Source: an uncultured Fibrobacteraceae bacterium (GTDB lineage Bacteria; Krumholzibacteriota; Krumholzibacteriia; LZORAL124-64-63). From it: a stretch of 62,662 nucleotides of DNA. The notes under the pieces were generated by a model that was not told where the DNA came from, ran no database searches, and was given only the letters and a program-made list of their open reading frames with translations. How positions within the stretch are numbered: position 1 is the first letter of the stretch; each line of letters starts with the position of its first letter. Location: the NCBI GenBank assembly GCA_964545545.1, contig CAZJGK010000004.1:1-62662 (forward strand), in the 5' to 3' direction. This document shows positions 1 through 62,662 of this stretch, piece by piece. The position numbers and the translations under genes were made by a program.

Positions 1-1
1 C

Positions 2-547
2 TTCCTGGATAAATTGGCCGACACCATTTTCCTGCAGGACACCACCGGCAGCGGCAGCGGCGACAGCTTCGGTGTGGATTTCGGTATTCACATGAAGGTG
101 CCCCGCCTCAAATCCAATTTCGGTCTGGCGGTGGCGAACCTGGGGCCGGGAATCCAGCATGTCAATGCCGCCCAGAGCGACCCCATGCCCCGCAAGATGA
201 CCTTGGGTGTTGCGACCAGCTTGTACCACAGCGAATTCATGGGTCTGCTGGCCGTGGCGGATTATCTGGTGCCGTTGTACAAGTATTCGAATGACAAGTG
301 GGGTACGGGCTTGGCCACCGAGGAAGAGGAGTACGGCGGCGGTTTCGAATGGAATTACCTACGCTCCCTGTTCATGCGTATCGGTTACAAGAGCGCTGAT
401 TTCGGCGACATCAACGACTGGACCTATGGCTTCGGCGTGGACCTGAACCGGTGGGTCGGTCAGGCTGTCACTTTTGATTACGCATCGGTTCCCCAGGCCA
501 AGGGATTGCCTTCGGTGAATCGCTTGTCGCTTGCCTATCGGTTCTGA
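2..547 (+). CDS. Outer-membrane beta-barrel protein, PorV/PorQ-like (5' end outside window)
   Basis: The frame is open from the window edge. It shows an alternating beta-strand pattern, is Gly/aromatic-rich, and ends ...LSLAYRF with the C-terminal Phe typical of Omp85-assembled barrels. The PorV/PorQ call is by resemblance only. Confidence 0.5.
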   Translation, partial: FLDKLADTIFLQDTTGSGSGDSFGVDFGIHMKVPRLKSNFGLAVANLGPGIQHVNAAQSDPMPRKMTLGVATSLYHSEFMGLLAVADYLVPLYKYSNDKWGTGLATEEEEYGGGFEWNYLRSLFMRIGYKSADFGDINDWTYGFGVDLNRWVGQAVTFDYASVPQAKGLPSVNRLSLAYRF

Positions 548-626
548 TCAAGCCTTGAAGCCCCACCCCTGGGCATAGGAGTTGGCGTTGTTTCCTGTCA
601 AAAATAATGGTCCTGCACCCCACCGG

Positions 627-3600
627 ATGTTGTGGGGTGCGGTGTGTGCCTTGGCTTTTGGGTTGATGTTGTGGGCGGGTATGGCCGCGGCGGCCGACCG
701 GGCACCTTACGGCCGGATCCCCGCCAAGCGCTGGAATGAAATGCAGCTGGAACAGAGCACCGGCGGGAAAGCTCTGGAGCAGCGGGAGCATTTCCGCGCG
801 GCGGAAAGGGAGCGCCGGGGGTTCGCTGTCCACAGCCTGCTGGGCAGCCACCTGGTCTCCCGCAAGAGCCAAGCCTTGTTGCGCGCCAGGGGACTAGGTC
901 CGGCTTTGCTCGCGGCGGGGCAGCCCGGTTTTGCGGACAAGCAGGCCCAGGACTATCAGGATACCCTGCGCATTCTCATCGTGCGGATCTCTTTTGCAAC
1001 CAACCGGGATTCCAGTCTGACCACCATCGCGCCCGATGGCAATTTCGTTCTGGCTCCGCTGGCCAACCCGGGGCCCCTGGAGATAGACCCTCCACCCCAC
1101 AACAAGGCCTTCTACGAAGCGCACCTGCAGGGGCTTTCGGAGTATTACGATTACCAGTCGGGAGGGCGGCTCCACATTGAAGGACGTGTGCTGCCGGAGG
1201 ATCCCGACGGCAGCTACCAGGTTAGCGATGTGGCGGATTATGGTCCCGGCACCGGCGGGCTCTGGACCCTCGAGGATCTGGAACGACTCGTGCAGGACAT
1301 GATAGTGGCCGCGGATCAGGGAACCCAGGCGGATCATGCGGCCAACCTGGCTGATTACGACGACGACAATCCTTTCACCTATATCATCTTCGTCCACGCC
1401 GGCAGTGACTGGCAGAGCGACATCAATGGGGATTCACCCAACGATATCCCCACCTTCTTTGTGACCCTGGGTTCTCCTCAGCCGTTGACCAGCAGCGACA
1501 GTGGAACCAGCGCCACCGGGATGCTCTCGGAATGCTCCATCATTCCCGAGACAGCGAGCCAGGATGGATATCCCGGCAGCATTGCCGCGGCGTTCTACCA
1601 TGAATTCGGCCATGCTCTGGGTCTGGTTGATGTCTACAACACCGAAGCGCAGACACCCAACGCGGGGATCTGGGACCTCATGGATTCGGGCACCAATCTG
1701 GGCGTGACCATCGGGTCGGTTTCCGCTGAGGGCGACACGACGTTCATCGTCGCCAACGGTGTGCTGCCCCCGTCCCTGGGAGCCTGGAACAAGTGGTTTC
1801 TGGGGTGGCTGGACGTGGGCGAGATCCAGGGCCAGAAACAGCAATACCGCCTGCCGGCCGTCGAGGTTCCCCGCAGCCAGTACGGGACCTACAACGGAAC
1901 GACCGGCTATTTCAGCGATCGGGATCACCAGGCTCTGCGGGCGGGAATTTCCTCCCGGGAATGGTTTCTGCTCGAAAATCGGTGGGTGCCGAGCGGTCCT
2001 GACGAAACGCCCTACTTCAATCTTTCCTTCGAACGGGACGAGAATACCGGCGTCATTCTGTACCTGGCCGGGGAGCGGCCCGTGGGTTTCTGGAAGAATT
2101 CCGGTCTCTACGACTATTTCATGCCTGCCGGCGGGGTTCTGGTCTGGCATGTCAACGAGGACAGGATCGAGCAGGGGTTGGCGGACAACACCATCAACAC
2201 CCAGTCCGACGGGTTGCGTCTGGTCGAGGCCGACGGTATTACCGACATCGGCATTCTCGATTCCTATGTCCTGGGCTGGTACGGATCGGTGCGCGATCCC
2301 TTTGGCGGTTATGATTCCGCCGGCTATACGACTGATTACAACAACCTGTTTACCACCGGCTTTCCTTCGAGCCGGGCCATTGACCGCTCGTGGACGGGAT
2401 TCTTCCTGACGGATGTGGTCCCCAATTCCCGGGACAAACCCAGTGTGATGCGTTTCAAGGCCGGGATTGCGCCCCTGGTCGAGGGTTATCCCTGGACCAT
2501 GGACCCTGCTGGGCAGGGGGTTCCGCGGGCCCTGGCGGCTGAGTCGCTCACGCCTCTGGTTGCGGCCGATGACCGCAGCATCCTGATCTTTGCCTCTGGA
2601 CCCGCGGCGGGTGATTCGACCCTGGCTCCGGAATTCCTTTTTGCCCTCAATGCCACGGGCAATCCCGTGTGGCCGGCGTTGCCCGGCGGTCCCCCGGGTG
2701 CCTTCGCAACGCTGCCGGGCCCCTTGGCCGGACCTCCGGTGATCGCTGCTATCGGTGCTGCCGGCACCGGGTTGGTCTGGAGCACAAGGTCGGGCGAGGT
2801 GGGCTTGATGGATGTTTCGTCCCAGGCCCATGCCGTGTGGTCGCGGAAGCTGGGCGCGACATTCATGACCGGCGCCGTCACGCTGCTGCACACCGGTCTG
2901 GACCCCGTGGTGTTTGCCCTGGTTGGGGGGGACACGATGACGGCCCTCGATCTTGGAGACGGCACGACGGTTGCCCCGCCGGTGGCCCTGGGGCAGGGGC
3001 CGGTCACCGGGCCGCCCGTGGTCGCCTCCGACCCGGCAGGGGATCAGGTCCTGGCTCCGGGCGCCGCGGGCTGGTACGAAATCGCCGGCCCGTCGTTGAC
3101 CGGCGAGATGGCCTTGACCTATCACCCCTATCCCGCTCGGGAAGCTTCCGCGGGGGTCCGCTGCGTGGTGGTGGATTCGGAGACGGGAAGCCGGGTGTGG
3201 TTCCTGGACGGACAGGGCGACCTGGGGGGATGGCAGCGACAGAATGGCCAGTGGCTGCCCGGCGATCCCCTGGGACTGGACGCGGGTATCGTCTGTGAGC
3301 CCGCCGTGGCCGATCTGGACGGCGACGGCCGGAATGATCTGCTGGTGGCCGACGGCCGCCGCATCCATGCCTTCGCGGCGACGGGCGCCCGTTTGCGCGG
3401 TTGGCCCGTGACCTTGGGTGAGCTGTTTCCCCTGGCCGACACCACGCGCATTCGTGGTCCGTTGGTGGTTGCCGACGGGACCGGGGACGGCATCGACGAC
3501 GTCTACTTCCAGACCAGCGGCGGGCATTTGTTGGGCGTGGATGCCACCGGTTCCCTGTTGCCCGGGTTTCCCTTCCGCTGGGCCGGAAAACGAGCGGCGG

Positions 3601-4121
3601 GTTTCGCCGTGGGACTGGGGGCCACGCCGACCTCACCTCGTGTCCTCTGGCTGGGTAGCGAAGGTGGTTATTCCGGTCCGCCCCTTGAGCGCAACCTCGT
3701 GAATGGCCGGGTCACGGGATTCCTGCTCTCCGCGCCGGCGGCGTCAGGAAGAACCAGCGAATGGCTCGGTGCCCGTGGTGGAGTGGGTCGCAACGGCCCC
3801 GTGGGAACGGCCGCCAGTCTGGGTGTCGAAGCTCCCGTGGCGTTCGAAACGGACAAGGCCGTGCTGTATCCCAACCCCTTGGGTGATGCTCCGCTGACGG
3901 TACGCTTTTTTAGCCAGGATACCCGGCCCGCACGCTTCTGGGTGCACAACCTGGACGGGGAGATCGTCTACAAGACGGAGATTCCGTCCCTGGCAAAAAC
4001 CATCAATGAACAGGCCGTGGCCCTGCCGCAGCTTGTCAGCGGTCTCTATGTCTGTCGTCTCGAATTCAGCAGCACGGCGGGCAGAACGATGCGAACCATG
4101 ACTCTGGCCGTGGAGCGGTAA
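627..4121 (+). CDS. Secreted M6-like zinc metalloprotease with FG-GAP/VCBS repeats and a T9SS-type C-terminal sorting domain
   Basis: ATG 627 gives the signal peptide MLWGAVCALAFGLMLWAGMAAAA. HEFGH (1599-1613) is followed by ALGLVDVYN. Repeats include DLDGDGRNDLLVADG and ADGTGDGIDDVY. The C-terminal ~85 aa (LYPNPLGD...SGLYVCRLEF) resemble the T9SS type A sorting domain. Confidence 0.8.
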   Translation: MLWGAVCALAFGLMLWAGMAAAADRAPYGRIPAKRWNEMQLEQSTGGKALEQREHFRAAERERRGFAVHSLLGSHLVSRKSQALLRARGLGPALLAAGQPGFADKQAQDYQDTLRILIVRISFATNRDSSLTTIAPDGNFVLAPLANPGPLEIDPPPHNKAFYEAHLQGLSEYYDYQSGGRLHIEGRVLPEDPDGSYQVSDVADYGPGTGGLWTLEDLERLVQDMIVAADQGTQADHAANLADYDDDNPFTYIIFVHAGSDWQSDINGDSPNDIPTFFVTLGSPQPLTSSDSGTSATGMLSECSIIPETASQDGYPGSIAAAFYHEFGHALGLVDVYNTEAQTPNAGIWDLMDSGTNLGVTIGSVSAEGDTTFIVANGVLPPSLGAWNKWFLGWLDVGEIQGQKQQYRLPAVEVPRSQYGTYNGTTGYFSDRDHQALRAGISSREWFLLENRWVPSGPDETPYFNLSFERDENTGVILYLAGERPVGFWKNSGLYDYFMPAGGVLVWHVNEDRIEQGLADNTINTQSDGLRLVEADGITDIGILDSYVLGWYGSVRDPFGGYDSAGYTTDYNNLFTTGFPSSRAIDRSWTGFFLTDVVPNSRDKPSVMRFKAGIAPLVEGYPWTMDPAGQGVPRALAAESLTPLVAADDRSILIFASGPAAGDSTLAPEFLFALNATGNPVWPALPGGPPGAFATLPGPLAGPPVIAAIGAAGTGLVWSTRSGEVGLMDVSSQAHAVWSRKLGATFMTGAVTLLHTGLDPVVFALVGGDTMTALDLGDGTTVAPPVALGQGPVTGPPVVASDPAGDQVLAPGAAGWYEIAGPSLTGEMALTYHPYPAREASAGVRCVVVDSETGSRVWFLDGQGDLGGWQRQNGQWLPGDPLGLDAGIVCEPAVADLDGDGRNDLLVADGRRIHAFAATGARLRGWPVTLGELFPLADTTRIRGPLVVADGTGDGIDDVYFQTSGGHLLGVDATGSLLPGFPFRWAGKRAAGFAVGLGATPTSPRVLWLGSEGGYSGPPLERNLVNGRVTGFLLSAPAASGRTSEWLGARGGVGRNGPVGTAASLGVEAPVAFETDKAVLYPNPLGDAPLTVRFFSQDTRPARFWVHNLDGEIVYKTEIPSLAKTINEQAVALPQLVSGLYVCRLEFSSTAGRTMRTMTLAVER

Positions 4122-4157
4122 CCATCGCGGCAGATGACTGAAAAAGGAGAGGGATTC

Positions 4158-5117
4158 ATGAACAAGAGAACGTCTCGTGCATGGTGGGCCTTCCTTGCCA
4201 TGGCCTTGCTGGTTTCCCCGGCCCTGGCAGCGGAAGCGGGGGTCTCCCATGAGATGGGGATCGAGCGGGCGGGATGGCTTCTGGGTCACGCAGCCCTGGA
4301 GGACCGGGCCCTGGTGGGTTTTGCCTCGGAGCAGCTGGAGATCGGGGGCGAGGCGCCGGAAATCCGCTCCCAGCAGTATTCCCGGGGGGGCCTATCATCC
4401 GGCTTGCACATCCTCTCTTCCTTGATTCTGCCCGGAAGCGGCGAAGCCATGCTGGGCTATAAGCGCGGCTACCTGATGATGGCCGCCGATATCTTTGCCT
4501 GGACCCGGGTTGCCAAGTACGACAAGGACGGGGATGATATCCAGGCGTCATTCTACGACTATGCCGACGCGCACTGGAGCGAGGACCGGTTGGCCGCCGC
4601 TTATAATCCTGCCAGCGAGGACCAAGTGCGGGGCGGGTTGGGCTTGGAATATTTCCAGGACGTGGATCCCGTATCCAGCCCTGCGGATTTTCCGGGCAAC
4701 CTGCCGCTGTGGATCGGCCGTGATGCCGATCACTGGGAGTACTACGAGAACCTCGGCAAATGGGACCAGTTCGTTTTCGGCTGGGATGACTTCGTCAACC
4801 CTAATGATACGGTGGCCACCGGCGGTTATGTCCCCAACGGCACCCTGGATGATTTTCACCAGTCCTTCACCTCGGTTCACCGCGACATCTACCGGGAGAT
4901 GCGGGGCCGCTCGGACGACGCCTATTCGAAACGGGACTCGTGGTTGTATGTGAATATCGGCTTGCGGGTTTTCAGTGTTGTGCAAACCGCCTACCTGGAA
5001 GGTATCCTGGGCGGCGGACCGGGCAAGGACCTGGAAATTTCCGGCCACAAGGTGAGTTTCCTCGCCCAGCCCGTCGGCTGGGGGCGGGGAACCATGGCGG
5101 CGACGGTGAGCTTTTGA
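4158..5117 (+). CDS. Secreted/outer-membrane protein of unknown function, DUF5683-like (paralogue 1)
   Basis: GGAG lies 8 nt before ATG 4158. Signal peptide is MNKRTSRAWWAFLAMALLVSPALA. It carries an LILPGSGEAMLGY motif and ends ...AATVSF. It is homologous to the next gene (shared LPGxG and AYxxRD...R..SVV segments). Confidence 0.65.
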   Translation: MNKRTSRAWWAFLAMALLVSPALAAEAGVSHEMGIERAGWLLGHAALEDRALVGFASEQLEIGGEAPEIRSQQYSRGGLSSGLHILSSLILPGSGEAMLGYKRGYLMMAADIFAWTRVAKYDKDGDDIQASFYDYADAHWSEDRLAAAYNPASEDQVRGGLGLEYFQDVDPVSSPADFPGNLPLWIGRDADHWEYYENLGKWDQFVFGWDDFVNPNDTVATGGYVPNGTLDDFHQSFTSVHRDIYREMRGRSDDAYSKRDSWLYVNIGLRVFSVVQTAYLEGILGGGPGKDLEISGHKVSFLAQPVGWGRGTMAATVSF

Positions 5118-5146
5118 CTTTGACCAGACCAGCCGGGAGGCATGTT

Positions 5147-6013
5147 TTGAAAAGGAATCCCCCGACCTTCGGCTCCGTTTTCCTTGGGGTTGCGGTGTGC
5201 TTGGCGTTGACGGCGGCCTGGTCTTTTGCCGGCACCCCGGCGCCGACCGTCCGCGGTGGGACGGTCTTTCTCGGCCCGGACCATTGGCGTGATCTGCTGC
5301 AGGCGGATGTCAGCGCTTCCGGACTTCGGTCGCAGATCGGTTCCCGGGGTTTTTCCGACCAACCGGACGAATTCGGCGGCGGCGTCTCCCGGCGCCAAAA
5401 GCCGCAACAGGGACCATCCCACCTGGGTGAGAAGATCAAGGCCGGTTTGCTCTCTGCGGTCCTGCCCGGGGCCGGTCAGTTTTACAACGGCAGGCGCCAG
5501 AAGGCCTACATCATGGGCGGGGTGGAGGTGGCGATCTGGACCGCCTACTTCGTTTTCGATTCCCAGGGTGACCATAGTATGAGCGATGCCCGAGACTTCG
5601 CCGGCATCTATGCCGGGACGCACGATGGCCATGACGACAACTACTGGCAGCATGTGGCGCGGTTCATGGATAGCGACGCTTTCAACGAAGACCGGTACCG
5701 GGAGGCTCGCGCCCTGCAGGAACCGGCCAGCGGGATTATTTCTGACCTGGATAGCTGGCAATGGGTCAACCAGGACCGGATGTATGGCTATCGGCAACTT
5801 CGCGCCGACGCTGCGAGCGCCTACGACCGCCGGGATTTCATGATCCTCTTCGCCGTGGTCAACCGCGCCGTTTCGGTGGTCGATGCGGTGATGGGGGCCG
5901 GCAAGGACGACCCCACCCTGGGCACCGAGGTCATGGGCATGAATGTGCGCCTTGAGGTGGCTCCGGTCTGGACCTCACCGGCCGCCCGGTGCGTGGTCTC
6001 GCGGAGCTTCTGA
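5147..6013 (+). CDS. Secreted/outer-membrane protein of unknown function, DUF5683-like (paralogue 2)
   Basis: GGAGG lies 7 nt before TTG 5147, which starts the signal peptide LKRNPPTFGSVFLGVAVCLALTAAWSFA. It carries an AVLPGAGQFYNG motif and ends ...VVSRSF. The track's longer 4940 start would overlap the previous gene. Confidence 0.6.
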   Translation: MKRNPPTFGSVFLGVAVCLALTAAWSFAGTPAPTVRGGTVFLGPDHWRDLLQADVSASGLRSQIGSRGFSDQPDEFGGGVSRRQKPQQGPSHLGEKIKAGLLSAVLPGAGQFYNGRRQKAYIMGGVEVAIWTAYFVFDSQGDHSMSDARDFAGIYAGTHDGHDDNYWQHVARFMDSDAFNEDRYREARALQEPASGIISDLDSWQWVNQDRMYGYRQLRADAASAYDRRDFMILFAVVNRAVSVVDAVMGAGKDDPTLGTEVMGMNVRLEVAPVWTSPAARCVVSRSF

Positions 6014-7044
6014 TGCGCCGCCTGACCGCATTTAGCGGCGTGGAATTCCTGGCGGGCTTTGCCGTCATCATCGGCGGCTTCATGCTGGCGATTGCCGGGT
6101 GCGGGGGCGGGTACGGCTCGGCCAGGATGGACAGCGGAGACGGCGCTTCTGCGGGGGGGGCGGCTGCGGCGCATCCGGGGACGCGGGTCTCCGCGCTGGA
6201 ATTTCTCTACTCCTTTGAAAACGATTCCTCCAGCCCCTATTTCCCCATCGGGGGTATTGCCGGTTGTGAGTATGGTCCCGGCGGCACGCTCATTTTCTGT
6301 GATGAAAAGCGCGGCAAAGTCCACGCCCTGGATCCCATGCGCCAGACCTGGTATGAATTCGAGACCCCGGTTGCCCGACCCTACACGCCGGTTGATGTCC
6401 GGGTTGACGGGTTCAAGGTTCTGGTCCTGGATCCCGGCGGCGGCCGGATCTACCGGTTCGATTTGAACGGGATCCTGCTCGATGTTCTGCTGGACCTCGA
6501 CCAGGTCGATCCGGGATATCCCATCCAGGCCACGGCCTTTGACGTCGATCAGGACGGACGCATGCTCATCACCGATCTCGGCCGTCAGCAGGTCTTGTTG
6601 CTGGATTCATTCCTGAAGCTCACCATGCGCATCGGGGGCCCGGGCAGCCTGGGTGACCAGTTCCATGATCCCATGGGGATCCTTTTTCGCACTGACGGCA
6701 GTTTTCTGGTCAGCGACCAGGGCAATCGCCGGCTGACCACTTACGGCCGGCTGGGCTTTTTCGTGGGTGTGGTCGGGGGCGTTTTCGATAAGGACAACCC
6801 CTTTGTCGCTACGGCCGGACTGGATCGAGATCGCTTCGGGAACGTTTTCATTGCCGACCCCGGCAATGGGACTCTTCACATCCTGGATCCCGACCTCAGA
6901 CCGAGGTTCTCCGCCGGCAAGGAATTCACGCTGCAAGGTACCCCGCTGACCCCCATCGACGTAGCTGTGGGCCCGGGGGAACTGTTGGCGGTGACTGATT
7001 TGGCGCGGTCCGCCGTGCTTGTCTACCGCATCATATACGAATAG
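6013..7044 (+). CDS. NHL-repeat beta-propeller lipoprotein
   Basis: ATG 6013 overlaps the previous stop (TGATG). The lipobox-like sequence is LAIAGCGGG. It has six NHL-like blades (e.g. GRMLITDLGRQQVLLLD, GSFLVSDQGNRRLTTY, GNVFIADPGNGTLHILD). Confidence 0.75.
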   Translation: MRRLTAFSGVEFLAGFAVIIGGFMLAIAGCGGGYGSARMDSGDGASAGGAAAAHPGTRVSALEFLYSFENDSSSPYFPIGGIAGCEYGPGGTLIFCDEKRGKVHALDPMRQTWYEFETPVARPYTPVDVRVDGFKVLVLDPGGGRIYRFDLNGILLDVLLDLDQVDPGYPIQATAFDVDQDGRMLITDLGRQQVLLLDSFLKLTMRIGGPGSLGDQFHDPMGILFRTDGSFLVSDQGNRRLTTYGRLGFFVGVVGGVFDKDNPFVATAGLDRDRFGNVFIADPGNGTLHILDPDLRPRFSAGKEFTLQGTPLTPIDVAVGPGELLAVTDLARSAVLVYRIIYE

Positions 7045-7046
7045 CC

Positions 7047-10000
7047 ATGCGCAACGAACCGGGCAGGTTCCTGTGGCTGCTGCTGGTGCTTTGTCTGGCA
7101 TCCCCTGCGCAGGCGGCCCCGGCAGGCAAGATTCTCTATCGGGCCGAAGTGGAATTCCACGCGCTGCCTCCCGGATCCGAACTTCTGACCCTGGCTCACG
7201 GTTTCATTGAACCCAGTTCCCTGCAGGTGATCCTTGCCGATTCGCTGCTGGTCGACGGCCGCGATATCCGGTTGCGGGGCCGCACCGGAGTGCTGGTGCC
7301 CCTGCGTCCCTGGCGTGATTTGATACCGGTGTCGGCGGATTCGTCCCGGGGCCTCGGGCTGGTGATCTCGTACCGATTTTTGCCGGCGGCGGTGCCGGCG
7401 CGGCTGGATTTGCGTCCGATCGGGGCGGGACCCGAGCATAAGCCCGGGGGGACGGGCCTGCCCGGTTACGCGTCAACGGAAAGCGGTTTGCCCGGCACCG
7501 ATCAGCTCACGGTCAGGGGCAGCAAGACGGTCCAGGTTTCCTCTGGCAGCCGGCGGGACATGGTCGTGGACCAGAACCTGCGCCTTGATATATCCGGTCA
7601 GTTGACGGATGACATTTCCGTGCGGGCGTTTCTGTCGGACGACAACCTGCCCGTGGTTCCCGAGGGGAACACCCAGCAACTTAGGGATATCGACAAGGTC
7701 CTGGTTCAACTGCAGAGCCGGCATTGGTCATCCACGCTGGGAGACTTCGTCGCCAGGCGGGAAGGAACCGCCTTCGGGAATTATCGGCGCAAGTTGCAGG
7801 GCGTTTCCCTGGAGGGAAAATCGGGGAGCGTGAAATACGAGGTGCTGGCCGGTTCGCCCCGCGGTCGTTACCGCACCCTTCAAATCAAGGGCCAGGAATC
7901 CAATCAGGGTCCGTACTTCCTGGGGGGCGGGGACAGTGCGGCCAACCTTTTCATCGTGGCCGGATCAGAACATGTGACCCTTGACGGGATAGCCATGGTC
8001 CGGGGGGCGGATCGTGACTACGTCATCGATTATGTGCGCGGAACGGTGACGTTCACCTACAAGCGTCTGATCACCGCTGAATCGTCCATCTTCGTGGAAT
8101 ACGAGGAGGGGGAGGGCCCTTACGGTCGCACGGTCAGCGGCGCAGGGACCGGCGTGGACTTCATCTTGCCCGGCGCCCTTGGCCCGGGTTCATTCCGGAT
8201 GCGCGTCCTGTCGGAAAAAGATGACCCGGGCCGGCTGCGCACCGGAGAACTGGGACCGGATGATGAAGCGATCCTGGCCGCGGCCGGGGATGATCCTGAT
8301 CTCGCCGTTGCTGCCGGGGCCGTGGCCGTTCCGGACAGCACCGGGGCCTATGATCTGGTAACCGGGGACGGGCAGGATTATTACGTCCAGGCTCACGGCA
8401 GCGGCCTCTGGAATGTCAGCTTCTATTTCGTCGGGCCCGGCAAGGGCGATTACGATCTGGATACCCTGGGTTCCTCCGGGCAGCGTCTTTTTGTCTACCG
8501 GGGAAAGCAGCTGGGCAGTTACGCCGTGGGCCGTCCCCTGGAACTTCCGAGCGCCCACAGCATGGTCAGCCTGACGGCCGCCATGGGCGATTCGGCCGGT
8601 ACCCATCTGAACACCGAGTGGGACGTTTCCACCCGCGACTTGAACCGGCTTTCCGCAATCGGGGATGCAGACAACCACGGCGGAGCACTGCATCTGGAAG
8701 GGAAGCTCAAGAATCAGCCCCTGCGGTTTGGCGACGTGTCGTTGGGTGGGGTTTCCCTGAAGGCCCAATACTCGGATTTGACCGCCACCTTCCGGCCTTT
8801 CGAGTTGAACAGGAATATTTTTTCCTATCGTCAGTGGGGTTTGGAAGACCGCGCGCGCCGCGAGGGTTTTTTGGATGAGGCCGATCGCCAGTGGACACTG
8901 AATGGGAATTGGGAAACCGGGGGTGACAGGCATCATCTGCTGGTGGGCTATGTGCGTGGTGGTCTTGATCACGGTGTGGGCATGACGGCCGACCGTACGT
9001 CCTGGCAGGGAAAGTGGCGTTGGGCGGGATTGACGGGCAGCCATACCTGGGACGAGGGGACCGCCCGCGATTCCCGCGAACCCCTGAGCATCAGCAACAC
9101 CCGGCGCAGGCATGAAGTAAGCTGGCAGCTGGGTTGGTTGCGGCCCGGGGTGCAATACGATTTCGAACGCTGGCGGGACGGCGCACGGGGCGGGGATGTG
9201 GCTGCCGGATATCGCCGCGATCAGGTTGGTCTGAGCCTCGACGGCAAGCACGGCAAAGCGTTGACCTGGCGGGTGTCCTTCAACCGGGAGCTTGCCGATT
9301 CCCTGCGCACGGGGGCCTGGGATCGACAACGGGACGGGCGCACCTCCCGCCTCAACCTGGCAACCGGCAGTCTGGCAGGAATGCGGTTGGTGACCACGGC
9401 CACCCTGCGCAGGATCCTCAGGCCGGATCTGCCTGAACAGACCACGCGGTTGGGACAGGCGGTGCTGGCCGGGAAATGGGCCCGGACCCTCACGGATTTT
9501 TCCCTAGGTTATCGTGTGGACAACAGTCGGACCGAGGTGCTGGATCGTCAGATTGTTTTTGTCGGCGACCGCCAGGGCGATTACGACCAGGACGGACAGT
9601 TCCTGGGCCAGGACCTGGGCGCCTACGACATGGTGCTTGCCGGCACCGACAGCCTGGTGGCCACCACGGCCGTCAAGGCGGATCTGAACTGGCGACAGGG
9701 CTTTGGGTTCCTGGGACGCGAACGCTGGTACGGCGCCTGGTCCGTTTTCACTCTGGCCAGCGTGGAGGGCCGCAGCACCACGGATGATATCAGCCGGTTG
9801 CTTGCCCTGGACCCCCGCTTGATTCTTGCCGACAGCACCACCGTGCTCGGCGATGTGACCATGTCCCAGGAATGGACTTTCCTGCAGAATCATCCCCGGG
9901 TGGATTTGCGCGGGAAATTCGATTTTCGTCAGACGCGGGACCGACAGTTCGCGACCCATCCCGAAGACCGCCTCCAACGCAACTGGCAGGCGCGGGGCAG

Positions 10001-10493
10001 TGTGCGCACCGGGCGGGCGTCGACTTGGCAATGGCGCCTTTATTCAAAGCAGGAAATCCGGGCCAGCACCGAGGATGTCTTGAGCGCACGCAGAAGTTTC
10101 CAGGTCACGACCCGCAGTGCGGAACTCGGCTGGACCTTCGGTCCCGGCCCCGATTTGAGATTCACCCTGCAGGGAGAGTATCTGGACCGGCGTGACGGCG
10201 TGACGGGAGTTCACCAGACCGAGTGGGCCGGTCATCCCACGGGGCGGCGGCGCCTGGCGAAAGCCTGGACTTTGCTGGGGGATTTTCGGGTCGGCAACAT
10301 CGTAAGCCGGGAACCGGCCGGTGCCATCCGGCCCTGGTTCTTTCCCACCGGCGGCGTAAAGGTGGACGCCTCATTCCGCCTGTCTTGGGAACCCACCCGG
10401 TATCTTACCTTCGCGGCCAGCTGGTTCGCGCGCAAGGAAGGGGAAAGGAGGTGGCAACACGATGTGCGGCTCGAATCGACAGCGCGTTTCTAG
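7047..10493 (+). CDS. Large (1148 aa) outer-membrane beta-barrel protein, family not recognised
   Basis: It starts 2 nt after the previous stop. Signal peptide ends LCLASPAQA/AP. A long run of amphipathic beta-strands ends ...DVRLESTARF (C-terminal Phe). Confidence 0.7.
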   Translation: MRNEPGRFLWLLLVLCLASPAQAAPAGKILYRAEVEFHALPPGSELLTLAHGFIEPSSLQVILADSLLVDGRDIRLRGRTGVLVPLRPWRDLIPVSADSSRGLGLVISYRFLPAAVPARLDLRPIGAGPEHKPGGTGLPGYASTESGLPGTDQLTVRGSKTVQVSSGSRRDMVVDQNLRLDISGQLTDDISVRAFLSDDNLPVVPEGNTQQLRDIDKVLVQLQSRHWSSTLGDFVARREGTAFGNYRRKLQGVSLEGKSGSVKYEVLAGSPRGRYRTLQIKGQESNQGPYFLGGGDSAANLFIVAGSEHVTLDGIAMVRGADRDYVIDYVRGTVTFTYKRLITAESSIFVEYEEGEGPYGRTVSGAGTGVDFILPGALGPGSFRMRVLSEKDDPGRLRTGELGPDDEAILAAAGDDPDLAVAAGAVAVPDSTGAYDLVTGDGQDYYVQAHGSGLWNVSFYFVGPGKGDYDLDTLGSSGQRLFVYRGKQLGSYAVGRPLELPSAHSMVSLTAAMGDSAGTHLNTEWDVSTRDLNRLSAIGDADNHGGALHLEGKLKNQPLRFGDVSLGGVSLKAQYSDLTATFRPFELNRNIFSYRQWGLEDRARREGFLDEADRQWTLNGNWETGGDRHHLLVGYVRGGLDHGVGMTADRTSWQGKWRWAGLTGSHTWDEGTARDSREPLSISNTRRRHEVSWQLGWLRPGVQYDFERWRDGARGGDVAAGYRRDQVGLSLDGKHGKALTWRVSFNRELADSLRTGAWDRQRDGRTSRLNLATGSLAGMRLVTTATLRRILRPDLPEQTTRLGQAVLAGKWARTLTDFSLGYRVDNSRTEVLDRQIVFVGDRQGDYDQDGQFLGQDLGAYDMVLAGTDSLVATTAVKADLNWRQGFGFLGRERWYGAWSVFTLASVEGRSTTDDISRLLALDPRLILADSTTVLGDVTMSQEWTFLQNHPRVDLRGKFDFRQTRDRQFATHPEDRLQRNWQARGSVRTGRASTWQWRLYSKQEIRASTEDVLSARRSFQVTTRSAELGWTFGPGPDLRFTLQGEYLDRRDGVTGVHQTEWAGHPTGRRRLAKAWTLLGDFRVGNIVSREPAGAIRPWFFPTGGVKVDASFRLSWEPTRYLTFAASWFARKEGERRWQHDVRLESTARF

Positions 10494-10506
10494 CAGGCTG
10501 AAGGAG

Positions 10507-17171
<6,665 letters not shown>

Positions 17172-17175
<4 letters not shown>

Positions 17176-18779
17176 CCATGAGCACCAAACCTCAGCATAT
17201 CCTGGGGGACATTCCTCTTGATCTGGAAACATTCATGGCGGTGGTCGACGGCCGCTGCCAGGTGCGGCTGGGGGAGGCGGCCCGGCAGCGGATGGTGCGG
17301 TGTGCGGATTTTCGTCGGGAATTGGCAGGTTCCCAGCGGACCATCTACGGGGTGAATACCGGCTTTGGCAAGTTGGCGGACACGGTGATTCCCGCGCATC
17401 AGCAGGTCGATCTGCAGCGCAATCTCCTGCGCAGCCATGCCGTCGGCTGGGGCGAGGCTTTGTCCAGGCCACAGGTGCGAGGCATGATCCTGCTGCGGGC
17501 GGCTAGCCTGGCTCACGGCTATTCCGGTGCGCGACCGGCCGTGGTGGAACAGTTGCTCTGGCTGCTTGAGCAACAGATTACCCCGTGGATTCCCAGCCGC
17601 GGTTCGGTGGGTGCCTCGGGCGATCTGGCCCCCCTGGCGCATCTGGCTCTGGTCCTGATCGGTGAGGGACATGTTCTGGACCCGGAGGGAAAGCCCCTGC
17701 CGGCTGGTCCTGTTTTCCAGGAAACCGGGCGACCGGCCCTGGTCCTGGAGGCGAAGGAAGGTCTGGCCCTCATCAACGGGACCCAACTGATGAACAGCCT
17801 GGGTCTGCTGGCCGCTTTTCGCGGCGGCCAACTGCTTCGCTCCGCCACGGTGGCTGCCATGCTGTCGCTGGAGGCTCTGGAGGGCAGCGCTCGGCCCCTG
17901 GGCGAAGCTTACCATCAGTTGCGTCCGCATCCCGGCATCCTGGATGTGGCCAAGGCGTGCCGGGGGTTGCTGGCCGGCAGCGGTATCCTGGGAGCTCACC
18001 GCAACTGTTCCCGGGTGCAGGATCCCTATTCGGTGCGTTGTGTGCCCCAGGTGCTGGGCGCCTCTTTGGACGTCGTCCGCCACGCCTGCAGTGTGCTTGT
18101 CCTGGAAGCCGACAGTGTGACGGACAATCCTGTTTTGCTGCCTGAGCAGGGCGAGATCGTCACCGGGGGTCATTTCCATGGTCAGCCCCTGGCTTTTCAA
18201 CTGGACGCTCTCTACCAGGCCTTGAGTGAGGTCGCGAATATTTCGGAGCGCCGGATCAACCTTCTGCTGGGCGGCAACGGGGGCAGGTTGCCCCGCTTTC
18301 TGGCCCGCCGGCCGGGCTTGGAATCGGGCCTGATGATTGCCCAGTACCTGGCGGCGGCCCTTGTCAGTGAAAACAAGAACGGTGCCTTTCCCGCCGCCGT
18401 CGATTCGATCCCCACCTCCGACGGCCAGGAAGATCATGTGAGCATGGGCAGCATCGGCGCCCTGAAACTCTCGTCCCTGCTGGACCGCTGCCAGGCGGTG
18501 GTTGGTCTGGAAATGCTGACCGCCGCCCGGGCGCTCCGGTTTCTATCCCGGCATGACCTCGCAGCCGAGCTTCATCGCAATCCCATACGAACCTCCCTCG
18601 CCCTGGAGGCCGTGGTCGAGGAACTTGACCAGATCGCTGATCTCGAACCCGGAGACCGCTCGCTGACGGGTGATCTGGAGCGCGTGACCGCCTGGCTGAA
18701 TCGGCCCGCCTGGCCTGCCGTGACTTCGGCTTGTCTGGCTTCGGTGAGCGTCGACAGCGGCGGGGAAGGAGCAAGGTAG
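17172..18779 (+). CDS. hutH: Histidine ammonia-lyase
   Basis: The MIO-forming triad ASG sits in GSVGASGDLAPLAHL (17613-17621), and the NTGFG motif is present. GTG 17172 overlaps the dinG stop (GTGA); ATG 17178 is an alternative start. It lies next to hutI. Confidence 0.9.
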
Positions 18780-18781
18780 GA

Positions 18782-20104
18782 ATGTCCTGCGACGTGAAGC
18801 TCCATGGCGGGCTAGTCGGGTCTGCCGTTTCGCCTGACCTGATCGTGGAAAACATCGGCCAGTTGATCACCCTGGACCTGCCCGGTGAAGCGGGGAAGCA
18901 GGGGCCTTTGCGCGGAGGTGACCTGGACCATGTCGTGCCGGTCACCGATGGCATGCTCGTTTGTGGCGGGGGCCGGATCCTGGCGACCGGACCCCGGATC
19001 GATCTTGGCGCCCGCCTGCAGGAACTGGGCTGCGACCTGGGCCGGGTCAAGCGGGTGGACGCAGAGGGATGCACCGTGCTGCCGGGCTTCGTGGACCCGC
19101 ATACCCATCTTGTTTTCGGGCGGACCAGGCAAGATGAATACGAGCGCAGGATTCGCGGGGAAAGCTATCTCGAGATTGCCGCGGCCGGTGGCGGCATCAT
19201 GTCGTCGGTTAATGATCTGCGTGCCCGGACCGAGGATGAACTCGTGCGGCTGGGAGCGACCCGGGTCAGGGAGATGATGGCCTGGGGGACCCTGTCGGTG
19301 GAAGTCAAAAGCGGTTACGGTCTTGATCTGGAAAACGAGTTGAAGATGTTGCGTGCCGCCCGTCGGATCGCCGCGCTAACCGGCGTCAGGATGGTGACCA
19401 CTTGCCTGGCTGCCCATGAGATTCCGGTGGAATACAGGGAGCGCCGGAAGGATTACGTGGCGCTGGTCATGGATGAAATCCTGCCCAGGGTGGCCGCCGA
19501 AGGTTTGGCCGACAGAGCGGATGTATTTTGCGAACCTTCTGTTTTCAACCTGGATGAGACACGGCTGATCCTGAGCCGGGCCAGGGACCTGGGTCTGGCC
19601 CTGACCGTACACGCCGATGAACTGGAGGCTTACGGGGGTGCTGCCGTCGCCGTCGCCCTGGGTGCCGATTCGGCGGATCACTTGATCATGATCGACGCGC
19701 AGGGTATCCAGGCGTTGAGCGCTTCGCCGACTGTGGCCGTCCTGTTGCCGGGAACGGTTTTCAGCCTGGGCCTGGAGAAATATGCTCCCGCCCGCGAAAT
19801 GGTCGCTGCGGGTTGTGCGGTGGCCCTGGCTTCGGATTTCAACCCGGGCAGCTGTTCCATCAGCGCCATGCCGTTGATCATGGCTATTGCCTGCACGCAG
19901 ATGCGCCTTACTCCTGCCGAATGTCTTGCTGCCGCTACCCTTAATGCCGCGTGGGCACTCGGCCTGCAACACGAAACCGGATCCCTGGTTCCCGGTCATA
20001 GCGCTGATTTCCTGCTGCTTGATGGTGATGATTACCGTTTGGTGCCCTACCGGGCAGGGCACAACCCGGTGGCGGCAGCTTTTCTGCGCGGTCGACGGAT
20101 TTAG
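18782..20104 (+). CDS. hutI: Imidazolonepropionase
   Basis: It has the amidohydrolase motif FVDPHTHLVF, EIAAAGGGI and HADE. ATG 18782 is 2 nt after the hutH stop. Confidence 0.9.
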   Translation: MSCDVKLHGGLVGSAVSPDLIVENIGQLITLDLPGEAGKQGPLRGGDLDHVVPVTDGMLVCGGGRILATGPRIDLGARLQELGCDLGRVKRVDAEGCTVLPGFVDPHTHLVFGRTRQDEYERRIRGESYLEIAAAGGGIMSSVNDLRARTEDELVRLGATRVREMMAWGTLSVEVKSGYGLDLENELKMLRAARRIAALTGVRMVTTCLAAHEIPVEYRERRKDYVALVMDEILPRVAAEGLADRADVFCEPSVFNLDETRLILSRARDLGLALTVHADELEAYGGAAVAVALGADSADHLIMIDAQGIQALSASPTVAVLLPGTVFSLGLEKYAPAREMVAAGCAVALASDFNPGSCSISAMPLIMAIACTQMRLTPAECLAAATLNAAWALGLQHETGSLVPGHSADFLLLDGDDYRLVPYRAGHNPVAAAFLRGRRI

Positions 20105-20194
20105 TCCTCAACTTTCCCCGCTCAAGGTCGAACATTAAGTCAGTATTGCAAACTTCGGCCACGCGTTTATGCGAGCCATGGGAACCTACCTGGA

Positions 20195-21826
20195 GTGGGG
20201 GGCCATCACTTGTCCAAATTGAGCCAACTCAAACAGGATGCCTATCAGGCGGGTAAGGCGAGGGATTGGGACCTGGCCATTTCCGTTTATGAACAGATAC
20301 TTGAAATCGAAAAAAAGAACCCGACCCTGGTCAATGAGTTGGGCGATATCTGCCTGAAGTCGGGGGAATCCTCCCGCGCCGTAAAATATTTTCTCAATGC
20401 TGCTTCCCTGTACCGCAAGAACGGACTCGTCAACAACGCGGTCGCGATCTACAAGAAGATTCTGCGCTATGACAGCGACAATCTTAATGCGCACTGGTAC
20501 CTGGCCGAGTCCCGCGCCGGGCAGGGCCTGAAGGCGGAAGGCCAAGCCCACGTCATGGTTTTTCTGACCGGAAGTGGCGACGTGGCCGGGGACCTCAAGG
20601 AAATATTTCTGAAACGATGCGTGAGCCTGCTTGAACTGTACCCGGACAACGAGGAAATCCTGGATAAGCTGGTGCAAATTTTCCGCATGTGGGAAAAGCC
20701 TCTGGAAGCGGCGAGGGCGGGGATTCTTCAATGTTGCTTGAGTCATGGCAAGGAGGAAGCAGAATCCGCGGCTGGGGTGGAAACCATTGTTGCCCGGGAA
20801 CCTGCAGTCAAAAACTACCCGGAATATTCCCGCTGGAGTCAATTGGTGGATCCCCAAGGGACGGGACCCTCAGGCGCTTACGACGATTTCGGTTCCGTGA
20901 ACCTCGGAGACACCGGGCCGGCGCCGACTGCTCCTGGGGCGCGTCAAGATGTGCTCGATGATGTGGCCGCTCCCCGAGACGAAAGCACCTCCTTCGGTGA
21001 AGTCGCGCTGGACGGGGCCGCATCCACCGTGCAGGCACCCCCATCCGGAGAAACAAGTTCCCGCGGGCTCGATGTTCCTGACCCCGCGGACGAGTCCACC
21101 CGCAACGAAACCAGTTTCAGCGACCTCAATGCCGAAATCGATTCCCCGGAGAAAAATTCTGACGAAACGATGCCCGACGCCGATCCCCTGGCGCTGGATA
21201 AGGATGAAGAAGGATGTCTCAGCATCGACTCCCAGGGGATAGGGGATCTGGGCGAGATCCTGTCGGCCGCCATGGGGACCGACAAGGAGGAAGCCAACCC
21301 GGCGACAGATCCGGATCAGGCACCAGGGTCCGAGGAGGGGAAAGTCAATCTCCTGGACCAGCTTTTGGCGGAGGATGACGGTGATCTGCTGGGCAGGGAG
21401 ACCAACCAGCTGGAAACGATCACCGCCGAGATCGGCGCCCAGGTCGGAGGCGATGAGGACACGCCCGACAGGAAATATGAAATGGGGTTGGTCTACCTGG
21501 AAATGGGGATGCTCGATCAGGCGATCGATTGTTTCCAGGGTGTGAGCGCAGACCCGAAATACGCGGGGCGAGCGTACGAAATGTGGTCGATCACGCTGGA
21601 ACGCAGCCATCGGATGGAGGAGGCCCTGACGGTGTTGCGACAGGGTGTTGAGGCCGAGGCCGTCAACCAGACCGGTCGTCTGGGGCTGTTGTATCACCTG
21701 GGCAAGCAGCTCGAACAGGTCCAGCAGACCGATGAAGCAGGTCTGTGTTATGATCGGATCCTGGCCCAGGATCCCGCATATATGGATGTGGCGGCTCTCA
21801 GGTCGAAATTGACCGTGACCACTTGA
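20195..21826 (+). CDS. TPR-repeat protein with a long acidic low-complexity linker
   Basis: TPR-like helices occupy the N terminus (AISVYEQILEIEKKNP, AVAIYKKILRYDSDN) and the C terminus (MGLVYLEMGMLDQAIDCFQ). The central region is D/E/S/P-rich. The start is GTG. Confidence 0.7.
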   Translation: MGGHHLSKLSQLKQDAYQAGKARDWDLAISVYEQILEIEKKNPTLVNELGDICLKSGESSRAVKYFLNAASLYRKNGLVNNAVAIYKKILRYDSDNLNAHWYLAESRAGQGLKAEGQAHVMVFLTGSGDVAGDLKEIFLKRCVSLLELYPDNEEILDKLVQIFRMWEKPLEAARAGILQCCLSHGKEEAESAAGVETIVAREPAVKNYPEYSRWSQLVDPQGTGPSGAYDDFGSVNLGDTGPAPTAPGARQDVLDDVAAPRDESTSFGEVALDGAASTVQAPPSGETSSRGLDVPDPADESTRNETSFSDLNAEIDSPEKNSDETMPDADPLALDKDEEGCLSIDSQGIGDLGEILSAAMGTDKEEANPATDPDQAPGSEEGKVNLLDQLLAEDDGDLLGRETNQLETITAEIGAQVGGDEDTPDRKYEMGLVYLEMGMLDQAIDCFQGVSADPKYAGRAYEMWSITLERSHRMEEALTVLRQGVEAEAVNQTGRLGLLYHLGKQLEQVQQTDEAGLCYDRILAQDPAYMDVAALRSKLTVTT

Positions 21827-21894
21827 TGTAGTCCTGCCGGAAATATTTTTCCTCACCGCTACCCAACAGGTGAGGCCTGGGTTAAGATTCCCCG

Positions 21895-24531
21895 ATGGAC
21901 AAGGCGAATGTGACATCCGAACGCCCACGCGGAGTCCGTGCCGCCGTATTGCTGGGGCTTTTCGCCGGCACGGCCACAGGCGCGGGTTTTCTGTTGTCGG
22001 GCCTTCCCAACCTGGAATTGATGAGCCTGATCGTGGCCCTGTCCGGGGCGGTGCTCGGCGTCCGTCCGGGTGCGATTTGCGGGATGCTGGCTGCCGGGAT
22101 CTACTCCCTGGCCTCGCCCTATGGGGTCCCCGCCGTGTGGGTGCTGGGCGCCCAGATGTGTGGCATGGCCGGTGCCGGAACCCTGGGCGGTCTGTGGGGT
22201 ACCTTGCCGCCGCGGTTATTCGCCCCCGGCAGGCCGTGGCCTTCGGTGGTGGCGGCTGCTTGTCTGGGCGTATTGGTGACAACCTGGTATGAAGTTCTCA
22301 CCAATCTCGCCGTGTTGTGGGGATTCGGCCTGGAACCACGAGTCGTGCTGATCGGTGCCGTGCCGTTTTATCTCATTCATACGGGATCCAATGCCATGAT
22401 TTTTGCCCTGCTATTTCCTCCGCTGGCCACCCGCCTGTCGCACCTGGGCCACGGTGCCTTGAAAGGCCGGATGAATTCCGGGGCGGCGCTGGTCCTGCTC
22501 CTGATTTTTCTGGGAGCCGGCAAGACCCAGGCCCAGGACAAGGGGCAGGCGGGGACCGATTCCCTCACGGTTTCAGAAACCCCGCTGGTGACCCTGAAGC
22601 CGGCAAACACCGTCAATGGCTGGCGGCGGGGACTATGGCATCCTTTTTCCCAATCTCTGGTGGACCAGTTGGGTTGGAGTGGAAATCTGGTGCCGATCCG
22701 CGATGGTGGTTTGGGGGCGTCCGTTAGGATCCTGGGCGAGGTATCGACTTCCCCTTATCCCATCGTGATGAGGGACGGGTTGCCGCTGGGCACAGGCCAT
22801 GTGCTGGCCGACAATCCCGGCCTCGTGCCCCTGGCGGGCATGGAGATCGACTCCCTTGGTTGTGGTCTTGACCCCTGGGGCGGCTCGGGGGGCTGGATTC
22901 AACTGCACCGTCATGACCCGGTTCCCCAGGATGCCTTCTCCTCATACCAGGGGACAAAAGGCCGTCATGAAACCTATATGCGAAATGTGCAACTGCTTAC
23001 GCCACAGGCCCCTTGGCGTTTTGGCTTCGAGTACCAGGAGAACCTTGATCTGGAGGGCTACAACTTTACGGATTTGCCGGGTGATGTATTTGACCCGGTA
23101 GATGACACGTACTTTCCCGGACACGCACGCCTGCGCCAGAGCCATGCGCGCCTGACCCGGAATCTGGGTCCGGATTCCCGCCTGGATGTGGACTACGATC
23201 AGGGGCGTCTGACCAAGGACCAGCTGCCGGCTTTGGTGGCGGGCCATCAGGAGATCTGGTCGGATGGCGTGTCGGTGGACATGCATGGCGGCACGAACCG
23301 ACTCGGGATGCGGACCGCGGTTTTCTGGCGCAACAAGGATGTGAAGCTGGGACCTGCCTCGGATTCTTTTGATACGACCTCCCGCCTGCTGGAGACCGGC
23401 CGCGAAGGCGCTCTGGTCGAGCTTACCCTCAGGCACCGCCCAACCGCGCCTGCCATGGCCGTGCCCGCAGTGGCGGATTCCCTGACCGGGCCCGGCGTGC
23501 AGGAAGCCGTTGCGGATTCCCAGGTCGCCCTGCGACCGCCGGAGGCCGTTTCGGATACATTAGTTCGGTATCACGATCCCTCCTACCTCCGCCTGAAACT
23601 ATCGGTGTCAAGCTGGACCCTTGATGATACCGGCGCGGATACGACCTGGGCCGGCCCTGTCGCCGATCCGGTTCACATGGATGGCCAACAGGCCACCGCC
23701 ACATTGTCGACGCAGTTCCGGCGGGTCGGCCTGGATTGGCGGGCGCAGGCCGGAGGCCTGTGGAATAACCGGTTGGGCTGGGATTCCACCGCCGCCGTGA
23801 GCCTGCAACAAAGGTGGGGCCGCCTGGGACTGCGGCTATTCTGGGAGACGGGCGGCCGCGCCCCCCGCAGTGACGAACTGGGGACAATCCTGCGGCATGG
23901 TGTCGCTGACCGGGTACTCATCCTGGATCCCAATCCCGACCTGAAAAGGGAAAGGACCATGCGCGCCGGTGGACGGCTGAGCGTGGACATCGCTGGTCTG
24001 AATCTTGCCATGGATGGTGTGGCCGGCCGACTCAGCGAGGGCATCACCTGGGTGGCCGCCACCCCCGGCGGTGACCGTGGCCGCTTGGTCAACGGTGCGA
24101 ACCTTGATTTCCAGAAACTGACCACGGCCGTGTCCCACGAGGGCCGCTTCCTGGGCTGGGGTCGAGTCCGTTACGAGGGCACATGGCAGAATATCACACC
24201 CGACGGACTTCCCCCGTCGACCCTGCCTCCGCGGCGGTATTCCCGGCTGCAGGTGATGTGGGAAAACCATCTTTTCGAAGAGGACGGGATCCTGGAAATC
24301 GCCCTGTTCAGCACCCACGTGGGGGAGATGGCGGACCCCTGGGATGTGACGCGCTCGGCCCTGATACCCTCACGGACGATTCAGGATCTTGTGTTGGGAT
24401 TTCGGTTGGTGGGGGCGGATCTGTCCCTGGCGTTTCGAAATTTCACGGGACAACGTTATCGCCTGACGTCCGGGGCCTGGGGGCCGGGCAGGGAAACGGT
24501 GATGAGACTGGCCTGGAGCTTCACCCGCTGA
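21895..24531 (+). CDS. Fusion ORF: multi-TM membrane domain (ECF S-component-like) plus a TonB-dependent-receptor-like plug and barrel
   Basis: Residues 1-190 are highly hydrophobic with about 5-6 TM segments. An internal Met at 22471 starts a signal-peptide-like MNSGAALVLLLIFLGAGKTQAQ. A plug-like segment follows (VRILGE...IVMRDGLPLG), then a long beta-rich region ending LAFRNFTGQRYRL...RLAWSFTR. Confidence 0.6.
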   Translation: MDKANVTSERPRGVRAAVLLGLFAGTATGAGFLLSGLPNLELMSLIVALSGAVLGVRPGAICGMLAAGIYSLASPYGVPAVWVLGAQMCGMAGAGTLGGLWGTLPPRLFAPGRPWPSVVAAACLGVLVTTWYEVLTNLAVLWGFGLEPRVVLIGAVPFYLIHTGSNAMIFALLFPPLATRLSHLGHGALKGRMNSGAALVLLLIFLGAGKTQAQDKGQAGTDSLTVSETPLVTLKPANTVNGWRRGLWHPFSQSLVDQLGWSGNLVPIRDGGLGASVRILGEVSTSPYPIVMRDGLPLGTGHVLADNPGLVPLAGMEIDSLGCGLDPWGGSGGWIQLHRHDPVPQDAFSSYQGTKGRHETYMRNVQLLTPQAPWRFGFEYQENLDLEGYNFTDLPGDVFDPVDDTYFPGHARLRQSHARLTRNLGPDSRLDVDYDQGRLTKDQLPALVAGHQEIWSDGVSVDMHGGTNRLGMRTAVFWRNKDVKLGPASDSFDTTSRLLETGREGALVELTLRHRPTAPAMAVPAVADSLTGPGVQEAVADSQVALRPPEAVSDTLVRYHDPSYLRLKLSVSSWTLDDTGADTTWAGPVADPVHMDGQQATATLSTQFRRVGLDWRAQAGGLWNNRLGWDSTAAVSLQQRWGRLGLRLFWETGGRAPRSDELGTILRHGVADRVLILDPNPDLKRERTMRAGGRLSVDIAGLNLAMDGVAGRLSEGITWVAATPGGDRGRLVNGANLDFQKLTTAVSHEGRFLGWGRVRYEGTWQNITPDGLPPSTLPPRRYSRLQVMWENHLFEEDGILEIALFSTHVGEMADPWDVTRSALIPSRTIQDLVLGFRLVGADLSLAFRNFTGQRYRLTSGAWGPGRETVMRLAWSFTR

Positions 24532-24587
24532 AAACCGCGGCGTCCTTTGCCCCCGGACTTCCTCTGCGGCAGGCGGTCGGTTTCCTG

Positions 24588-24953
24588 GTGCTGATCCTGG
24601 TGCTGGCAGCCGGCCACCAGTTGCGCGTCCACCTGTTGCTGGGGCCGGAGGGTGCCTGGAGACAGGAATTGCAGCACTTGCCCTGGAGTGACGAGGGCGG
24701 CGACATGGCGGATGTACCCGCGGTCCCCAAAGCTGTATTATCGCTTCCCTTGGCCATCAATACGGCTCCCCTGGACAGTCTTGTGTTGTTGCCTGGAGTG
24801 GGGCCTGTGCTGGCCGCCAGGATCCGTGATGCCCGCAATTCAGGCCACATTTTCCGGAAAGCATCGGATCTGAAAGTCGTCAAAGGCATCGGCGCACGCC
24901 TGGCTGCCCGGCTGGACACCCTTCTCGCCTACGGATCCGCCTCCGCCAAATAA
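24588..24953 (+). CDS. comEA: ComEA-type helix-hairpin-helix DNA-binding protein (start uncertain)
   Basis: The C-terminal tandem HhH is INTAPLDSLVLLPGVGPVLAARI...VVKGIGARLAARL. A hydrophobic segment VGFLVLILVLAAG lies upstream. No ATG/GTG/TTG occurs in frame between 24531 and 24588, so the start may be GTG 24588 or CTG 24528. Confidence 0.65.
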   Translation: MLILVLAAGHQLRVHLLLGPEGAWRQELQHLPWSDEGGDMADVPAVPKAVLSLPLAINTAPLDSLVLLPGVGPVLAARIRDARNSGHIFRKASDLKVVKGIGARLAARLDTLLAYGSASAK

Positions 24954-25101
24954 TTCAGGTTAAAGTCTTATGGCTTCCAACCGATCAATGCAGGGAGCGG
25001 GGTATCCGTTGCGGCCCGATTTGTGGATCGAAACAGGGCGTCGTTCCGGTTCGCGGAGCTTGGCAGGGCCTGGAAGCGGAAACAACAATGACGAGGGACC
25101 G

Positions 25102-26784
25102 ATGATTACAACCAAAAACAAGGTTGCCGCGAAACTTCTGGAAGCAGGTTTGATAACCGATGCTGACCTGGCCAAGGCCCAGGAAATCCAGAAGAAGCAA
25201 GGCGGGTCGATAGGTCAGGCCTTGATCAAGGCCGGGGCGGTCGATGAGACCACTCTGACCACCTTCCTGGGCCAGGTCTACAACCTGCCGGTTGTGGATC
25301 TGGACACGGTCCAGGTGGAGTTGGAATGCGTCGATATGGTTCCCGGTGACGTGGCTCGAAAATTCCAGGTGCTGCCGGTGACGCGGCGGGGCAGGGTCCT
25401 GACCGTTGCCATGTCCAACCCCAGCAATATTTTCGCCATCGACGATATCAAGTTCATCACAGGCCTTGATGTTCAGCCTGCCGTGGCTGGCGAAATGGCC
25501 ATCAAGAAATCCATCGACAAGTACTATGCCACCGCAGATTCCCTCACCGAGATCATGGAGGGCATCGAAGCGGATATCGAGGTCGTGGAGGAAGAGGATG
25601 ACGACGACATCACCGGGCAGGAAGGTCAGAACGCGCCGGTGGTCAAGCTCGTCAACACCCTGCTGGCCGAAGCGGTCAAGATGGGCGCCAGCGATATCCA
25701 CATCGAACCCTACGAACGCAATATGCGCGTCCGGTACCGCGTTGACGGTGTGCTGCAGGAGGTCATGGAGCCGCCGATCAAATTGAAGAACGCCATCATC
25801 AGTCGTTTGAAAATCATGTCCGAACTGGACATTGCAGAACGCCGGATTCCCCAGGACGGCCGCATCAAATTGAAGATCGGGAGCAAGAAAATCGATCTGC
25901 GTGTTTCCACCCTGCCGTGCATCTACGGGGAAAAAGTGGTAATGCGTATTCTCGATAAAGGGAATCTGAATCTGGACTTGGGCGATTTCAACATGGAAAA
26001 GGAAGCGATCGCTAATATCTATCACGCCATTGCCCAGCCCTTTGGCATGGTCCTGGTTACCGGTCCCACTGGATCAGGCAAGACCACGACGTTGTATTCC
26101 TGCCTTTCGAAGCTGAACAACCCGGACCTGAACATCATGACGGCCGAAGACCCTGTGGAGTACAACATCGACGGCATCAACCAGGTCCAGGTACGTGAGG
26201 ATGTCGGCTTGACGTTCGCCGCGGCTCTCAAGGCGTTTCTCAGGCAGGATCCCAACATCATCATGGTCGGTGAAATCCGGGACCTGGAAACCGGTGGTAT
26301 TGCCACCAAGGCGGCGCTCACCGGCCACCTGGTGCTCTCGACGCTGCATACCAATGATGCGCCCAGCACCATCAACCGGATGATGGACATGGGGCTGGAG
26401 CCGTTCCTGGTGGCCTCGTCGACCCTGTTGATCATGGCGCAGCGGCTGGTGCGGCGGATCTGTTCGAACTGCAAGGAAGAGATTGAAGTGCCGCCGGATG
26501 CGCTGCGCGATATCGGACTGCCGCCCGGCACGACGGTCTTCGCGGGCAAGGGCTGCGACAAGTGCGGGGGCACGGGATATTCCGGACGTCAGGGGCTCTA
26601 TGAAGTCATGCCCATCACCTCCGAAATACGCGATCTCATCCTGGATCGCGCCGCGACCAGCGAGATCACGAAGATGGCGGTTCAGCAGGGCATGCTGACC
26701 CTGCGTCGGGACGGGCTAATCAAGATCCAGAAGGGCATCACGACCATCGAGGAAGTTTTGCGGGAAACCGCAATAGGGGACTAG
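25102..26784 (+). CDS. pilB: Type IV pilus assembly (extension) ATPase
   Basis: It has a GspE-N domain (LLEAGLITDADLAKAQ), Walker A GPTGSGKTTT, Asp/His boxes, and the tetracysteine motif CSNC...CDKCGGTG. Confidence 0.93.
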   Translation: MITTKNKVAAKLLEAGLITDADLAKAQEIQKKQGGSIGQALIKAGAVDETTLTTFLGQVYNLPVVDLDTVQVELECVDMVPGDVARKFQVLPVTRRGRVLTVAMSNPSNIFAIDDIKFITGLDVQPAVAGEMAIKKSIDKYYATADSLTEIMEGIEADIEVVEEEDDDDITGQEGQNAPVVKLVNTLLAEAVKMGASDIHIEPYERNMRVRYRVDGVLQEVMEPPIKLKNAIISRLKIMSELDIAERRIPQDGRIKLKIGSKKIDLRVSTLPCIYGEKVVMRILDKGNLNLDLGDFNMEKEAIANIYHAIAQPFGMVLVTGPTGSGKTTTLYSCLSKLNNPDLNIMTAEDPVEYNIDGINQVQVREDVGLTFAAALKAFLRQDPNIIMVGEIRDLETGGIATKAALTGHLVLSTLHTNDAPSTINRMMDMGLEPFLVASSTLLIMAQRLVRRICSNCKEEIEVPPDALRDIGLPPGTTVFAGKGCDKCGGTGYSGRQGLYEVMPITSEIRDLILDRAATSEITKMAVQQGMLTLRRDGLIKIQKGITTIEEVLRETAIGD

Positions 26785-26806
26785 AGCAACCGGGAGGGAA
26801 AATCCA

Positions 26807-27877
26807 GTGACTGGAATGCGGGAATTACTCGAGGATATGGTGACCAAGGGTGCCAGCGATCTTCATATTGTGGCGGGTCTGCCCCCTCAGTACCGTATCG
26901 ACGGCAGCATCGTCTCGACAGGGCTGGAAGTCCTGAACGGCGAGGAAACCATGCGGCTGGCCTACAGCATCCTCAACGAGGAACAGAAAAAGCGCTTCGA
27001 GACGAAAAAGGAACTCGATCTTTCCTTCGGGGTGCAGGGGATCAGCCGTTTTCGCGCCAACGTGTTTCTGCAGCGGGGGGTGGTCTCCATGGCCATCCGC
27101 CAGATTCCCTACAAGATCAACACGTTTGAAGAACTTGGTTTGCCTCCGGTGTGCCGCCAGCTAATCCAGCGCACCCATGGCCTGGTCCTGGTGACCGGGC
27201 CGACCGGGAGCGGCAAGTCGACAACCCTGGCGACCATGGTCGACACCATCAACACGTCGCGCAAGGGCCACATCATCACCATCGAGGATCCCATCGAGTT
27301 TGTTCACCAGCACAAGAACTGCATCGTCAACCAGCGCGAAGTGAACAGCGACACCCACAGTTTTCCCGATGCCCTCAAGTATGTACTGCGCCAGGATCCC
27401 GACGTCATCCTGATCGGCGAGATGCGGGACAGGGAGACGATTTCCGCCGCCTTGACCATTGCCGAAACCGGACATCTGGCCATGGCTACCCTGCATACAA
27501 ACAGCACCTTCGAATCGATCAACCGTATCATCGACGTGTTCCCGCCTGAACAACAGAACCAGATACGATCCCAGTTGTCGTTCTGCCTCAATGGGGTCAT
27601 CACGCAGCAACTGCTGCCGAAAGCCAGAGGCGCGGGCCGTGTTCTGGCCCTCGAAGTCATGGTCTGTACCCCGGCCATCAAGTCCATGATCCGGGATGAC
27701 AAGACCCACCAGATCTATGGCCACATGCAGGCCGGGCAGAAGCACGGCATGCAGACCATGAACCAATCGCTCTACCAAGCCGTCATCAACAAATGGATCA
27801 CACTGGAAACGGCCACTGGCCGGAGTTCGGATGTGCAGGAACTGCAGCAGATGCTCGGCCAACCGGTCGTAGTATAA
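26807..27877 (+). CDS. pilT: Type IV pilus retraction ATPase
   Basis: Its size (356 aa) fits PilT. It has GASDLHI, Walker A GPTGSGKST and ATLHTNS. GGGAGG RBS lies 8 nt before GTG 26807. Confidence 0.92.
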   Translation: MTGMRELLEDMVTKGASDLHIVAGLPPQYRIDGSIVSTGLEVLNGEETMRLAYSILNEEQKKRFETKKELDLSFGVQGISRFRANVFLQRGVVSMAIRQIPYKINTFEELGLPPVCRQLIQRTHGLVLVTGPTGSGKSTTLATMVDTINTSRKGHIITIEDPIEFVHQHKNCIVNQREVNSDTHSFPDALKYVLRQDPDVILIGEMRDRETISAALTIAETGHLAMATLHTNSTFESINRIIDVFPPEQQNQIRSQLSFCLNGVITQQLLPKARGAGRVLALEVMVCTPAIKSMIRDDKTHQIYGHMQAGQKHGMQTMNQSLYQAVINKWITLETATGRSSDVQELQQMLGQPVVV

Positions 27878-27899
27878 CCCGTAGCGCCGGAGGAATCCC

Positions 27900-29114
27900 G
27901 TGAGTGCCACAACTTATAACTGGAAAGGCCGGACCAACAAGGGTGAGATCCTGTCCGGGGAATACACGTGCGAGGACCGGAAGGGCGTGGGGGACTACCT
28001 GCGCAAGCGCCGGATCGTGATCACTTCCATCAAGAAGAAGCCGAAGGAAATCCAGCTCGGGTTCCTGAAGAAGACCAAGGTCGGAGTAAAGGACCTTTCG
28101 GTATTTACCCGGCAGTTCGCCACCATGGTCAACGCCGGTCTGCCTTTGGTCCAATGCCTGGACATCCTGAGCCGGCAGCTCGACAAGCCGCATTTCAAGA
28201 TAGTCGTCCAGCAGGTCACCACCGACGTCGAAGGCGGTTCGACCCTGGCCGAGGCCCTCGAGAAACACCCCAAGGTATTCTCGGACCTGTTTGTAAACAT
28301 GATCGCCGCCGGTGAGGCCGGCGGTATCCTGGATGTGATCCTGGGCCGGCTGGCCGTATTCCTGGAAAAGGCCGATGCCCTGCAGCGCAAGGTCAAGGGT
28401 GCCATGACCTATCCCACCATCGTGCTGACGGTGGCAGGCGGTGCCTGCATTTTCATGCTCATGTTCGTGATCCCGGTGTTCGCCAAGATGTTTTCGGATT
28501 TCGGAGGCGTCCTTCCCGCTCCCACGAGGATCGTGATGGGGTTGTCGGATTTCCTGAAGGCGTACTGGTGGGCCTTGGGCGGTGGCGCCGCAATCCTGAC
28601 CTTCGCCTTCAAACGCTATCGTGCGACTCCCAAGGGCAAGATGGTTACTGATCGTCTGGCGCTGCGGATTCCTGTTCTCGGCACGGTGTTGCGCAAGTCT
28701 TCGGTGGCCCGGTTTACCCGCACCCTCGGCACGCTTATCGGCTCCGGGGTGCCCATCCTGCAGGGTCTTGAAATCACCTCCAAGACAGCGGGCAACGCGG
28801 TCATTCAGAAAGCCATCCAGGATACGGCCGTCAGCATCAGTCAGGGCGACACTATTGCCAAGCCGTTGAAGGATAGCGGCGTGTTCCCGCCCATGGTCGT
28901 TCAGATGATCGGGGTCGGGGAGCAGACAGGCGCCCTGGATGAAATGTTGAACAAGATCGCGGATTTCTATGACGACGAAGTCGATTCGGCCGTGGAGGCG
29001 CTCACTGCGGCCATCGAACCCATAATGATCGTGGTCATGGGAACCATGGTTGGCGGTATGCTCGTGGCCATGTATTTGCCGATGTTCAAGATGTCCAGTG
29101 TCGTCGGAAAATGA
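27900..29114 (+). CDS. pilC: Type IV pilus inner-membrane platform protein (GspF family)
   Basis: It has two GspF-type repeats (FTRQFATMVNAGLPL and FTRTLGTLIGSGVPI) and three TM segments. GGAGG RBS precedes GTG 27900. Confidence 0.92.
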   Translation: MSATTYNWKGRTNKGEILSGEYTCEDRKGVGDYLRKRRIVITSIKKKPKEIQLGFLKKTKVGVKDLSVFTRQFATMVNAGLPLVQCLDILSRQLDKPHFKIVVQQVTTDVEGGSTLAEALEKHPKVFSDLFVNMIAAGEAGGILDVILGRLAVFLEKADALQRKVKGAMTYPTIVLTVAGGACIFMLMFVIPVFAKMFSDFGGVLPAPTRIVMGLSDFLKAYWWALGGGAAILTFAFKRYRATPKGKMVTDRLALRIPVLGTVLRKSSVARFTRTLGTLIGSGVPILQGLEITSKTAGNAVIQKAIQDTAVSISQGDTIAKPLKDSGVFPPMVVQMIGVGEQTGALDEMLNKIADFYDDEVDSAVEALTAAIEPIMIVVMGTMVGGMLVAMYLPMFKMSSVVGK

Positions 29115-30862
29115 GCGTGTCCCAGGGTGGGGTCGGTATGCGTCCGGAAAGTGAAATCATCCGGGGCGACGTCCCCAACCTACGCCTGTTGCGCTGGCGG
29201 CTGGGGTTTGCCGTGGTCCTTACCGGCACCTCGGCGGGCATGGTGCTCATGGGACCCCTGCAGGTTACGCTGCCCGGAGTGGTGGTTTCCCTGGGACTGC
29301 TGTACACCACCTTGGCAGCCTGCTGGGCGGCCGCGCTGGTGCCCTTGAACCCCAAGGCCCTTTTGGCCGTACAACTTTCCGCAGACACCCTGGTCATAGG
29401 CCTGCTGGTTCATTTTACCGGCGGGCCGTTCTCCATCCTGCCGCTCGCTTTCTGTTTTCCCATCATGCTCGGGGCCTATTTCCTGGGTTCACGGGGAGCC
29501 ATGACCTTGGCCGGTGCCGCGGCGATTTTTACCGGTGGCGGCCACTTCGGCCTGGCGCTGGGTTGGATGTTGGCCGGGAGTTCCGCTCCGGTGGCCTACC
29601 TGCAGGGCTGGCCCGTCATGGTCACGGCCTTGCATCTGGCGCTGTTCATCTTCACGGGCATGATCAGCGCTTCGCTGGCGCAGAAGCTTACCATGCGCCG
29701 GCGACAGAAACAGCGGAGCGAGGAGATCACCGCCAAGGCGCGCTGCGAGCTGCGCAACATCCTACTGAATATCCGCAGTGGATTGTTGACCGTCGACATC
29801 GGCGGGGTTGTTACCCGCATGAATCCTGCCGCCGAACGTATCCTGGGGCTGAAAGAACATGATGTCCTGGGACAGAATCTGGAACTGATAACCGCCGGCG
29901 GCATGGAGGAACTGGCCCAGGTCGTGTTGCCCATCGCCGCAGGCAGCCCACCCCTGCCCAGAGGGGAAATCCAGGTTGTGAGCAAGAATGGAATCATGCC
30001 CCTGGGGCTCAATGTCAACCCGGTGTTGAGCAACGACGGTCAGCTGGCCGGCGCGATCGTCATCTTCACCGATCTGACCCGGGAAAAGGAAATGACGGCC
30101 CGGATCAGGGAGTCGGATCGCATGGCCGCCGTGGGCGAACTGGCCGCCAGCATCGCCCACGAGATCCGCAATCCCCTGGCCAGTATCCGTGGCAGCGTGG
30201 AGATGCTGGCCGCGGAGCTTGACCTGGAGGGGAACCTCGACCAGTTGTTGAGCCTGGTTTTGAAGGAAAGTGCCAGGGTCAACACCATCATCAACGATTT
30301 TCTCGCCTACTCGAGGATGCGCCCCGTTTTCTTGCGGCGCATTGCCGCTGACGAGTTCATGGTCGAAGTGGAGCTCCAGGCGATCCAGCATGTGGTGGCC
30401 CATGGCGGCAAGGTCGACGTCGAATTCAATTGTCAGCCACAGGACATGGTCATGATGGCCGATCCCGCCCAGCTCACCCAGCTGATACTCAACCTGGTCA
30501 TCAACTCCTGCGAGGCCATGGATTACGCAGGCCGGATTGATCTGGAATTGAGCCTTACGGAGGACGGACACGTGCTGGAAGTCCATGACTCCGGGCCGGG
30601 AATCGATCCGGAAATCCGGAAAGACCTGTTTGCTCCCTTCAAGACCACCAAGGAAAAGGGCACCGGCCTGGGACTGGCCATGGTCGCCCGCATTGCCTCC
30701 GCCCACGGCGGGCACGTGAGCGTGGGCCAAGGTGTATCCGGCGGGGCCATGTTCACGTTCAACTGGCCCTTGCAACCGCCGGTGAGGGAGGAATCCGCCG
30801 AAAATCCTGCATATCCCTCCGTTTCCGCAGAAAATCCTGCCACGTCCGCATTTCAACAGTAA
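29111..30862 (+). CDS. pilS: Sensor histidine kinase, PilS-like (polytopic N terminus, PAS, HisKA, HATPase)
   Basis: ATGA overlap with the pilC stop. It has about 6 N-terminal TM helices, a PAS-like segment, the H-box SIAHEIRNPL, and N/G boxes (NLVINSCEAM, DSGPGI, GTGLGL). Confidence 0.85.
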   Translation: MSVSQGGVGMRPESEIIRGDVPNLRLLRWRLGFAVVLTGTSAGMVLMGPLQVTLPGVVVSLGLLYTTLAACWAAALVPLNPKALLAVQLSADTLVIGLLVHFTGGPFSILPLAFCFPIMLGAYFLGSRGAMTLAGAAAIFTGGGHFGLALGWMLAGSSAPVAYLQGWPVMVTALHLALFIFTGMISASLAQKLTMRRRQKQRSEEITAKARCELRNILLNIRSGLLTVDIGGVVTRMNPAAERILGLKEHDVLGQNLELITAGGMEELAQVVLPIAAGSPPLPRGEIQVVSKNGIMPLGLNVNPVLSNDGQLAGAIVIFTDLTREKEMTARIRESDRMAAVGELAASIAHEIRNPLASIRGSVEMLAAELDLEGNLDQLLSLVLKESARVNTIINDFLAYSRMRPVFLRRIAADEFMVEVELQAIQHVVAHGGKVDVEFNCQPQDMVMMADPAQLTQLILNLVINSCEAMDYAGRIDLELSLTEDGHVLEVHDSGPGIDPEIRKDLFAPFKTTKEKGTGLGLAMVARIASAHGGHVSVGQGVSGGAMFTFNWPLQPPVREESAENPAYPSVSAENPATSAFQQ

Positions 30863-30931
30863 AGAAGCCGGCTGCGGAGCCGATATCCCTCCTGACACCT
30901 TTTGGATCAGACCCGTTGCGAGGAGCATTTC

Positions 30932-32455
30932 ATGGCCCAGGACAGGATATTGGTCGTCGATGATGAGGAATCCATGTGCCAGTACCTCTCCATCCTGTTG
31001 CAGAAGGAAGGGTACACCGTCGAGACCACAAATTCAGCCGCCACGGCCCTGGAGCGTTTTCGCAAGGGAAAATTCAACCTGGTCATGACCGATATCCAGA
31101 TGCCGAAAATGGACGGCATCGAGCTGCTCAAGGAGATCAAGGGCATCGACCCGACCAGTCCGGTCATCATCATGACCGCCTATGCCAGCGAGCAGTCGGC
31201 GATTGATGCGGTAAACCTCGGTGCCTTCTCATACCTGCAAAAGCATTGCAAGAACGACGACATCAAGATGGTTGTCCGCAATGCTCTGGAATTGAACAAG
31301 GCCCGCAGCGAGAACCAGGAACTTCGCCGTGAACTGACGCGGACAAAGAGTCCCAAACAGATCATCGGCAACAGCAGCCGCATACGGTCGGTGTTCAAGA
31401 TGGTGGACAAGATCGCGGGGACCAAAGCCACCGTTCTTATCAACGGGGAAAGCGGAACCGGCAAGGAACTGGTGGCGCAGTCCATCCACCAGCGGAGCAA
31501 CCGCAGCAGTGGTCCCTTCGTGGCCATCAATTGCGGCGCAATCCCCGAGACACTCCTGGAAAGCCAGCTCTTCGGACACGTCAAGGGTTCGTACACGGGC
31601 GCCGATCGCGACCACGATGGATTCTGCAGGCAAGCCGAGGGTGGGACGATCTTTCTGGATGAAATCGGGGAAACGCCCCTGTCCATCCAGGTCAAGCTTT
31701 TGCGGATGCTCCAGGAGCGCGAGATCTACCCGGTGGGAAGCAGCTGCCCGGTGAAGGTCGATGTGCGGGTGATTGCCGCCACCAACCGCGACCTGGAAGA
31801 CGAGGTCAGCCAGGGAAACTTCCGCACGGACCTTTATTACCGGCTCAATGTCATTCCCCTGCTGCTGCCCGCCTTGCGGGAACGCGCCGACGATATTCCC
31901 CTGCTGGTGGATCACTTCCTGAAGCGCTGCCTGGGATCCGAGTATACCGGCGGTATAGCCAATTTCATGGACGAAGCGACTCTGCGCATCCTGTCGGCCT
32001 ATGAATGGCCAGGCAATGTGCGCGAACTTGAGAATGTTATCGAACGGGCCGTGATCATTCATGAAGGCAACAGGATCACCGCTGGTGATCTCCCCGAACA
32101 CATTCGCGCGATGGGGCCGGCGGGGACCACGTCCTCCACCCTGCAGGTTGGGGGAAATGTGACGTTGGATGATCTGGAGCAGGCCCACATTCTGGGCGTC
32201 CTGGAGTCCACCGATGGGGCGCGCAAGTTGACCTCGGAAATCCTGGGAATCAATGCCTCCACCCTTTACCGCAAGCTGAAGAAGTATGGCCTGGGGGACG
32301 AGGAGGCTGAAGAAGAATTGGTGGACCAGACGGTGGAGGTTCCCGGGGCGGAACTCCTTGATGCTGTCGAAAGTGTCATGCGCGAAGCCGACGGAGAGTC
32401 CGCTGCCACCGCACAAGAGAGAGTTGATGCCGATGCCGCAGAGCTTTCGGTGTGA
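30932..32455 (+). CDS. pilR: Sigma-54-dependent response regulator, PilR-like (NtrC family)
   Basis: It has a receiver domain (ILVVDDEESM...MTDIQMP), an AAA+ domain with GESGTGKE, the sigma-54 contact loop GSYTGA (31586-31603), ESQLFGH, and a Fis-type HTH (INASTLYRKLKKYG). GAGGAG RBS precedes the start. Confidence 0.9.
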   Translation: MAQDRILVVDDEESMCQYLSILLQKEGYTVETTNSAATALERFRKGKFNLVMTDIQMPKMDGIELLKEIKGIDPTSPVIIMTAYASEQSAIDAVNLGAFSYLQKHCKNDDIKMVVRNALELNKARSENQELRRELTRTKSPKQIIGNSSRIRSVFKMVDKIAGTKATVLINGESGTGKELVAQSIHQRSNRSSGPFVAINCGAIPETLLESQLFGHVKGSYTGADRDHDGFCRQAEGGTIFLDEIGETPLSIQVKLLRMLQEREIYPVGSSCPVKVDVRVIAATNRDLEDEVSQGNFRTDLYYRLNVIPLLLPALRERADDIPLLVDHFLKRCLGSEYTGGIANFMDEATLRILSAYEWPGNVRELENVIERAVIIHEGNRITAGDLPEHIRAMGPAGTTSSTLQVGGNVTLDDLEQAHILGVLESTDGARKLTSEILGINASTLYRKLKKYGLGDEEAEEELVDQTVEVPGAELLDAVESVMREADGESAATAQERVDADAAELSV

Positions 32456-32589
32456 TTTGCCCGCTCCTGGTACTTGTGGCCGGGCGAATCGCAAGCAAAT
32501 GCGGAAAGAATGATGCGGTAAGGCTGATTTAAAAATTCTAACCCGTTGCCCCATAGTAAATTATGGGAATCGGGGAAAAAATCTGCGGG

Positions 32590-32605
32590 TGGCATGACCA
32601 TTGCA
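32590..32605 (+). promoter_or_regulatory. Sigma-54 -24/-12 promoter upstream of the first pilin gene
   Basis: TGGCATGACCATTGCA matches TGGCAC-N5-TTGCW with correct GG/GC spacing. It lies 93 nt upstream of the pilin start and directly downstream of pilSR. Confidence 0.75.
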
Positions 32606-32697
32606 TAGTTGGTTCAGCCATAGGCAGGTGGATGGGGAGGGGCGTAATGTTATCTCCCGGATTCAAGGTCCGCGGACCATTGCAAGGAGGACAGGTA

Positions 32698-33120
32698 GTG
32701 TTGAATCGTAAGGGCTTTACTCTGATTGAGCTGATGATCGTCGTCGTGATCATCGGTATCCTGGCTGCTATCGCCATTCCTAATTTCATCAGCATGCAGG
32801 ACCGGGCCAAGGAAGCCAAGGTCAAGGGCGCGGCCCATACTCTGCAGCTGGCCGCCGAGGACTACGCCGTGCGCAATGACGGCATCTACTCGGATGCCCA
32901 GGCAGATGTGGGTGCTTTGCTGCCCCAGGATCCCGGCGGCGGCAACAACCTGCAGAACGCCTTCACCGGTCTGTACACCGAGCCCGTGTGGGCTGGTGCG
33001 GCTGGCGCTTCGGGTCAGGTTGGCATCGTGGCCATCGCCCAGGGCGGTGTGAACGTGGGTTACACGATCACCGGTTTCGGCAAGACGGCAAACGTCATTT
33101 CCTTGACCAGCGGCCAGTAA
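32698..33120 (+). CDS. pilA: Type IVa pilin (major pilin candidate 1)
   Basis: AAGGAGG RBS precedes the start. The short leader VLNRKG is followed by FTLIELMIVVVIIGILAAIAIPNF (class III signal, Glu5). The protein is 140 aa and has no cysteine. Confidence 0.92.
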   Translation: MLNRKGFTLIELMIVVVIIGILAAIAIPNFISMQDRAKEAKVKGAAHTLQLAAEDYAVRNDGIYSDAQADVGALLPQDPGGGNNLQNAFTGLYTEPVWAGAAGASGQVGIVAIAQGGVNVGYTITGFGKTANVISLTSGQ

Positions 33121-33140
33121 TCTCTGTCGCAAGGGTATCG

Positions 33141-33181
33141 CGGGCGGAGCTGGCTTGAGCCGGTTCCGCCCGTTGCCTTTC
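33141..33181 (+). terminator. Hairpin (possible attenuating terminator) after the first pilin gene
   Basis: CGGGCGGA (33141-33148) pairs with TCCGCCCG (33165-33172). It is followed by TTGCCTTTCT. The T-tract is weak. Confidence 0.4.
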
Positions 33182-33191
33182 TGGGAGCGTC

Positions 33192-33647
33192 ATGCGCAAC
33201 TTGACCAGATTCTCCAAATTCATCAGGATGCCCAGCCGGGACGACACTCTGCTTGCTGTGGGTGTCCTGGTGCTGGTCAGTTCGCTCCTGATGCTGGTGG
33301 GGATCCCGGTCTTGAACCATCTGGAAGCCCGGGCGCGGCTCGTGGCCGTCAAGGGCAATGCGGCCACCTTGCAACTGGCCGTCGAGAGTTTTGCCAGGCA
33401 ACACATGGGGAACTATCCCACGGACGTTGCGGAAGTCCTGACATATTTGCCCCAGGCCAAGGCGCCCACGAACCCTCTGGACGGCAAACCACTTCAATTT
33501 GCCCCCAGGCCCGGTGATGTGACCTATACCTCCCTGGGCCAAGGTTGTGGGTATCGGATCAAAGCCTGGATATATGGACCCCAGGAGAAATGCCGGGAAT
33601 TAATTACGCTCAAGGGCGGATCGGCGATGACAGGAGGAGTGCCGTGA
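33192..33647 (+). CDS. Pilin-like protein with a non-canonical N terminus
   Basis: It sits between two pilin genes. A hydrophobic helix TLLAVGVLVLVSSLLMLVGIPVL is followed by GNAATLQLAVESFA, which parallels AHTLQLAAEDYA in the pilins. It has no G/FTLxE cleavage motif and carries two Cys (GCGY...EKC). Its stop overlaps the next start (GTGA). Confidence 0.6.
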   Translation: MRNLTRFSKFIRMPSRDDTLLAVGVLVLVSSLLMLVGIPVLNHLEARARLVAVKGNAATLQLAVESFARQHMGNYPTDVAEVLTYLPQAKAPTNPLDGKPLQFAPRPGDVTYTSLGQGCGYRIKAWIYGPQEKCRELITLKGGSAMTGGVP

Positions 33648-34075
33648 CCAAGGCGAAAACGAAAGCGATAGCCCGAGGATTTACCATCATTGAACTCATG
33701 ATCGTCGTGGTCATCATCGGCTTGCTGGTGACCATCGCCCTGCCGAATTTCATTTCCATGAAAGACCGCGCCCGCGAAGCGGGAACCCGGGAGAACGCCC
33801 ATACCCTCCAGCTGGCCGCGGAGGATTTCGCATCGGGCAACGATGGCGTTTATTCCACCAACGCGGCGGATATCACCCCGCTGTTGCCCGGCGCAGGCAT
33901 GATGATCAATTCCTTTACCGGGGTCAACAGCGAGCCCCAGTTCGGCGCCGCCGCCGGCACTCCGGGTCAGATCGGTCTGGAATCCGTGATCAACGGGGGC
34001 GTGGTGTCCGGATACAAGATCACCGGCTTCGGACGTGCGGATCTCATCGTCACCCTGGTGACCGCGGGCAACTGA
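33644..34075 (+). CDS. Type IVa pilin (paralogue, major pilin candidate 2)
   Basis: AGGAGG RBS precedes GTG 33644. The leader VTKAKTKAIARG is followed by FTIIELMIVVVIIGLLVTIALPNF. It is a paralogue of the first pilin (AHTLQLAAEDFA, ITGFG) and has no cysteine. Confidence 0.9.
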   Translation: MTKAKTKAIARGFTIIELMIVVVIIGLLVTIALPNFISMKDRAREAGTRENAHTLQLAAEDFASGNDGVYSTNAADITPLLPGAGMMINSFTGVNSEPQFGAAAGTPGQIGLESVINGGVVSGYKITGFGRADLIVTLVTAGN

Positions 34076-34101
34076 CCCTACGCCAAGCCCCTGAACCCCG
34101 C

Positions 34102-34117
34102 TGGCATCCGTGTTGCA
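34102..34117 (+). promoter_or_regulatory. Sigma-54 -24/-12 promoter upstream of the ABC-transporter/pilD unit
   Basis: TGGCATCCGTGTTGCA has the same core and spacing as the pilA promoter. It lies about 75-80 nt upstream of the ABC ATPase start. Confidence 0.7.
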
Positions 34118-34190
34118 TGGCATCTCTTTGTACTGTCTGAATGCGGGGATAACGGGTTCCATGGCCCGTCCAGCTGGTTTGAGGTGATCA

Positions 34191-35222
34191 GTGAGTATGC
34201 AGCAGGTGGCCATAAACGAGACAATCCCCGGGATACATCCCCTTTCTCCCGAGCACGCCGCGCAAGAGGGTGTACCGGCCTCCGCAAACCGCGACGTTAT
34301 TCCTGCCCTGGAGGTTGTCGACCTGACGCGGGATTTCCGGACGGGTTTCCGGAGACAGCGCCAGCGGGGAATTGAGGGCGTGTCTTTCTCGGTTCGACCA
34401 GGTGTGATCTTCGCGCTGCTGGGCCATAACGGCGCGGGGAAAACCACCACCATCAACTGCATCCTGGATCTTGTTCATGCCCAGGCCGGGCAAGTGAGGA
34501 TTTTCGGCCGGAACCACGCCGAACCGGGGGCGCGGGTGGCCGTCGGATATTTGCCGGAACGTCCGTATTTCTTCGAGCATCTCAGTGGCCGGGAATTGTT
34601 GCGTTTCTACGCCGATTTGCTGCACATGCCCAAACAGGAGAGTGAAGGCAGGATCCAGGAAATCCTGGAGGTGGTCGGCCTCCAGCATGATGCGAAACGG
34701 CGGTTGCGCAAATATTCCAAGGGAATGCTGCAACGGATCGGTCTGGCCCAGGCCCTGCTGGGCGACCCCCGCCTGTTGATTCTCGACGAGCCCATGTCCG
34801 GGCTGGACCCCGTCGGTCGGCGGCAGGTCCGGGAGTTGCTGCAGGGGCTGCGGGACCGCGGCAAGACCATCATCCTGTCTTCCCATATCGTTCCGGACAT
34901 CGAAATGCTGGCTGATGAAGTGGCCATCCTGAAGCGGGGTCGGCTGGTGGCGCAACAGCGGATGGCCGCTTTGAACCGGAAGACCGTCTATGAAGTCCAG
35001 CTGGTGGCCTCCCATGACCGGGATGATCCTGCCCTGGCCGACTATGTGGTGCGCGCGCACGGCGGAACCCTGCAGGTCGAGGTGGGGGGCGTCGATGAAT
35101 TGCGTGAATTGCTGACGGCCTGCGCCCATCGCAGCTGGAAAGTCCTGGGTGTGGGCACGCGCCGTTCAGGCCTCGAGGAACTCTTCATGAGCACCCTCTC
35201 CCAGGGGGAGGATTTGCCATGA
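34191..35222 (+). CDS. ABC transporter ATP-binding protein (PilH-like position)
   Basis: Walker A is GHNGAGKTT, the signature-like sequence is YSKGMLQRIGLAQAL, and Walker B is LLILDEP. The start is GTG 34191 or ATG 34197. Confidence 0.88.
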   Translation: MSMQQVAINETIPGIHPLSPEHAAQEGVPASANRDVIPALEVVDLTRDFRTGFRRQRQRGIEGVSFSVRPGVIFALLGHNGAGKTTTINCILDLVHAQAGQVRIFGRNHAEPGARVAVGYLPERPYFFEHLSGRELLRFYADLLHMPKQESEGRIQEILEVVGLQHDAKRRLRKYSKGMLQRIGLAQALLGDPRLLILDEPMSGLDPVGRRQVRELLQGLRDRGKTIILSSHIVPDIEMLADEVAILKRGRLVAQQRMAALNRKTVYEVQLVASHDRDDPALADYVVRAHGGTLQVEVGGVDELRELLTACAHRSWKVLGVGTRRSGLEELFMSTLSQGEDLP

Positions 35223-35989
35223 TCCGCACACTCACCACCCTGGCCGTGGGCACATTCCGGGAAACGGTGCGGGATCGCCTGTTCTATCTGGTCGGCATGT
35301 TCGGCTTCATCATGCTGGCCAGCACGGCCGTGCTGTCACCCCTGACCATCGGGGCCCAGAGCAAGATCATGACCGACGTGGGTCTGGCGGCCATGTCCGC
35401 CTTTGGGCTGCTGGTGGTCATGCTCGTGGGCAGCAACATGATCCGCAAGGAAGTGGACAAGGGCACCATCGTCACCATTCTGGCCAAGCCGGTGGGCAGG
35501 CGCCAATACCTGGTGGGCAAGTTTCTGGGACTGAATCTCACCCTGGCCTGTATGCTCGGGCTCATGGGCGCCCTGTTCTTCATGGTGCTGCTGGTAGCGC
35601 CCGGGGCGTTTTCGCCGCGTTACCTGAGCGCCATCTACATGACCCTGTTGGAAATGACCGTGATCAATGCGGTGGTGGTTCTGTTCAGCACCTGCGTGTC
35701 GGCTCCCTTGGCGGCGATCGCGACGCTCGGTGTGTTTCTCATGGGCCATCTGAGCCAGTCCATCAGGGATTTCGGCAGCATGCAGGGAACGCACCTGCAG
35801 CAGACGATTTTCGATGCCGTCTATTACCTGGTGCCGAACCTGGAAATCTTCAATGTGCGCGGCGCCGTAGTGCACGGCGAGACCATCAGCGCCCACCAGC
35901 TTGTGCTGGCCACGGTTTACGGACTGGGATATGCCGGACTGCTGTTGATCCTCTCCAGCGCCGTGTTCCAGCGCAAGGGACTGCGATGA
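35219..35989 (+). CDS. ABC-2-type transporter permease (PilI-like position)
   Basis: ATGA overlap with the ATPase stop. It has about six hydrophobic TM segments and its size fits an ABC-2 permease. Confidence 0.8.
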   Translation: MIRTLTTLAVGTFRETVRDRLFYLVGMFGFIMLASTAVLSPLTIGAQSKIMTDVGLAAMSAFGLLVVMLVGSNMIRKEVDKGTIVTILAKPVGRRQYLVGKFLGLNLTLACMLGLMGALFFMVLLVAPGAFSPRYLSAIYMTLLEMTVINAVVVLFSTCVSAPLAAIATLGVFLMGHLSQSIRDFGSMQGTHLQQTIFDAVYYLVPNLEIFNVRGAVVHGETISAHQLVLATVYGLGYAGLLLILSSAVFQRKGLR

Positions 35990-36708
35990 TGCAGCGTCTG
36001 CGTACCGGCACCATGGCCAGGGTGGTGGGGGCGGCCCTGCTGCTGGTGATCGTGATCGGATCCCAGCTCAGCTTCGACACCATGACGCGTGCGGGCGATT
36101 CCCAGGATCATCTCTATTTTCCTTCCGGCCGGTTTTTGACCGAGGCCGCCGTGGGATACAGGGAAGCGGTTGCCGACTATCTGTGGTTCCGGTTCATCCA
36201 GTATTACGGGGCTTTTGCCAAGGGACATAACGATCTGCGGTATTTCGATCTATTGATCGAGGGCATCACGAGGTTGGATCCCCGTTTTGTCGAGGCTTAT
36301 CACTTTGCCTCCCTGGTGGCGTGGTCGGACCTGGGGAGCTTCCCCAAGTCGCTGGACCTCCTCAAGCAGGGCATTCTCCACAATCCCGATGTCGCCAAGC
36401 TTCCTTTCCAGATCGGGTTCACCTATTACGTTTTCTACAAGGACTATCCGCGGGCGACTTTCTGGTTCGAGGCCGCCGCCAAATGTTCCGATGCTACCGA
36501 CCGGGAACGGCGCTTTGCCGCTTTTGCCAGTCACCGGGCCGGGGATGAGAGGGTTTCCCTGGAATTGTGGAAAGCCCTGCTGGATTCCACGGACAATCCC
36601 CAGATGATCCAACTGGCCCACAAGATGATCCGTGAGATCACGGCCCGGATCCAGGTTTCGGAGCGGGCAGTCGGGAATGGCGTGGGATCGGTTCAGGAGC
36701 AGCAATGA
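35986..36708 (+). CDS. Membrane-anchored helical-repeat (TPR-like) protein of unknown function
   Basis: ATGA overlaps occur at both ends. It has an N-terminal TM (VVGAALLLVIVIGSQL) followed by helical repeats rich in aromatic residues (YLWFRFIQYYGAF, FTYYVFYKDYPRATFWFEAAAK). Confidence 0.65.
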   Translation: MMQRLRTGTMARVVGAALLLVIVIGSQLSFDTMTRAGDSQDHLYFPSGRFLTEAAVGYREAVADYLWFRFIQYYGAFAKGHNDLRYFDLLIEGITRLDPRFVEAYHFASLVAWSDLGSFPKSLDLLKQGILHNPDVAKLPFQIGFTYYVFYKDYPRATFWFEAAAKCSDATDRERRFAAFASHRAGDERVSLELWKALLDSTDNPQMIQLAHKMIREITARIQVSERAVGNGVGSVQEQQ

Positions 36709-37526
36709 TCAAACAAATCTTTTGTGCCCAGACCATGGTGGCCGGTTTGTCAGGGGGGACGGTGCTGGCCGCCTATGTGTGGTCCGGTGTGCTGGCCCTG
36801 GGCGCCTGCCTGGGAAGTTTCTCCAACGTTCTGGTCTATCGCCTGCCGCGCAACCTGAGCATTGTGGGCCCGCGGTCCTTCTGCCCCCAGTGCCGAACCA
36901 CGGTGGCATGGTATGACAACATTCCCGTCTTGAGCTGGGTACTGCTGCGCGGCCGGTGTCGGCATTGCCGCGCCAGGATTTCCCTCCGCTATCCACTTCT
37001 GGAGGCCGCCGGTGCGTTGACCCTGGCTCTGGGGCTGCTGCGTTTCGGCTGGACCGTCCACGGTCTGGCCGCCGGGGTGCTGCTCTTGTTGTTGCTGGTC
37101 ATCGCCGTGGTTGACTGGGAGCACATGGTCATTCCCCATACGCTGACAGTCGCCGGTACGGTGCTTGGTCTGGCCGCATCCCTGAAGAGTACTCCGGGTC
37201 CCGTGGATGCGTTGCTGGGAATGGCTTGCGGTGCCGGGATCATCCTCGTTGTTTCCTACGGCTACAAACTGGTGCGCGGCCAGGTGGGCATGGGGGGCGG
37301 GGATGTCATGATGATGGGGATGCTGGGGACCTTTACCGGACCCTGGGGCGTTTTCGCCGTGCTGTTTGCCGGCGCGTTGACCGGCACCCTGTATGCTTTC
37401 CTGTACGGTAGCCGCGTTGATGATGGTGCCGCAAAGCTTCCTTTCGGCACCTTTCTGGCCCTGGGAGGGGGTGTTGTTTATTTCTTCGGGCCGGAAATTC
37501 TTGCCTGGTATCTGAATATTTTCTGA
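36705..37526 (+). CDS. pilD: Prepilin peptidase / N-methyltransferase (A24 family)
   Basis: It has the zinc-binding motif CPQC...CRHCRARI, YPLLE, catalytic Asp contexts (VVDWEH, GMGGGDVMMMGMLG), and is polytopic. Confidence 0.92.
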   Translation: MIKQIFCAQTMVAGLSGGTVLAAYVWSGVLALGACLGSFSNVLVYRLPRNLSIVGPRSFCPQCRTTVAWYDNIPVLSWVLLRGRCRHCRARISLRYPLLEAAGALTLALGLLRFGWTVHGLAAGVLLLLLLVIAVVDWEHMVIPHTLTVAGTVLGLAASLKSTPGPVDALLGMACGAGIILVVSYGYKLVRGQVGMGGGDVMMMGMLGTFTGPWGVFAVLFAGALTGTLYAFLYGSRVDDGAAKLPFGTFLALGGGVVYFFGPEILAWYLNIF

Positions 37527-37664
37527 CCTTGATCTGATGTGGGCATCTTGGCTGCCGGGGCCGCCTGACCCCGTTCATGCAAATATCTGTCCCCTCACCG
37601 CATTTCCCGGGCAAAAGCCCCAGAATAATTCTCAAGGTCTTTTTCCTCCGGTCGATGATCGTAA

Positions 37665-37679
37665 TGGCATGCATGTTGC
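37665..37679 (+). promoter_or_regulatory. Sigma-54 -24/-12 promoter upstream of pilMNOPQ
   Basis: TGGCATGCATGTTGC has correct GG/GC spacing. It lies in the 225-nt pilD-pilM gap, 73 nt upstream of the pilM ATG. Confidence 0.7.
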
Positions 37680-37751
37680 GGTTGCCCCCGAGGGTAACCC
37701 TTGGTACCGGCTCAATCCGGCATAACGCACGAACAGCAAGGCAGGCTTGAC

Positions 37752-38909
37752 ATGTTCGGATTTCTCAACCAGAAGCGGAAATCACTCATAGGCATGGACA
37801 TAGGGTCCAATGTCGTCAAGTGCCTGCGTCTAGACCTTACCGGTCTGCGCCCGACGCTGACGCACTTCGGCATGGCAAACTTACCGCCCGAGGCCATTGT
37901 CGACGGCGAAATCATGGACCGGGAACTCGTGATCGAAGCCATTCGGGAAGCGGCGGACAAGGCTGAATTGCCTAATGATCCCGTTGCCAGCGCCGTGGCC
38001 GGCCGGGCGGTCATCGTCAAGAAAATCGTCATGGACAAGATGAGCGAGGAAGATGCCAGGGAAGCCATCTATTGGGAGGCGGAACAACATGTCCCCTTCG
38101 ACATCGATGACATCACCCTGGATTTTCAGATTCTCCAGGATGACATCGGCGCGGACCAGATGGAACTGCTGCTGGTGGCGGCCAAGAAGGACATGATTCT
38201 CGGCTACGCGGAATTGATCCGCGACGCCGGCTTCAACCCCCTGGTGATCGATGTGGCCTCCTTCGCAAACCAGAATACCTGGGAGTACATCGCCACTCAC
38301 AGCAAAGACTCTTCCTCTGACGAAGAGGGCGAAAACTCCGCTCCGAAAGACGGATCCGAAGAGGACGAGTTCAACGAGGAAACCGGGGAAAAGCTGGAGA
38401 TGGAAAGCGGGGAGACCGTGGCTCTGCTTGATGTCGGCGGCGGCGTGACCAACGTCCACATCATCAAGAACCACATTCCCTGCTTCACCCGTGACCTGCC
38501 CCTGGGCATCACCCATTTCAGCGAGGAATTCCAGAAGCAGCTGGGGCTGACCTACGAAACGGCTGCCCGGGTTGCGCGGGGCGAGACCGAGGGCGTGGAT
38601 GCTCAACTGGTCACCGAGATCGTGCGCTCCGTGGGATCCGAAATCTACGACGGTCTTGAACCCAGTCTTTCCTATCTGAAATCCTCGGGAGAAATCGAAG
38701 GCATAGACCGCATCGTCATGAGCGGCGGAGGCACCCACCTGCCGGGTTTGCTTGCCTATATGGCCGAGCAGTATGGGGTGCCCTGCGAGGTCTCCGATCC
38801 TCTGTCGGTCCTGGACTATGACCCTGGGTTATTTGCCGAGGGTGAGGCGGAGGAACTCAGCCCGTTGCTGACCGTAAGTGTCGGGCTTGCCTTGAGAGAG
38901 GGGGTCTGA
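37752..38909 (+). CDS. pilM: Type IV pilus assembly protein PilM (actin-like ATPase fold)
   Basis: Motifs include LIGMDIGSNVVKCL, LLDVGGGVTNV and IVMSGGGTHLPGL. It contains an acidic insertion of about 40 aa (38298-38417). Confidence 0.9.
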   Translation: MFGFLNQKRKSLIGMDIGSNVVKCLRLDLTGLRPTLTHFGMANLPPEAIVDGEIMDRELVIEAIREAADKAELPNDPVASAVAGRAVIVKKIVMDKMSEEDAREAIYWEAEQHVPFDIDDITLDFQILQDDIGADQMELLLVAAKKDMILGYAELIRDAGFNPLVIDVASFANQNTWEYIATHSKDSSSDEEGENSAPKDGSEEDEFNEETGEKLEMESGETVALLDVGGGVTNVHIIKNHIPCFTRDLPLGITHFSEEFQKQLGLTYETAARVARGETEGVDAQLVTEIVRSVGSEIYDGLEPSLSYLKSSGEIEGIDRIVMSGGGTHLPGLLAYMAEQYGVPCEVSDPLSVLDYDPGLFAEGEAEELSPLLTVSVGLALREGV

Positions 38910-38911
38910 AG

Positions 38912-39490
38912 ATGATACGGATCAATCTTCTGCCGCGTGATGAAATCGTTACCCGGCGCGCCTGGAATATTCCCCAGGTGGGAAACTTCGCCCCCCTGGT
39001 GCTGGTCGTGCTCGCCCTGGTGACATGCGGTGCGGTTCATCAGATACAGACCAGCCACATCAAGAGTCTGCAGCGGACCGTCGCCGAGGAAGAAATGGAG
39101 ACCCGCAAGCTGGCTCCGGAAATCGCCAAAATCAAGCGCCTGAACCAGCAACGCAAGGATCTGAACGACCGGCTGGACGTCATCACGGATCTGGATCGTG
39201 ACCGCTACTTCCGGGTCCATATCATGGATGAGTTGAACCGGAGTCTGCCGGATAACATGTGGTTGACCAGCTGCCAAGAAAATGGGGATGGAAGCTATTC
39301 CGTCGAGGGCGTTACGTTTTCCAACTTCCTGGTCAGTGATTTTCTCCAGAATATCAATAACAGTCCCTGGTTTGCGGGCGTGAGCCTGCTGGTCGCCGAA
39401 AAAGGCGAGATCGGGGATGTGCGTGTCATCAAGTTCAAGGCCCAGGCCCGGGCGGCCAGGCCTGCCGTGGACACCGGGTTGGAAGGCTAA
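38912..39490 (+). CDS. pilN: Type IV pilus assembly protein PilN
   Basis: It has the canonical N terminus MIRINLLP, one TM segment and a coiled coil, and its position follows pilM. Confidence 0.88.
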   Translation: MIRINLLPRDEIVTRRAWNIPQVGNFAPLVLVVLALVTCGAVHQIQTSHIKSLQRTVAEEEMETRKLAPEIAKIKRLNQQRKDLNDRLDVITDLDRDRYFRVHIMDELNRSLPDNMWLTSCQENGDGSYSVEGVTFSNFLVSDFLQNINNSPWFAGVSLLVAEKGEIGDVRVIKFKAQARAARPAVDTGLEG

Positions 39491-39502
39491 GGAAGGACCG
39501 TC

Positions 39503-40195
39503 ATGGATATCGATGTCAAGGATCCCAAGTTCCTCCGCTGGGCCGGTTCCGTGCTCGTGGTGCTGGTGGTGGTTCCGATGTACTTCATGTCGGCGACCTT
39601 TCCCTTCACCTATAAATCCGAGCAGGCTGTTTCCCAACAGCTCGAGGCGAAGCATCAGAAGCTGAGCCAGGATCTCGAAAAGGCCCGTTTGCTGGTGCGC
39701 AATCTCGACCGCGTCGAGCAGGAGTACAACACCCTGCATGAGCAATGGAAGGTTGCCAAGACGTTGTTGCCCGATGAGAACCAGATGCCGGATTTGTTGC
39801 GGAAGGTCACGGCTGCCGGTCAACAGTCCGGTGTCGCCTTTACCCTCTTCAAGCCGCAGATCCCGACTCCGCAGGGGTTTTATGCCAACAACCCCATCGA
39901 GGTTTCCATCGAGGGCGGCTACCACCAGACCGGCATCTTCTTGAGCCGGTTGGCGAACCTCAACCGGATCGTCAACGTTTCCAATCTCAACCTGCAGGGT
40001 GAGATCAACCAGAAGGAAAAGGCTTTTACCGTCAAGACGGACCTCCTTCTGACGGCCTATACCCTGAGTCCCAACCAGGGAAACCATCCTGAACTTGAAG
40101 GCCGTGGCGACCGCACGTTGGCCCAGTCTGAAGGCGACAAAAAGGCTGCCGGGCCCAACAGCGCTGCGCACGCCGGAACTCAAGGGGGATCGTGA
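39503..40195 (+). CDS. pilO: Type IV pilus assembly protein PilO
   Basis: It has a single TM (SVLVVLVVVPMYF), a coiled coil and a ferredoxin-like C terminus (PIEVSIEGGYHQTGIFLSRLANL), and its position fits pilO. Confidence 0.85.
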   Translation: MDIDVKDPKFLRWAGSVLVVLVVVPMYFMSATFPFTYKSEQAVSQQLEAKHQKLSQDLEKARLLVRNLDRVEQEYNTLHEQWKVAKTLLPDENQMPDLLRKVTAAGQQSGVAFTLFKPQIPTPQGFYANNPIEVSIEGGYHQTGIFLSRLANLNRIVNVSNLNLQGEINQKEKAFTVKTDLLLTAYTLSPNQGNHPELEGRGDRTLAQSEGDKKAAGPNSAAHAGTQGGS

Positions 40196-40671
40196 TGAAG
40201 AGATCAGTTTCCATGCCCTGTAAAATCTTGCTGGCGTTGGCCGGGGTGCTGTTGATTGCGGTTCCCGTGGTCATGGCGGCTGATCCGTCACCGGCACCGG
40301 ATCAGGGCTCGGTATCCCCATCCCAGGTTTCCCGCGACCGCATCAATGCGATCCGGGACAATGAGTTTTTCTATCAGTCCTATGGCCGGCAGGATCCCTT
40401 CAAGATCCTGGTTGCCGGCGATTATGAACAATCGGCACCTGGCGATCTGCTCGATATCAACAGTGCCCGTCTGGTGGGCGTGATGTGGGGCCAGGACGAT
40501 CGTTTCGCACTGGTCGAGAACGGGGACGGTTTTGGCTATATCCTGCGTGTCGGCGATTCCATCCAGAACGGTCGGGTCGTCAGCGTCCGCAAGCATTCAC
40601 TCACCGCGCGGGTCACTTTGTACGGGATCACCAACAAGGTGGTCCTCAATCTGGAAAAATCGGAGGGTTGA
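40195..40671 (+). CDS. pilP: Type IV pilus assembly protein PilP
   Basis: TGATG overlap with pilO. It has a signal/anchor followed by a beta-sandwich segment (LVGVMWGQDDRFALVENGDGFGYILRVGDSIQNGRVVSV). Confidence 0.8.
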   Translation: MKRSVSMPCKILLALAGVLLIAVPVVMAADPSPAPDQGSVSPSQVSRDRINAIRDNEFFYQSYGRQDPFKILVAGDYEQSAPGDLLDINSARLVGVMWGQDDRFALVENGDGFGYILRVGDSIQNGRVVSVRKHSLTARVTLYGITNKVVLNLEKSEG

Positions 40672-40673
40672 TC

Positions 40674-42038
40674 ATGTACGGAAGGATCCGTTTGGTTTCG
40701 TTTGCGGTTCTGGCGGTAATGCTGGTGATTCCCGTTTGCTCGTTGGCGCAGGTTACTGCGGCGGCGCCTGACACGGTGTCTATCGGCACCATGCCGCAGT
40801 ACAAGGGTGAACCCATTTCCCTGGACGTCCAGGAGGCGGAGATCACCACGGTCCTGCGTTCCCTGGCGGGATTTTCCGGGGCTAATATCGTGGCCTCGCC
40901 CCGGGTGACCGGGAAAGTCACCGTCAAGCTCGAGGACGTCCCCTGGGAAGAGGCCCTGGCGGTGATTCTGCGCGCCCACAACTTCGACTTTGTCGAGGAA
41001 AACGGGATTTACCGCATTGATGCCGCGGAAGACCTGCGCCAGGAAAAGCTGTCCACCGAGAGAGCCCGCAAACAGGTCGAGGACTTGTCGCAGTTGCGCC
41101 TGGGCCTGGTGAAGCTGAGTTATGCCAACGGCAAGGAAGTCAAGGACTCCCTGGAGAAGATGTTGAGCGAACGCGGCAATATCGATGTCGATGTGCGCAC
41201 CAACAGCCTGCTCATCAACGATATCCAGGAACGGGTGGATTTGATCAAGGATATGGCCGTCAAGCTCGACACCAAGACGCCCCAGGTGGAAATAAACGCC
41301 AGGTTGGTCGATATCGACCAGAAGGCGACGCGCGAACTGGGTATCAACTGGTCCTTGAGCAACTACCAGCATCCGGGCAGCAGTATCTACGGCGGCGGGC
41401 AGATCAGCAACGATGTCCAGAATCCGTCCGGCAACCTGAAGGTGGGAACCGTGCAGGACTGGGGTGACCTGATGGTTACCATCGAAGCCCTGGAAAACGA
41501 CAACAAGGCCCACCTGATCAGCAACCCCGTGATCACCACGACGGACAACCGCGAAGCGAAGATTCTGGTCGGGCAGAAAATTCCCCTGATCGTTTCCGAC
41601 CAGGCCGGCAACGCCATCACCCAGTTGACGACCATCGGCATCATGCTGAAGGTCACGCCGCACATCAACAGCGAGAACAGGATCACCCTGGATGTGCACA
41701 ACGAGGTGAGCGATCTTTCCAGCCAGGCCACGGTCCAGGGCGGGGTCATCATCAACACGAGTGAATCCGATACCCGGGTCCTGGTGGAGGACGGCCAGAC
41801 GGCCATCATCGCCGGTCTGGTCAGGAAGGTCGAGAGTACCCTCCACACCGGTATCCCGATTCTTCAGGACCTGCCCCTGTTGGGCGCCTTGTTCCGTCAC
41901 AGCACCGATTCCAAGGATAGCCGGGAACTGGTCGTGTTCGTCACGCCGCGCATAGTTTCGGATTCCTATATGAAGCGTCCAACCTTGACCGACAAGAGTG
42001 CGGTCGTCTACGATCCGAAGCACATCGGCGGATTATAG
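40674..42038 (+). CDS. pilQ: Type IV pilus secretin PilQ (short form, no AMIN domains)
   Basis: GGAGGG RBS precedes the start. Signal peptide is MYGRIRLVSFAVLAVMLVIPVCSLAQ. An N0 domain is present (ISLDVQEAEITTVLRSLAGFSGANIV). The secretin core includes LISNPVITTTDNREAKILVGQKIP and IPILQDLPLLGALFR. Confidence 0.92.
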   Translation: MYGRIRLVSFAVLAVMLVIPVCSLAQVTAAAPDTVSIGTMPQYKGEPISLDVQEAEITTVLRSLAGFSGANIVASPRVTGKVTVKLEDVPWEEALAVILRAHNFDFVEENGIYRIDAAEDLRQEKLSTERARKQVEDLSQLRLGLVKLSYANGKEVKDSLEKMLSERGNIDVDVRTNSLLINDIQERVDLIKDMAVKLDTKTPQVEINARLVDIDQKATRELGINWSLSNYQHPGSSIYGGGQISNDVQNPSGNLKVGTVQDWGDLMVTIEALENDNKAHLISNPVITTTDNREAKILVGQKIPLIVSDQAGNAITQLTTIGIMLKVTPHINSENRITLDVHNEVSDLSSQATVQGGVIINTSESDTRVLVEDGQTAIIAGLVRKVESTLHTGIPILQDLPLLGALFRHSTDSKDSRELVVFVTPRIVSDSYMKRPTLTDKSAVVYDPKHIGGL

Positions 42039-42063
42039 TCGGACAAGTTTGAATCCTGATCTG

Positions 42064-42099
42064 GTCCCCGGGACGTTGTGTCCCGGGGACCTTTGTATT
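42064..42099 (+). terminator. Rho-independent terminator after pilQ
   Basis: A perfect 11-bp stem forms between GTCCCCGGGAC (42064-42074) and GTCCCGGGGAC (42080-42090). The loop is GTTGT. It is followed by CTTTGTATT. Confidence 0.7.
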
Positions 42100-42110
42100 A
42101 GCATGCCTGC

Positions 42111-42635
42111 ATGTGGACGACATTCATTGGTTTCATGGGTTGCGGTAAATCGACCGTCGCCGCAGGGGTGGCCGCGGCCAGCGGGCGCATGTTTGTGGAC
42201 CTGGACGACGTGGTTGCGGCCGAGACGGGCCGGGGAATTCCCGAGATTTTCCGCCAGGAAAAGGAAGCCGGATTCCGCGCTCGGGAGTTCGCGTGCCTGC
42301 AAGCCCTGCCACCTGACGAAGATCTGGTCCTGGCCGCCGGGGGTGGCCTGGTCGGGATGCCGGCGGCCGTGGATCTGATCAGGTCCCGTGGCCCGGTTCT
42401 CTGGCTCGATTTGAACTGGGTGACCGCATGGTCGCGCCTGGCCGACACCGGTGGGAGCCGGCCTCTTGTCGCGGCGTTGAAACAAGACGATCTCGCCGGG
42501 CTTTTTGTCCGCAGGCGACCCTTGTATGCCGCGGCGGCGGATTTTCGTCTGCGCAGTGATCAGATGAACGTTGAACAGCTGGTCAAAATATCCATGGTGC
42601 GTGCGCTGCGGTATGACAAGGCGGCGTCAGGTTGA
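42111..42635 (+). CDS. aroK: Shikimate kinase
   Basis: The N-terminal P-loop is FIGFMGCGKST. Also present are FVDLDD and LAAGGG. Its location after pilQ is a common arrangement. Confidence 0.88.
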   Translation: MWTTFIGFMGCGKSTVAAGVAAASGRMFVDLDDVVAAETGRGIPEIFRQEKEAGFRAREFACLQALPPDEDLVLAAGGGLVGMPAAVDLIRSRGPVLWLDLNWVTAWSRLADTGGSRPLVAALKQDDLAGLFVRRRPLYAAAADFRLRSDQMNVEQLVKISMVRALRYDKAASG

Positions 42636-42639
42636 ACCC

Positions 42640-43221
42640 ATGCGCGTGATTTCAGGCAACTGGAAGGGTCGGCGGCTGGAGGCGCCACGCGGCAAGGCCG
42701 TGCGCCCGACCACCGACAGGGTCAAGGAGGCCATGTTCAACATCCTGGCTCCGCTTGTTCCCGGCGCAGGAATTATTGATCTTTGTTGTGGGACTGGCGG
42801 CCTGGGAATCGAGGCCTTGAGTCGGGGAGCCTCGGCGGCGGTTTTCGTCGACGTCGCCAGATCTTCCCTGGTCGCCACCGAACGGAATCTTGTCCGGTGC
42901 AAGGCCGATCCGGGCACATACGAACTGGTGCAGGGTGATATGCTGGCCGTGCTGGACCGCCTGCTCGACCGCCCTTCGGCGCTGCCCTTGATCCTGCTGT
43001 GCGATCCGCCGTATGATTCCGATCTGGCCGCCCGGGTTCTTGATATGGGCGGGAGGCTCCGGTCCAGGCCGGGATTTTCGGGTGCCGTGGTTGAACTTGG
43101 CGGAAAGAACCCCGTAACTGACTTGCGGGGAGGTTTGTGGGAATTCCGGCCCTATGGCCGGACCCTGCTGGCCATAATGCGACCCCAAGCCCCAGGAGGC
43201 GATGATGGCCAAGCAACATGA
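42640..43221 (+). CDS. rsmD: 16S rRNA (guanine966-N2)-methyltransferase
   Basis: Motifs are MRVISGNWKGRRL, RPTTDRVKEAMFNIL, the SAM motif DLCCGTGGLGIEA and DPPY. Confidence 0.88.
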   Translation: MRVISGNWKGRRLEAPRGKAVRPTTDRVKEAMFNILAPLVPGAGIIDLCCGTGGLGIEALSRGASAAVFVDVARSSLVATERNLVRCKADPGTYELVQGDMLAVLDRLLDRPSALPLILLCDPPYDSDLAARVLDMGGRLRSRPGFSGAVVELGGKNPVTDLRGGLWEFRPYGRTLLAIMRPQAPGGDDGQAT

Positions 43222-43699
43222 ATCCCCGGTCGTGTATCCAGGGTCGTTCGATCCTTTTACCTTGGGTCATCTGGATATCCTCGAGCGTGTTTTGCGGCTA
43301 TTTCCCCGGGTGATGATCCTGGTGGCCGAAGACGGCAAGGCGGGACTGCTGGCCGCAGAAATGCGTGCGGCCTTGATTCGCAGCGCGGTCGCGGGGATGG
43401 ACGGAGTCGAGGTCCGTGTGTTCACGGGTCTGCTGGTGGATGCGGTGGCTGAACTGGGGGCGCAGGCGGTTGTTCGGGGTATTCGCTGCCCCGGGGATTA
43501 CGAGCATGAGTGGGGTCTGGCCGGGGTCAATTCCCTGCTGGCCCAGAATGTGGAATTCGTCTATTTCCTGGCCAGACCTGAACTCGCTGCGGTGAGCAGC
43601 ACGCTGGTCCGGGATGTTCTCAAACACGGTGGCCCCGTGGACAAACTGCTGCCGCCGGAAATCGCGGTTGAACTGCAAAAGATGTTTCCGCGGCGGTGA
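43205..43699 (+). CDS. coaD: Phosphopantetheine adenylyltransferase
   Basis: Motifs are YPGSFDPFTLGHLDI and SSTLVR. It overlaps the rsmD end. ATG 43202 is an alternative start. Confidence 0.92.
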   Translation: MAKQHESPVVYPGSFDPFTLGHLDILERVLRLFPRVMILVAEDGKAGLLAAEMRAALIRSAVAGMDGVEVRVFTGLLVDAVAELGAQAVVRGIRCPGDYEHEWGLAGVNSLLAQNVEFVYFLARPELAAVSSTLVRDVLKHGGPVDKLLPPEIAVELQKMFPRR

Positions 43700-43754
43700 C
43701 TCCTCCGCATCAGGTCGTCAACCGGCGGGGACGATATTCCCGCAAAGGACTTTC

Positions 43755-44762
43755 ATGTTTTTGGATATCGCGGTAATCAACGTGGACGCCGGCAAGGGAG
43801 GGGACGGCTGCGTCTCCACCAGACGTGAGAAATACGTTCCCCGGGGCGGACCCGATGGCGGCAATGGAGGGCGTGGTGGTTCGGTTTGGTTCGAGGCCAC
43901 CGCCCAGATGACCACGTTGCAGGATTTTCGCTATCGCCGCAAGTATCAGGCCGCCAACGGGAGTCCCGGCGGCGCCCGTCGCATGTCCGGGGCCGACGGC
44001 GAAGATATTGTGGTCAAGGTTCCCTGCGGCACCTTGGTGTATGAAGTTCCCGGAGACCGTCTGTTGGGTGACCTGGTGGAACCCGGGCAACGCCTGTGTG
44101 TCGGCGCCGGGGGCAGAGGGGGCAAAGGCAACTGGGAATTCCGTACGGCCCGCAACCAGACACCCATGAAGGCCCAGTCGGGCCGCGAAGGGGAGGCGCG
44201 CGCCGTAAGGCTGGAATTGAAGCTCCTGGCCGACATCGGACTGGTGGGGGAGCCCAATGCCGGGAAAAGTACCTTGTTGAGTGTGGTGACCGCCGCCAAA
44301 CCCAAGATCGCCGATTATCCCTTTACGACCCTTATTCCCAACCTGGGTATCATCGACCTCGGGGATTTTAACAGTTGCACCCTGGCTGATATTCCCGGGC
44401 TGATCACCGGGGCCAGTGAAGGCAAGGGTCTGGGCCACGATTTCCTGAAACATATCGAACGCACTCGGGCACTGGTCTTGCTGGTGGATTCCTCGGGCCC
44501 GGACTGCATGACGACCCTGGACAACCTGCGGGGTGAGCTGACCGCCTACGGCCGGCGGCTGGAGGAACTGCCTTATGCCGTGGTGCTGAGCAAAGCCGAT
44601 TTGATGACGTCCGAGGATCTTGCTCCGCTGCTGGCGGAAGCGGGAAAGTGGACCGAAACTCACGGCGGCAGCGAAGTTCTGGCGATTTCCTCCGTGGCCG
44701 GCGCGGGACTTGATGAATTGCGACGACTGTTGCTGAGGCTCTATAATTCTCGACTCGATTGA
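43755..44762 (+). CDS. obg: GTPase Obg/CgtA
   Basis: It has an Obg fold with Gly-rich repeats (GKGGDGCVS, GGPDGGNGGRGGSV), G1 GEPNAGKST, G3 DIPG and G4 SKAD. Confidence 0.92.
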   Translation: MFLDIAVINVDAGKGGDGCVSTRREKYVPRGGPDGGNGGRGGSVWFEATAQMTTLQDFRYRRKYQAANGSPGGARRMSGADGEDIVVKVPCGTLVYEVPGDRLLGDLVEPGQRLCVGAGGRGGKGNWEFRTARNQTPMKAQSGREGEARAVRLELKLLADIGLVGEPNAGKSTLLSVVTAAKPKIADYPFTTLIPNLGIIDLGDFNSCTLADIPGLITGASEGKGLGHDFLKHIERTRALVLLVDSSGPDCMTTLDNLRGELTAYGRRLEELPYAVVLSKADLMTSEDLAPLLAEAGKWTETHGGSEVLAISSVAGAGLDELRRLLLRLYNSRLD

Positions 44763-44789
44763 TTATTCCTCCCTGATCCGGATGCGCCC

Positions 44790-45698
44790 TTGAAGAATTT
44801 GCAGGATCGCGGAACTCCCTTTGCGAGGATACGGCCCGGCTCTGCGGCGTGGCCGCCGTTGCTGGATGAGATTCCCGATGCACCGGCCTGGCTGGAGGTC
44901 GGCGGTGATCCCCGGGCCTTGATTCAGCAGTCTCTGGCGATTGTGGGGACCAGGCGCGCCACCCCGCGGGGACTGGCCGTGGCCCGCGGCCTGGGGCTGC
45001 AGGCCGCTTTGAGGGGCTGGACCGTTGTCAGCGGGCTTGCTGTGGGCATTGATGCGGCGGCCCACCGCGGAGCCCTCGACGGTAAGGGTTTGACCGTGGG
45101 CGTCATGGCCACGGGACTGGACAAGACGTTTCCCCGGCAACATCTGTCCCTGCGCAAGGAAATGGAGCGCGCGGGCTGTTGTGTCAGCGAGTACCCGGTC
45201 GGCACCCCGCCGCTGAAGCATCATTTTCCCCGTCGTAACCGCTTGATCGCCGGTCTGGCGCTGGCCGTGATCGTGGTCGAAGCGCCGTTGCGCAGCGGGG
45301 CGATGATTACCGCTCGTCTGGCCCTCGACTATAACCGGGACGTGCTGGCGGTTCCGGGCCCTGTTGACCACGACAACAGCCGTGGTTGCCACAAACTGTT
45401 ACGCCAGGGAGCTGCGCTGGTCGAATCCTGGGCTGATGTCGAGGCGGTAGTGGGACCTGGACCGCAGGTGGCCTCCACCGTGGAGGGGGGCCCGCAGGAT
45501 ACGGAATGTATCCTGACCGGGGCGGCCGCGTGGATCCTGGACCGGCTTGATCTGGCAGGTGTCAAGCGGGATGAGTTGCGCCGGTCATGGCCCGGCAGCG
45601 AGGACATCTGGCAGCAGGGCGTCCTGGCGTTGGAAATGCAGGGGTTGATCCGGAGGTTGCCCGGCGGTCGATTGGCTCGTAGTATCTGGGTGCCCTGA
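44790..45698 (+). CDS. dprA: DNA-processing protein DprA
   Basis: The Rossmann-fold motifs are IVGTRRAT, VVSGLAVGIDAAAHRGAL and SGAMITARLALDYNRDVLAVPG. The start is TTG. Confidence 0.88.
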   Translation: MKNLQDRGTPFARIRPGSAAWPPLLDEIPDAPAWLEVGGDPRALIQQSLAIVGTRRATPRGLAVARGLGLQAALRGWTVVSGLAVGIDAAAHRGALDGKGLTVGVMATGLDKTFPRQHLSLRKEMERAGCCVSEYPVGTPPLKHHFPRRNRLIAGLALAVIVVEAPLRSGAMITARLALDYNRDVLAVPGPVDHDNSRGCHKLLRQGAALVESWADVEAVVGPGPQVASTVEGGPQDTECILTGAAAWILDRLDLAGVKRDELRRSWPGSEDIWQQGVLALEMQGLIRRLPGGRLARSIWVP

Positions 45699-45724
45699 AG
45701 CGCATCATTCAACCTGGAGCTTCC

Positions 45725-46624
45725 ATGACCTCCCGCACCCGGCAACGGTTTGATTTCCTGATGCTGTACGGCCTCTTCCTGGTCGCCCGGCCATTGCCGC
45801 GCAGATGGCTGCTGGCGTTGGGGCGCGGTCTGGGCACGTTGACCTGGCGGGTGATCCGTTATCGCCGGGATGTGGTGCTGGATAATTTGAGGCATGCCTT
45901 CGGGGCCGAATACAATGACGACCGGCTCCATGACCTCGCCCACTCCTTTTATCGCCATCTGGGCATGACCCTCATGGAGTTCCTGGTTTTTCCTCGTCTG
46001 AAAAGGAAGGACTTCCTGGACCTGGTGGAGGTGCAGGGGGCGGAGCACGCCCAGGCCATGGCCCGGAGCGGCAGAGGGGGGCTATTTGTGACCGGGCATC
46101 TCGGCAACTGGGAGATGCTGGCTGCCCGTGGTGCGGCCGCGGGATTCAAGGTGACCGCTGCGGTCAAGACGCAATCCAACCCACAGGTTGACCGTATCCA
46201 GAATGACATCAGGCGCCGGGCGGGAGTCGGAATATTGCGCACGGATTCCGGGGTCAAATCCATGTTGAAGGCGCTGCGCAGGGGGGAGATGATCGCCCTG
46301 GTGGCCGACCAGGATGCCGGTGGCGACGGTTATTTCACGGAATTCCTGGGCCGACCTGCATCCTTTTTCAAGGGACCTGCCCTGTTTGCCGTGCGGGCCC
46401 AAGTCCCCTTGGTTACGGTGTTCATTAATCGTTTGCCCGATGGCCGCCATAGAGTAGTCTTTGAATCTCCGACCACGGTGGACCCAAGCTGGGATGAAGA
46501 GACAGCGGTCGCGGAATTGACCAGGCACTATGCCAACCAGCTGGAAGCTGCCGTGCGCCGGGCTCCCGAACAGTACTTCTGGATTCATCGCCGTTGGAAG
46601 ACGACGAAACCGAAAAATTCCTGA
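45725..46624 (+). CDS. Lipid A late acyltransferase family protein (LpxL/HtrB-like)
   Basis: It has an N-terminal anchor and the motifs VTGHLGNWE, VADQD and PAxFFKGPA, which are typical of the lysophospholipid/lipid A acyltransferase family. Confidence 0.75.
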   Translation: MTSRTRQRFDFLMLYGLFLVARPLPRRWLLALGRGLGTLTWRVIRYRRDVVLDNLRHAFGAEYNDDRLHDLAHSFYRHLGMTLMEFLVFPRLKRKDFLDLVEVQGAEHAQAMARSGRGGLFVTGHLGNWEMLAARGAAAGFKVTAAVKTQSNPQVDRIQNDIRRRAGVGILRTDSGVKSMLKALRRGEMIALVADQDAGGDGYFTEFLGRPASFFKGPALFAVRAQVPLVTVFINRLPDGRHRVVFESPTTVDPSWDEETAVAELTRHYANQLEAAVRRAPEQYFWIHRRWKTTKPKNS

Positions 46625-46630
46625 ATTCCC

Positions 46631-46936
46631 CTAATCCGTATGAAAACCAATGTTTTGACCCGGATTGGGCTGACCAGCGAGCTTGATCTCCCCGTACTGG
46701 GTTTCGAAGCGTTCGAGGTTGGTGCCCAGAGATTGGTGCAAGGCCTTGACCGCTTGCGGGGTCATGATGATCCGCGCGTGCACCTTGCTCTTGGGCAGTC
46801 CCGGCACCAGGCGCGCGAAATCCAGGATGAATTCAGCCGGGCTATGGGTGATCAGGGTGAAGTTGGCGTAGATCCCCTCGGCTTCCTTTTCACCAAGATC
46901 CAGGGTGATTCGCTGCTGGGGAGGTTTATTGTTCAC
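46631..46936 (-). CDS. DUF3467-family small protein
   Basis: This is the only convincing minus-strand gene. YANFTLITHSPAEFILDFARLVPG...ARIIMTPQAVKAL matches my recollection of DUF3467. Confidence 0.7.
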   Translation of the reverse strand: MNNKPPQQRITLDLGEKEAEGIYANFTLITHSPAEFILDFARLVPGLPKSKVHARIIMTPQAVKALHQSLGTNLERFETQYGEIKLAGQPNPGQNIGFHTD

Positions 46937-46980
46937 GGATGCACTCTCCTCGGGTTCGGGGCTTCAGCGGGGCCGCCGCG

Positions 46981-47007
46981 TTGACACCGCTTTGGCGGGG
47001 TGATAAT
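46981..47007 (+). promoter_or_regulatory. Candidate sigma-70 promoter for the heptose genes
   Basis: TTGACA (46981-46986) and TGATAAT (47001-47007) are separated by a 15-16 nt spacer, about 90 nt upstream of ATG 47097. The spacer is shorter than optimal. Confidence 0.35.
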
Positions 47008-47096
47008 TTCGTTCGGCGCAGCGTTTCCTCGCCGGATGGCTGCCGGGAAAACCCACGACGGGCCGGGTTCTTTGTTCTGCCCACAAGAAAGTTATC

Positions 47097-48080
47097 ATGG
47101 AAAAGGAATACAAGAACATCCTCGCAAAAATTTCCGAAGTCCAGCTGGCCGTCGTCGGCGACTGCATGGTGGATCGTTTCCTGTGGGGAAGTGTCGACCG
47201 GATAAGTCCCGAGGCGCCCGTCCCCGTGGTCAGGGTCGAAAGGGAAACCTCCAAATTGGGGGGAGCCGCCAACGTCGCGGCCAATATCCGCGCTCTCGGG
47301 GCCCGGGTCGTCCTGTGCGGGATCTGGGGCCGGGACGAGGCCGCCGCCCAGATGGAACAATTATTGGCGGAGCGGGGCATGGCAACGGACTCCCTGATCC
47401 GATGCGAAGACCGCCCCACCACAGTCAAGACCAGGATCATTGCGCATAACCAGCAGGTTGTACGCGCGGATCGGGAAATCATCGGTCCGGTGACGACCAG
47501 GGTCGCGGAAGCCCTTTTGTCCGCCCTGGATGCGGCGGGGCCGGTGGATGGAATCGTGTTGAGCGATTACGGCAAGGGGTTGCTGACCGGACCCGTGCTG
47601 CAGGAAATCATCGCCCGGGGCCGTCAATGGGGGGTCCCCGTCGTCGTCGATCCCAAGCAGGGTGATTTCAGCCAGTATCGGGGGGTGACTTCCCTGACTC
47701 CCAATCAGAAAGAAACGGAACAGGCCTGCATCACCACCATCACCGATGAGGATTCCCTGCGCGAGGCGGGACAACTGCTGCTTTTGCGGACCGATGCTGA
47801 TGCCGTTCTGGTCACCCGCGGGGAGCAGGGGATGGCGCTCTTCCGCAAAGGGGGCCAGGAACAACACCTGCCGACGCAGGCCACCAAGGTCTTTGACGTG
47901 ACCGGCGCAGGTGACACCGTGATCGCGGTCTACACGGCGGCCCTGGCGGCGGGGGCGGACTTCCTGCCCGCCGCCACCCTGGCCAATTATGCGGCCGGTC
48001 TGGCCGTCAGGGAAGTCGGGACCACGGCTGTTTCCCGTGCGGCTCTGGCTGCGGTCATCGCCTCCGGGGGCCTGGCATGA
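47097..48080 (+). CDS. hldA: D-glycero-beta-D-manno-heptose-7-phosphate kinase (RfaE domain I, PfkB family)
   Basis: It has the PfkB kinase motifs (VVGDCMVDRF, GGAANVA, DVTGAGDTV). It is a stand-alone kinase followed by the adenylyltransferase. Confidence 0.85.
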   Translation: MEKEYKNILAKISEVQLAVVGDCMVDRFLWGSVDRISPEAPVPVVRVERETSKLGGAANVAANIRALGARVVLCGIWGRDEAAAQMEQLLAERGMATDSLIRCEDRPTTVKTRIIAHNQQVVRADREIIGPVTTRVAEALLSALDAAGPVDGIVLSDYGKGLLTGPVLQEIIARGRQWGVPVVVDPKQGDFSQYRGVTSLTPNQKETEQACITTITDEDSLREAGQLLLLRTDADAVLVTRGEQGMALFRKGGQEQHLPTQATKVFDVTGAGDTVIAVYTAALAAGADFLPAATLANYAAGLAVREVGTTAVSRAALAAVIASGGLA

Positions 48081-48568
48081 AGGGCGCCCTGCCTGCCGGG
48101 ACGGTCCTGCGCCGGGACGAACTGGCTGATTGGGCCGCCGCCATCCACAGGCGCGGCGGAACCATCGCCTTCACCAATGGCTGTTTCGACCTGGTTCACT
48201 TCGGGCACCTGAGAAGCCTGCAGGCCGCTTCTGAAGCCGCCGACGAGCTGGTGGTGGCCCTGAACAGCGATGATTCCGTGCAGTCCCTCAAGGGCCCCGG
48301 CCGACCCATTATTCCCCAGGATGAACGGGCTGGGCTCATTGCCGCCTTGCGGCCGGTTTCCGCGGTCACTATTTTTGCCGAGCCTACACCGCTGGAGTGC
48401 ATTCTCCGGCTTCGCCCCGATGTGCTCGTCAAGGGGTCCGAGTACGAAGAAGAAGATATCATCGGGGCCCAGGAAGTCCTTTCTTGGGGGGGGCGCATTT
48501 TGCGCATTCCCATGGTGGAAGGTTTGTCGACCTCACAAATCATCCGCGCGATCCGACAGCTGTCCTGA
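48077..48568 (+). CDS. hldC: D-glycero-beta-D-manno-heptose-1-phosphate adenylyltransferase (RfaE domain II)
   Basis: ATGA overlap with the kinase gene. It has the cytidylyltransferase motif FTNGCFDLVHFGH and LSTSQII. Confidence 0.85.
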   Translation: MKGALPAGTVLRRDELADWAAAIHRRGGTIAFTNGCFDLVHFGHLRSLQAASEAADELVVALNSDDSVQSLKGPGRPIIPQDERAGLIAALRPVSAVTIFAEPTPLECILRLRPDVLVKGSEYEEEDIIGAQEVLSWGGRILRIPMVEGLSTSQIIRAIRQLS

Positions 48569-48610
48569 TCGTGCCGGGCCACTTTACCCTTCTCGGGTCA
48601 AGGAGTCGTC

Positions 48611-49927
48611 ATGAGTAAAATCAAAGTAATTATTCTGGGTGCCGCGGGGCGGGATTTTCACAACTTCAATTGTCGTTTCCGGGGCAACGACCAGTATGAA
48701 GTCGTTGCCTTCACCGCCACCCAGATTCCGGATATCGACGGGCGCAAGTATCCCGCCGAACTTGCCGGAGACCTTTATCCCACGGGCATTCCCATCGAGG
48801 ATGAGGCCAACCTCGTCGGTTTGATCGAAAAATTCGCCGTGGATCTCTGCGTCATGTCCTACAGCGATCGTTCCTACCAGCAGGTCATGTCCCTGGCCTC
48901 CATCGCCAATGCCGCCGGATCCGATTTTTCCATGCTCGGCGAACGTGAAACCCAGATCAAGAGCACCAAGCCGGTCATCAGCGTCTGTGCCGTGCGAACC
49001 GGTTGTGGCAAGAGTCAGACCAGCCGCCGCATCTGCAAGATTCTCAGGGAAGCGGGCAAGAAGGTCGTGGCCATTCGCCACCCCATGCCCTACGGCGACC
49101 TTGTCGCCCAGCGGGTTCAGCGTTTTGCCGAAATCGGCGACCTGGCCAAGCACAAGTGCACCATCGAGGAGATGGAGGAATACGAGCCTCACGTCGCCGC
49201 CGGAGGCGTCATTTACGCTGGTGTCGACTACGAGGCAATTTTGCGGGAAGCGGAAAAGGAAGCCGACATCATCCTGTGGGACGGGGGGAACAACGACACC
49301 CCGTTCTACAAAAGCGACCTGCATATCGTGGTGGCCGACCCCCATCGCCCCGGCGACGAGATCGGCTACTTCCCCAGCGAGACCAATTTGCGGCTGGCCG
49401 ATGTGGTGATCATCAACAAGGTCGTTGAAGCCGAATTCGAGAACATCGAGCAGGTGCGCGAGAACGTGCGCGACGTCAACCCCAACGCGGTGATCATCGA
49501 CGCAGCCAGTCCCCTGACCATTTCCGGCGACGTTGATCTGCAGGGCAAGAAGGTGCTCGTGGTCGAGGATGGCCCGACGTTGACCCACGGTGGCATGACC
49601 TACGGCGCCGGCGTGGTCGCCGCTCTGCGCATGGGCGCTGAAGAGCTGGTGGATCCCCGTCCCTGGGCCGTGGGCAAGATCGCCGAGACCTTCGAGCTCT
49701 ATCCCGAAGTCGGAACCTTGTTGCCGGCGATGGGCTACGGGGACGATCAGGTGGCGGACCTGGAGAAGACCATCAACGCCGTGGAATGTGACGTGGTGGT
49801 CATCGGGACTCCCATCGACCTGAACCGCATTGTGAAAATCAAGAAGCCGACGGTCCGGGTCAAGTACGAGTTGCAGGAAATCGGGGAACCGAACCTGCCT
49901 CAGCTGCTGGCTCGTTTCATGGACTAG
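48611..49927 (+). CDS. COG2403-type P-loop NTPase (cyclic 2,3-diphosphoglycerate synthetase-like)
   Basis: The N terminus is KVIILGAAGRDFHNFN...VVAFTATQIP and the P-loop is RTGCGKSQ. The family call is from memory of conserved N-terminal sequences. Confidence 0.5.
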   Translation: MSKIKVIILGAAGRDFHNFNCRFRGNDQYEVVAFTATQIPDIDGRKYPAELAGDLYPTGIPIEDEANLVGLIEKFAVDLCVMSYSDRSYQQVMSLASIANAAGSDFSMLGERETQIKSTKPVISVCAVRTGCGKSQTSRRICKILREAGKKVVAIRHPMPYGDLVAQRVQRFAEIGDLAKHKCTIEEMEEYEPHVAAGGVIYAGVDYEAILREAEKEADIILWDGGNNDTPFYKSDLHIVVADPHRPGDEIGYFPSETNLRLADVVIINKVVEAEFENIEQVRENVRDVNPNAVIIDAASPLTISGDVDLQGKKVLVVEDGPTLTHGGMTYGAGVVAALRMGAEELVDPRPWAVGKIAETFELYPEVGTLLPAMGYGDDQVADLEKTINAVECDVVVIGTPIDLNRIVKIKKPTVRVKYELQEIGEPNLPQLLARFMD

Positions 49928-49988
49928 GGTTTTCAGGTTGCCGCCCCGGGCCAAACCGGGGCGGCCTCAATTTCCAGGGAGGAACGCA

Positions 49989-51122
49989 GTGAATATCCAT
50001 GAGTACCAGGCCAAAGAGATATTTCGGAGTTTCGGCCTGCCCGTTCCCGGCGGCCAAGTGGCCACGACGGTGGATGACGCCGTCCGTCTGGCCGAGGCAC
50101 TGGGTCTACCCGTCATGGTCAAGTCCCAGGTCTTGACCGGCGGCCGCGGCAAGGCCGGCGGCGTGAAATTCTGCCCCACCATGGCAGATGTCCGCACGAA
50201 TGCCGAGGCGATCCTCGGGCTCGACATCAAGGGCCACATCGTGCGCAAGGTCCTGGTTACGCCTGCCGTCGACATCGCTTCGGAATACTACATCGGCATG
50301 CTTATCGACCGGGACTCGAAGAAGGTTCTGCTGATGGCCAGCGCCGAGGGCGGGGTCGAAATCGAACAGGTCGCCAAGGATACGCCCGAACTGATTTTCA
50401 AGCAGACCATCGACCCGCGTTTTGGTTTGCTGGACCACGAAGCCCTGGCCATGGGCATGCGGCTGTGCCCCGATGACATCAAAAAAGCCCGTCAGCTTGC
50501 CGCCGCCATGCAAAAGCTGTACAAGGCCTTCATGGAAGCCGATGCCAGCCTGGCCGAAATCAATCCCTTCATCTTCACCCCCGAGGGCAAGGGCCATGCC
50601 ATCGACGCCAAGGTCAACCTTGACGACAACGCCATGTATCGGCACCCGGACTATGAGGCGCTGCGCGACCTCCAGGAGGAAAAACCCTCCGAGCGCATGG
50701 CGCGGGAAGCCGGTTTGAGTTTCGTCAAGCTGCAGGGGAACGTCGGCTGTCTGGTCAATGGCGCGGGTCTGGCCATGGCTACCATGGATCTGGTCAAGTA
50801 CTACGGGGGGCAGCCCGCCAACTTCCTGGATATCGGGGGCAGTTCCAACCCGGAGAAGGTCGTAAACGCCCTGGAAATCATCCTCAGCGATGCTGAGGTG
50901 AAAGCTGTCCTGTTCAATATCTTCGGGGGGATCACCCGTTGCGATGACGTCGCCCAGGGTATCATCACGGCCACAAAATCCATGAACATCAAGGTGCCCA
51001 TCGTGGTGCGGTTGACCGGCACCAACGAAGCGGAAGGCCGGGCGATGCTGTCCCAGACCGATCTGGTCCCGGCGAGCACCATGGATGAGGCCGTGCAAAA
51101 GGCTATTGAACTTGCAGGTTGA
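49989..51122 (+). CDS. sucC: Succinyl-CoA synthetase beta subunit
   Basis: GTG 49989 follows a GGGAGG RBS. Motifs are NIHEYQAKEIF, the ATP-grasp sequence MVKSQVLTGGRGKAGGV and GNVGCLVNGAGLAMATMD. Confidence 0.93.
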   Translation: MNIHEYQAKEIFRSFGLPVPGGQVATTVDDAVRLAEALGLPVMVKSQVLTGGRGKAGGVKFCPTMADVRTNAEAILGLDIKGHIVRKVLVTPAVDIASEYYIGMLIDRDSKKVLLMASAEGGVEIEQVAKDTPELIFKQTIDPRFGLLDHEALAMGMRLCPDDIKKARQLAAAMQKLYKAFMEADASLAEINPFIFTPEGKGHAIDAKVNLDDNAMYRHPDYEALRDLQEEKPSERMAREAGLSFVKLQGNVGCLVNGAGLAMATMDLVKYYGGQPANFLDIGGSSNPEKVVNALEIILSDAEVKAVLFNIFGGITRCDDVAQGIITATKSMNIKVPIVVRLTGTNEAEGRAMLSQTDLVPASTMDEAVQKAIELAG

Positions 51123-51182
51123 GCGGGCGCGCGCTCATGGAGTGTTCAAGGCGCCGCGAGCGTCAACCAAGGAGTGGATGAT

Positions 51183-52058
51183 ATGGCTATTTTCGTGGAT
51201 GATGCGACCAAGGTGGTCGTGCAGGGTATCACGGGGCGGGACGGCGGTTTTCATACCCGCGAGATGATGGCTTACGGCACGCGCGTCGTCGCGGGTGTTA
51301 CCCCGGGTCGGGGCGGACAGAAATTCGACGATAAAGTGCCCGTCTATGATGCGGTGAAGGATGCGGTCGAGCAGGAAGGGGCCAACACCTCGGTCATCTT
51401 TGTGCCTCCGTTTGGCGCTGCCGGGGCGATCTTCGAGGCGGCCGACGCCGGCTGCAAGCTGATCGTCTGCATAACCGAGGGTGTCCCCACGGTGGACATG
51501 GTGAAGGTCATGCCCTACCTGAAGGAACGGGGCGCCAGGCTCATCGGGCCCAATTGTCCCGGCCTGCTTGCTCCCGGCATTGCCAAGCTGGGCATCCTGC
51601 CCACGAGTATCGTCAAGGAGGGGCCGGTGGGGTTGGTGTCCCGTAGCGGGACCCTGACCTACGAGGTTGTGTACCAGCTGACCAGCGCCGGTCTTGGCCA
51701 GACGACCTGCTTGGGCATTGGCGGGGATCCCGTCATCGGGACCACCTTCCTGGATGCCATCATGGCTTTCAATGAGGATCCCCAGACAGAGGCCTTCGTG
51801 ATGATCGGCGAAATCGGCGGCGACGCCGAGGAAAGGGCCGCGGAATACATCAAGGCCCACGTCAAAAAGCCCGTGGTCAGCTTCATCGCCGGCCAAACCG
51901 CCCCTCCGGGCAAGCGGATGGGCCATGCCGGCGCCATCGTCAGCGGCGGCAGCGGAACGGCGGCCGAGAAGAAGAAAGCGCTGGAGGCGGCGGGGATCCC
52001 CGTGGCCGAGCGTCCCATGGACATCGTGCCCAGGTTGCAGGAGATCTGGAAACCCTGA
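51183..52058 (+). CDS. sucD: Succinyl-CoA synthetase alpha subunit
   Basis: AAGGAG RBS lies 8 nt before ATG 51183. Motifs are [20 protein letters not shown] and the phosphohistidine loop MGHAGAI. Confidence 0.93.
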
Positions 52059-52139
52059 GGGCAGTGATTCTTTCCGGCGGGAGCAGGGAACCTGCCTGCA
52101 GGTAACTTGTTCCCGTTTCTATGCTGAGAGGAATAGCGC

Positions 52140-52547
52140 ATGATGCAGCAGACATATTTCATGATCAAGCCGGAGATCGTCGCCGCCGGCGACCAGAAGA
52201 TCGGTTCCATCCTGGACATCGTCAATCGGGCCGGGTTCCGGATCACGGGTCTTGGCCTGCGGATCCTGTCAAGGGAACTGGTGGAGGATTTTTACGGTGA
52301 ACACCGGGGCAAACCGTTTTACGGCGACCTGGTTGACTATATTGCCGGTGGCCCGGTGGTGACCGTGCGCCTGGAGCGAGACAATGCCGTCGCCGATCTG
52401 AGGGATCTCATCGGGGCCACGAATCCCGCTGACGCGGCCACCGGTACCATTCGCGATCTCTATGGAGCATCCCTGCAGAACAATGCCGTGCATGCTTCAG
52501 CCAACCCCGAGGATGCCGCGCGCGAACTGGGCTTGATTTTCGGTTAA
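52140..52547 (+). CDS. ndk: Nucleoside diphosphate kinase
   Basis: Motifs are TYFMIKPE, GPVV, IRDLYG and NAVHAS (active-site His). Confidence 0.92.
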   Translation: MMQQTYFMIKPEIVAAGDQKIGSILDIVNRAGFRITGLGLRILSRELVEDFYGEHRGKPFYGDLVDYIAGGPVVTVRLERDNAVADLRDLIGATNPADAATGTIRDLYGASLQNNAVHASANPEDAARELGLIFG

Positions 52548-52563
52548 GTCGAACTGGGCCCGC

Positions 52564-52592
52564 TTGACAGGTTGCAGCGCGAAGATTAAGGT
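52564..52592 (+). promoter_or_regulatory. Candidate sigma-70 promoter for yceD-rpmF-plsX-fab
   Basis: TTGACA (52564-52569) is followed by a 17-nt spacer and TAAGGT (52587-52592). The -10 element is weak. Confidence 0.3.
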
Positions 52593-52603
52593 TTGTCGCT
52601 TGC

Positions 52604-53083
52604 ATGAAGCTTGATTTGGAAAGAATCCCTAGTGGGAGATCCGACCTGGTCGCGGCCGATGAGGTCCGGCTCGAGTGGGCCGACCGGAAGCCGGTTGCCG
52701 TGCAGGTGACGGGCACCCTTGTCGTGGACAACCTGGAGGCTCGTATCCTGGTGTCCGGTACGGTTGTCGCGACCGGAGTGGCCGCCTGCAGCAGGTGTTT
52801 GGAGGATTTTACCCTGACCTGGGATGTTGACGTTTCCTGCCTGGTTTTAAGGGACGTCGACGCCACGGAGGGTCAGGACGACTTGATGGTCGTTCATCAG
52901 CAGAACGATATGGTCGACCTGACCGAAATTTTGCGGGAAAGTGTCGTTCTTGCCTATCCGTTGGCTCCGGTCTGTCTTGCCACATGCAGGGGGCTATGCC
53001 CCGGCTGTGGCCATAACCTGAACAAAGAGGCTTGCGTTTGTGAGCCTGAAGCCCACGATCCCCGATGGGATGCCCTGCCCTGA
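52604..53083 (+). CDS. yceD: YceD/DUF177 family protein
   Basis: Cys motifs are CSRCLEDF and CRGLCPGCGHNLN...CVC. Its position directly upstream of rpmF is conserved. Confidence 0.85.
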   Translation: MKLDLERIPSGRSDLVAADEVRLEWADRKPVAVQVTGTLVVDNLEARILVSGTVVATGVAACSRCLEDFTLTWDVDVSCLVLRDVDATEGQDDLMVVHQQNDMVDLTEILRESVVLAYPLAPVCLATCRGLCPGCGHNLNKEACVCEPEAHDPRWDALP

Positions 53084-53117
53084 AGGCGGGCCGTATAACT
53101 CGAGGAAGGAATGAATC

Positions 53118-53297
53118 ATGGCTGTTCCCAAGAATAGAACGTCCCAATCCCGCAAGGGCAAGCGTCGGGCCAACTGGCGACTGGCCAAGCCCGATCCGAA
53201 CAAGTGCCCCCACTGCGGAGGGCCCAGGTTGCCTCATCGTGTATGCCGCGAATGCGGGTACTACGGCGAGCGCGAAGTCATCGTCGTGGAATCCTGA
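53118..53297 (+). CDS. rpmF: 50S ribosomal protein L32
   Basis: Not in the ORF track (59 aa). My translation is MAVPKNRTSQSRKGKRRANWRLAKPDPNKCPHCGGPRLPHRVCRECGYYGEREVIVVES. It has the L32 N terminus and the CxxC...CxxC motif. Confidence 0.93.
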   Translation: MAVPKNRTSQSRKGKRRANWRLAKPDPNKCPHCGGPRLPHRVCRECGYYGEREVIVVES

Positions 53298-53371
53298 TTT
53301 CCGGGACGACGGGATTTTCCGGCTTTCCGGTGCCCCGGGTTGTGACCTGACCTGGCATGGAGGTGTTTGGC

Positions 53372-54364
53372 ATGGTGGATGGAATCAGGCCGGTTATCGG
53401 TATTGATGTCATGGGCGGCGACCACGGCCCGGACGTGGTGGTGCCGGGCGTCGTGGCTGCCATGTCTGCGGATTCCCCTTTTGTCGCGGCATTTTATGGT
53501 GACCAGGATGCCGTGAAACTTGCGCTGGAAGGCCTGGACACGGAGGGGCTTCCCCTTGAGATCAGGCACTGCAGCGAGGATATCGCCATGGGCGAATCTC
53601 CTGCCTCAGCCATCCGCAAGCGCAAGGACAGTCCCATTGTGCGGGCCATGATCGACCAGAAAGCCGGCCGGATCCAGGCGGTGGTGTCGGCGGGTTCGAC
53701 CGGAGCCATGGTGGCTGCGAGTCTCATCATCCTGGGCCGCTTGCCGGGCGTGGATCGTCCTGCCATCGGCACCGTGATCCCTACCTTGGGTGGTCAATCC
53801 CTGCTGCTGGATGCGGGGGCCAACCTACAATGCACCGCGGATCATCTGATGACTTTTGCCGCCATGGGTGAAATCTACGGACGGGAAATCCTGGAAATCG
53901 AGGAGCCCCGGGTCGGGTTGCTCAATATCGGGGGCGAGCCGGGAAAGGGTACCGATGTCCTGGTTGAGGTCTACCGGCGCCTCCAGGAAAGCCGGCTGAA
54001 TTTCAGCGGCAATATCGAAGGCAACCAGATTCTGCAAGGCGATTGTGACATCATCGTCACCGACGGATTTTCCGGCAACAACACCTTGAAGTTGCTGGAA
54101 GGCTTTGCTTATTTCATGGCGAAACTTGCCCGCATGCCCGAGGTCCCGGCGGACCTGCGCGCTGCCCTGCCGCCCATTCTGCAATATCTCCAGACTAATT
54201 TTTCCTACGAGGTCTACGGTGGGGCCATGTTGCTGGGGGTTGCGGGGGTCAGCATTATCGCCCATGGCCGCAGCAGCTCCTGGGCCATCACCAACGCCGT
54301 CAAGGTTGCCTGGCGACAGGTGGAGAAATCCCTGCCGGACAAGATGTCCGCACTCGATATCTGA
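53372..54364 (+). CDS. plsX: Phosphate acyltransferase
   Basis: Motifs are IGIDVMGGDHGP and VSAGSTGA. GGAGG lies 8 nt before ATG 53372. ATG 53357 is an alternative start. Confidence 0.9.
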   Translation: MVDGIRPVIGIDVMGGDHGPDVVVPGVVAAMSADSPFVAAFYGDQDAVKLALEGLDTEGLPLEIRHCSEDIAMGESPASAIRKRKDSPIVRAMIDQKAGRIQAVVSAGSTGAMVAASLIILGRLPGVDRPAIGTVIPTLGGQSLLLDAGANLQCTADHLMTFAAMGEIYGREILEIEEPRVGLLNIGGEPGKGTDVLVEVYRRLQESRLNFSGNIEGNQILQGDCDIIVTDGFSGNNTLKLLEGFAYFMAKLARMPEVPADLRAALPPILQYLQTNFSYEVYGGAMLLGVAGVSIIAHGRSSSWAITNAVKVAWRQVEKSLPDKMSALDI

Positions 54365-54385
54365 GCTGCGCCAGGAGGGTGATCC

Positions 54386-55342
54386 ATGAGTCTTTTGCGT
54401 GTCCCCATGATGTTTCCCGGCCAGGGTTCCCAAGGCGTAGGCATGGCCGTGGATTTGGCCGCCGCGGAAGGTCCTGCCCGGGAATTCCTGGTTCAGGTCA
54501 ACGACGCCCTGGGCATGGACTTGTTGTCCATCATGTTTGAGGGCCCGGGCGAGGTTCTGACCGAAACCCGCAACGCCCAACCGGCCATCCTGGCCCACTC
54601 GGTAGCCATGCTCCTGGCGCTGCGGGACAGGGGGATCGAACCAAACCTTGTCGCCGGCCATTCCCTGGGGGAATTCAGCGCGGCGGTTGCCTGTGGCGCC
54701 CTGGATCCCCTCGACGCCTTGCGCATCGTGCGCCGGCGCGGCGAACTGATGTTCGCCGCGGGCACTGCCAGGCCCGGGACCATGGCGGCCGTGATGGGGC
54801 TTGAGGCCTCGGTTGTGGCAGAGGTCTGTCGGAACACCGCGGGCGTGGTTGTGCTTGCCAACCATAATTCACCGAATCAGGTGGTCATTTCGGGGGAGAT
54901 TCCCGCAGTAAAAGCGGCGGAGAAGGGTATGGTGGCGGCCGGCGCCCGGCACGTTATTCCCTTGAATGTCAGTGGGGCCTTCCACTCGCCTCTGCTGGAT
55001 CAGGCCGCGGTTGAATTCGAGGCTTACCTGGCGGAAATTTCTTTTGCAGACCCCGTGGTGCCCCTGGTTGCCAACGTGAGTGCCCAGACGGTGACGACGG
55101 CCGGGGAATTGCGCGGAGGGCTCGTGAGGCAACTCACATCTCCGGTTCTTTGGCATGCTTCGCTGGGCCTGCTTGCCGCCGAGGCGGGTGAGGGCGGCCT
55201 GGTGCTGGAGGTGGGGCCGGGCAAGGTTCTGGCCAACCTTGCCAAAAGGGCCTGCCGTGGGGTAGAGTTCCTGAACGTGGGAACGCTTGAGGATCTTGAC
55301 CGGGTCTCCACCAGGGTCCGGGAAGCGGGAGACCAGGCATGA
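54386..55342 (+). CDS. fabD: Malonyl-CoA:ACP transacylase
   Basis: AGGAGGG RBS precedes the start. Motifs are FPGQGSQ, the active site GHSLGEFSA and VSGAFHSPL. Confidence 0.93.
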   Translation: MSLLRVPMMFPGQGSQGVGMAVDLAAAEGPAREFLVQVNDALGMDLLSIMFEGPGEVLTETRNAQPAILAHSVAMLLALRDRGIEPNLVAGHSLGEFSAAVACGALDPLDALRIVRRRGELMFAAGTARPGTMAAVMGLEASVVAEVCRNTAGVVVLANHNSPNQVVISGEIPAVKAAEKGMVAAGARHVIPLNVSGAFHSPLLDQAAVEFEAYLAEISFADPVVPLVANVSAQTVTTAGELRGGLVRQLTSPVLWHASLGLLAAEAGEGGLVLEVGPGKVLANLAKRACRGVEFLNVGTLEDLDRVSTRVREAGDQA

Positions 55343-56091
55343 ATTCGACAAGTGGGGAAGATTTCATGGAGAAACCCGCAGTCATTGTGACCGGCGCCAG
55401 CAGGGGCATCGGTTTGGCCATTGCGAGGCGATTGGCCGGCGCCAATTATCGTCTGGCCCTGGTGGCGCGGCAGGCGGAGGCCCTGGCCAAAGTGGTGGAG
55501 GAATTGGGACCTGTCGCCCATGCTTTTCCGGCGGACATTTCCGATTTCGAGGCGGTCCAACAGGTTGTTTCCCAGGTAAATGAGGCATTTGGCGGGATTT
55601 TTGGGCTCGTGAACAATGCGGGCATGACCAAGGACGGGCTCTTTGTGCGCATGAGTCCCGAGCAATGGCAGGCCCCTTTGGATGTCAATCTCAACGGCAC
55701 TTTTAATTTTTGTCGGGCGGCTTCCGTAGTCATGATGAGAGCCCGTGCGGGGAGGATCATCAACATTTCCTCCGTTATCGGCTTGACGGGCAACGCTGGT
55801 CAGGCTAATTATGCTGCAAGTAAGGCGGGGATCATCGCCCTGACCAAGTCCATTGCCAAAGAGTTGGGGGGGCGAAACGTCCTCTGCAATGCCGTGGCTC
55901 CGGGCTTTATCAGGACGGATATGACCGCGGAGCTTTCCGATAAAGTTCGCGAGGCGATGCTGGCGAATATTCCTCTCAAACGTTTCGGCGAAGGGGAAGA
56001 TGTCGCCGGAGTCGTCGAGTTTCTGCTTTCTCCGGCTGCCGACTATATCACCGGCCAGACACTGGTGGTTGATGGCGGTATGGTCCTTTAG
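55339..56091 (+). CDS. fabG: 3-oxoacyl-ACP reductase
   Basis: ATGA overlap with fabD. SDR motifs are TGASRGIG, NNAG and YAASKAG. ATG 55366 is an alternative start. Confidence 0.92.
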   Translation: MNSTSGEDFMEKPAVIVTGASRGIGLAIARRLAGANYRLALVARQAEALAKVVEELGPVAHAFPADISDFEAVQQVVSQVNEAFGGIFGLVNNAGMTKDGLFVRMSPEQWQAPLDVNLNGTFNFCRAASVVMMRARAGRIINISSVIGLTGNAGQANYAASKAGIIALTKSIAKELGGRNVLCNAVAPGFIRTDMTAELSDKVREAMLANIPLKRFGEGEDVAGVVEFLLSPAADYITGQTLVVDGGMVL

Positions 56092-56124
56092 CAATCACCC
56101 CATTTTCCGGGAGGGTTACCAGAA

Positions 56125-56361
56125 ATGGCGTCGATCCAGGAACAGGTTTATGAAATCATCCAGCGTAAGCTGGGCGTCAACCCCGAGCAGATTACCCCCG
56201 AAGCTTCGTTCACCGAGGATCTGGGTGCCGATTCCCTTGATACGGTGGAACTGGTGATGGATCTCGAGGAAGAGTTCAACATCACCATCCCGGAAGAAGA
56301 TCAGGAAAAACTGCAGACCGTCCAGGATGCAATCGAGTATCTCGAACAGCACCTGGACTGA
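56125..56361 (+). CDS. acpP: Acyl carrier protein
   Basis: It has the phosphopantetheine attachment motif [14 protein letters not shown] and is 78 aa. Confidence 0.95.
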
Positions 56362-56507
56362 TAAGCGGCACAACGATCTTTTCCGTGTAACATCAATCGG
56401 CCCGGGGGCGCCGGAAGGGCTTTCCGGGCTGATCGATATTCGGGGTAGGGGCTTGTGGCGGGCGATCGACTCAATGCCTCTGTTCCCAAGGTTTTTGGAG
56501 GTTGAAT

Positions 56508-57746
56508 GTGACGATGCGCAAGATTGCCGTTACTGGTATGGGCATGGTGACACCTGTCGGCCTGGATCGCGATGAAACCTGGCAGGGTTTGCTGGCTGGG
56601 CGCAACGGAATATCCCAGATCGAGGGCATTGACCTTACCGGCTTGAAGGTGACCATCGCCGGTCAGGTAAAGGGATTTGATCCGACCTTGTACATGGACC
56701 TCAAGGAGGCCAACAAGACTGATCGTTACAGTCAACTGGCTATTGCCGCCGCCGAGCAGGCCATGAAGCAGGCCGGGGCGGACGCCGGGGTTGACCCACT
56801 GCGGGCCGGGGTGATCATCGGTTCCGGTATGGGGGGGATGCTCACTTTCCAGCAGCAGGTCACGCGGCTGGTCCAACGGGGCCCGCGCATGGTGTCGCCG
56901 CTGTTCATCCCCATGACCATCGCCGACATGGCCTCGGGACTGGTCTCCATCCGTTATGGATTCCGGGGTCCGAATTTCTGCACCGTCAGCGCCTGTGCGT
57001 CAGGTGGGCATGCGATTGCCGCGGCTGCCGACCAGATCCGGGCGGGCCACGCCGATATCATGATCTGTGGTGGCGCCGAAGCGGGAATCTGTGCCATCGG
57101 CATATCCGGCTTCGCCAACATGAAGGCCCTGTCCACCCGCAACGATGAGCCCGGGAAGGCCAGCAGACCGTTTGATGCCAAACGCGATGGTTTTGTCATG
57201 GGTGAGGGCGCCGGGATCCTGATCCTGGAAGCGGAAGAACATGCACAGGCCCGCGGCGCGAAAATCCTGGCCTACTTCGAGGGCTATGGCGCCTCGGGTG
57301 ATGCTTTCCACATGACCCAACCGGACAACGAGGGGCGCGGGGCCATCGGTTCCATGCAGGCTGCTTTGCGTGATGCCGGCCTGGAGCCTGAGGATATCGG
57401 CTACATCAACGCGCATGGGACCAGCACGCATTTCAACGACAAGATCGAAACCGCTGCGATCAAGAATGTGTTCGGGCCGCACGCGGAGGGTCTGAAGATC
57501 AGCTCCACCAAATCCATGACCGGTCATTTGTTGGGCGCCGCAGGGGGCATTGAAGCCGCCATTACCTGTCTCGCCCTGCAGGACGGGAAATTGCCGCCCA
57601 CGATAAATCTGGAATACCCGGACCCCGAGTGCGATCTGGATTATTGTTCCGGCCAGGCCGTCGAGCTTAAGGTTGAGCACGCGCTTTCCAATTCCTTTGG
57701 CTTTGGGGGGCATAACATTTCCCTGTGCTTTGGCGGGGCGCGCTGA
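56508..57746 (+). CDS. fabF: 3-oxoacyl-ACP synthase II
   Basis: GGAGG lies 6 nt before GTG 56508. Motifs are VTGMGMVTP, the active-site Cys in VSACASG, HGTST and GFGGHN. Confidence 0.93.
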   Translation: MTMRKIAVTGMGMVTPVGLDRDETWQGLLAGRNGISQIEGIDLTGLKVTIAGQVKGFDPTLYMDLKEANKTDRYSQLAIAAAEQAMKQAGADAGVDPLRAGVIIGSGMGGMLTFQQQVTRLVQRGPRMVSPLFIPMTIADMASGLVSIRYGFRGPNFCTVSACASGGHAIAAAADQIRAGHADIMICGGAEAGICAIGISGFANMKALSTRNDEPGKASRPFDAKRDGFVMGEGAGILILEAEEHAQARGAKILAYFEGYGASGDAFHMTQPDNEGRGAIGSMQAALRDAGLEPEDIGYINAHGTSTHFNDKIETAAIKNVFGPHAEGLKISSTKSMTGHLLGAAGGIEAAITCLALQDGKLPPTINLEYPDPECDLDYCSGQAVELKVEHALSNSFGFGGHNISLCFGGAR

Positions 57747-57777
57747 ACCAGGTTGGACCTTGCCGACGAAAGGCACC

Positions 57778-58581
57778 ATGGTTGCTCAGGCTGATCCGCA
57801 GGACAAGGGCAAGGCGAGCCTGATCTCCCGGTTCTGGAATAGGCTGGGTGGTATGCTTGGGTTGGGTGCTCCCGAGCAGGAATTCGATAGCGGGCTTTCC
57901 GGACTGGAAACACGGCTGGGATACAATTTTCGTGACCAGTCCTTGCTTGCCAACGCCATGTTGCACCGCTCCCATGTCTATGTTTCCGGCGGCGACCGGG
58001 AAGAATCCAACGAACGTCTCGAATTTTTGGGCGACGCCGTGCTCGGCGTTGTGGTCAGTGACCATCTTTATCACCTCTATCCCGGTCGGAGCGAAGGGGA
58101 CTTGACCAAGATGAAGTCCCTGTTGGTTTGTGGCAATCGTTTGGCCGAAGTGGCGGCGGGCAAGGATCTGGGGCGTTATATTCGCATGAGCCGATCGGAG
58201 GCGGCCGCTGGCGGGCGCAAAAGGCCCACGATCCTGGCGGATGCCACCGAGGCCGTGATCGGGGCGGTTTATCTGGACGGAGGGTTTTCCGCCGCCGAGC
58301 AGTTCATCGGATACTGGATCCTGAAGGAAAGCCAGGATTTGCTGAATCGACGCTCCTTGCTGAACTTCAAGAGCCGATTGCAGGAATTAATCCAGGCGGA
58401 TCACCGTAGCCCGCCACGCTACAAGGTGGTTTCCACAGAAGGACCCGATCATCACCGTTGGTTCGAGGTGGTGGTCACCTTCGCGGGGGAAGTTCTCGGT
58501 CGGGGCAAGGGTGCCAGTAAAAAAGCGGCTGAACAGGAAGCGGCGCGGGATGCTTTGGAACGACGGGAAACTTTGCCCTGA
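57778..58581 (+). CDS. rnc: Ribonuclease III
   Basis: The signature is ERLEFLGDAVL. DATEAVIGAVYLDGG is present, and the C-terminal dsRBD includes GPDHHRWFEV and SKKAAEQEAA. Confidence 0.92.
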   Translation: MVAQADPQDKGKASLISRFWNRLGGMLGLGAPEQEFDSGLSGLETRLGYNFRDQSLLANAMLHRSHVYVSGGDREESNERLEFLGDAVLGVVVSDHLYHLYPGRSEGDLTKMKSLLVCGNRLAEVAAGKDLGRYIRMSRSEAAAGGRKRPTILADATEAVIGAVYLDGGFSAAEQFIGYWILKESQDLLNRRSLLNFKSRLQELIQADHRSPPRYKVVSTEGPDHHRWFEVVVTFAGEVLGRGKGASKKAAEQEAARDALERRETLP

Positions 58582-58625
58582 GTTTCGGGTTCCTGATTCC
58601 AACCAACACCCATGGAGATTACTTG

Positions 58626-60473
58626 ATGTCCGTTTTCTCTTTGCCTATGACGCGAGTCTATTGGTCCCTGGTCCTGCTCGGTGGCCTGGGGCTTCTGGGT
58701 CTGCCCCGGGGAGCCTTGGCTGAAGTCGACTCCTCCTTGCTGGATCAGCAGGAGAATCCCGTTCCTTTCGGCCCCGGGTCCAGTTGGGTGGTTGGCGATC
58801 AGCTTTTTGCCGCGGGAGACATGGACCAGGCTTTGCCGTTCCTGCACCTTGCCTACCGCGCCGATCCTCAGGTTCCGGTCATCGCCCTGGAATTCCAGGA
58901 GGCTCTGCAGAACAGCGGTTACTTCAATGACGCCCTGGGCGTGCTGGACACGCTTGTGGCGGATTTCCCCGATTCCCTGGATTTTCGTTTCCGCAGGGCG
59001 CAGTTGAAGGCTCACATGGGCCAGACCAAATCCGCGCTCAAGGATCTTGCCTACCTGCGTGAACAGGAGGATGTGACGGAAGAGGTGTTGTCCCTGGAGG
59101 CTTCAATTCTCTCCGCCACGGGCAAGGTTGATCAGGCCCTGGATGTCCTGCGTGATGGCTTGGCCCTGTTTCCCGACCGGGGTGCGGCCATTTACATCGG
59201 CATGGCGGCGGTTCTGGATCATAACGGCCGGACCAAGGAAATACCCGCCATTCTTGACAAGGCGCTCCTGCGGTTTCCCCGGGATCCGGATCTCCATCTG
59301 TTGATGATCAGGACCCTTGCTGGGCTTGGTCGTCCAGCCGATGCCCTGGCTGCGGCGACCGCTGCCGATCGTTTATTCCACCCGCAGTCGGGGGCAGCGC
59401 CAGCCGTCGAAAATGTGCCGGACACTTCCGCTGCACCGCTGGCAGGCCTTCCTGCCGTGGTCCCGGATTCTTTTCGGGTTGAGCTTGCCGATTATTACGC
59501 CCATAACAAGGACTCTGAGCGGGCTGTTTCCCTGCTGATGGATCTTTCCGATTCCGGCCAGCTGGGCTTGGATCCCAGCCTCTGGCTGGCCCGCATGCTG
59601 CTGGGTAAGGATCGGATCGCGGAAGGGAAGCTTCTGGTTGAGAAGATCCTGGCTGCGTGGCCGACTTCCGGACGAGGCTGGTTTCTCAAGGGAAGGATTG
59701 CCGAACAGCAAAAGAATTGGTCCCTGGTGGTGGCCGACCTGACCCAGGCGGCCCGCCTTGCGCCCCGTGACCCGGAAATCAGGTTGGGTCTGGTGCGGGG
59801 CATGATGCTCAGTGATGAAGATTCCCTGGAGGCTGCGGCTGGCGATTCGGCCCGGCGGGAGTTCAGCGCCGCGTTCAAGCGTCAAGTCCTGGCGGCTGAA
59901 ACGCTCGTGCCCCAGGGGGATCGCCATGGGCAAATGATGCTCGGCTATGCCTTTCGTAAAATGGGAAAACTCGCTAAAGGCGCGGCGCATTTTCAATTGG
60001 CGGCCGAGGATCCGGACCTGCGTCTCAATGCCCTGATTCAGGCGAGTCTTTGTCTTGATGAGGCCGGGGAAACGTCCAAGGCCAGGGGCTTGCTGGAAAC
60101 CCTGCGCAAGGAGAACCCCGATAATCCCGAAATTGCGAATTCACTGGGATATTTTTTGGCCGAAAAGAACCAGGAACTTCCTGAAGCCGAACGCCTGGTT
60201 CAGGAGGCGCTTGCTGCCGATCCCAGCAATGGTGCCTATCTTGATTCCATGGGGTGGATTCAATTCCGGCGGGGGAACCTCGATAAAGCCCTGGATTATC
60301 TGATCAGGGCCGCCAACGCTATTCCCGAAGATCCGATCATTCTCGAACATCTGGGCGTGGTTCTCAATGAACAGGGACAGAAACCCGAGGCACGAGACCT
60401 TTTCCTGCGGGCTTTGCGCCTGGGTGGAGATTCCACGCGTCTCAAAGGCCGATTGGATGCGCTTGATCAATAG
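58626..60473 (+). CDS. Secreted TPR-repeat protein
   Basis: Signal peptide is MSVFSLPMTRVYWSLVLLGGLGLLGLPRGALA. Multiple TPR-like repeats run throughout (e.g. NSLGYFLAEKNQELPEAERLVQEALAADPSNGAYLDSMGW). Confidence 0.8.
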   Translation: MSVFSLPMTRVYWSLVLLGGLGLLGLPRGALAEVDSSLLDQQENPVPFGPGSSWVVGDQLFAAGDMDQALPFLHLAYRADPQVPVIALEFQEALQNSGYFNDALGVLDTLVADFPDSLDFRFRRAQLKAHMGQTKSALKDLAYLREQEDVTEEVLSLEASILSATGKVDQALDVLRDGLALFPDRGAAIYIGMAAVLDHNGRTKEIPAILDKALLRFPRDPDLHLLMIRTLAGLGRPADALAAATAADRLFHPQSGAAPAVENVPDTSAAPLAGLPAVVPDSFRVELADYYAHNKDSERAVSLLMDLSDSGQLGLDPSLWLARMLLGKDRIAEGKLLVEKILAAWPTSGRGWFLKGRIAEQQKNWSLVVADLTQAARLAPRDPEIRLGLVRGMMLSDEDSLEAAAGDSARREFSAAFKRQVLAAETLVPQGDRHGQMMLGYAFRKMGKLAKGAAHFQLAAEDPDLRLNALIQASLCLDEAGETSKARGLLETLRKENPDNPEIANSLGYFLAEKNQELPEAERLVQEALAADPSNGAYLDSMGWIQFRRGNLDKALDYLIRAANAIPEDPIILEHLGVVLNEQGQKPEARDLFLRALRLGGDSTRLKGRLDALDQ

Positions 60474-61263
60474 CCTTTCCCCTGGTGACCACAGGCCCGT
60501 GAGGACCGGGCTGCTGGTTGTCCTGTGGACCTTGGCTTTGATCGCCAATGCTGCGGCGGCCGGCTCCGGTGTTCCCGGCGATACAGCCAGATTGTGGGGC
60601 GGCCACTGGGCCCTCCGGACCTGGGGCTACCGATCTGAAGGATTCTTCGGCTGGATCAAATCAGGCACGGATGTGCGGCTGGAAATCCTGGAGTCCTCCT
60701 GCCCTTCAACCTCGGATGTTGACGGACTCCAGCGTCTCTGGCGGCAGGACGGCGAGGGATGGACTCTGATCGCCGGGTCCGGCGGTGGCGGAACCATCAA
60801 CCGTTGGGGCCGGGAGTGGCGCCCGCTGGACCCTGTCCAGCAGGGTCTGTTGTTGCAGGTTGCTGAGAAACTACCCCGTTTGCTGGCCGCCGGCAACCCG
60901 GGTGAGCGTAGTGTTTCCTTTATCTTGCCGCCGGCGCCCCGACCCGGAATGACCCCTGCTTTTCGGGAGAATCTGGTGGTCAGGGGTCTGGGGCAGGGAG
61001 GTCTGGGACAGATCATCACTCTGGCCGAAAAGGTACCCGGAGCAGCCGCAGCGGGGGAACTCCTGGTGAACCTGACGTCCTCCCGTCGGCCCGGGGTTGT
61101 GTCCCTATACATATGCTGGCAGGGGGTTCCCGGTGGAGAAGTGCCCCTGGAGGTATTTGCGCCCCTGTGGCCTTTGGGAGATTTTTTGAAATTTCCGGGG
61201 CCTGAGCCGGAACTTGAAGATCCTGCCGGCGTTGAAGAAAGCACGGTGCATCACGGTGGATAA
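60457..61263 (+). CDS. Secreted hypothetical protein
   Basis: ATG 60457 overlaps the TPR gene end. The signal-like sequence is TGLLVVLWTLALIANAAAAG. No motif was recognised. Confidence 0.55.
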   Translation: MRLINSLSPGDHRPVRTGLLVVLWTLALIANAAAAGSGVPGDTARLWGGHWALRTWGYRSEGFFGWIKSGTDVRLEILESSCPSTSDVDGLQRLWRQDGEGWTLIAGSGGGGTINRWGREWRPLDPVQQGLLLQVAEKLPRLLAAGNPGERSVSFILPPAPRPGMTPAFRENLVVRGLGQGGLGQIITLAEKVPGAAAAGELLVNLTSSRRPGVVSLYICWQGVPGGEVPLEVFAPLWPLGDFLKFPGPEPELEDPAGVEESTVHHGG

Positions 61264-61278
61264 TAAGCTGGAGATAAG

Positions 61279-61977
61279 ATGAATTTTTCCCGAGAAGAGC
61301 ATCCCTACGGCACTCCCGCTGCGGCGCGGGCGGAGCTGATGGGAATCCGCGATGAGGATCTCATCGTCGAGGTGCAAGCGGGGAATCGCAAGGCTTTCGA
61401 TGAGCTTGCCGGTCGTTACAAGGGCAGGTTGTTCAGCTTTATTCTCCGGATGGTGAAGGATCCGGTCCTGGCCGAGGAGTTGACCCAGGAAACCTTGATC
61501 AGGGTCTATATCCATGCCGCCAAGTACAGGGAGATTGCCAAGTTTTCCACTTGGGTCTTTACCATTGCCACGAATCTGGTCCGCAACAAGATGCGCCAAC
61601 GGTCACGCAGGCCACAGTTGTTGAGCCTGAATCCCGCGCCGGCCGACGACGAGATTCCTTTGGATCCTGCCGACCCGGAGGCCGATCCTTCCCAGGATAT
61701 TCAGCGCCGAGAGTTGGCTGCGGTGATCAACGAAGCAACGGCGGCCATTCCCGAGAAGTACCGGACGCCGTTTCTGCTGCGGGAAGTCGAGCAACTCAGC
61801 TACGAGGAAATCCAACAGGTTACAGGACTGAAGCTGGGAACCGTACGGTCCAGGATCAATCGCGCCAGAACCCGATTCCGTCACCTGGTGAAACCACTTT
61901 TGAAGGACGAAGCCATGCTGGCGGAATTGGAACTGATCGAGGCCAGGGTGGCCGAGGAAAATGATGACCTTTCATGA
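61279..61977 (+). CDS. ECF-type RNA polymerase sigma factor
   Basis: GGAG RBS precedes the start. Region 2 is FDELAGRYKGRLFSFILRMV...AEELTQETLIRVY...FSTWVFTIATNLVRN. Region 4 is PFLLREVEQLSYEEIQQVTGLKLGTVRSRINRAR. Confidence 0.88.
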   Translation: MNFSREEHPYGTPAAARAELMGIRDEDLIVEVQAGNRKAFDELAGRYKGRLFSFILRMVKDPVLAEELTQETLIRVYIHAAKYREIAKFSTWVFTIATNLVRNKMRQRSRRPQLLSLNPAPADDEIPLDPADPEADPSQDIQRRELAAVINEATAAIPEKYRTPFLLREVEQLSYEEIQQVTGLKLGTVRSRINRARTRFRHLVKPLLKDEAMLAELELIEARVAEENDDLS

Positions 61978-61996
61978 AACACGGTAGGTGATGATC

Positions 61997-62662
61997 ATGC
62001 GCTGCAACAAGGCCCGCCACTATTTGAGCCAGGCCATGGATGAACAACTGCCGCCGGCAGTCACCGGGGAGCTTGATGCTCACCTGGATAATTGCGGGCC
62101 ATGTTGCGAATTCCGCGCCGACCTGGCCGCGGGACGCCGCCTGCTGGCTGCCACGACCCCCAATTTGCCCGACAACTTCGACTGGCGGCTGCAACTCAAG
62201 CTCAACCAGGCGTTGCAGCGGGTCGCCGGCGAGACGGCCTACCCCTGGCATGACGAGCCCAGGCCAAGGCGGGGTTGGCTGGGGCCTTTCGCTACGGCTT
62301 CGGCTTTCGGCCTGGCTGCGGTCTTGATTCTCGCCGTGTTTTGGGGACCCGTAGCGGAAATGCCTCAGATGGCTTCCGTGCCGCAGGGGAACTTTCTGAC
62401 GGCCACGCCGGGGCTCCGCGGGGTTACCGATAGACTTCCGTTGACTTCAAACCGCCAACTCATGCCCTTCGCCAACATGGGTGGAATCCAGCATTCGGTA
62501 TCGAGGACCGGAAGCCGTGGGTCCGATGTCGGCGGGACATTTTCCCTTGACCGTGGCTGGTCAGGCAATCACCTGCAGGATCTGATGACTATCCAGGAAC
62601 TGCGGTTGCGGAATCAACGTCTCAATAACCAGATTTTCCAGTACCAGCGACAACTTTCCATT
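61997..62662 (+). CDS. Anti-sigma factor with zinc-finger (ZAS) motif, 3' end outside window
   Basis: Not in the ORF track because the frame stays open to the window end. My translation begins MRCNKARHYLSQAMDEQLPP...HLDNCGPCCEF (HxxxCxxC). A TM segment follows (FATASAFGLAAVLILAVFWG). Confidence 0.8.
   Translation, partial: MRCNKARHYLSQAMDEQLPPAVTGELDAHLDNCGPCCEFRADLAAGRRLLAATTPNLPDNFDWRLQLKLNQALQRVAGETAYPWHDEPRPRRGWLGPFATASAFGLAAVLILAVFWGPVAEMPQMASVPQGNFLTATPGLRGVTDRLPLTSNRQLMPFANMGGIQHSVSRTGSRGSDVGGTFSLDRGWSGNHLQDLMTIQELRLRNQRLNNQIFQYQRQLSI

Follow-up and report, generated by a model that had tools for sequence, protein, structure and literature searches.

The locus described here raises the question of how one open reading frame can encode a domain that belongs in the inner membrane followed by a barrel that belongs in the outer membrane. 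It lies within a stretch of 62,662 nucleotides from the contig CAZJGK010000004.1, hereafter called the window, in which a first-pass annotation had regarded the combination as a topological paradox. The reading that we favor, and consider fairly probable, is that of a natural fusion of two transporters of one uptake route, the precursor of which would be cut by signal peptidase I. The gene and its parts are listed below.

21895..24531, + strand: fusion precursor, the whole reading frame (878 aa, without an internal stop), taken from the list of open reading frames
21928..22449, + strand: six-helix ECF S-component-like inner-membrane domain, residues 12-185, from the fold model, Foldseek and PF12822 in homologs
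22432..22470, + strand: positively charged loop after helix 6, R180-R192, placed in the cytoplasm from its K/R positions; would serve as the n-region of the signal peptide
22471..22533, + strand: internal signal peptide M193-A213, with the core AALVLLLIFLGA and a predicted signal peptidase I site between TQA and QD
22534..22620, + strand: disordered, variable linker Q214-G242, with which the mature receptor would begin
22555..22578, + strand: TonB-box-like motif T-D-S-L-T-V-S-E, residues 221-228, conserved in the linker alignment
22621..22929, + strand: plug-like domain, about residues 243-345, from the AlphaFold2 model, Foldseek coverage and invariant columns
22936..24525, + strand: beta-barrel of ~22 strands, residues 348-877, with pLDDT mostly >90 and Foldseek support
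23440..23577, + strand: insertion in a barrel loop, residues 516-561, with pLDDT <50 and a consensus without any majority residue
24493..24522, + strand: last strand E-T-V-M-R-L-A-W-S-F, with R871, W874 and F876 invariant among the C-termini of 40 homologs

A trivial explanation would be that an assembly error or a frameshift has joined two adjacent genes. Related lineages do have split versions in which the genes overlap by 1-4 nt, so that one wrong base could conceivably fuse them. However, the absence of a stop codon between the two parts was confirmed in the window, and the full-length fusion is shared with 41 database homologs at 33-64% identity. The first-pass annotation had proposed to align orthologs for a stop between the halves; the frame is open across the junction in 48 of the 53 informative Candidatus Krumholzibacteriota genome loci, that is, those with a readable junction, and the 48 fused loci were assembled independently. 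The same in-frame junction was also identified on further metagenome contigs. Because the open frame is conserved, the artefact once offered as an explanation is excluded, with next to no probability left for it, and the fusion is a real conserved gene rather than a chance open frame.

The N-terminal part of about 190 residues had been likened to an ECF S-component, and this likeness held. In the AlphaFold2 model of the window protein (overall pLDDT 80.6), DSSP assigned six helices at residues 12-185 and one further short helix at 196-206; residues 207-242 form a disordered linker (pLDDT <50 throughout), after which a beta-rich domain extends to residue 877. A model of the S-like domain by itself reached a pLDDT of 88.9, and its top 21 Foldseek matches in the PDB were all ECF S-components (RibU, PanT, ThiT, FolT, BioY), with TM-scores of 0.44-0.71 and modest E-values of 0.02-0.85. 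As modeled, this domain adopts the fold of ECF S-components. Furthermore, PF12822 matched 18 of the 23 S-domain homologs at E<=0.1 (best E 1.9e-8), and its precomputed matches are present for three homologs; the window’s own copy fell under the cut-off, at E 0.98. Matches to PF12822 and PF07155 across the S-like family were weak yet consistent, and a profile search of the family against PDB sequences retrieved RibU at E 0.018. The domain represents a large, unnamed family of S-component-like membrane proteins with >100 representatives at E<1e-24. It has the six-helix fold in common with the known S-components (RibU, ThiT, FolT, BioY, PanT), but differs from them in its own signature, namely the invariant loop-1 motif P38-N-x-E41 and the further invariant residues Q87, T136 and H162, as well as in its fusion to a receptor and in the lack of ECF module genes nearby. 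No genes for EcfT, EcfA or EcfA' were found within 6-10 kb at any locus examined, and the domain may work alone or with an ECF ATPase module.

Likewise, the plug and the TonB-dependent-receptor-like barrel read from the sequence were recovered at the level of the fold, and in the AlphaFold2 model the C-terminal part is folded into a plug and a barrel like a TonB-dependent transporter. The best receptor match in Foldseek was BtuB (1nqg, E 2e-25, target-normalized TM 0.78, with 0.78-0.80 for the comparison with BtuB), followed by PirA, PfeA, FepA, YncD, Cir and OprC; of the 266 PDB matches at E<=0.001, the 50 listed are without exception TonB-dependent transporters for which both plug and barrel were covered. 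The window receptor shares with BtuB an N-terminal plug within a barrel of ~22 strands, and with BtuB and other TonB-dependent transporters the collinear motifs R-D-G-x-P-L (plug) and N-P-D-L-x-x-E, to which N-L-T-x-x-x-Y/R ... G-R-E in the last strands can be added. Compared with BtuB, however, its sequence has diverged beyond the reach of the Pfam and NCBIfam models, which gave nothing significant for the window protein or its halves. The suggested HMM check left the window protein unmatched by both Plug (PF07715) and TonB_dep_Rec_b-barrel (PF00593) at E<=1, BLASTP of the window protein gave no significant match to E. coli BtuB, no TonB-dependent transporter was retrieved from PDB sequences with a whole-family profile, and hhalign against canonical receptors was weak (E 8.5e-4, probability 24%). 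Other differences from BtuB are the short plug of ~100 residues, which starts with a conserved G-W-x-R-x-L-W-x-P-F and also contains R-D-G-x-P-L-G-T-G-H, the two residues beyond the terminal aromatic, and translation behind a six-helix membrane domain without a start of its own. The last strand resembles an outer-membrane insertion signal, with an invariant R-L-x-W-x-F and then two extra residues, which places the final aromatic residue at position -3 rather than at the C-terminus. Genes for a PilQ secretin and for an Omp85 protein resembling BamA are also present in the window, which argues that the organism has an outer membrane; no TonB or ExbBD genes were seen among the scanned window ORFs or near the gene.

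The key to the arrangement is the segment that joins the two domains. A Met codon (Met193) at nt 22471 and the sequence AAAGG 4 nt upstream of its ATG are present as first reported. Rule-based features of Sec signal peptides (a positive n-region, a core of ~7-15 residues, and small residues at -3 and -1) characterize the junction segment in the window and in the 49 distinct fused orthologs analyzed. All 49 have 1-5 K/R before the hydrophobic core (K190/R192 in the window). Core lengths range from 7 to 22 residues, with a median of 12, and in nearly all orthologs Q, E or D follows a small-x-Ala site. Cores of similar dimensions are found in the N-terminal signal peptides of relatives, 8-20 residues in stand-alone and 10-17 in split receptors. 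The sequence that flanks the signal is otherwise unalignable across orthologs. The reading of the segment as a signal peptide stands, while its strict AxA site does not; the motif is T211-Q212-A213 followed by Q214-D215, in which -3 is occupied by a small residue and -1 by Ala, and cleavage is likely to precede Q214 rather than to follow it. The paradox itself dissolves: helix 6 is followed by a positively charged loop on the cytoplasmic side, so that the hydrophobic segment runs from inside to outside, as an ordinary export signal does.

The relatives in which the two modules are separate identify the segment further. Split gene pairs are present in related uncultured bacteria (L072, L111-L113, L119 and L124), with the same order of domains as in the fusion and, in several cases, at the same site (hutI-TPR-...-ComEA-PilB). 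They differ in that there are two genes, the stop codon of the S-gene overlapping the start codon of the receptor gene (ATGA or TAATG), and in that a Shine-Dalgarno sequence precedes the overlap. The receptor’s signal peptide in the pairs is exactly at the place of the internal segment of the fusion, and the same stretch is a genuine N-terminal signal peptide both in these split relatives and in receptors that occur without the S-domain in related lineages (L045, L047, L058 and P0065-P0074). The middle segment of the fusion therefore appears to be the receptor’s own signal peptide. The split receptors are recognized by Pfam as Plug plus TonB_dep_Rec_b-barrel: the syntenic counterpart L119 passes both models, and L112 passes the barrel model only, with a Plug score of 20.1 bits against a cut-off of 23.9 bits. 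The earlier suggestion that two genes of one uptake pathway were masked here was thus correct in the evolutionary sense, given the overlapping separate genes in relatives, and incorrect as a statement about an artefact.

Between the signal peptide and the plug lies a linker of 15-119 residues in the different orthologs, rich in Ala, Pro, Asp and Ser, in which the TonB-box-like motif is the sole conserved element. In an alignment of 40 sequences, its D is present in 37, followed by S/T in 33 and by L/T/V in 30. The consensus, D-[ST]-[LTV]-x-[AVT], resembles the D-T-L-V-V of BtuB, and the D-S-L-x-V of the window receptor stands where BtuB has this TonB box; E. coli BtuB has QDTSPDTLVVTA at the equivalent place after its signal peptide. 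The motif is missing from several of the receptor-only relatives.

These features can be combined into a model in which a single precursor chain is made from the fusion gene. The S-component-like six-helix domain would insert into the inner membrane so that its N- and C-terminal ends both face the cytoplasm. The next hydrophobic segment would act as an ordinary Sec signal peptide and direct the 665 residues behind it to the periplasm, and the cut by signal peptidase I would fall after T-Q-A213. The freed C-terminal part, with the TonB-box-like D-S-L-T-V near its new N-terminus, would fold in the outer membrane as a plug-and-barrel receptor of the TonB-dependent type, and the N-terminal part would remain in the inner membrane, where the retained signal peptide would form a seventh helix. 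The receptor could thereby import a scarce cofactor over the outer membrane and the S-component-like protein could carry it over the inner membrane. Among the three explanations offered at first, it is the predicted cleavage by signal peptidase that the comparative data favor, through the rule-based features and the homology to real signal peptides. The cut would generate the N-terminal peptide (pyro)QDKGQAGTDSLTVSETPLVTLKPANTVNGWR; the peptide that spans the junction of an uncut precursor would be MNSGAALVLLLIFLGAGK...TQAQDK.

One of the other explanations was a second start at the ATG at 22471, from which the receptor would be translated separately with a normal N-terminal signal peptide. 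The window has the in-frame ATG and a weak Shine-Dalgarno-like AAAGG, and a coupled restart is used by the split relatives at exactly that point. However, the orthologs do not conserve Met193: only 5 of the 49 have an in-frame ATG in the interval from -10 to +3 codons relative to the hydrophobic core, only 4 have a Shine-Dalgarno-like motif, and 14 have no ATG, GTG or TTG there at all. This survey led us to reject an internal start as a conserved feature or general mechanism, and as an account of the locus it is very unlikely; it could still give a minor product in the window’s genome.

We also considered the possibility that the chain stays uncut, with a seven-helix anchor in the inner membrane and a linker that crosses the periplasm to the barrel in the outer membrane. 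Such a covalent trans-envelope conduit could pass the substrate directly from receptor to importer. The cleavage is predicted from sequence, and the disordered linker, with its many Ala, Pro, Asp and Ser residues, reaches a length of 119 in some orthologs. In addition, the fusion has been kept phylum-wide and also exists in several other lineages, where it either arose or was retained, so that a physical linkage might be advantageous. The conserved details argue against it. The median core of 12 residues has the length of a signal peptide and not of a membrane span, the small-x-Ala site is conserved when its surroundings are not, and split and receptor-only relatives work without a covalent link. 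Furthermore, at 0.35 nm per residue and with a periplasm of roughly 20 nm, the shortest linkers, of 15-30 residues (L021, L032, L001, L002, L024, L028), are by this estimate too short to bridge the periplasm. We therefore hold the tethered arrangement to be improbable, and there is a similarly slim chance that some or all of the precursor is uncut, with the S-domain tied via the linker to the TonB-box end of the plug and one polypeptide bridging both membranes. If so, a direct hand-over of the cofactor might replace a periplasmic binding protein and, conceivably, TonB.

With the cleaved fusion as the preferred reading, the genes around it have to be considered, since they suggest another function. 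The immediate neighbors are as follows.

20195..21826, + strand: gene for a TPR protein, upstream (Pfam TPR families), syntenic with the fusion phylum-wide and beyond
24756..24911, + strand: helix-hairpin-helix domain of a ComEA-like gene (PF12836 HHH_3, E 1.3e-9)

The ComEA-like gene begins at or near the stop codon of the fusion, and its domain lies downstream of the barrel at all loci with downstream sequence except L045 (158 nt) and L062 (1 nt). Nearly all Krumholzibacteriota loci, and the distant loci L065, L069 and L112, have the gene order hutI-TPR-[fusion or split pair]-ComEA-PilB-PilT. A stand-alone S-like gene is located directly upstream of ComEA in L071, ComEC is upstream of the split pair in L072, and the window contains DprA and a full pilus cluster. 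The position between TPR and comEA-pilB-pilT thus invites the hypothesis of a role in DNA uptake or in type IV pili instead of cofactor import. However, the conserved block also includes the unrelated housekeeping genes ligA, a helicase, hutH and hutI, for which reason the synteny looks inherited rather than functional. The window’s own PilQ secretin serves for crossing the outer membrane, the riboswitch in L072 is located between ComEC and the pair and sets them apart, and in other lineages the same fusion is located behind rimM-trmD-rplS, is preceded by a cobalamin riboswitch and has no competence genes in its vicinity. We consequently downgraded a functional link to ComEA, ComEC or pili, and judge such a role to be quite unlikely. 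A scan for promoters and terminators around the gene gave nothing over chance level; this also holds for a terminator-like hairpin that lies within the signal-peptide codons, at 22480-22501.

The cofactor in question may be a corrinoid. A cobalamin riboswitch (RF00174, 76-120 bits) is located directly upstream of the fusion or pair in five sister lineages (L067, L068, L072, L073 and L130), which suggests corrinoid uptake there. No riboswitch was found by Rfam in the window at gathering or permissive thresholds, there is no cobalamin riboswitch in the other relatives with the TPR/ComEA context, and the fusions P0102 and P0126 are without one upstream. The best NCBIfam matches of the relatives P0147 and P0102 were vitamin B12 receptor models, below the cut-off, and BtuB as the best match to the modeled fold would also speak for a corrinoid. 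Because the riboswitches are confined to sister lineages, we see about an even chance that a corrinoid (vitamin B12 family) is the substrate in the window’s own clade. BtuM is a solitary S-component-like B12 importer, the gene of which adjoins btuB (PMC6072759). The S-domain in the window is, like BtuM, genetically coupled to a BtuB-type receptor, and the S-like relatives under cobalamin riboswitches in sister lineages add to the comparison. The homolog alignment of the S-like domain contains no invariant Cys, such as BtuM uses as a cobalt ligand, and the BtuM and CbrT structures were absent among the 50 Foldseek matches listed and the PDB profile matches.

A precedent for the proposed processing is FbcH of Bradyrhizobium japonicum, the cytochrome b-c1 precursor, a membrane polyprotein that is cut at an internal signal peptide. 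In both cases a polytopic inner-membrane protein, a signal peptide and an exported partner of the same pathway follow one another in one chain; the difference is that both products of FbcH stay at the inner membrane, whereas the second product of the window’s gene would reach another membrane. If the model is correct, the fusion would be a natural bacterial polyprotein with products in two different membranes, and its outer-membrane barrel, which starts co-translationally behind a polytopic domain, would be a test case for Sec, signal peptidase and BAM. It would also be a functional handle on a conserved gene of the Krumholzibacteriota, of which no cultured members have been reported to our knowledge. 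We found no description of an architecture of S-component, signal peptide and TonB-dependent receptor in the literature searched, nor anything relevant on Krumholzibacteriota TonB-dependent receptors or the FbcH precedent beyond the BtuM paper (PMC6072759). As a Rosetta-stone fusion, the gene would pair the unnamed S-component-like family with TonB-dependent receptors, and the riboswitches of the sister lineages would make this family a candidate for another class of corrinoid importers, beside BtuCDF, ECF-CbrT and BtuM, in uncultured phyla of the FCB group.

The S-domain family has also entered into independent fusions with TonB-dependent transporters that Pfam can recognize; in the candidate division KSB1, the S-domain is fused to a SusC-like receptor. 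The S-domains are 36% identical, with an hhalign probability of 99.5%. In a rough S-domain tree, fused and split forms are intermixed, which suggests repeated fusion or fission of the two modules. The split and fused forms are one base change apart.

The ORF at 21895-24531 on the + strand runs uninterrupted for 878 amino acids. The first-pass annotation had described it accurately with regard to the unbroken frame, the Met codon (Met193) starting at nucleotide 22471, the AAAGG sequence four bases 5' of that codon and the hydrophobic N-terminal stretches, but the A-x-A cleavage site that it reported is in the window protein T-Q-A213 followed by Q-D. A search of 5.8 billion proteins identified 41 homologues of the fusion protein at 33-64% identity, almost all of them full-length (830-954 aa), and homologues were located at 63 loci, essentially all in Candidatus Krumholzibacteriota MAGs, with one genome scanned per species. 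The two halves were profiled separately and both profiles were run over the stop-to-stop ORFs of these loci. The S-component-like domain (S-domain) and the barrel share a single frame in 48 of the 63, the contig end truncates the region in ten and the barrel occurs without the N-terminal domain in five. Since almost all homologues are full-length and both halves are in frame in 48 loci, the assembly or frameshift artefact that had been proposed is excluded.

In the N-terminal 190 residues, hydropathy and charge analysis revealed several hydrophobic stretches, with clusters of lysine and arginine at the N-terminus and at residues 107-113 and 180-192, a pattern that fits a six-helix protein whose two termini are both cytoplasmic. 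The PF12822 model matched 18 of 23 N-terminal domains of the family (best 1.9e-8), the window copy falling below the threshold (E 0.98), and a riboflavin S-component model matched 11 of 23. Against the PDB, the S-domain profile retrieved RibU at E 0.018, and when the domain was modelled alone (pLDDT 88.9) the top 21 PDB matches were ECF S-components; BtuM and CbrT were absent among the fold matches listed. The domain also has an invariant signature of its own, in particular P-N-x-E in loop 1.

As for the C-terminal part, the window protein matched nothing in Pfam or NCBIfam, and the family profile found no TonB-dependent transporter among PDB sequences. An AlphaFold2 model built from a 40-sequence alignment (mean pLDDT 80.6, pTM 0.73, most of the barrel >90) was matched by Foldseek to TonB-dependent transporters across plug and barrel; the best fold match was BtuB (1nqg; E 2e-25, target-normalised TM 0.78), followed by PirA, PfeA, FepA, YncD, Cir and OprC. 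The window protein is thus assigned to the TonB-dependent transporters by fold and not by sequence models. The likeness in sequence is marginal but collinear: hhalign against canonical receptors gave E 8.5e-4 across the last 180 residues, and BLASTP against E. coli BtuB aligned only the N-P-D/N-L-x-x-E motif. The C-terminus, R-L-x-W-x-F followed by two more residues, has this motif invariant among the homologues. Residues 516-561 (window 23440-23577) form a 46-residue disordered insertion in one barrel loop, with no consensus among homologues.

In several relatives the two modules are found apart. Receptor-only forms (L045, L047, L058 and L059; representatives P0065-P0074) start with an ordinary signal peptide where the homologous segment lies in the fusion. 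In this sub-clade the upstream TPR gene is absent along with the S-domain, which fits a single deletion of the TPR gene and the fusion's 5' third, after which the protein would begin with the formerly internal signal peptide. The barrel of L045 and L047 spans roughly 5.6-7.8 kb. ComEA has lost PilB/PilT as its downstream neighbours in L047, L058 and L059, and the downstream DNA of L045 is only 158 nt. In L035 (4912-7845) and P0057, an in-frame deletion has removed the S-domain apart from its first conserved residues (VRQ..LLG.FSG), which are joined directly to signal peptide and barrel.

L072 and eight metagenome loci (L111-L113, L117, L119, L124-L126) have split forms, with a separate receptor gene after an S-like gene that encodes about 200 aa (PF12822 E 4e-6 in L112 and L119). 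At the junctions read (L072, L111-L113, L119, L124), the receptor start overlaps the S-gene stop, as ATGA or TAATG, or lies within a few bases of it, with GGAG-type Shine-Dalgarno sequences upstream. The split receptors begin with their own signal peptide and score on Pfam Plug or TonB_dep_Rec_b-barrel, both above the cut-off in L119 and a single model in L112, L124 and L072. Several split pairs occupy the same chromosomal position as the window fusion gene. A profile search run exhaustively over 1.84 billion representatives added at least 15 long proteins (766-902 aa) matching by the S-domain only. Four of the nine that were scanned carry Pfam Plug and/or TonB_dep_Rec_b-barrel domains, among them a SusC-like receptor from candidate division KSB1, the S-domain of which is 36% identical to that of the window family (hhalign probability 99.5%). 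All have an internal signal peptide. Fused and split forms are intermixed in a rough neighbour-joining tree of S-domains, which suggests repeated fusion or fission at overlapping stop/start codons. One S-like protein, P0165 (431 aa), is built differently: its N-terminal 235 residues are unrelated, and the S-domain makes up the C-terminal 180.

Met193 is not conserved in the homologue alignment. What is kept at the junction is a basic stretch, then a short run of hydrophobic residues, a small-x-Ala site with Q/E/D after it and a linker of variable length. Among 49 distinct fused orthologues, the n-region before the hydrophobic run has 1-5 K/R residues, the median core length is 12 residues (range 7-22), and the linker, measured between the predicted site and the conserved beginning of the plug, spans 15-119 residues (median 49). 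This core matches in length those of true N-terminal signal peptides in relatives and falls short of a membrane span. Internal initiation, another option raised in the first-pass annotation, is rejected as a conserved mechanism because start signals near the segment are sporadic: an in-frame ATG is present in five of the 49 and a Shine-Dalgarno-like motif in four, and 14 lack ATG, GTG and TTG altogether.

The middle segment is homologous to, and in its features indistinguishable from, the receptor's own export signal, and its orientation after a cytoplasmic basic loop is the correct one, in to out. The most economical reading of these sequence features is therefore a single precursor that would be cut by signal peptidase I at the internal signal peptide, giving the receptor the predicted new N-terminus QDKGQAGTDSLTVSE. 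We infer this cleavage, as well as the TonB dependence and the substrate of the fusion. That the organism has an outer membrane follows from the Omp85/POTRA protein and the PilQ secretin encoded in the window. Alternatively, the linker of an uncut protein could bridge the periplasm as a tether, but the shortest linkers (15-30 residues) would by our own estimate reach at most 5-10 nm, too short for the periplasm, which argues against this as the general state. Only one motif is conserved in the linker, D-S-L-x-V, with D in 37 of 40 sequences. It resembles the N-terminus of mature E. coli BtuB, QDTSPDTLVVTA, and is lacking in several receptor-only relatives. D-S-[LV] occurs two to five times in the linkers of P0033, P0042, P0102, P0107 and P0114, as if these held several tandem TonB-box-like elements.

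In five lineages, Rfam scans of related loci placed a cobalamin riboswitch (RF00174, 76-120 bits) immediately upstream of the fusion or of the split pair.

Loci with RF00174 upstream, and coordinates of second-receptor modules
L067: fusion P0138, RF00174 upstream; second-receptor module 10803-12950
L068: fusion P0114, RF00174 upstream; second-receptor module 6667-8865
L130: fusion P0187, RF00174 upstream; second-receptor module 6365-8437
L073: fusion P0147 (KSB1), RF00174 upstream
L072: split pair, P0096 and receptor, RF00174 upstream; second-receptor module 8546-10750

In NCBIfam, P0147 and P0102 score best against the B12 receptor models, though below the cut-off, and a precedent exists in BtuM, a solitary S-component-like B12 importer with a gene adjoining btuB (PMC6072759). 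Together with the riboswitches and the BtuB fold match, these observations point to a probable role of the family in corrinoid uptake. Rfam scans found no riboswitch in the window's clade and other relatives in the TPR/ComEA context, nor upstream of two further fusions, P0102 and P0126. Because its own clade lacks the riboswitch, a corrinoid substrate for the window gene is an extrapolation, with roughly equal chances of being right or wrong. The S-component and TonB-dependent receptor families are well known singly; in the literature searched, their fusion through an internal signal peptide, phylum-wide and recurring in other candidate phyla, is undescribed, as is the likely role of the S-like family in corrinoid import.

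A second SusC-like TonB-dependent transporter (CarboxypepD_reg, Plug and barrel) always follows the riboswitch-controlled fusion or pair, often succeeded by an SGL or DUF5074 beta-propeller-type gene in a two-receptor module. A DUF1848 gene follows both riboswitch-less fusions, P0126 and P0102 (L129 2433-7388, L131 489-3786), and QueH and a radical-SAM gene precede P0126.

The order helicase-(hutH)-hutI-TPR-fusion-ComEA-PilB-PilT is found in nearly every Krumholzibacteriota locus and in distant relatives. We considered a role of the fusion in DNA uptake, but the conserved block includes unrelated housekeeping genes, the window encodes its own secretin, and the riboswitch-controlled relatives sit elsewhere, after rimM-trmD-rplS, all of which count against it. 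With ligA in front, the order through PilT is seen at window 12423-27877 and in L002-L064, L065, L069 and L112, and it is kept from 64% to about 30% identity, also where the fusion is split. Window positions 24970-42038 and 44790-45698 hold a type IV pilus cluster, which encodes PilB, PilT, PilC, a pilin, the prepilin peptidase, PilM/N/O and the PilQ secretin, with ORFs that synteny places at the PilS and PilR positions and with an ABC transporter as an interruption, and a DprA gene a few kb beyond the cluster. No ATG, GTG or TTG separates the barrel stop codon from the membrane anchor of the ComEA-like frame (24183-24953), which must therefore start within the 3' end of the fusion gene or at a non-standard codon. 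Further upstream, a 1148-aa ORF with no Pfam match (7047-10493) directly precedes the Omp85/POTRA gene (10462-12393), and L065 shows a similar arrangement, an ORF of >1000 aa before a POTRA/ShlB-type gene.

Follow-up and report, generated by a model that had tools for sequence, protein, structure and literature searches.

Work on type IV filaments takes for granted that a pilin-fold protein acts once the prepilin peptidase has cleaved it. PilD requires a glycine at position -1, and assembly of the fibre requires Glu5. To our knowledge, none of the accessory proteins encoded next to major pilin genes (TfpY/FimB, glycosyltransferases) is itself a pilin. No direct precedent for a bacterial pilin-like protein without a cleavage site was found in the text of the open-access literature.

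Several described systems come close to the locus considered here. The type IVa pilus (T4aP) clusters of Myxococcus xanthus and Geobacter have the order pilB-T-C-S-R-A-G-H-I-D-M-N-O-P-Q, with pilSR, a sigma-54-dependent pilin gene, and ABC transporter genes between the pilin gene and pilD. Minor pilins and pseudopilins (FimU/PilE, GspG-K) combine the pilin fold, the Pro+22 kink and a small antiparallel sheet. Their genes lie in the T4aP cluster beside the major pilin, and low expression is expected of them. TfpY, encoded after pilA behind a terminator, is anchored in the membrane, interacts with PilA and with minor pilins, and stays out of the fibre; the TfpY-like proteins, which are of low abundance, have been proposed to help initiate assembly in Pseudomonas (PMC11841053). 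The archaeal protein FlaF, which is monotopic, carries an archaellin domain but no class III signal (PMC4425475).

The pilus cluster

The window, that is, the whole stretch of 62,662 nucleotides analysed here, comes from an uncultured salt-marsh bacterium, probably a member of Candidatus Krumholzibacteriota. Judging by gene content and order, it holds a complete T4aP cluster of the Myxococcus/Geobacter type, pilB-T-C-S-R, pilins, ABC-ABC2-240aa-pilD-pilMNOPQ (Table 1). The order is nearly identical to that of the model genera, and the block from the ABC ATPase to pilD is comparable to pilAGHI-pilD of M. xanthus (PMC3546991, PMC3724824). The sequence ABC ATPase, permease, 240-aa protein, pilD is common to all related loci. 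Unlike M. xanthus and Geobacter, the window encodes small (140 aa), cysteine-free pilins with a GspG-like head, and its cluster includes a pilin-like gene without a processing signal, a variable extra pilin, and a separate sigma-54 site for the ABC genes. Rfam detected no family in the window.

Table 1. Features of the pilus cluster
Feature	Positions	Strand	Description
pilB	24970-26784	+	pilB/T/C set: Pfam T2SSE, MshEN, T2SSF
pilT	26807-27877	+	pilB/T/C set: Pfam T2SSE, MshEN, T2SSF
pilC	27900-29114	+	pilB/T/C set: Pfam T2SSE, MshEN, T2SSF
PilS-like PAS histidine kinase	29111-30862	+	Pfam
PilR-like sigma-54 activator	30902-32455	+	Pfam
Sigma-54 type -24/-12 element	32590-32605	+	TGGCATGACCATTGCA; 5' of pilA-1; putative promoter
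PilA-1	32698-33120	+	type IVa prepilin, 140 aa, GTG start, MLNRK-G/FTLIELM, 0 Cys
GC-rich hairpin	33138-33175	+	15-17 bp stem, loop TTGA, then CCTTTCT; between pilA-1 and the middle gene
Middle gene	33192-33647	+	pilin homolog, 151 aa, ATG start, without class III signal
PilA-2	33644-34075	+	canonical prepilin, 143 aa, GTG start, ...ARG/FTIIELM, 0 Cys
Second sigma-54 type element	34102-34117	+	TGGCATCCGTGTTGCA; ahead of the ABC transporter/pilD operon; putative promoter
ABC ATPase	34191-35222	+	Pfam/NCBIfam scans
ABC-2 permease	35219-35989	+	Pfam/NCBIfam scans
240-aa protein	35986-36708	+	no family match (Pfam, NCBIfam)
Prepilin peptidase PilD	36705-37526	+	Pfam/NCBIfam scans
pilM, pilN, pilO, 159-aa ORF at the pilP position, pilQ secretin	37701-42038	+	Pfam

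The flanking pilins

PilA-1 is the probable major pilin. It has a short basic leader, the G/FTLIE motif and matches to N_methyl (5.7e-10) and TIGR02532, and its gene lies in a T4aP cluster under PilSR/sigma-54. Among solved structures it is closest to M. xanthus PilA (8tj2), Geobacter pilin, Thermus PilA5 and GspG, the M. xanthus protein being the best match, through its N-terminal half. The AF2 model (pLDDT 91.8) has a helix at 9-59 and strands at 108-115, 118-127 and 132-139. The N-terminal 65 residues are nearly invariant across the clade. PilA-2 is 54% identical to PilA-1 and also matches N_methyl (1.1e-05) and TIGR02532; its GTG start is preceded at 6 nt by AGGAGG.

The first-pass annotation described both as canonical prepilins without cysteines, and the coordinates and sequences agree. 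A C-terminal disulfide-bonded D-region is thus absent from both, and 34 of 35 related pilins are also free of cysteine, which makes this a trait of the whole pilin family. It is not unusual for small pilins: the D-region occurs only in some T4a pilins and is absent from GspG and from the Geobacter, Thermus and Gram-positive types. The two proteins stay below the cut-off of the GspG model TIGR01710 (52.4 and 42.1 bits versus 88.85), and type II secretion context is absent, the cluster being pilBTC-pilMNOPQ and not gsp.

For the 5' ends of the pilin genes about 80% identity and a possible role in recombination had been suggested; in the first 60-90 nt the identity is about 75%. With no stretch longer than 11 nt free of mismatches, recombination between them is unlikely.

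The number of PilA-2 copies in related loci varies from zero to two. Loci L008 and L015 lack the gene and L007 has two copies of it, but no locus is without the middle gene. Therefore the conserved unit, as read from the compared loci, is the pair of PilA-1 and the middle gene, and not the triad that had been proposed.

The middle gene

Aligned from end to end, the middle protein shares 33% identity with PilA-1, and the profile-profile comparison (hhalign) gives a probability of 99.0% and E 2.4e-18 over 119 columns. By these alignments it is a full-length pilin homolog, and the resemblance is beyond chance. The segments noticed by eye in the first pass, AHTLQLAAED(Y/F)A and ITGFG in the two pilins and GNAATLQLAVESFA in the middle protein, are present in the alignment of the three sequences. 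Modelled alone by AF2 (pLDDT 85), the protein has helices at 16-70 and 79-83 and strands at 110-115, 120-128 and 134-143, that is, the long helix and three-strand antiparallel sheet of PilA-1. A Foldseek search of the PDB with this model yielded nothing significant; the bona fide pilin PilA-1, used as a control, likewise had only weak matches, to Thermus PilA5 (E 0.02) and EpsG, so that the negative result for the middle protein carries no weight.

The start codon is preceded at 5 nt by a Shine-Dalgarno-like GGGAG. The TGA stop overlaps the GTG start of PilA-2 in GTGA (33644-33647), as had been noted. At the place of GF-TLIEL in the prepilins, the middle protein has DD-TLLAV. Thus the positions of Gly(-1), Phe(+1) and Glu(+5) are taken by aspartate (Asp17 is -1), aspartate and alanine. 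The protein matches neither N_methyl (PF07963) nor TIGR02532 and belongs to no Pfam family; in NCBIfam it reaches only GspG (E 0.025) and ComGC (E 0.1), both far below the cut-offs. It had been considered that the true start, or another frame, might reveal a canonical motif. However, the start used is already the most upstream one in frame, and when all six frames of the window are scanned, the only canonical prepilin motifs are the one in PilA-1 and the one in PilA-2. Hence no other start or frame rescues a cleavage site. Signal peptidase I or lipoprotein processing is also unlikely, as the hydrophobic segment of about 22 residues is accompanied by neither AxA nor a lipobox.

The same loss is seen throughout the family. 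Among 45 distinct orthologs, position -1 is proline, serine, aspartate or alanine in 43 and glycine in two; +1 is D, T, N, S or E and never hydrophobic; +5 is A, C, G, S, T or W, and glutamate in none. Gly+7 is invariant, and Pro+22 is kept in 43. The N-terminal tail is long and basic, with a median of 22 residues and a maximum of 81. The pair of cysteines pointed out earlier does exist in the window protein, but not as a family feature: among 36 distinct periplasmic domains of the family this is the only one with two cysteines, and 26 have none. A conserved disulfide is thereby ruled out.

The middle gene might be the decaying, functionless relic of a duplicated pilin gene. It has lost the motif that defines processing, and its conservation is the lowest in the triad: mean identity within the clade is 49%, against 79% for PilA-1 and 58% for PilA-2. 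However, the frame is intact in all loci, and dN/dS relative to close relatives is 0.11-0.24 at dS 1.4-2.3. The orthologs are 38-67% identical and share the same synteny, which is kept in 15 loci from the clade of the window and 6 from the sister clade. The family forms 10 clusters at the 50% identity level (E<1e-30), its invariant positions are spread over the helix and the head, and it is retained even where PilA-2 is absent. The first pass had named a lack of conservation as a possible refutation; the ORF is in fact kept in every related locus examined. Its substitution patterns mark it as a genuine gene on which purifying selection acts, and decay is very improbable.

Sister-clade genes at the same position encode G(F/W)xxxE in some genomes and degenerate forms in others. 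Therefore the class III signal, as far as these sequences tell, was probably lost more than once. We also considered whether PilA-2 arose to compensate for the loss of the signal at the second position; this is unsupported, since a third pilin is absent from L008 and L015 and also from the sister-clade loci that encode the degenerate P0024 and P0159.

Processing and incorporation into the fibre

Given the requirements of PilD for Gly-1 and of the fibre for Glu5, and the absence of both residues, we infer that the middle protein is neither processed nor polymerised. The tail, the invariant Gly+7 and the missing profile match lead to the same expectation. These features also set the family apart from the minor pilins, with which it otherwise shares fold, ancestry, the proline kink and the place in the cluster; some of its sister-clade orthologs are genuine prepilins.

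Nevertheless, the protein could be a component of the fibre, either a minor pilin priming the tip or a last subunit anchoring or terminating the base, which enters without classical processing or after non-canonical cleavage. Consistent with this are the full predicted pilin fold with its retained kink, the canonical prepilins at the orthologous position of the sister clade, the two family members with glycine at -1, and the absence of minor-pilin genes from the 62-kb window. Moreover, Glu5 is naturally missing from tip pseudopilins, GspK being one example. On the other hand, neither Glu+5 nor a hydrophobic +1 residue occurs in any member, 43 of 45 lack Gly-1, the long basic tail would need to be drawn across the membrane, and the invariant Gly+7 together with small residues suggests a different, stable role in helix packing. 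On balance we consider a place in the fibre unlikely.

The protein is predicted to be a bitopic inner-membrane protein with a periplasmic pilin-like head. The count of lysines and arginines on either side of the transmembrane segment is nearly equal (3.2 versus 3.1 in the positive-inside count), and the N-in orientation is assigned because of the homology to prepilins.

PilS of P. aeruginosa senses pilins within the inner membrane (PMC6058289). A membrane-resident pilin mimic might therefore engage PilS as a decoy or co-sensor and so set the output of PilR/sigma-54. The gene lies directly 3' of pilS-pilR and inside the PilR-dependent unit, and the level of its product would report read-through from the pilA-1 promoter. 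However, the transmembrane segment is the part most diverged from PilA-1. Kilmury and Burrows reportedly found in 2016 that a pilin signals to PilS only with Glu5 and its conserved N-terminus in place; the family has lost both, and the missing Glu5 in particular weakens the idea. A regulatory role is thus rather doubtful.

Putative promoters, hairpin and expression

The pattern TGGCAY-N5-TTGCW occurs twice in 62.6 kb, against 0.1 expected. One site precedes pilA-1, immediately 3' of the gene for the sigma-54 activator PilR, and on these grounds is a putative promoter. The other follows the last pilin-like gene, and the middle gene has no site of its own. In the related loci the order is the same: sigma-54 promoter, major pilin, GC hairpin, middle gene, zero to two pilins, second sigma-54 promoter, ABC transporter. 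The second site is found in all of them. The first is found in nearly all, the exception being L020, which begins about 50 nt before its pilin gene.

These sites bear on a possible partnership of the middle protein with the ABC transporter, as a pilin-like accessory or substrate-recognition factor of the PilH/PilI-like ATPase, the permease and the 240-aa protein. In M. xanthus, pilG lies between pilA and pilH of pilAGHI, and its annotation is that of an ABC accessory factor (PMC3546991), and PilGHI is reported to be necessary for pilin export (PMC3724824). Similarly, the middle gene is placed between the major pilin and the ABC ATPase, and it directly adjoins the ABC genes in L008, in L015 and throughout the sister clade. 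However, a sigma-54 promoter separates it from them in every locus, and the 240-aa protein is an equally good candidate for PilG. Such a partnership seems improbable.

The hairpin between pilA-1 and the middle gene is a probable intrinsic terminator or attenuator. Its folding energy is -42.8 kcal/mol (z -4.4), and none of 200 shuffled sequences is as stable. A GC-rich hairpin occurs at the same place in 19 of 19 related loci. The stem has 13-18 bp in 18 of them; in L009 it is bulged and seen only in the MFE fold. The stem sequences differ among loci, and the 3' arm often enters a T tract. In the window the T tract is interrupted, and so a simple terminator scan missed the hairpin, which was detected by folding. 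The gap between hairpin and start codon of the middle gene is only about 20-50 nt.

A 566-nt metatranscriptome contig of a relative covers 32655-33154 only and ends at the hairpin. The contigs examined matched mainly the generic N-terminal coding region of pilins from many organisms and gave zero coverage of the middle gene, which is contained in none of the indexed RNA runs.

A possible role in pilus assembly

We infer the function of the middle gene from anatomy and analogy. Given a real conserved gene, the homology to pilins and the loss of the signal, an uncleaved protein retained in the membrane is the most economical reading. Of the corresponding proposal in the first-pass annotation, the real, homologous and signal-less gene stands, while the parts suggested for a pilin mimic, as assembly primer, PilS regulator or chaperone-like partner, are conjecture. 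Tentatively, and with a likelihood a little short of even, the middle protein may be a low-copy, pilin-derived T4aP accessory protein that helps assembly. It would remain in the inner membrane as an N-in/C-out bitopic protein and would be produced in small amounts, from transcripts that read through the pilA-1 terminator. With its pilin-like helix and head it could bind the major pilin, PilA-2 or both, or components of the machine, and such binding may promote or tune the start of pilus assembly. The gene would descend from a cleavable second pilin, because in some sister-clade genomes its counterpart keeps the motif. A counterpoint to an accessory role is that the canonical sister-clade forms imply an ancestral protein that could enter the fibre.

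The gene layout (major pilin, hairpin, accessory gene) is closest to that of the TfpY-type assembly adaptors. Position after the major pilin behind a terminator is shared with the FimB-like proteins TfpY, TfpZ and TfpX of Pseudomonas, Dichelobacter, Neisseria and Acinetobacter, and so are, by prediction, the membrane anchor, a globular domain in the periplasm and the low abundance. However, those proteins, from Pseudomonadota, have three N-terminal transmembrane helices and a non-pilin periplasmic fold with mixed-sheet and antiparallel-sheet parts, whereas the middle protein, from Krumholzibacteriota, has one transmembrane helix and is a pilin homolog. It is not a member of that family, and the likeness is one of analogy.

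A second parallel is provided by FlaF/FlaG (ArlF/ArlG), which also combine a subunit-like domain with an uncleavable hydrophobic helix and are encoded with filament genes. They act at the base of the machine and not in the filament, and the same may be proposed for the middle protein. They differ in being archaeal, in having a beta-sandwich that binds the S-layer, and in serving the rotary archaellum, whereas the head of the middle protein is a predicted three-strand sheet. The AF2 model does not resemble them, and a profile of the middle family retrieved no pilin, FlaF or FlaG chain from all PDB sequences at E<=1; the analogy is functional only. A bolder reading, possible but doubtful in our view, is that the family is the bacterial counterpart of ArlF/ArlG: a pilin that was turned, on more than one occasion inside a single candidate phylum, into a permanent membrane-anchored part of the T4aP machine, serving as a base anchor, a fibre terminator or an adaptor between pilin and platform.

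In any case, a pilin-fold protein is kept under selection across a candidate phylum though it is no normal substrate of the peptidase. Depending on the lineage, the locus presents cleavable, half-degenerate or fully uncleavable forms. With the sister lineages as the cleavable ancestral state, they make a natural series for asking what a membrane-locked pilin does, and one that bears on how filament subunits give rise to parts of the machine, an origin proposed for archaeal FlaF/FlaG. The family is also of value for annotation: signal-less pilin genes escape searches of the N_methyl/PilFind type and are currently labelled hypothetical.

Organisation of the pilus cluster

The three pilin-type genes lie inside a complete type IVa pilus cluster. 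Upstream are pilB, pilT, pilC and genes for a PAS histidine kinase (PilS-like) and a sigma-54 activator (PilR-like). Downstream are genes for an ABC ATPase, an ABC-2 permease, a 240-aa protein and the prepilin peptidase PilD, and the cluster ends with pilM, pilN, pilO, an ORF in the pilP position and the pilQ secretin gene. This arrangement is of the Myxococcus/Geobacter type; in M. xanthus, the operon pilA-pilG-pilH-pilI includes an ABC transporter (PMC3546991, PMC3724824). The boundaries of the three ORFs, and the overlap of the second with the third, are those of the first-pass annotation.

Features of the pilus cluster and of related loci; positions are in the window unless a related locus in another genome (L001 and others) is named
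Feature	Position	Remarks
TPR protein gene	20195-21826	543 aa
ORF upstream of pilB	21895-24531	878 aa
First sigma-54 pattern site	32590-32605	93 nt before pilA-1
Metatranscriptome contig, extent	32655-33154	566 nt, from a relative
pilA-1	32698-33120	GTG start, 140 aa
Transcript pile-up	32720-32783	
GC hairpin	33138-33175	15-17 bp stem, between pilA-1 and middle gene
Middle gene	33192-33647	ATG start, 151 aa; TGA overlaps pilA-2 GTG
pilA-2	33644-34075	GTG start, 143 aa
Transcript pile-up	33680-33743	
Second sigma-54 pattern site	34102-34117	between pilA-2 and ABC ATPase
240-aa protein gene	35986-36708	
pilP-position ORF	40192-40671	159 aa
Longest pilQ ORF	40485-42038	
PilA-1 ortholog with insertion	L001 5505-5930	
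PilA-1 ortholog with insertion	L011 392-817	
PilA-1 ortholog with insertion	L013 3401-3826	
PilA-1 ortholog with insertion	L002 5527-5928	
Inverted duplication	L015 3000-3192	end of short MAG contig

The sigma-54 pattern TGGCAY-N5-TTGCW occurs twice in the window, with 0.1 occurrences expected. The second element precedes the ABC ATPase, ABC-2 permease, 240-aa protein and pilD genes in all related loci, and therefore this operon may respond to an enhancer-binding protein, possibly PilR. The middle gene has no sigma-54 site of its own. Its ATG lies approximately 16 nt downstream of a GC hairpin (dG -42.8 kcal/mol, z-score -4.4). In related loci the stem sequences of the hairpins differ, and a T tract is often present at the end.

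The flanking pilins

PilA-1 and PilA-2 (54% identity) both contain the class III signal G/FT(L/I)IELM, match Pfam N_methyl and TIGR02532, and have no cysteines, as had been noted from the sequence. They are ordinary type IVa prepilins of the small, cysteine-free, GspG-like type. The lack of cysteine is a family-wide trait, common to 34 of 35 related pilins, and is unremarkable. Among solved structures, those closest to PilA-1 by sequence are M. xanthus PilA, the Geobacter pilin, Thermus PilA5 and GspG. Its AlphaFold2 model (pLDDT 91.8) has helices 9-59 and 68-74 and strands 108-115, 118-127 and 132-139. The 5' ends of the two genes are about 75% identical, with a longest exact run of 11 nt, so the initial estimate of roughly 80% was too high.

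The mean amino acid identity over the clade is 79% for PilA-1, 58% for PilA-2 and 49% for the middle protein, and the 65 N-terminal residues of PilA-1 are almost invariant. When the window is compared with the related loci L003 and L004, dS is 0.44-0.46 for pilA-1 versus 1.9-2.3 for the adjacent middle gene, that is, 4-5 times lower. This suggests either that the codons of a very highly expressed gene are under strong constraint or that lineages have recently exchanged pilA-1.

Several PilA-1 orthologs contain an insertion VDPDG(D/N)GV(N/P)DGY in the loop preceding the second strand, which by its sequence looks like the DxDxDG calcium-binding loop that replaces the disulfide in GspG-type pseudopilins. 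The window PilA-1 has IAQGGVNVGY at this site. Outside the window, eight proteins of 250-740 aa with lipoprotein signals and no N-terminal pilin helix (P0019, P0025, P0029, P0035, P0049, P0050, P0057, P0059) contain 2-6 tandem heads of the PilA-1 type (...ENPFTG..TEP..G.A..PGE.GY....GY.I.GFG...). Thus the head domain is also found as a repeated unit in surface or periplasmic proteins that are not pilins.

Pilin homology of the middle protein and lack of the class III signal

In the alignment, the segment ...PSRDD-TLLAVGV... of the middle protein stands opposite ...G-FTLIELMI... of the pilins. The protein has no Pfam matches, and in NCBIfam only GspG and ComGC are hit, far below threshold. The absence of the signal, claimed initially, is not caused by a misplaced start: the start codon used is the first possible one in frame, and when all six frames of the 62.6-kb window were scanned, the motifs of PilA-1 and PilA-2 appeared and no third one.

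The middle protein is 33% identical to PilA-1 over the full length, including the C-terminal GY.I..(F/Y)G strand. The match between the profile of its orthologs and that of 27 flanking pilins (99.0% probability, E 2.4e-18) extends over 119 columns, beginning at the membrane helix and ending with the last strand. The confident AlphaFold2 model (pLDDT 85) consists of helix 16-70, short helix 79-83 and strands 110-115, 120-128 and 134-143, in the same order as in PilA-1. A Foldseek search of PDB with this model gave nothing significant; this has little weight, as PilA-1, a genuine pilin, also produced only weak matches (Thermus PilA5, E 0.02, and EpsG). The middle protein is a member of the pilin fold superfamily and a homolog of its neighbours. 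It has none of the features that define class III signal proteins, and so it should not be classified as a prepilin or a minor pilin.

The motif statistics were collected for 45 distinct family members in a gap-free register from the membrane helix to NAAT(L/V)QLA. At -1 the residues are P, S, D or A, with Gly in only two sequences. No hydrophobic residue occurs at +1, where D, T or N is found, and Glu never occurs at +5. Gly at +7 is invariant, and Pro at +22 is present in 43 of 45. The invariant Gly and the small residues around it suggest a dedicated helix-helix contact within the membrane. The N-terminal tail (median 22 aa, range 11-81 aa) exceeds a pilin leader in length. The cysteine pair, listed initially as a feature, is unique to the window sequence.

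Conservation of the locus

Orthologs of the middle protein are 55-65% identical to it, and one is 38% identical. A genome scan produced 13 loci with a middle-type gene, most from MAGs with the label Candidatus Krumholzibacteriota or Krumholzibacteriia, two with the label uncultured Fibrobacteraceae and one unclassified. The window DNA itself is present in salt-marsh metagenomes. All scanned loci have the order sigma-54 site, first pilin, GC hairpin, middle-type gene, further pilins, second sigma-54 site, ABC genes, the number of further pilins being variable: most loci have one, L007 has two, and L008 and L015 have none. Therefore the constant unit is the pair of the major pilin and the middle gene, rather than the triad initially proposed. 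The contig end in L015 reads as an inverted duplication of itself, probably an assembly artefact, and so the absence of pilA-2 there rests on approximately 270 nt; L008 is the clean case.

In both these loci the ABC ATPase gene directly follows the middle gene. The middle protein could be an accessory of this transporter, but we consider that improbable. Compared with close relatives, the middle gene has dN/dS 0.11-0.24 at dS 1.4-2.3, which means purifying selection; that it is a functionless relic is very hard to believe.

Candidate function

PilD-type peptidases require Gly at -1, and docking of subunits in the fibre needs Glu5. The middle protein retains the pilin fold, lacks these determinants of processing and assembly, and is encoded behind a conserved hairpin. 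It is likely to be unprocessed and retained in the membrane: it would escape cleavage and polymerisation and stay anchored in the inner membrane, its pilin-like head facing the periplasm. Read-through at the terminator after pilA-1 would yield small amounts of protein, which may act on the pilin pool or on initiation of assembly. As a whole, the assignment as a pilin-derived adaptor or accessory protein of the T4aP system is tentative. Association with the fibre, as a tip primer or base anchor, is unlikely. Regulation through PilS, whose candidate gene is in the cluster, is somewhat less likely still, being weakened by the missing Glu5.

The nearest functional parallel to such an accessory protein is TfpY, whose gene follows pilA behind a terminator. 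TfpY is anchored in the membrane, contacts PilA and minor pilins, is absent from the fibre, and was proposed to be an adaptor priming assembly (PMC11841053). However, TfpY/FimB proteins have three transmembrane helices and the middle protein has one, which places it outside that family. The nearest structural and evolutionary parallel is archaeal FlaF, a monotopic membrane protein with an archaellin domain and no class III signal (PMC4425475), although the middle protein is not a homolog of FlaF or FlaG. The open-access literature searched contained no account of a conserved pilin paralog in bacteria that lacks the class III signal.

Origin of the middle gene

An exhaustive profile search retrieved 10 clusters of true orthologs (E<1e-30) and a second tier, the sister clade, having the middle-type head domain with NAHT instead of NAAT. 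The order in these loci is sigma-54 site, pilin, hairpin, position-2 gene, sigma-54 site, ABC genes; the third pilin is missing and the pilus cluster is otherwise alike. Some position-2 proteins are canonical prepilins: P0160 (GWTLVE), P0022 (GWNLAE), P0073 (GFTLAE), P0026 and P0158 (both GFGLAE). Others are degenerate (P0020, P0159, P0018, P0021, P0024). Since both forms occur in the sister clade, the gene next to the major pilin appears to have been a cleavable pilin ancestrally, and judging by the distribution of the two forms the signal was probably lost at least twice. This is an attractive evolutionary series that can be tested by simple co-expression assays.

Transcripts

One metatranscriptome contig, from a relative, begins near the start expected for the sigma-54 site and ends at about the hairpin. 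This single, weak datum agrees with a pilA-1 mRNA that is mostly monocistronic. Over the 60-nt stretch encoding FTLIELMIVVVIIGILAAIAIP, contigs from aquifer, sediment and salt-marsh metatranscriptomes are very deep. They represent transcripts of numerous unrelated pilin genes. For expression calls at this locus, the 3' halves of the genes are needed.

Other genes of the cluster

No recognisable minor-pilin or PilY1-like genes were observed throughout the 62-kb window. The 240-aa protein has one N-terminal hydrophobic segment and no matches in Pfam or NCBIfam. It is retained at a length of 235-240 aa in every related locus, between the genes for the ABC-2 permease and PilD, and may be the counterpart of M. 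xanthus PilG. The 878-aa ORF directly upstream of pilB, preceded by the TPR protein gene, has no family match. The pilP-position ORF has no Pfam match and overlaps the longest pilQ ORF by approximately 190 nt; pilQ itself probably starts further downstream.
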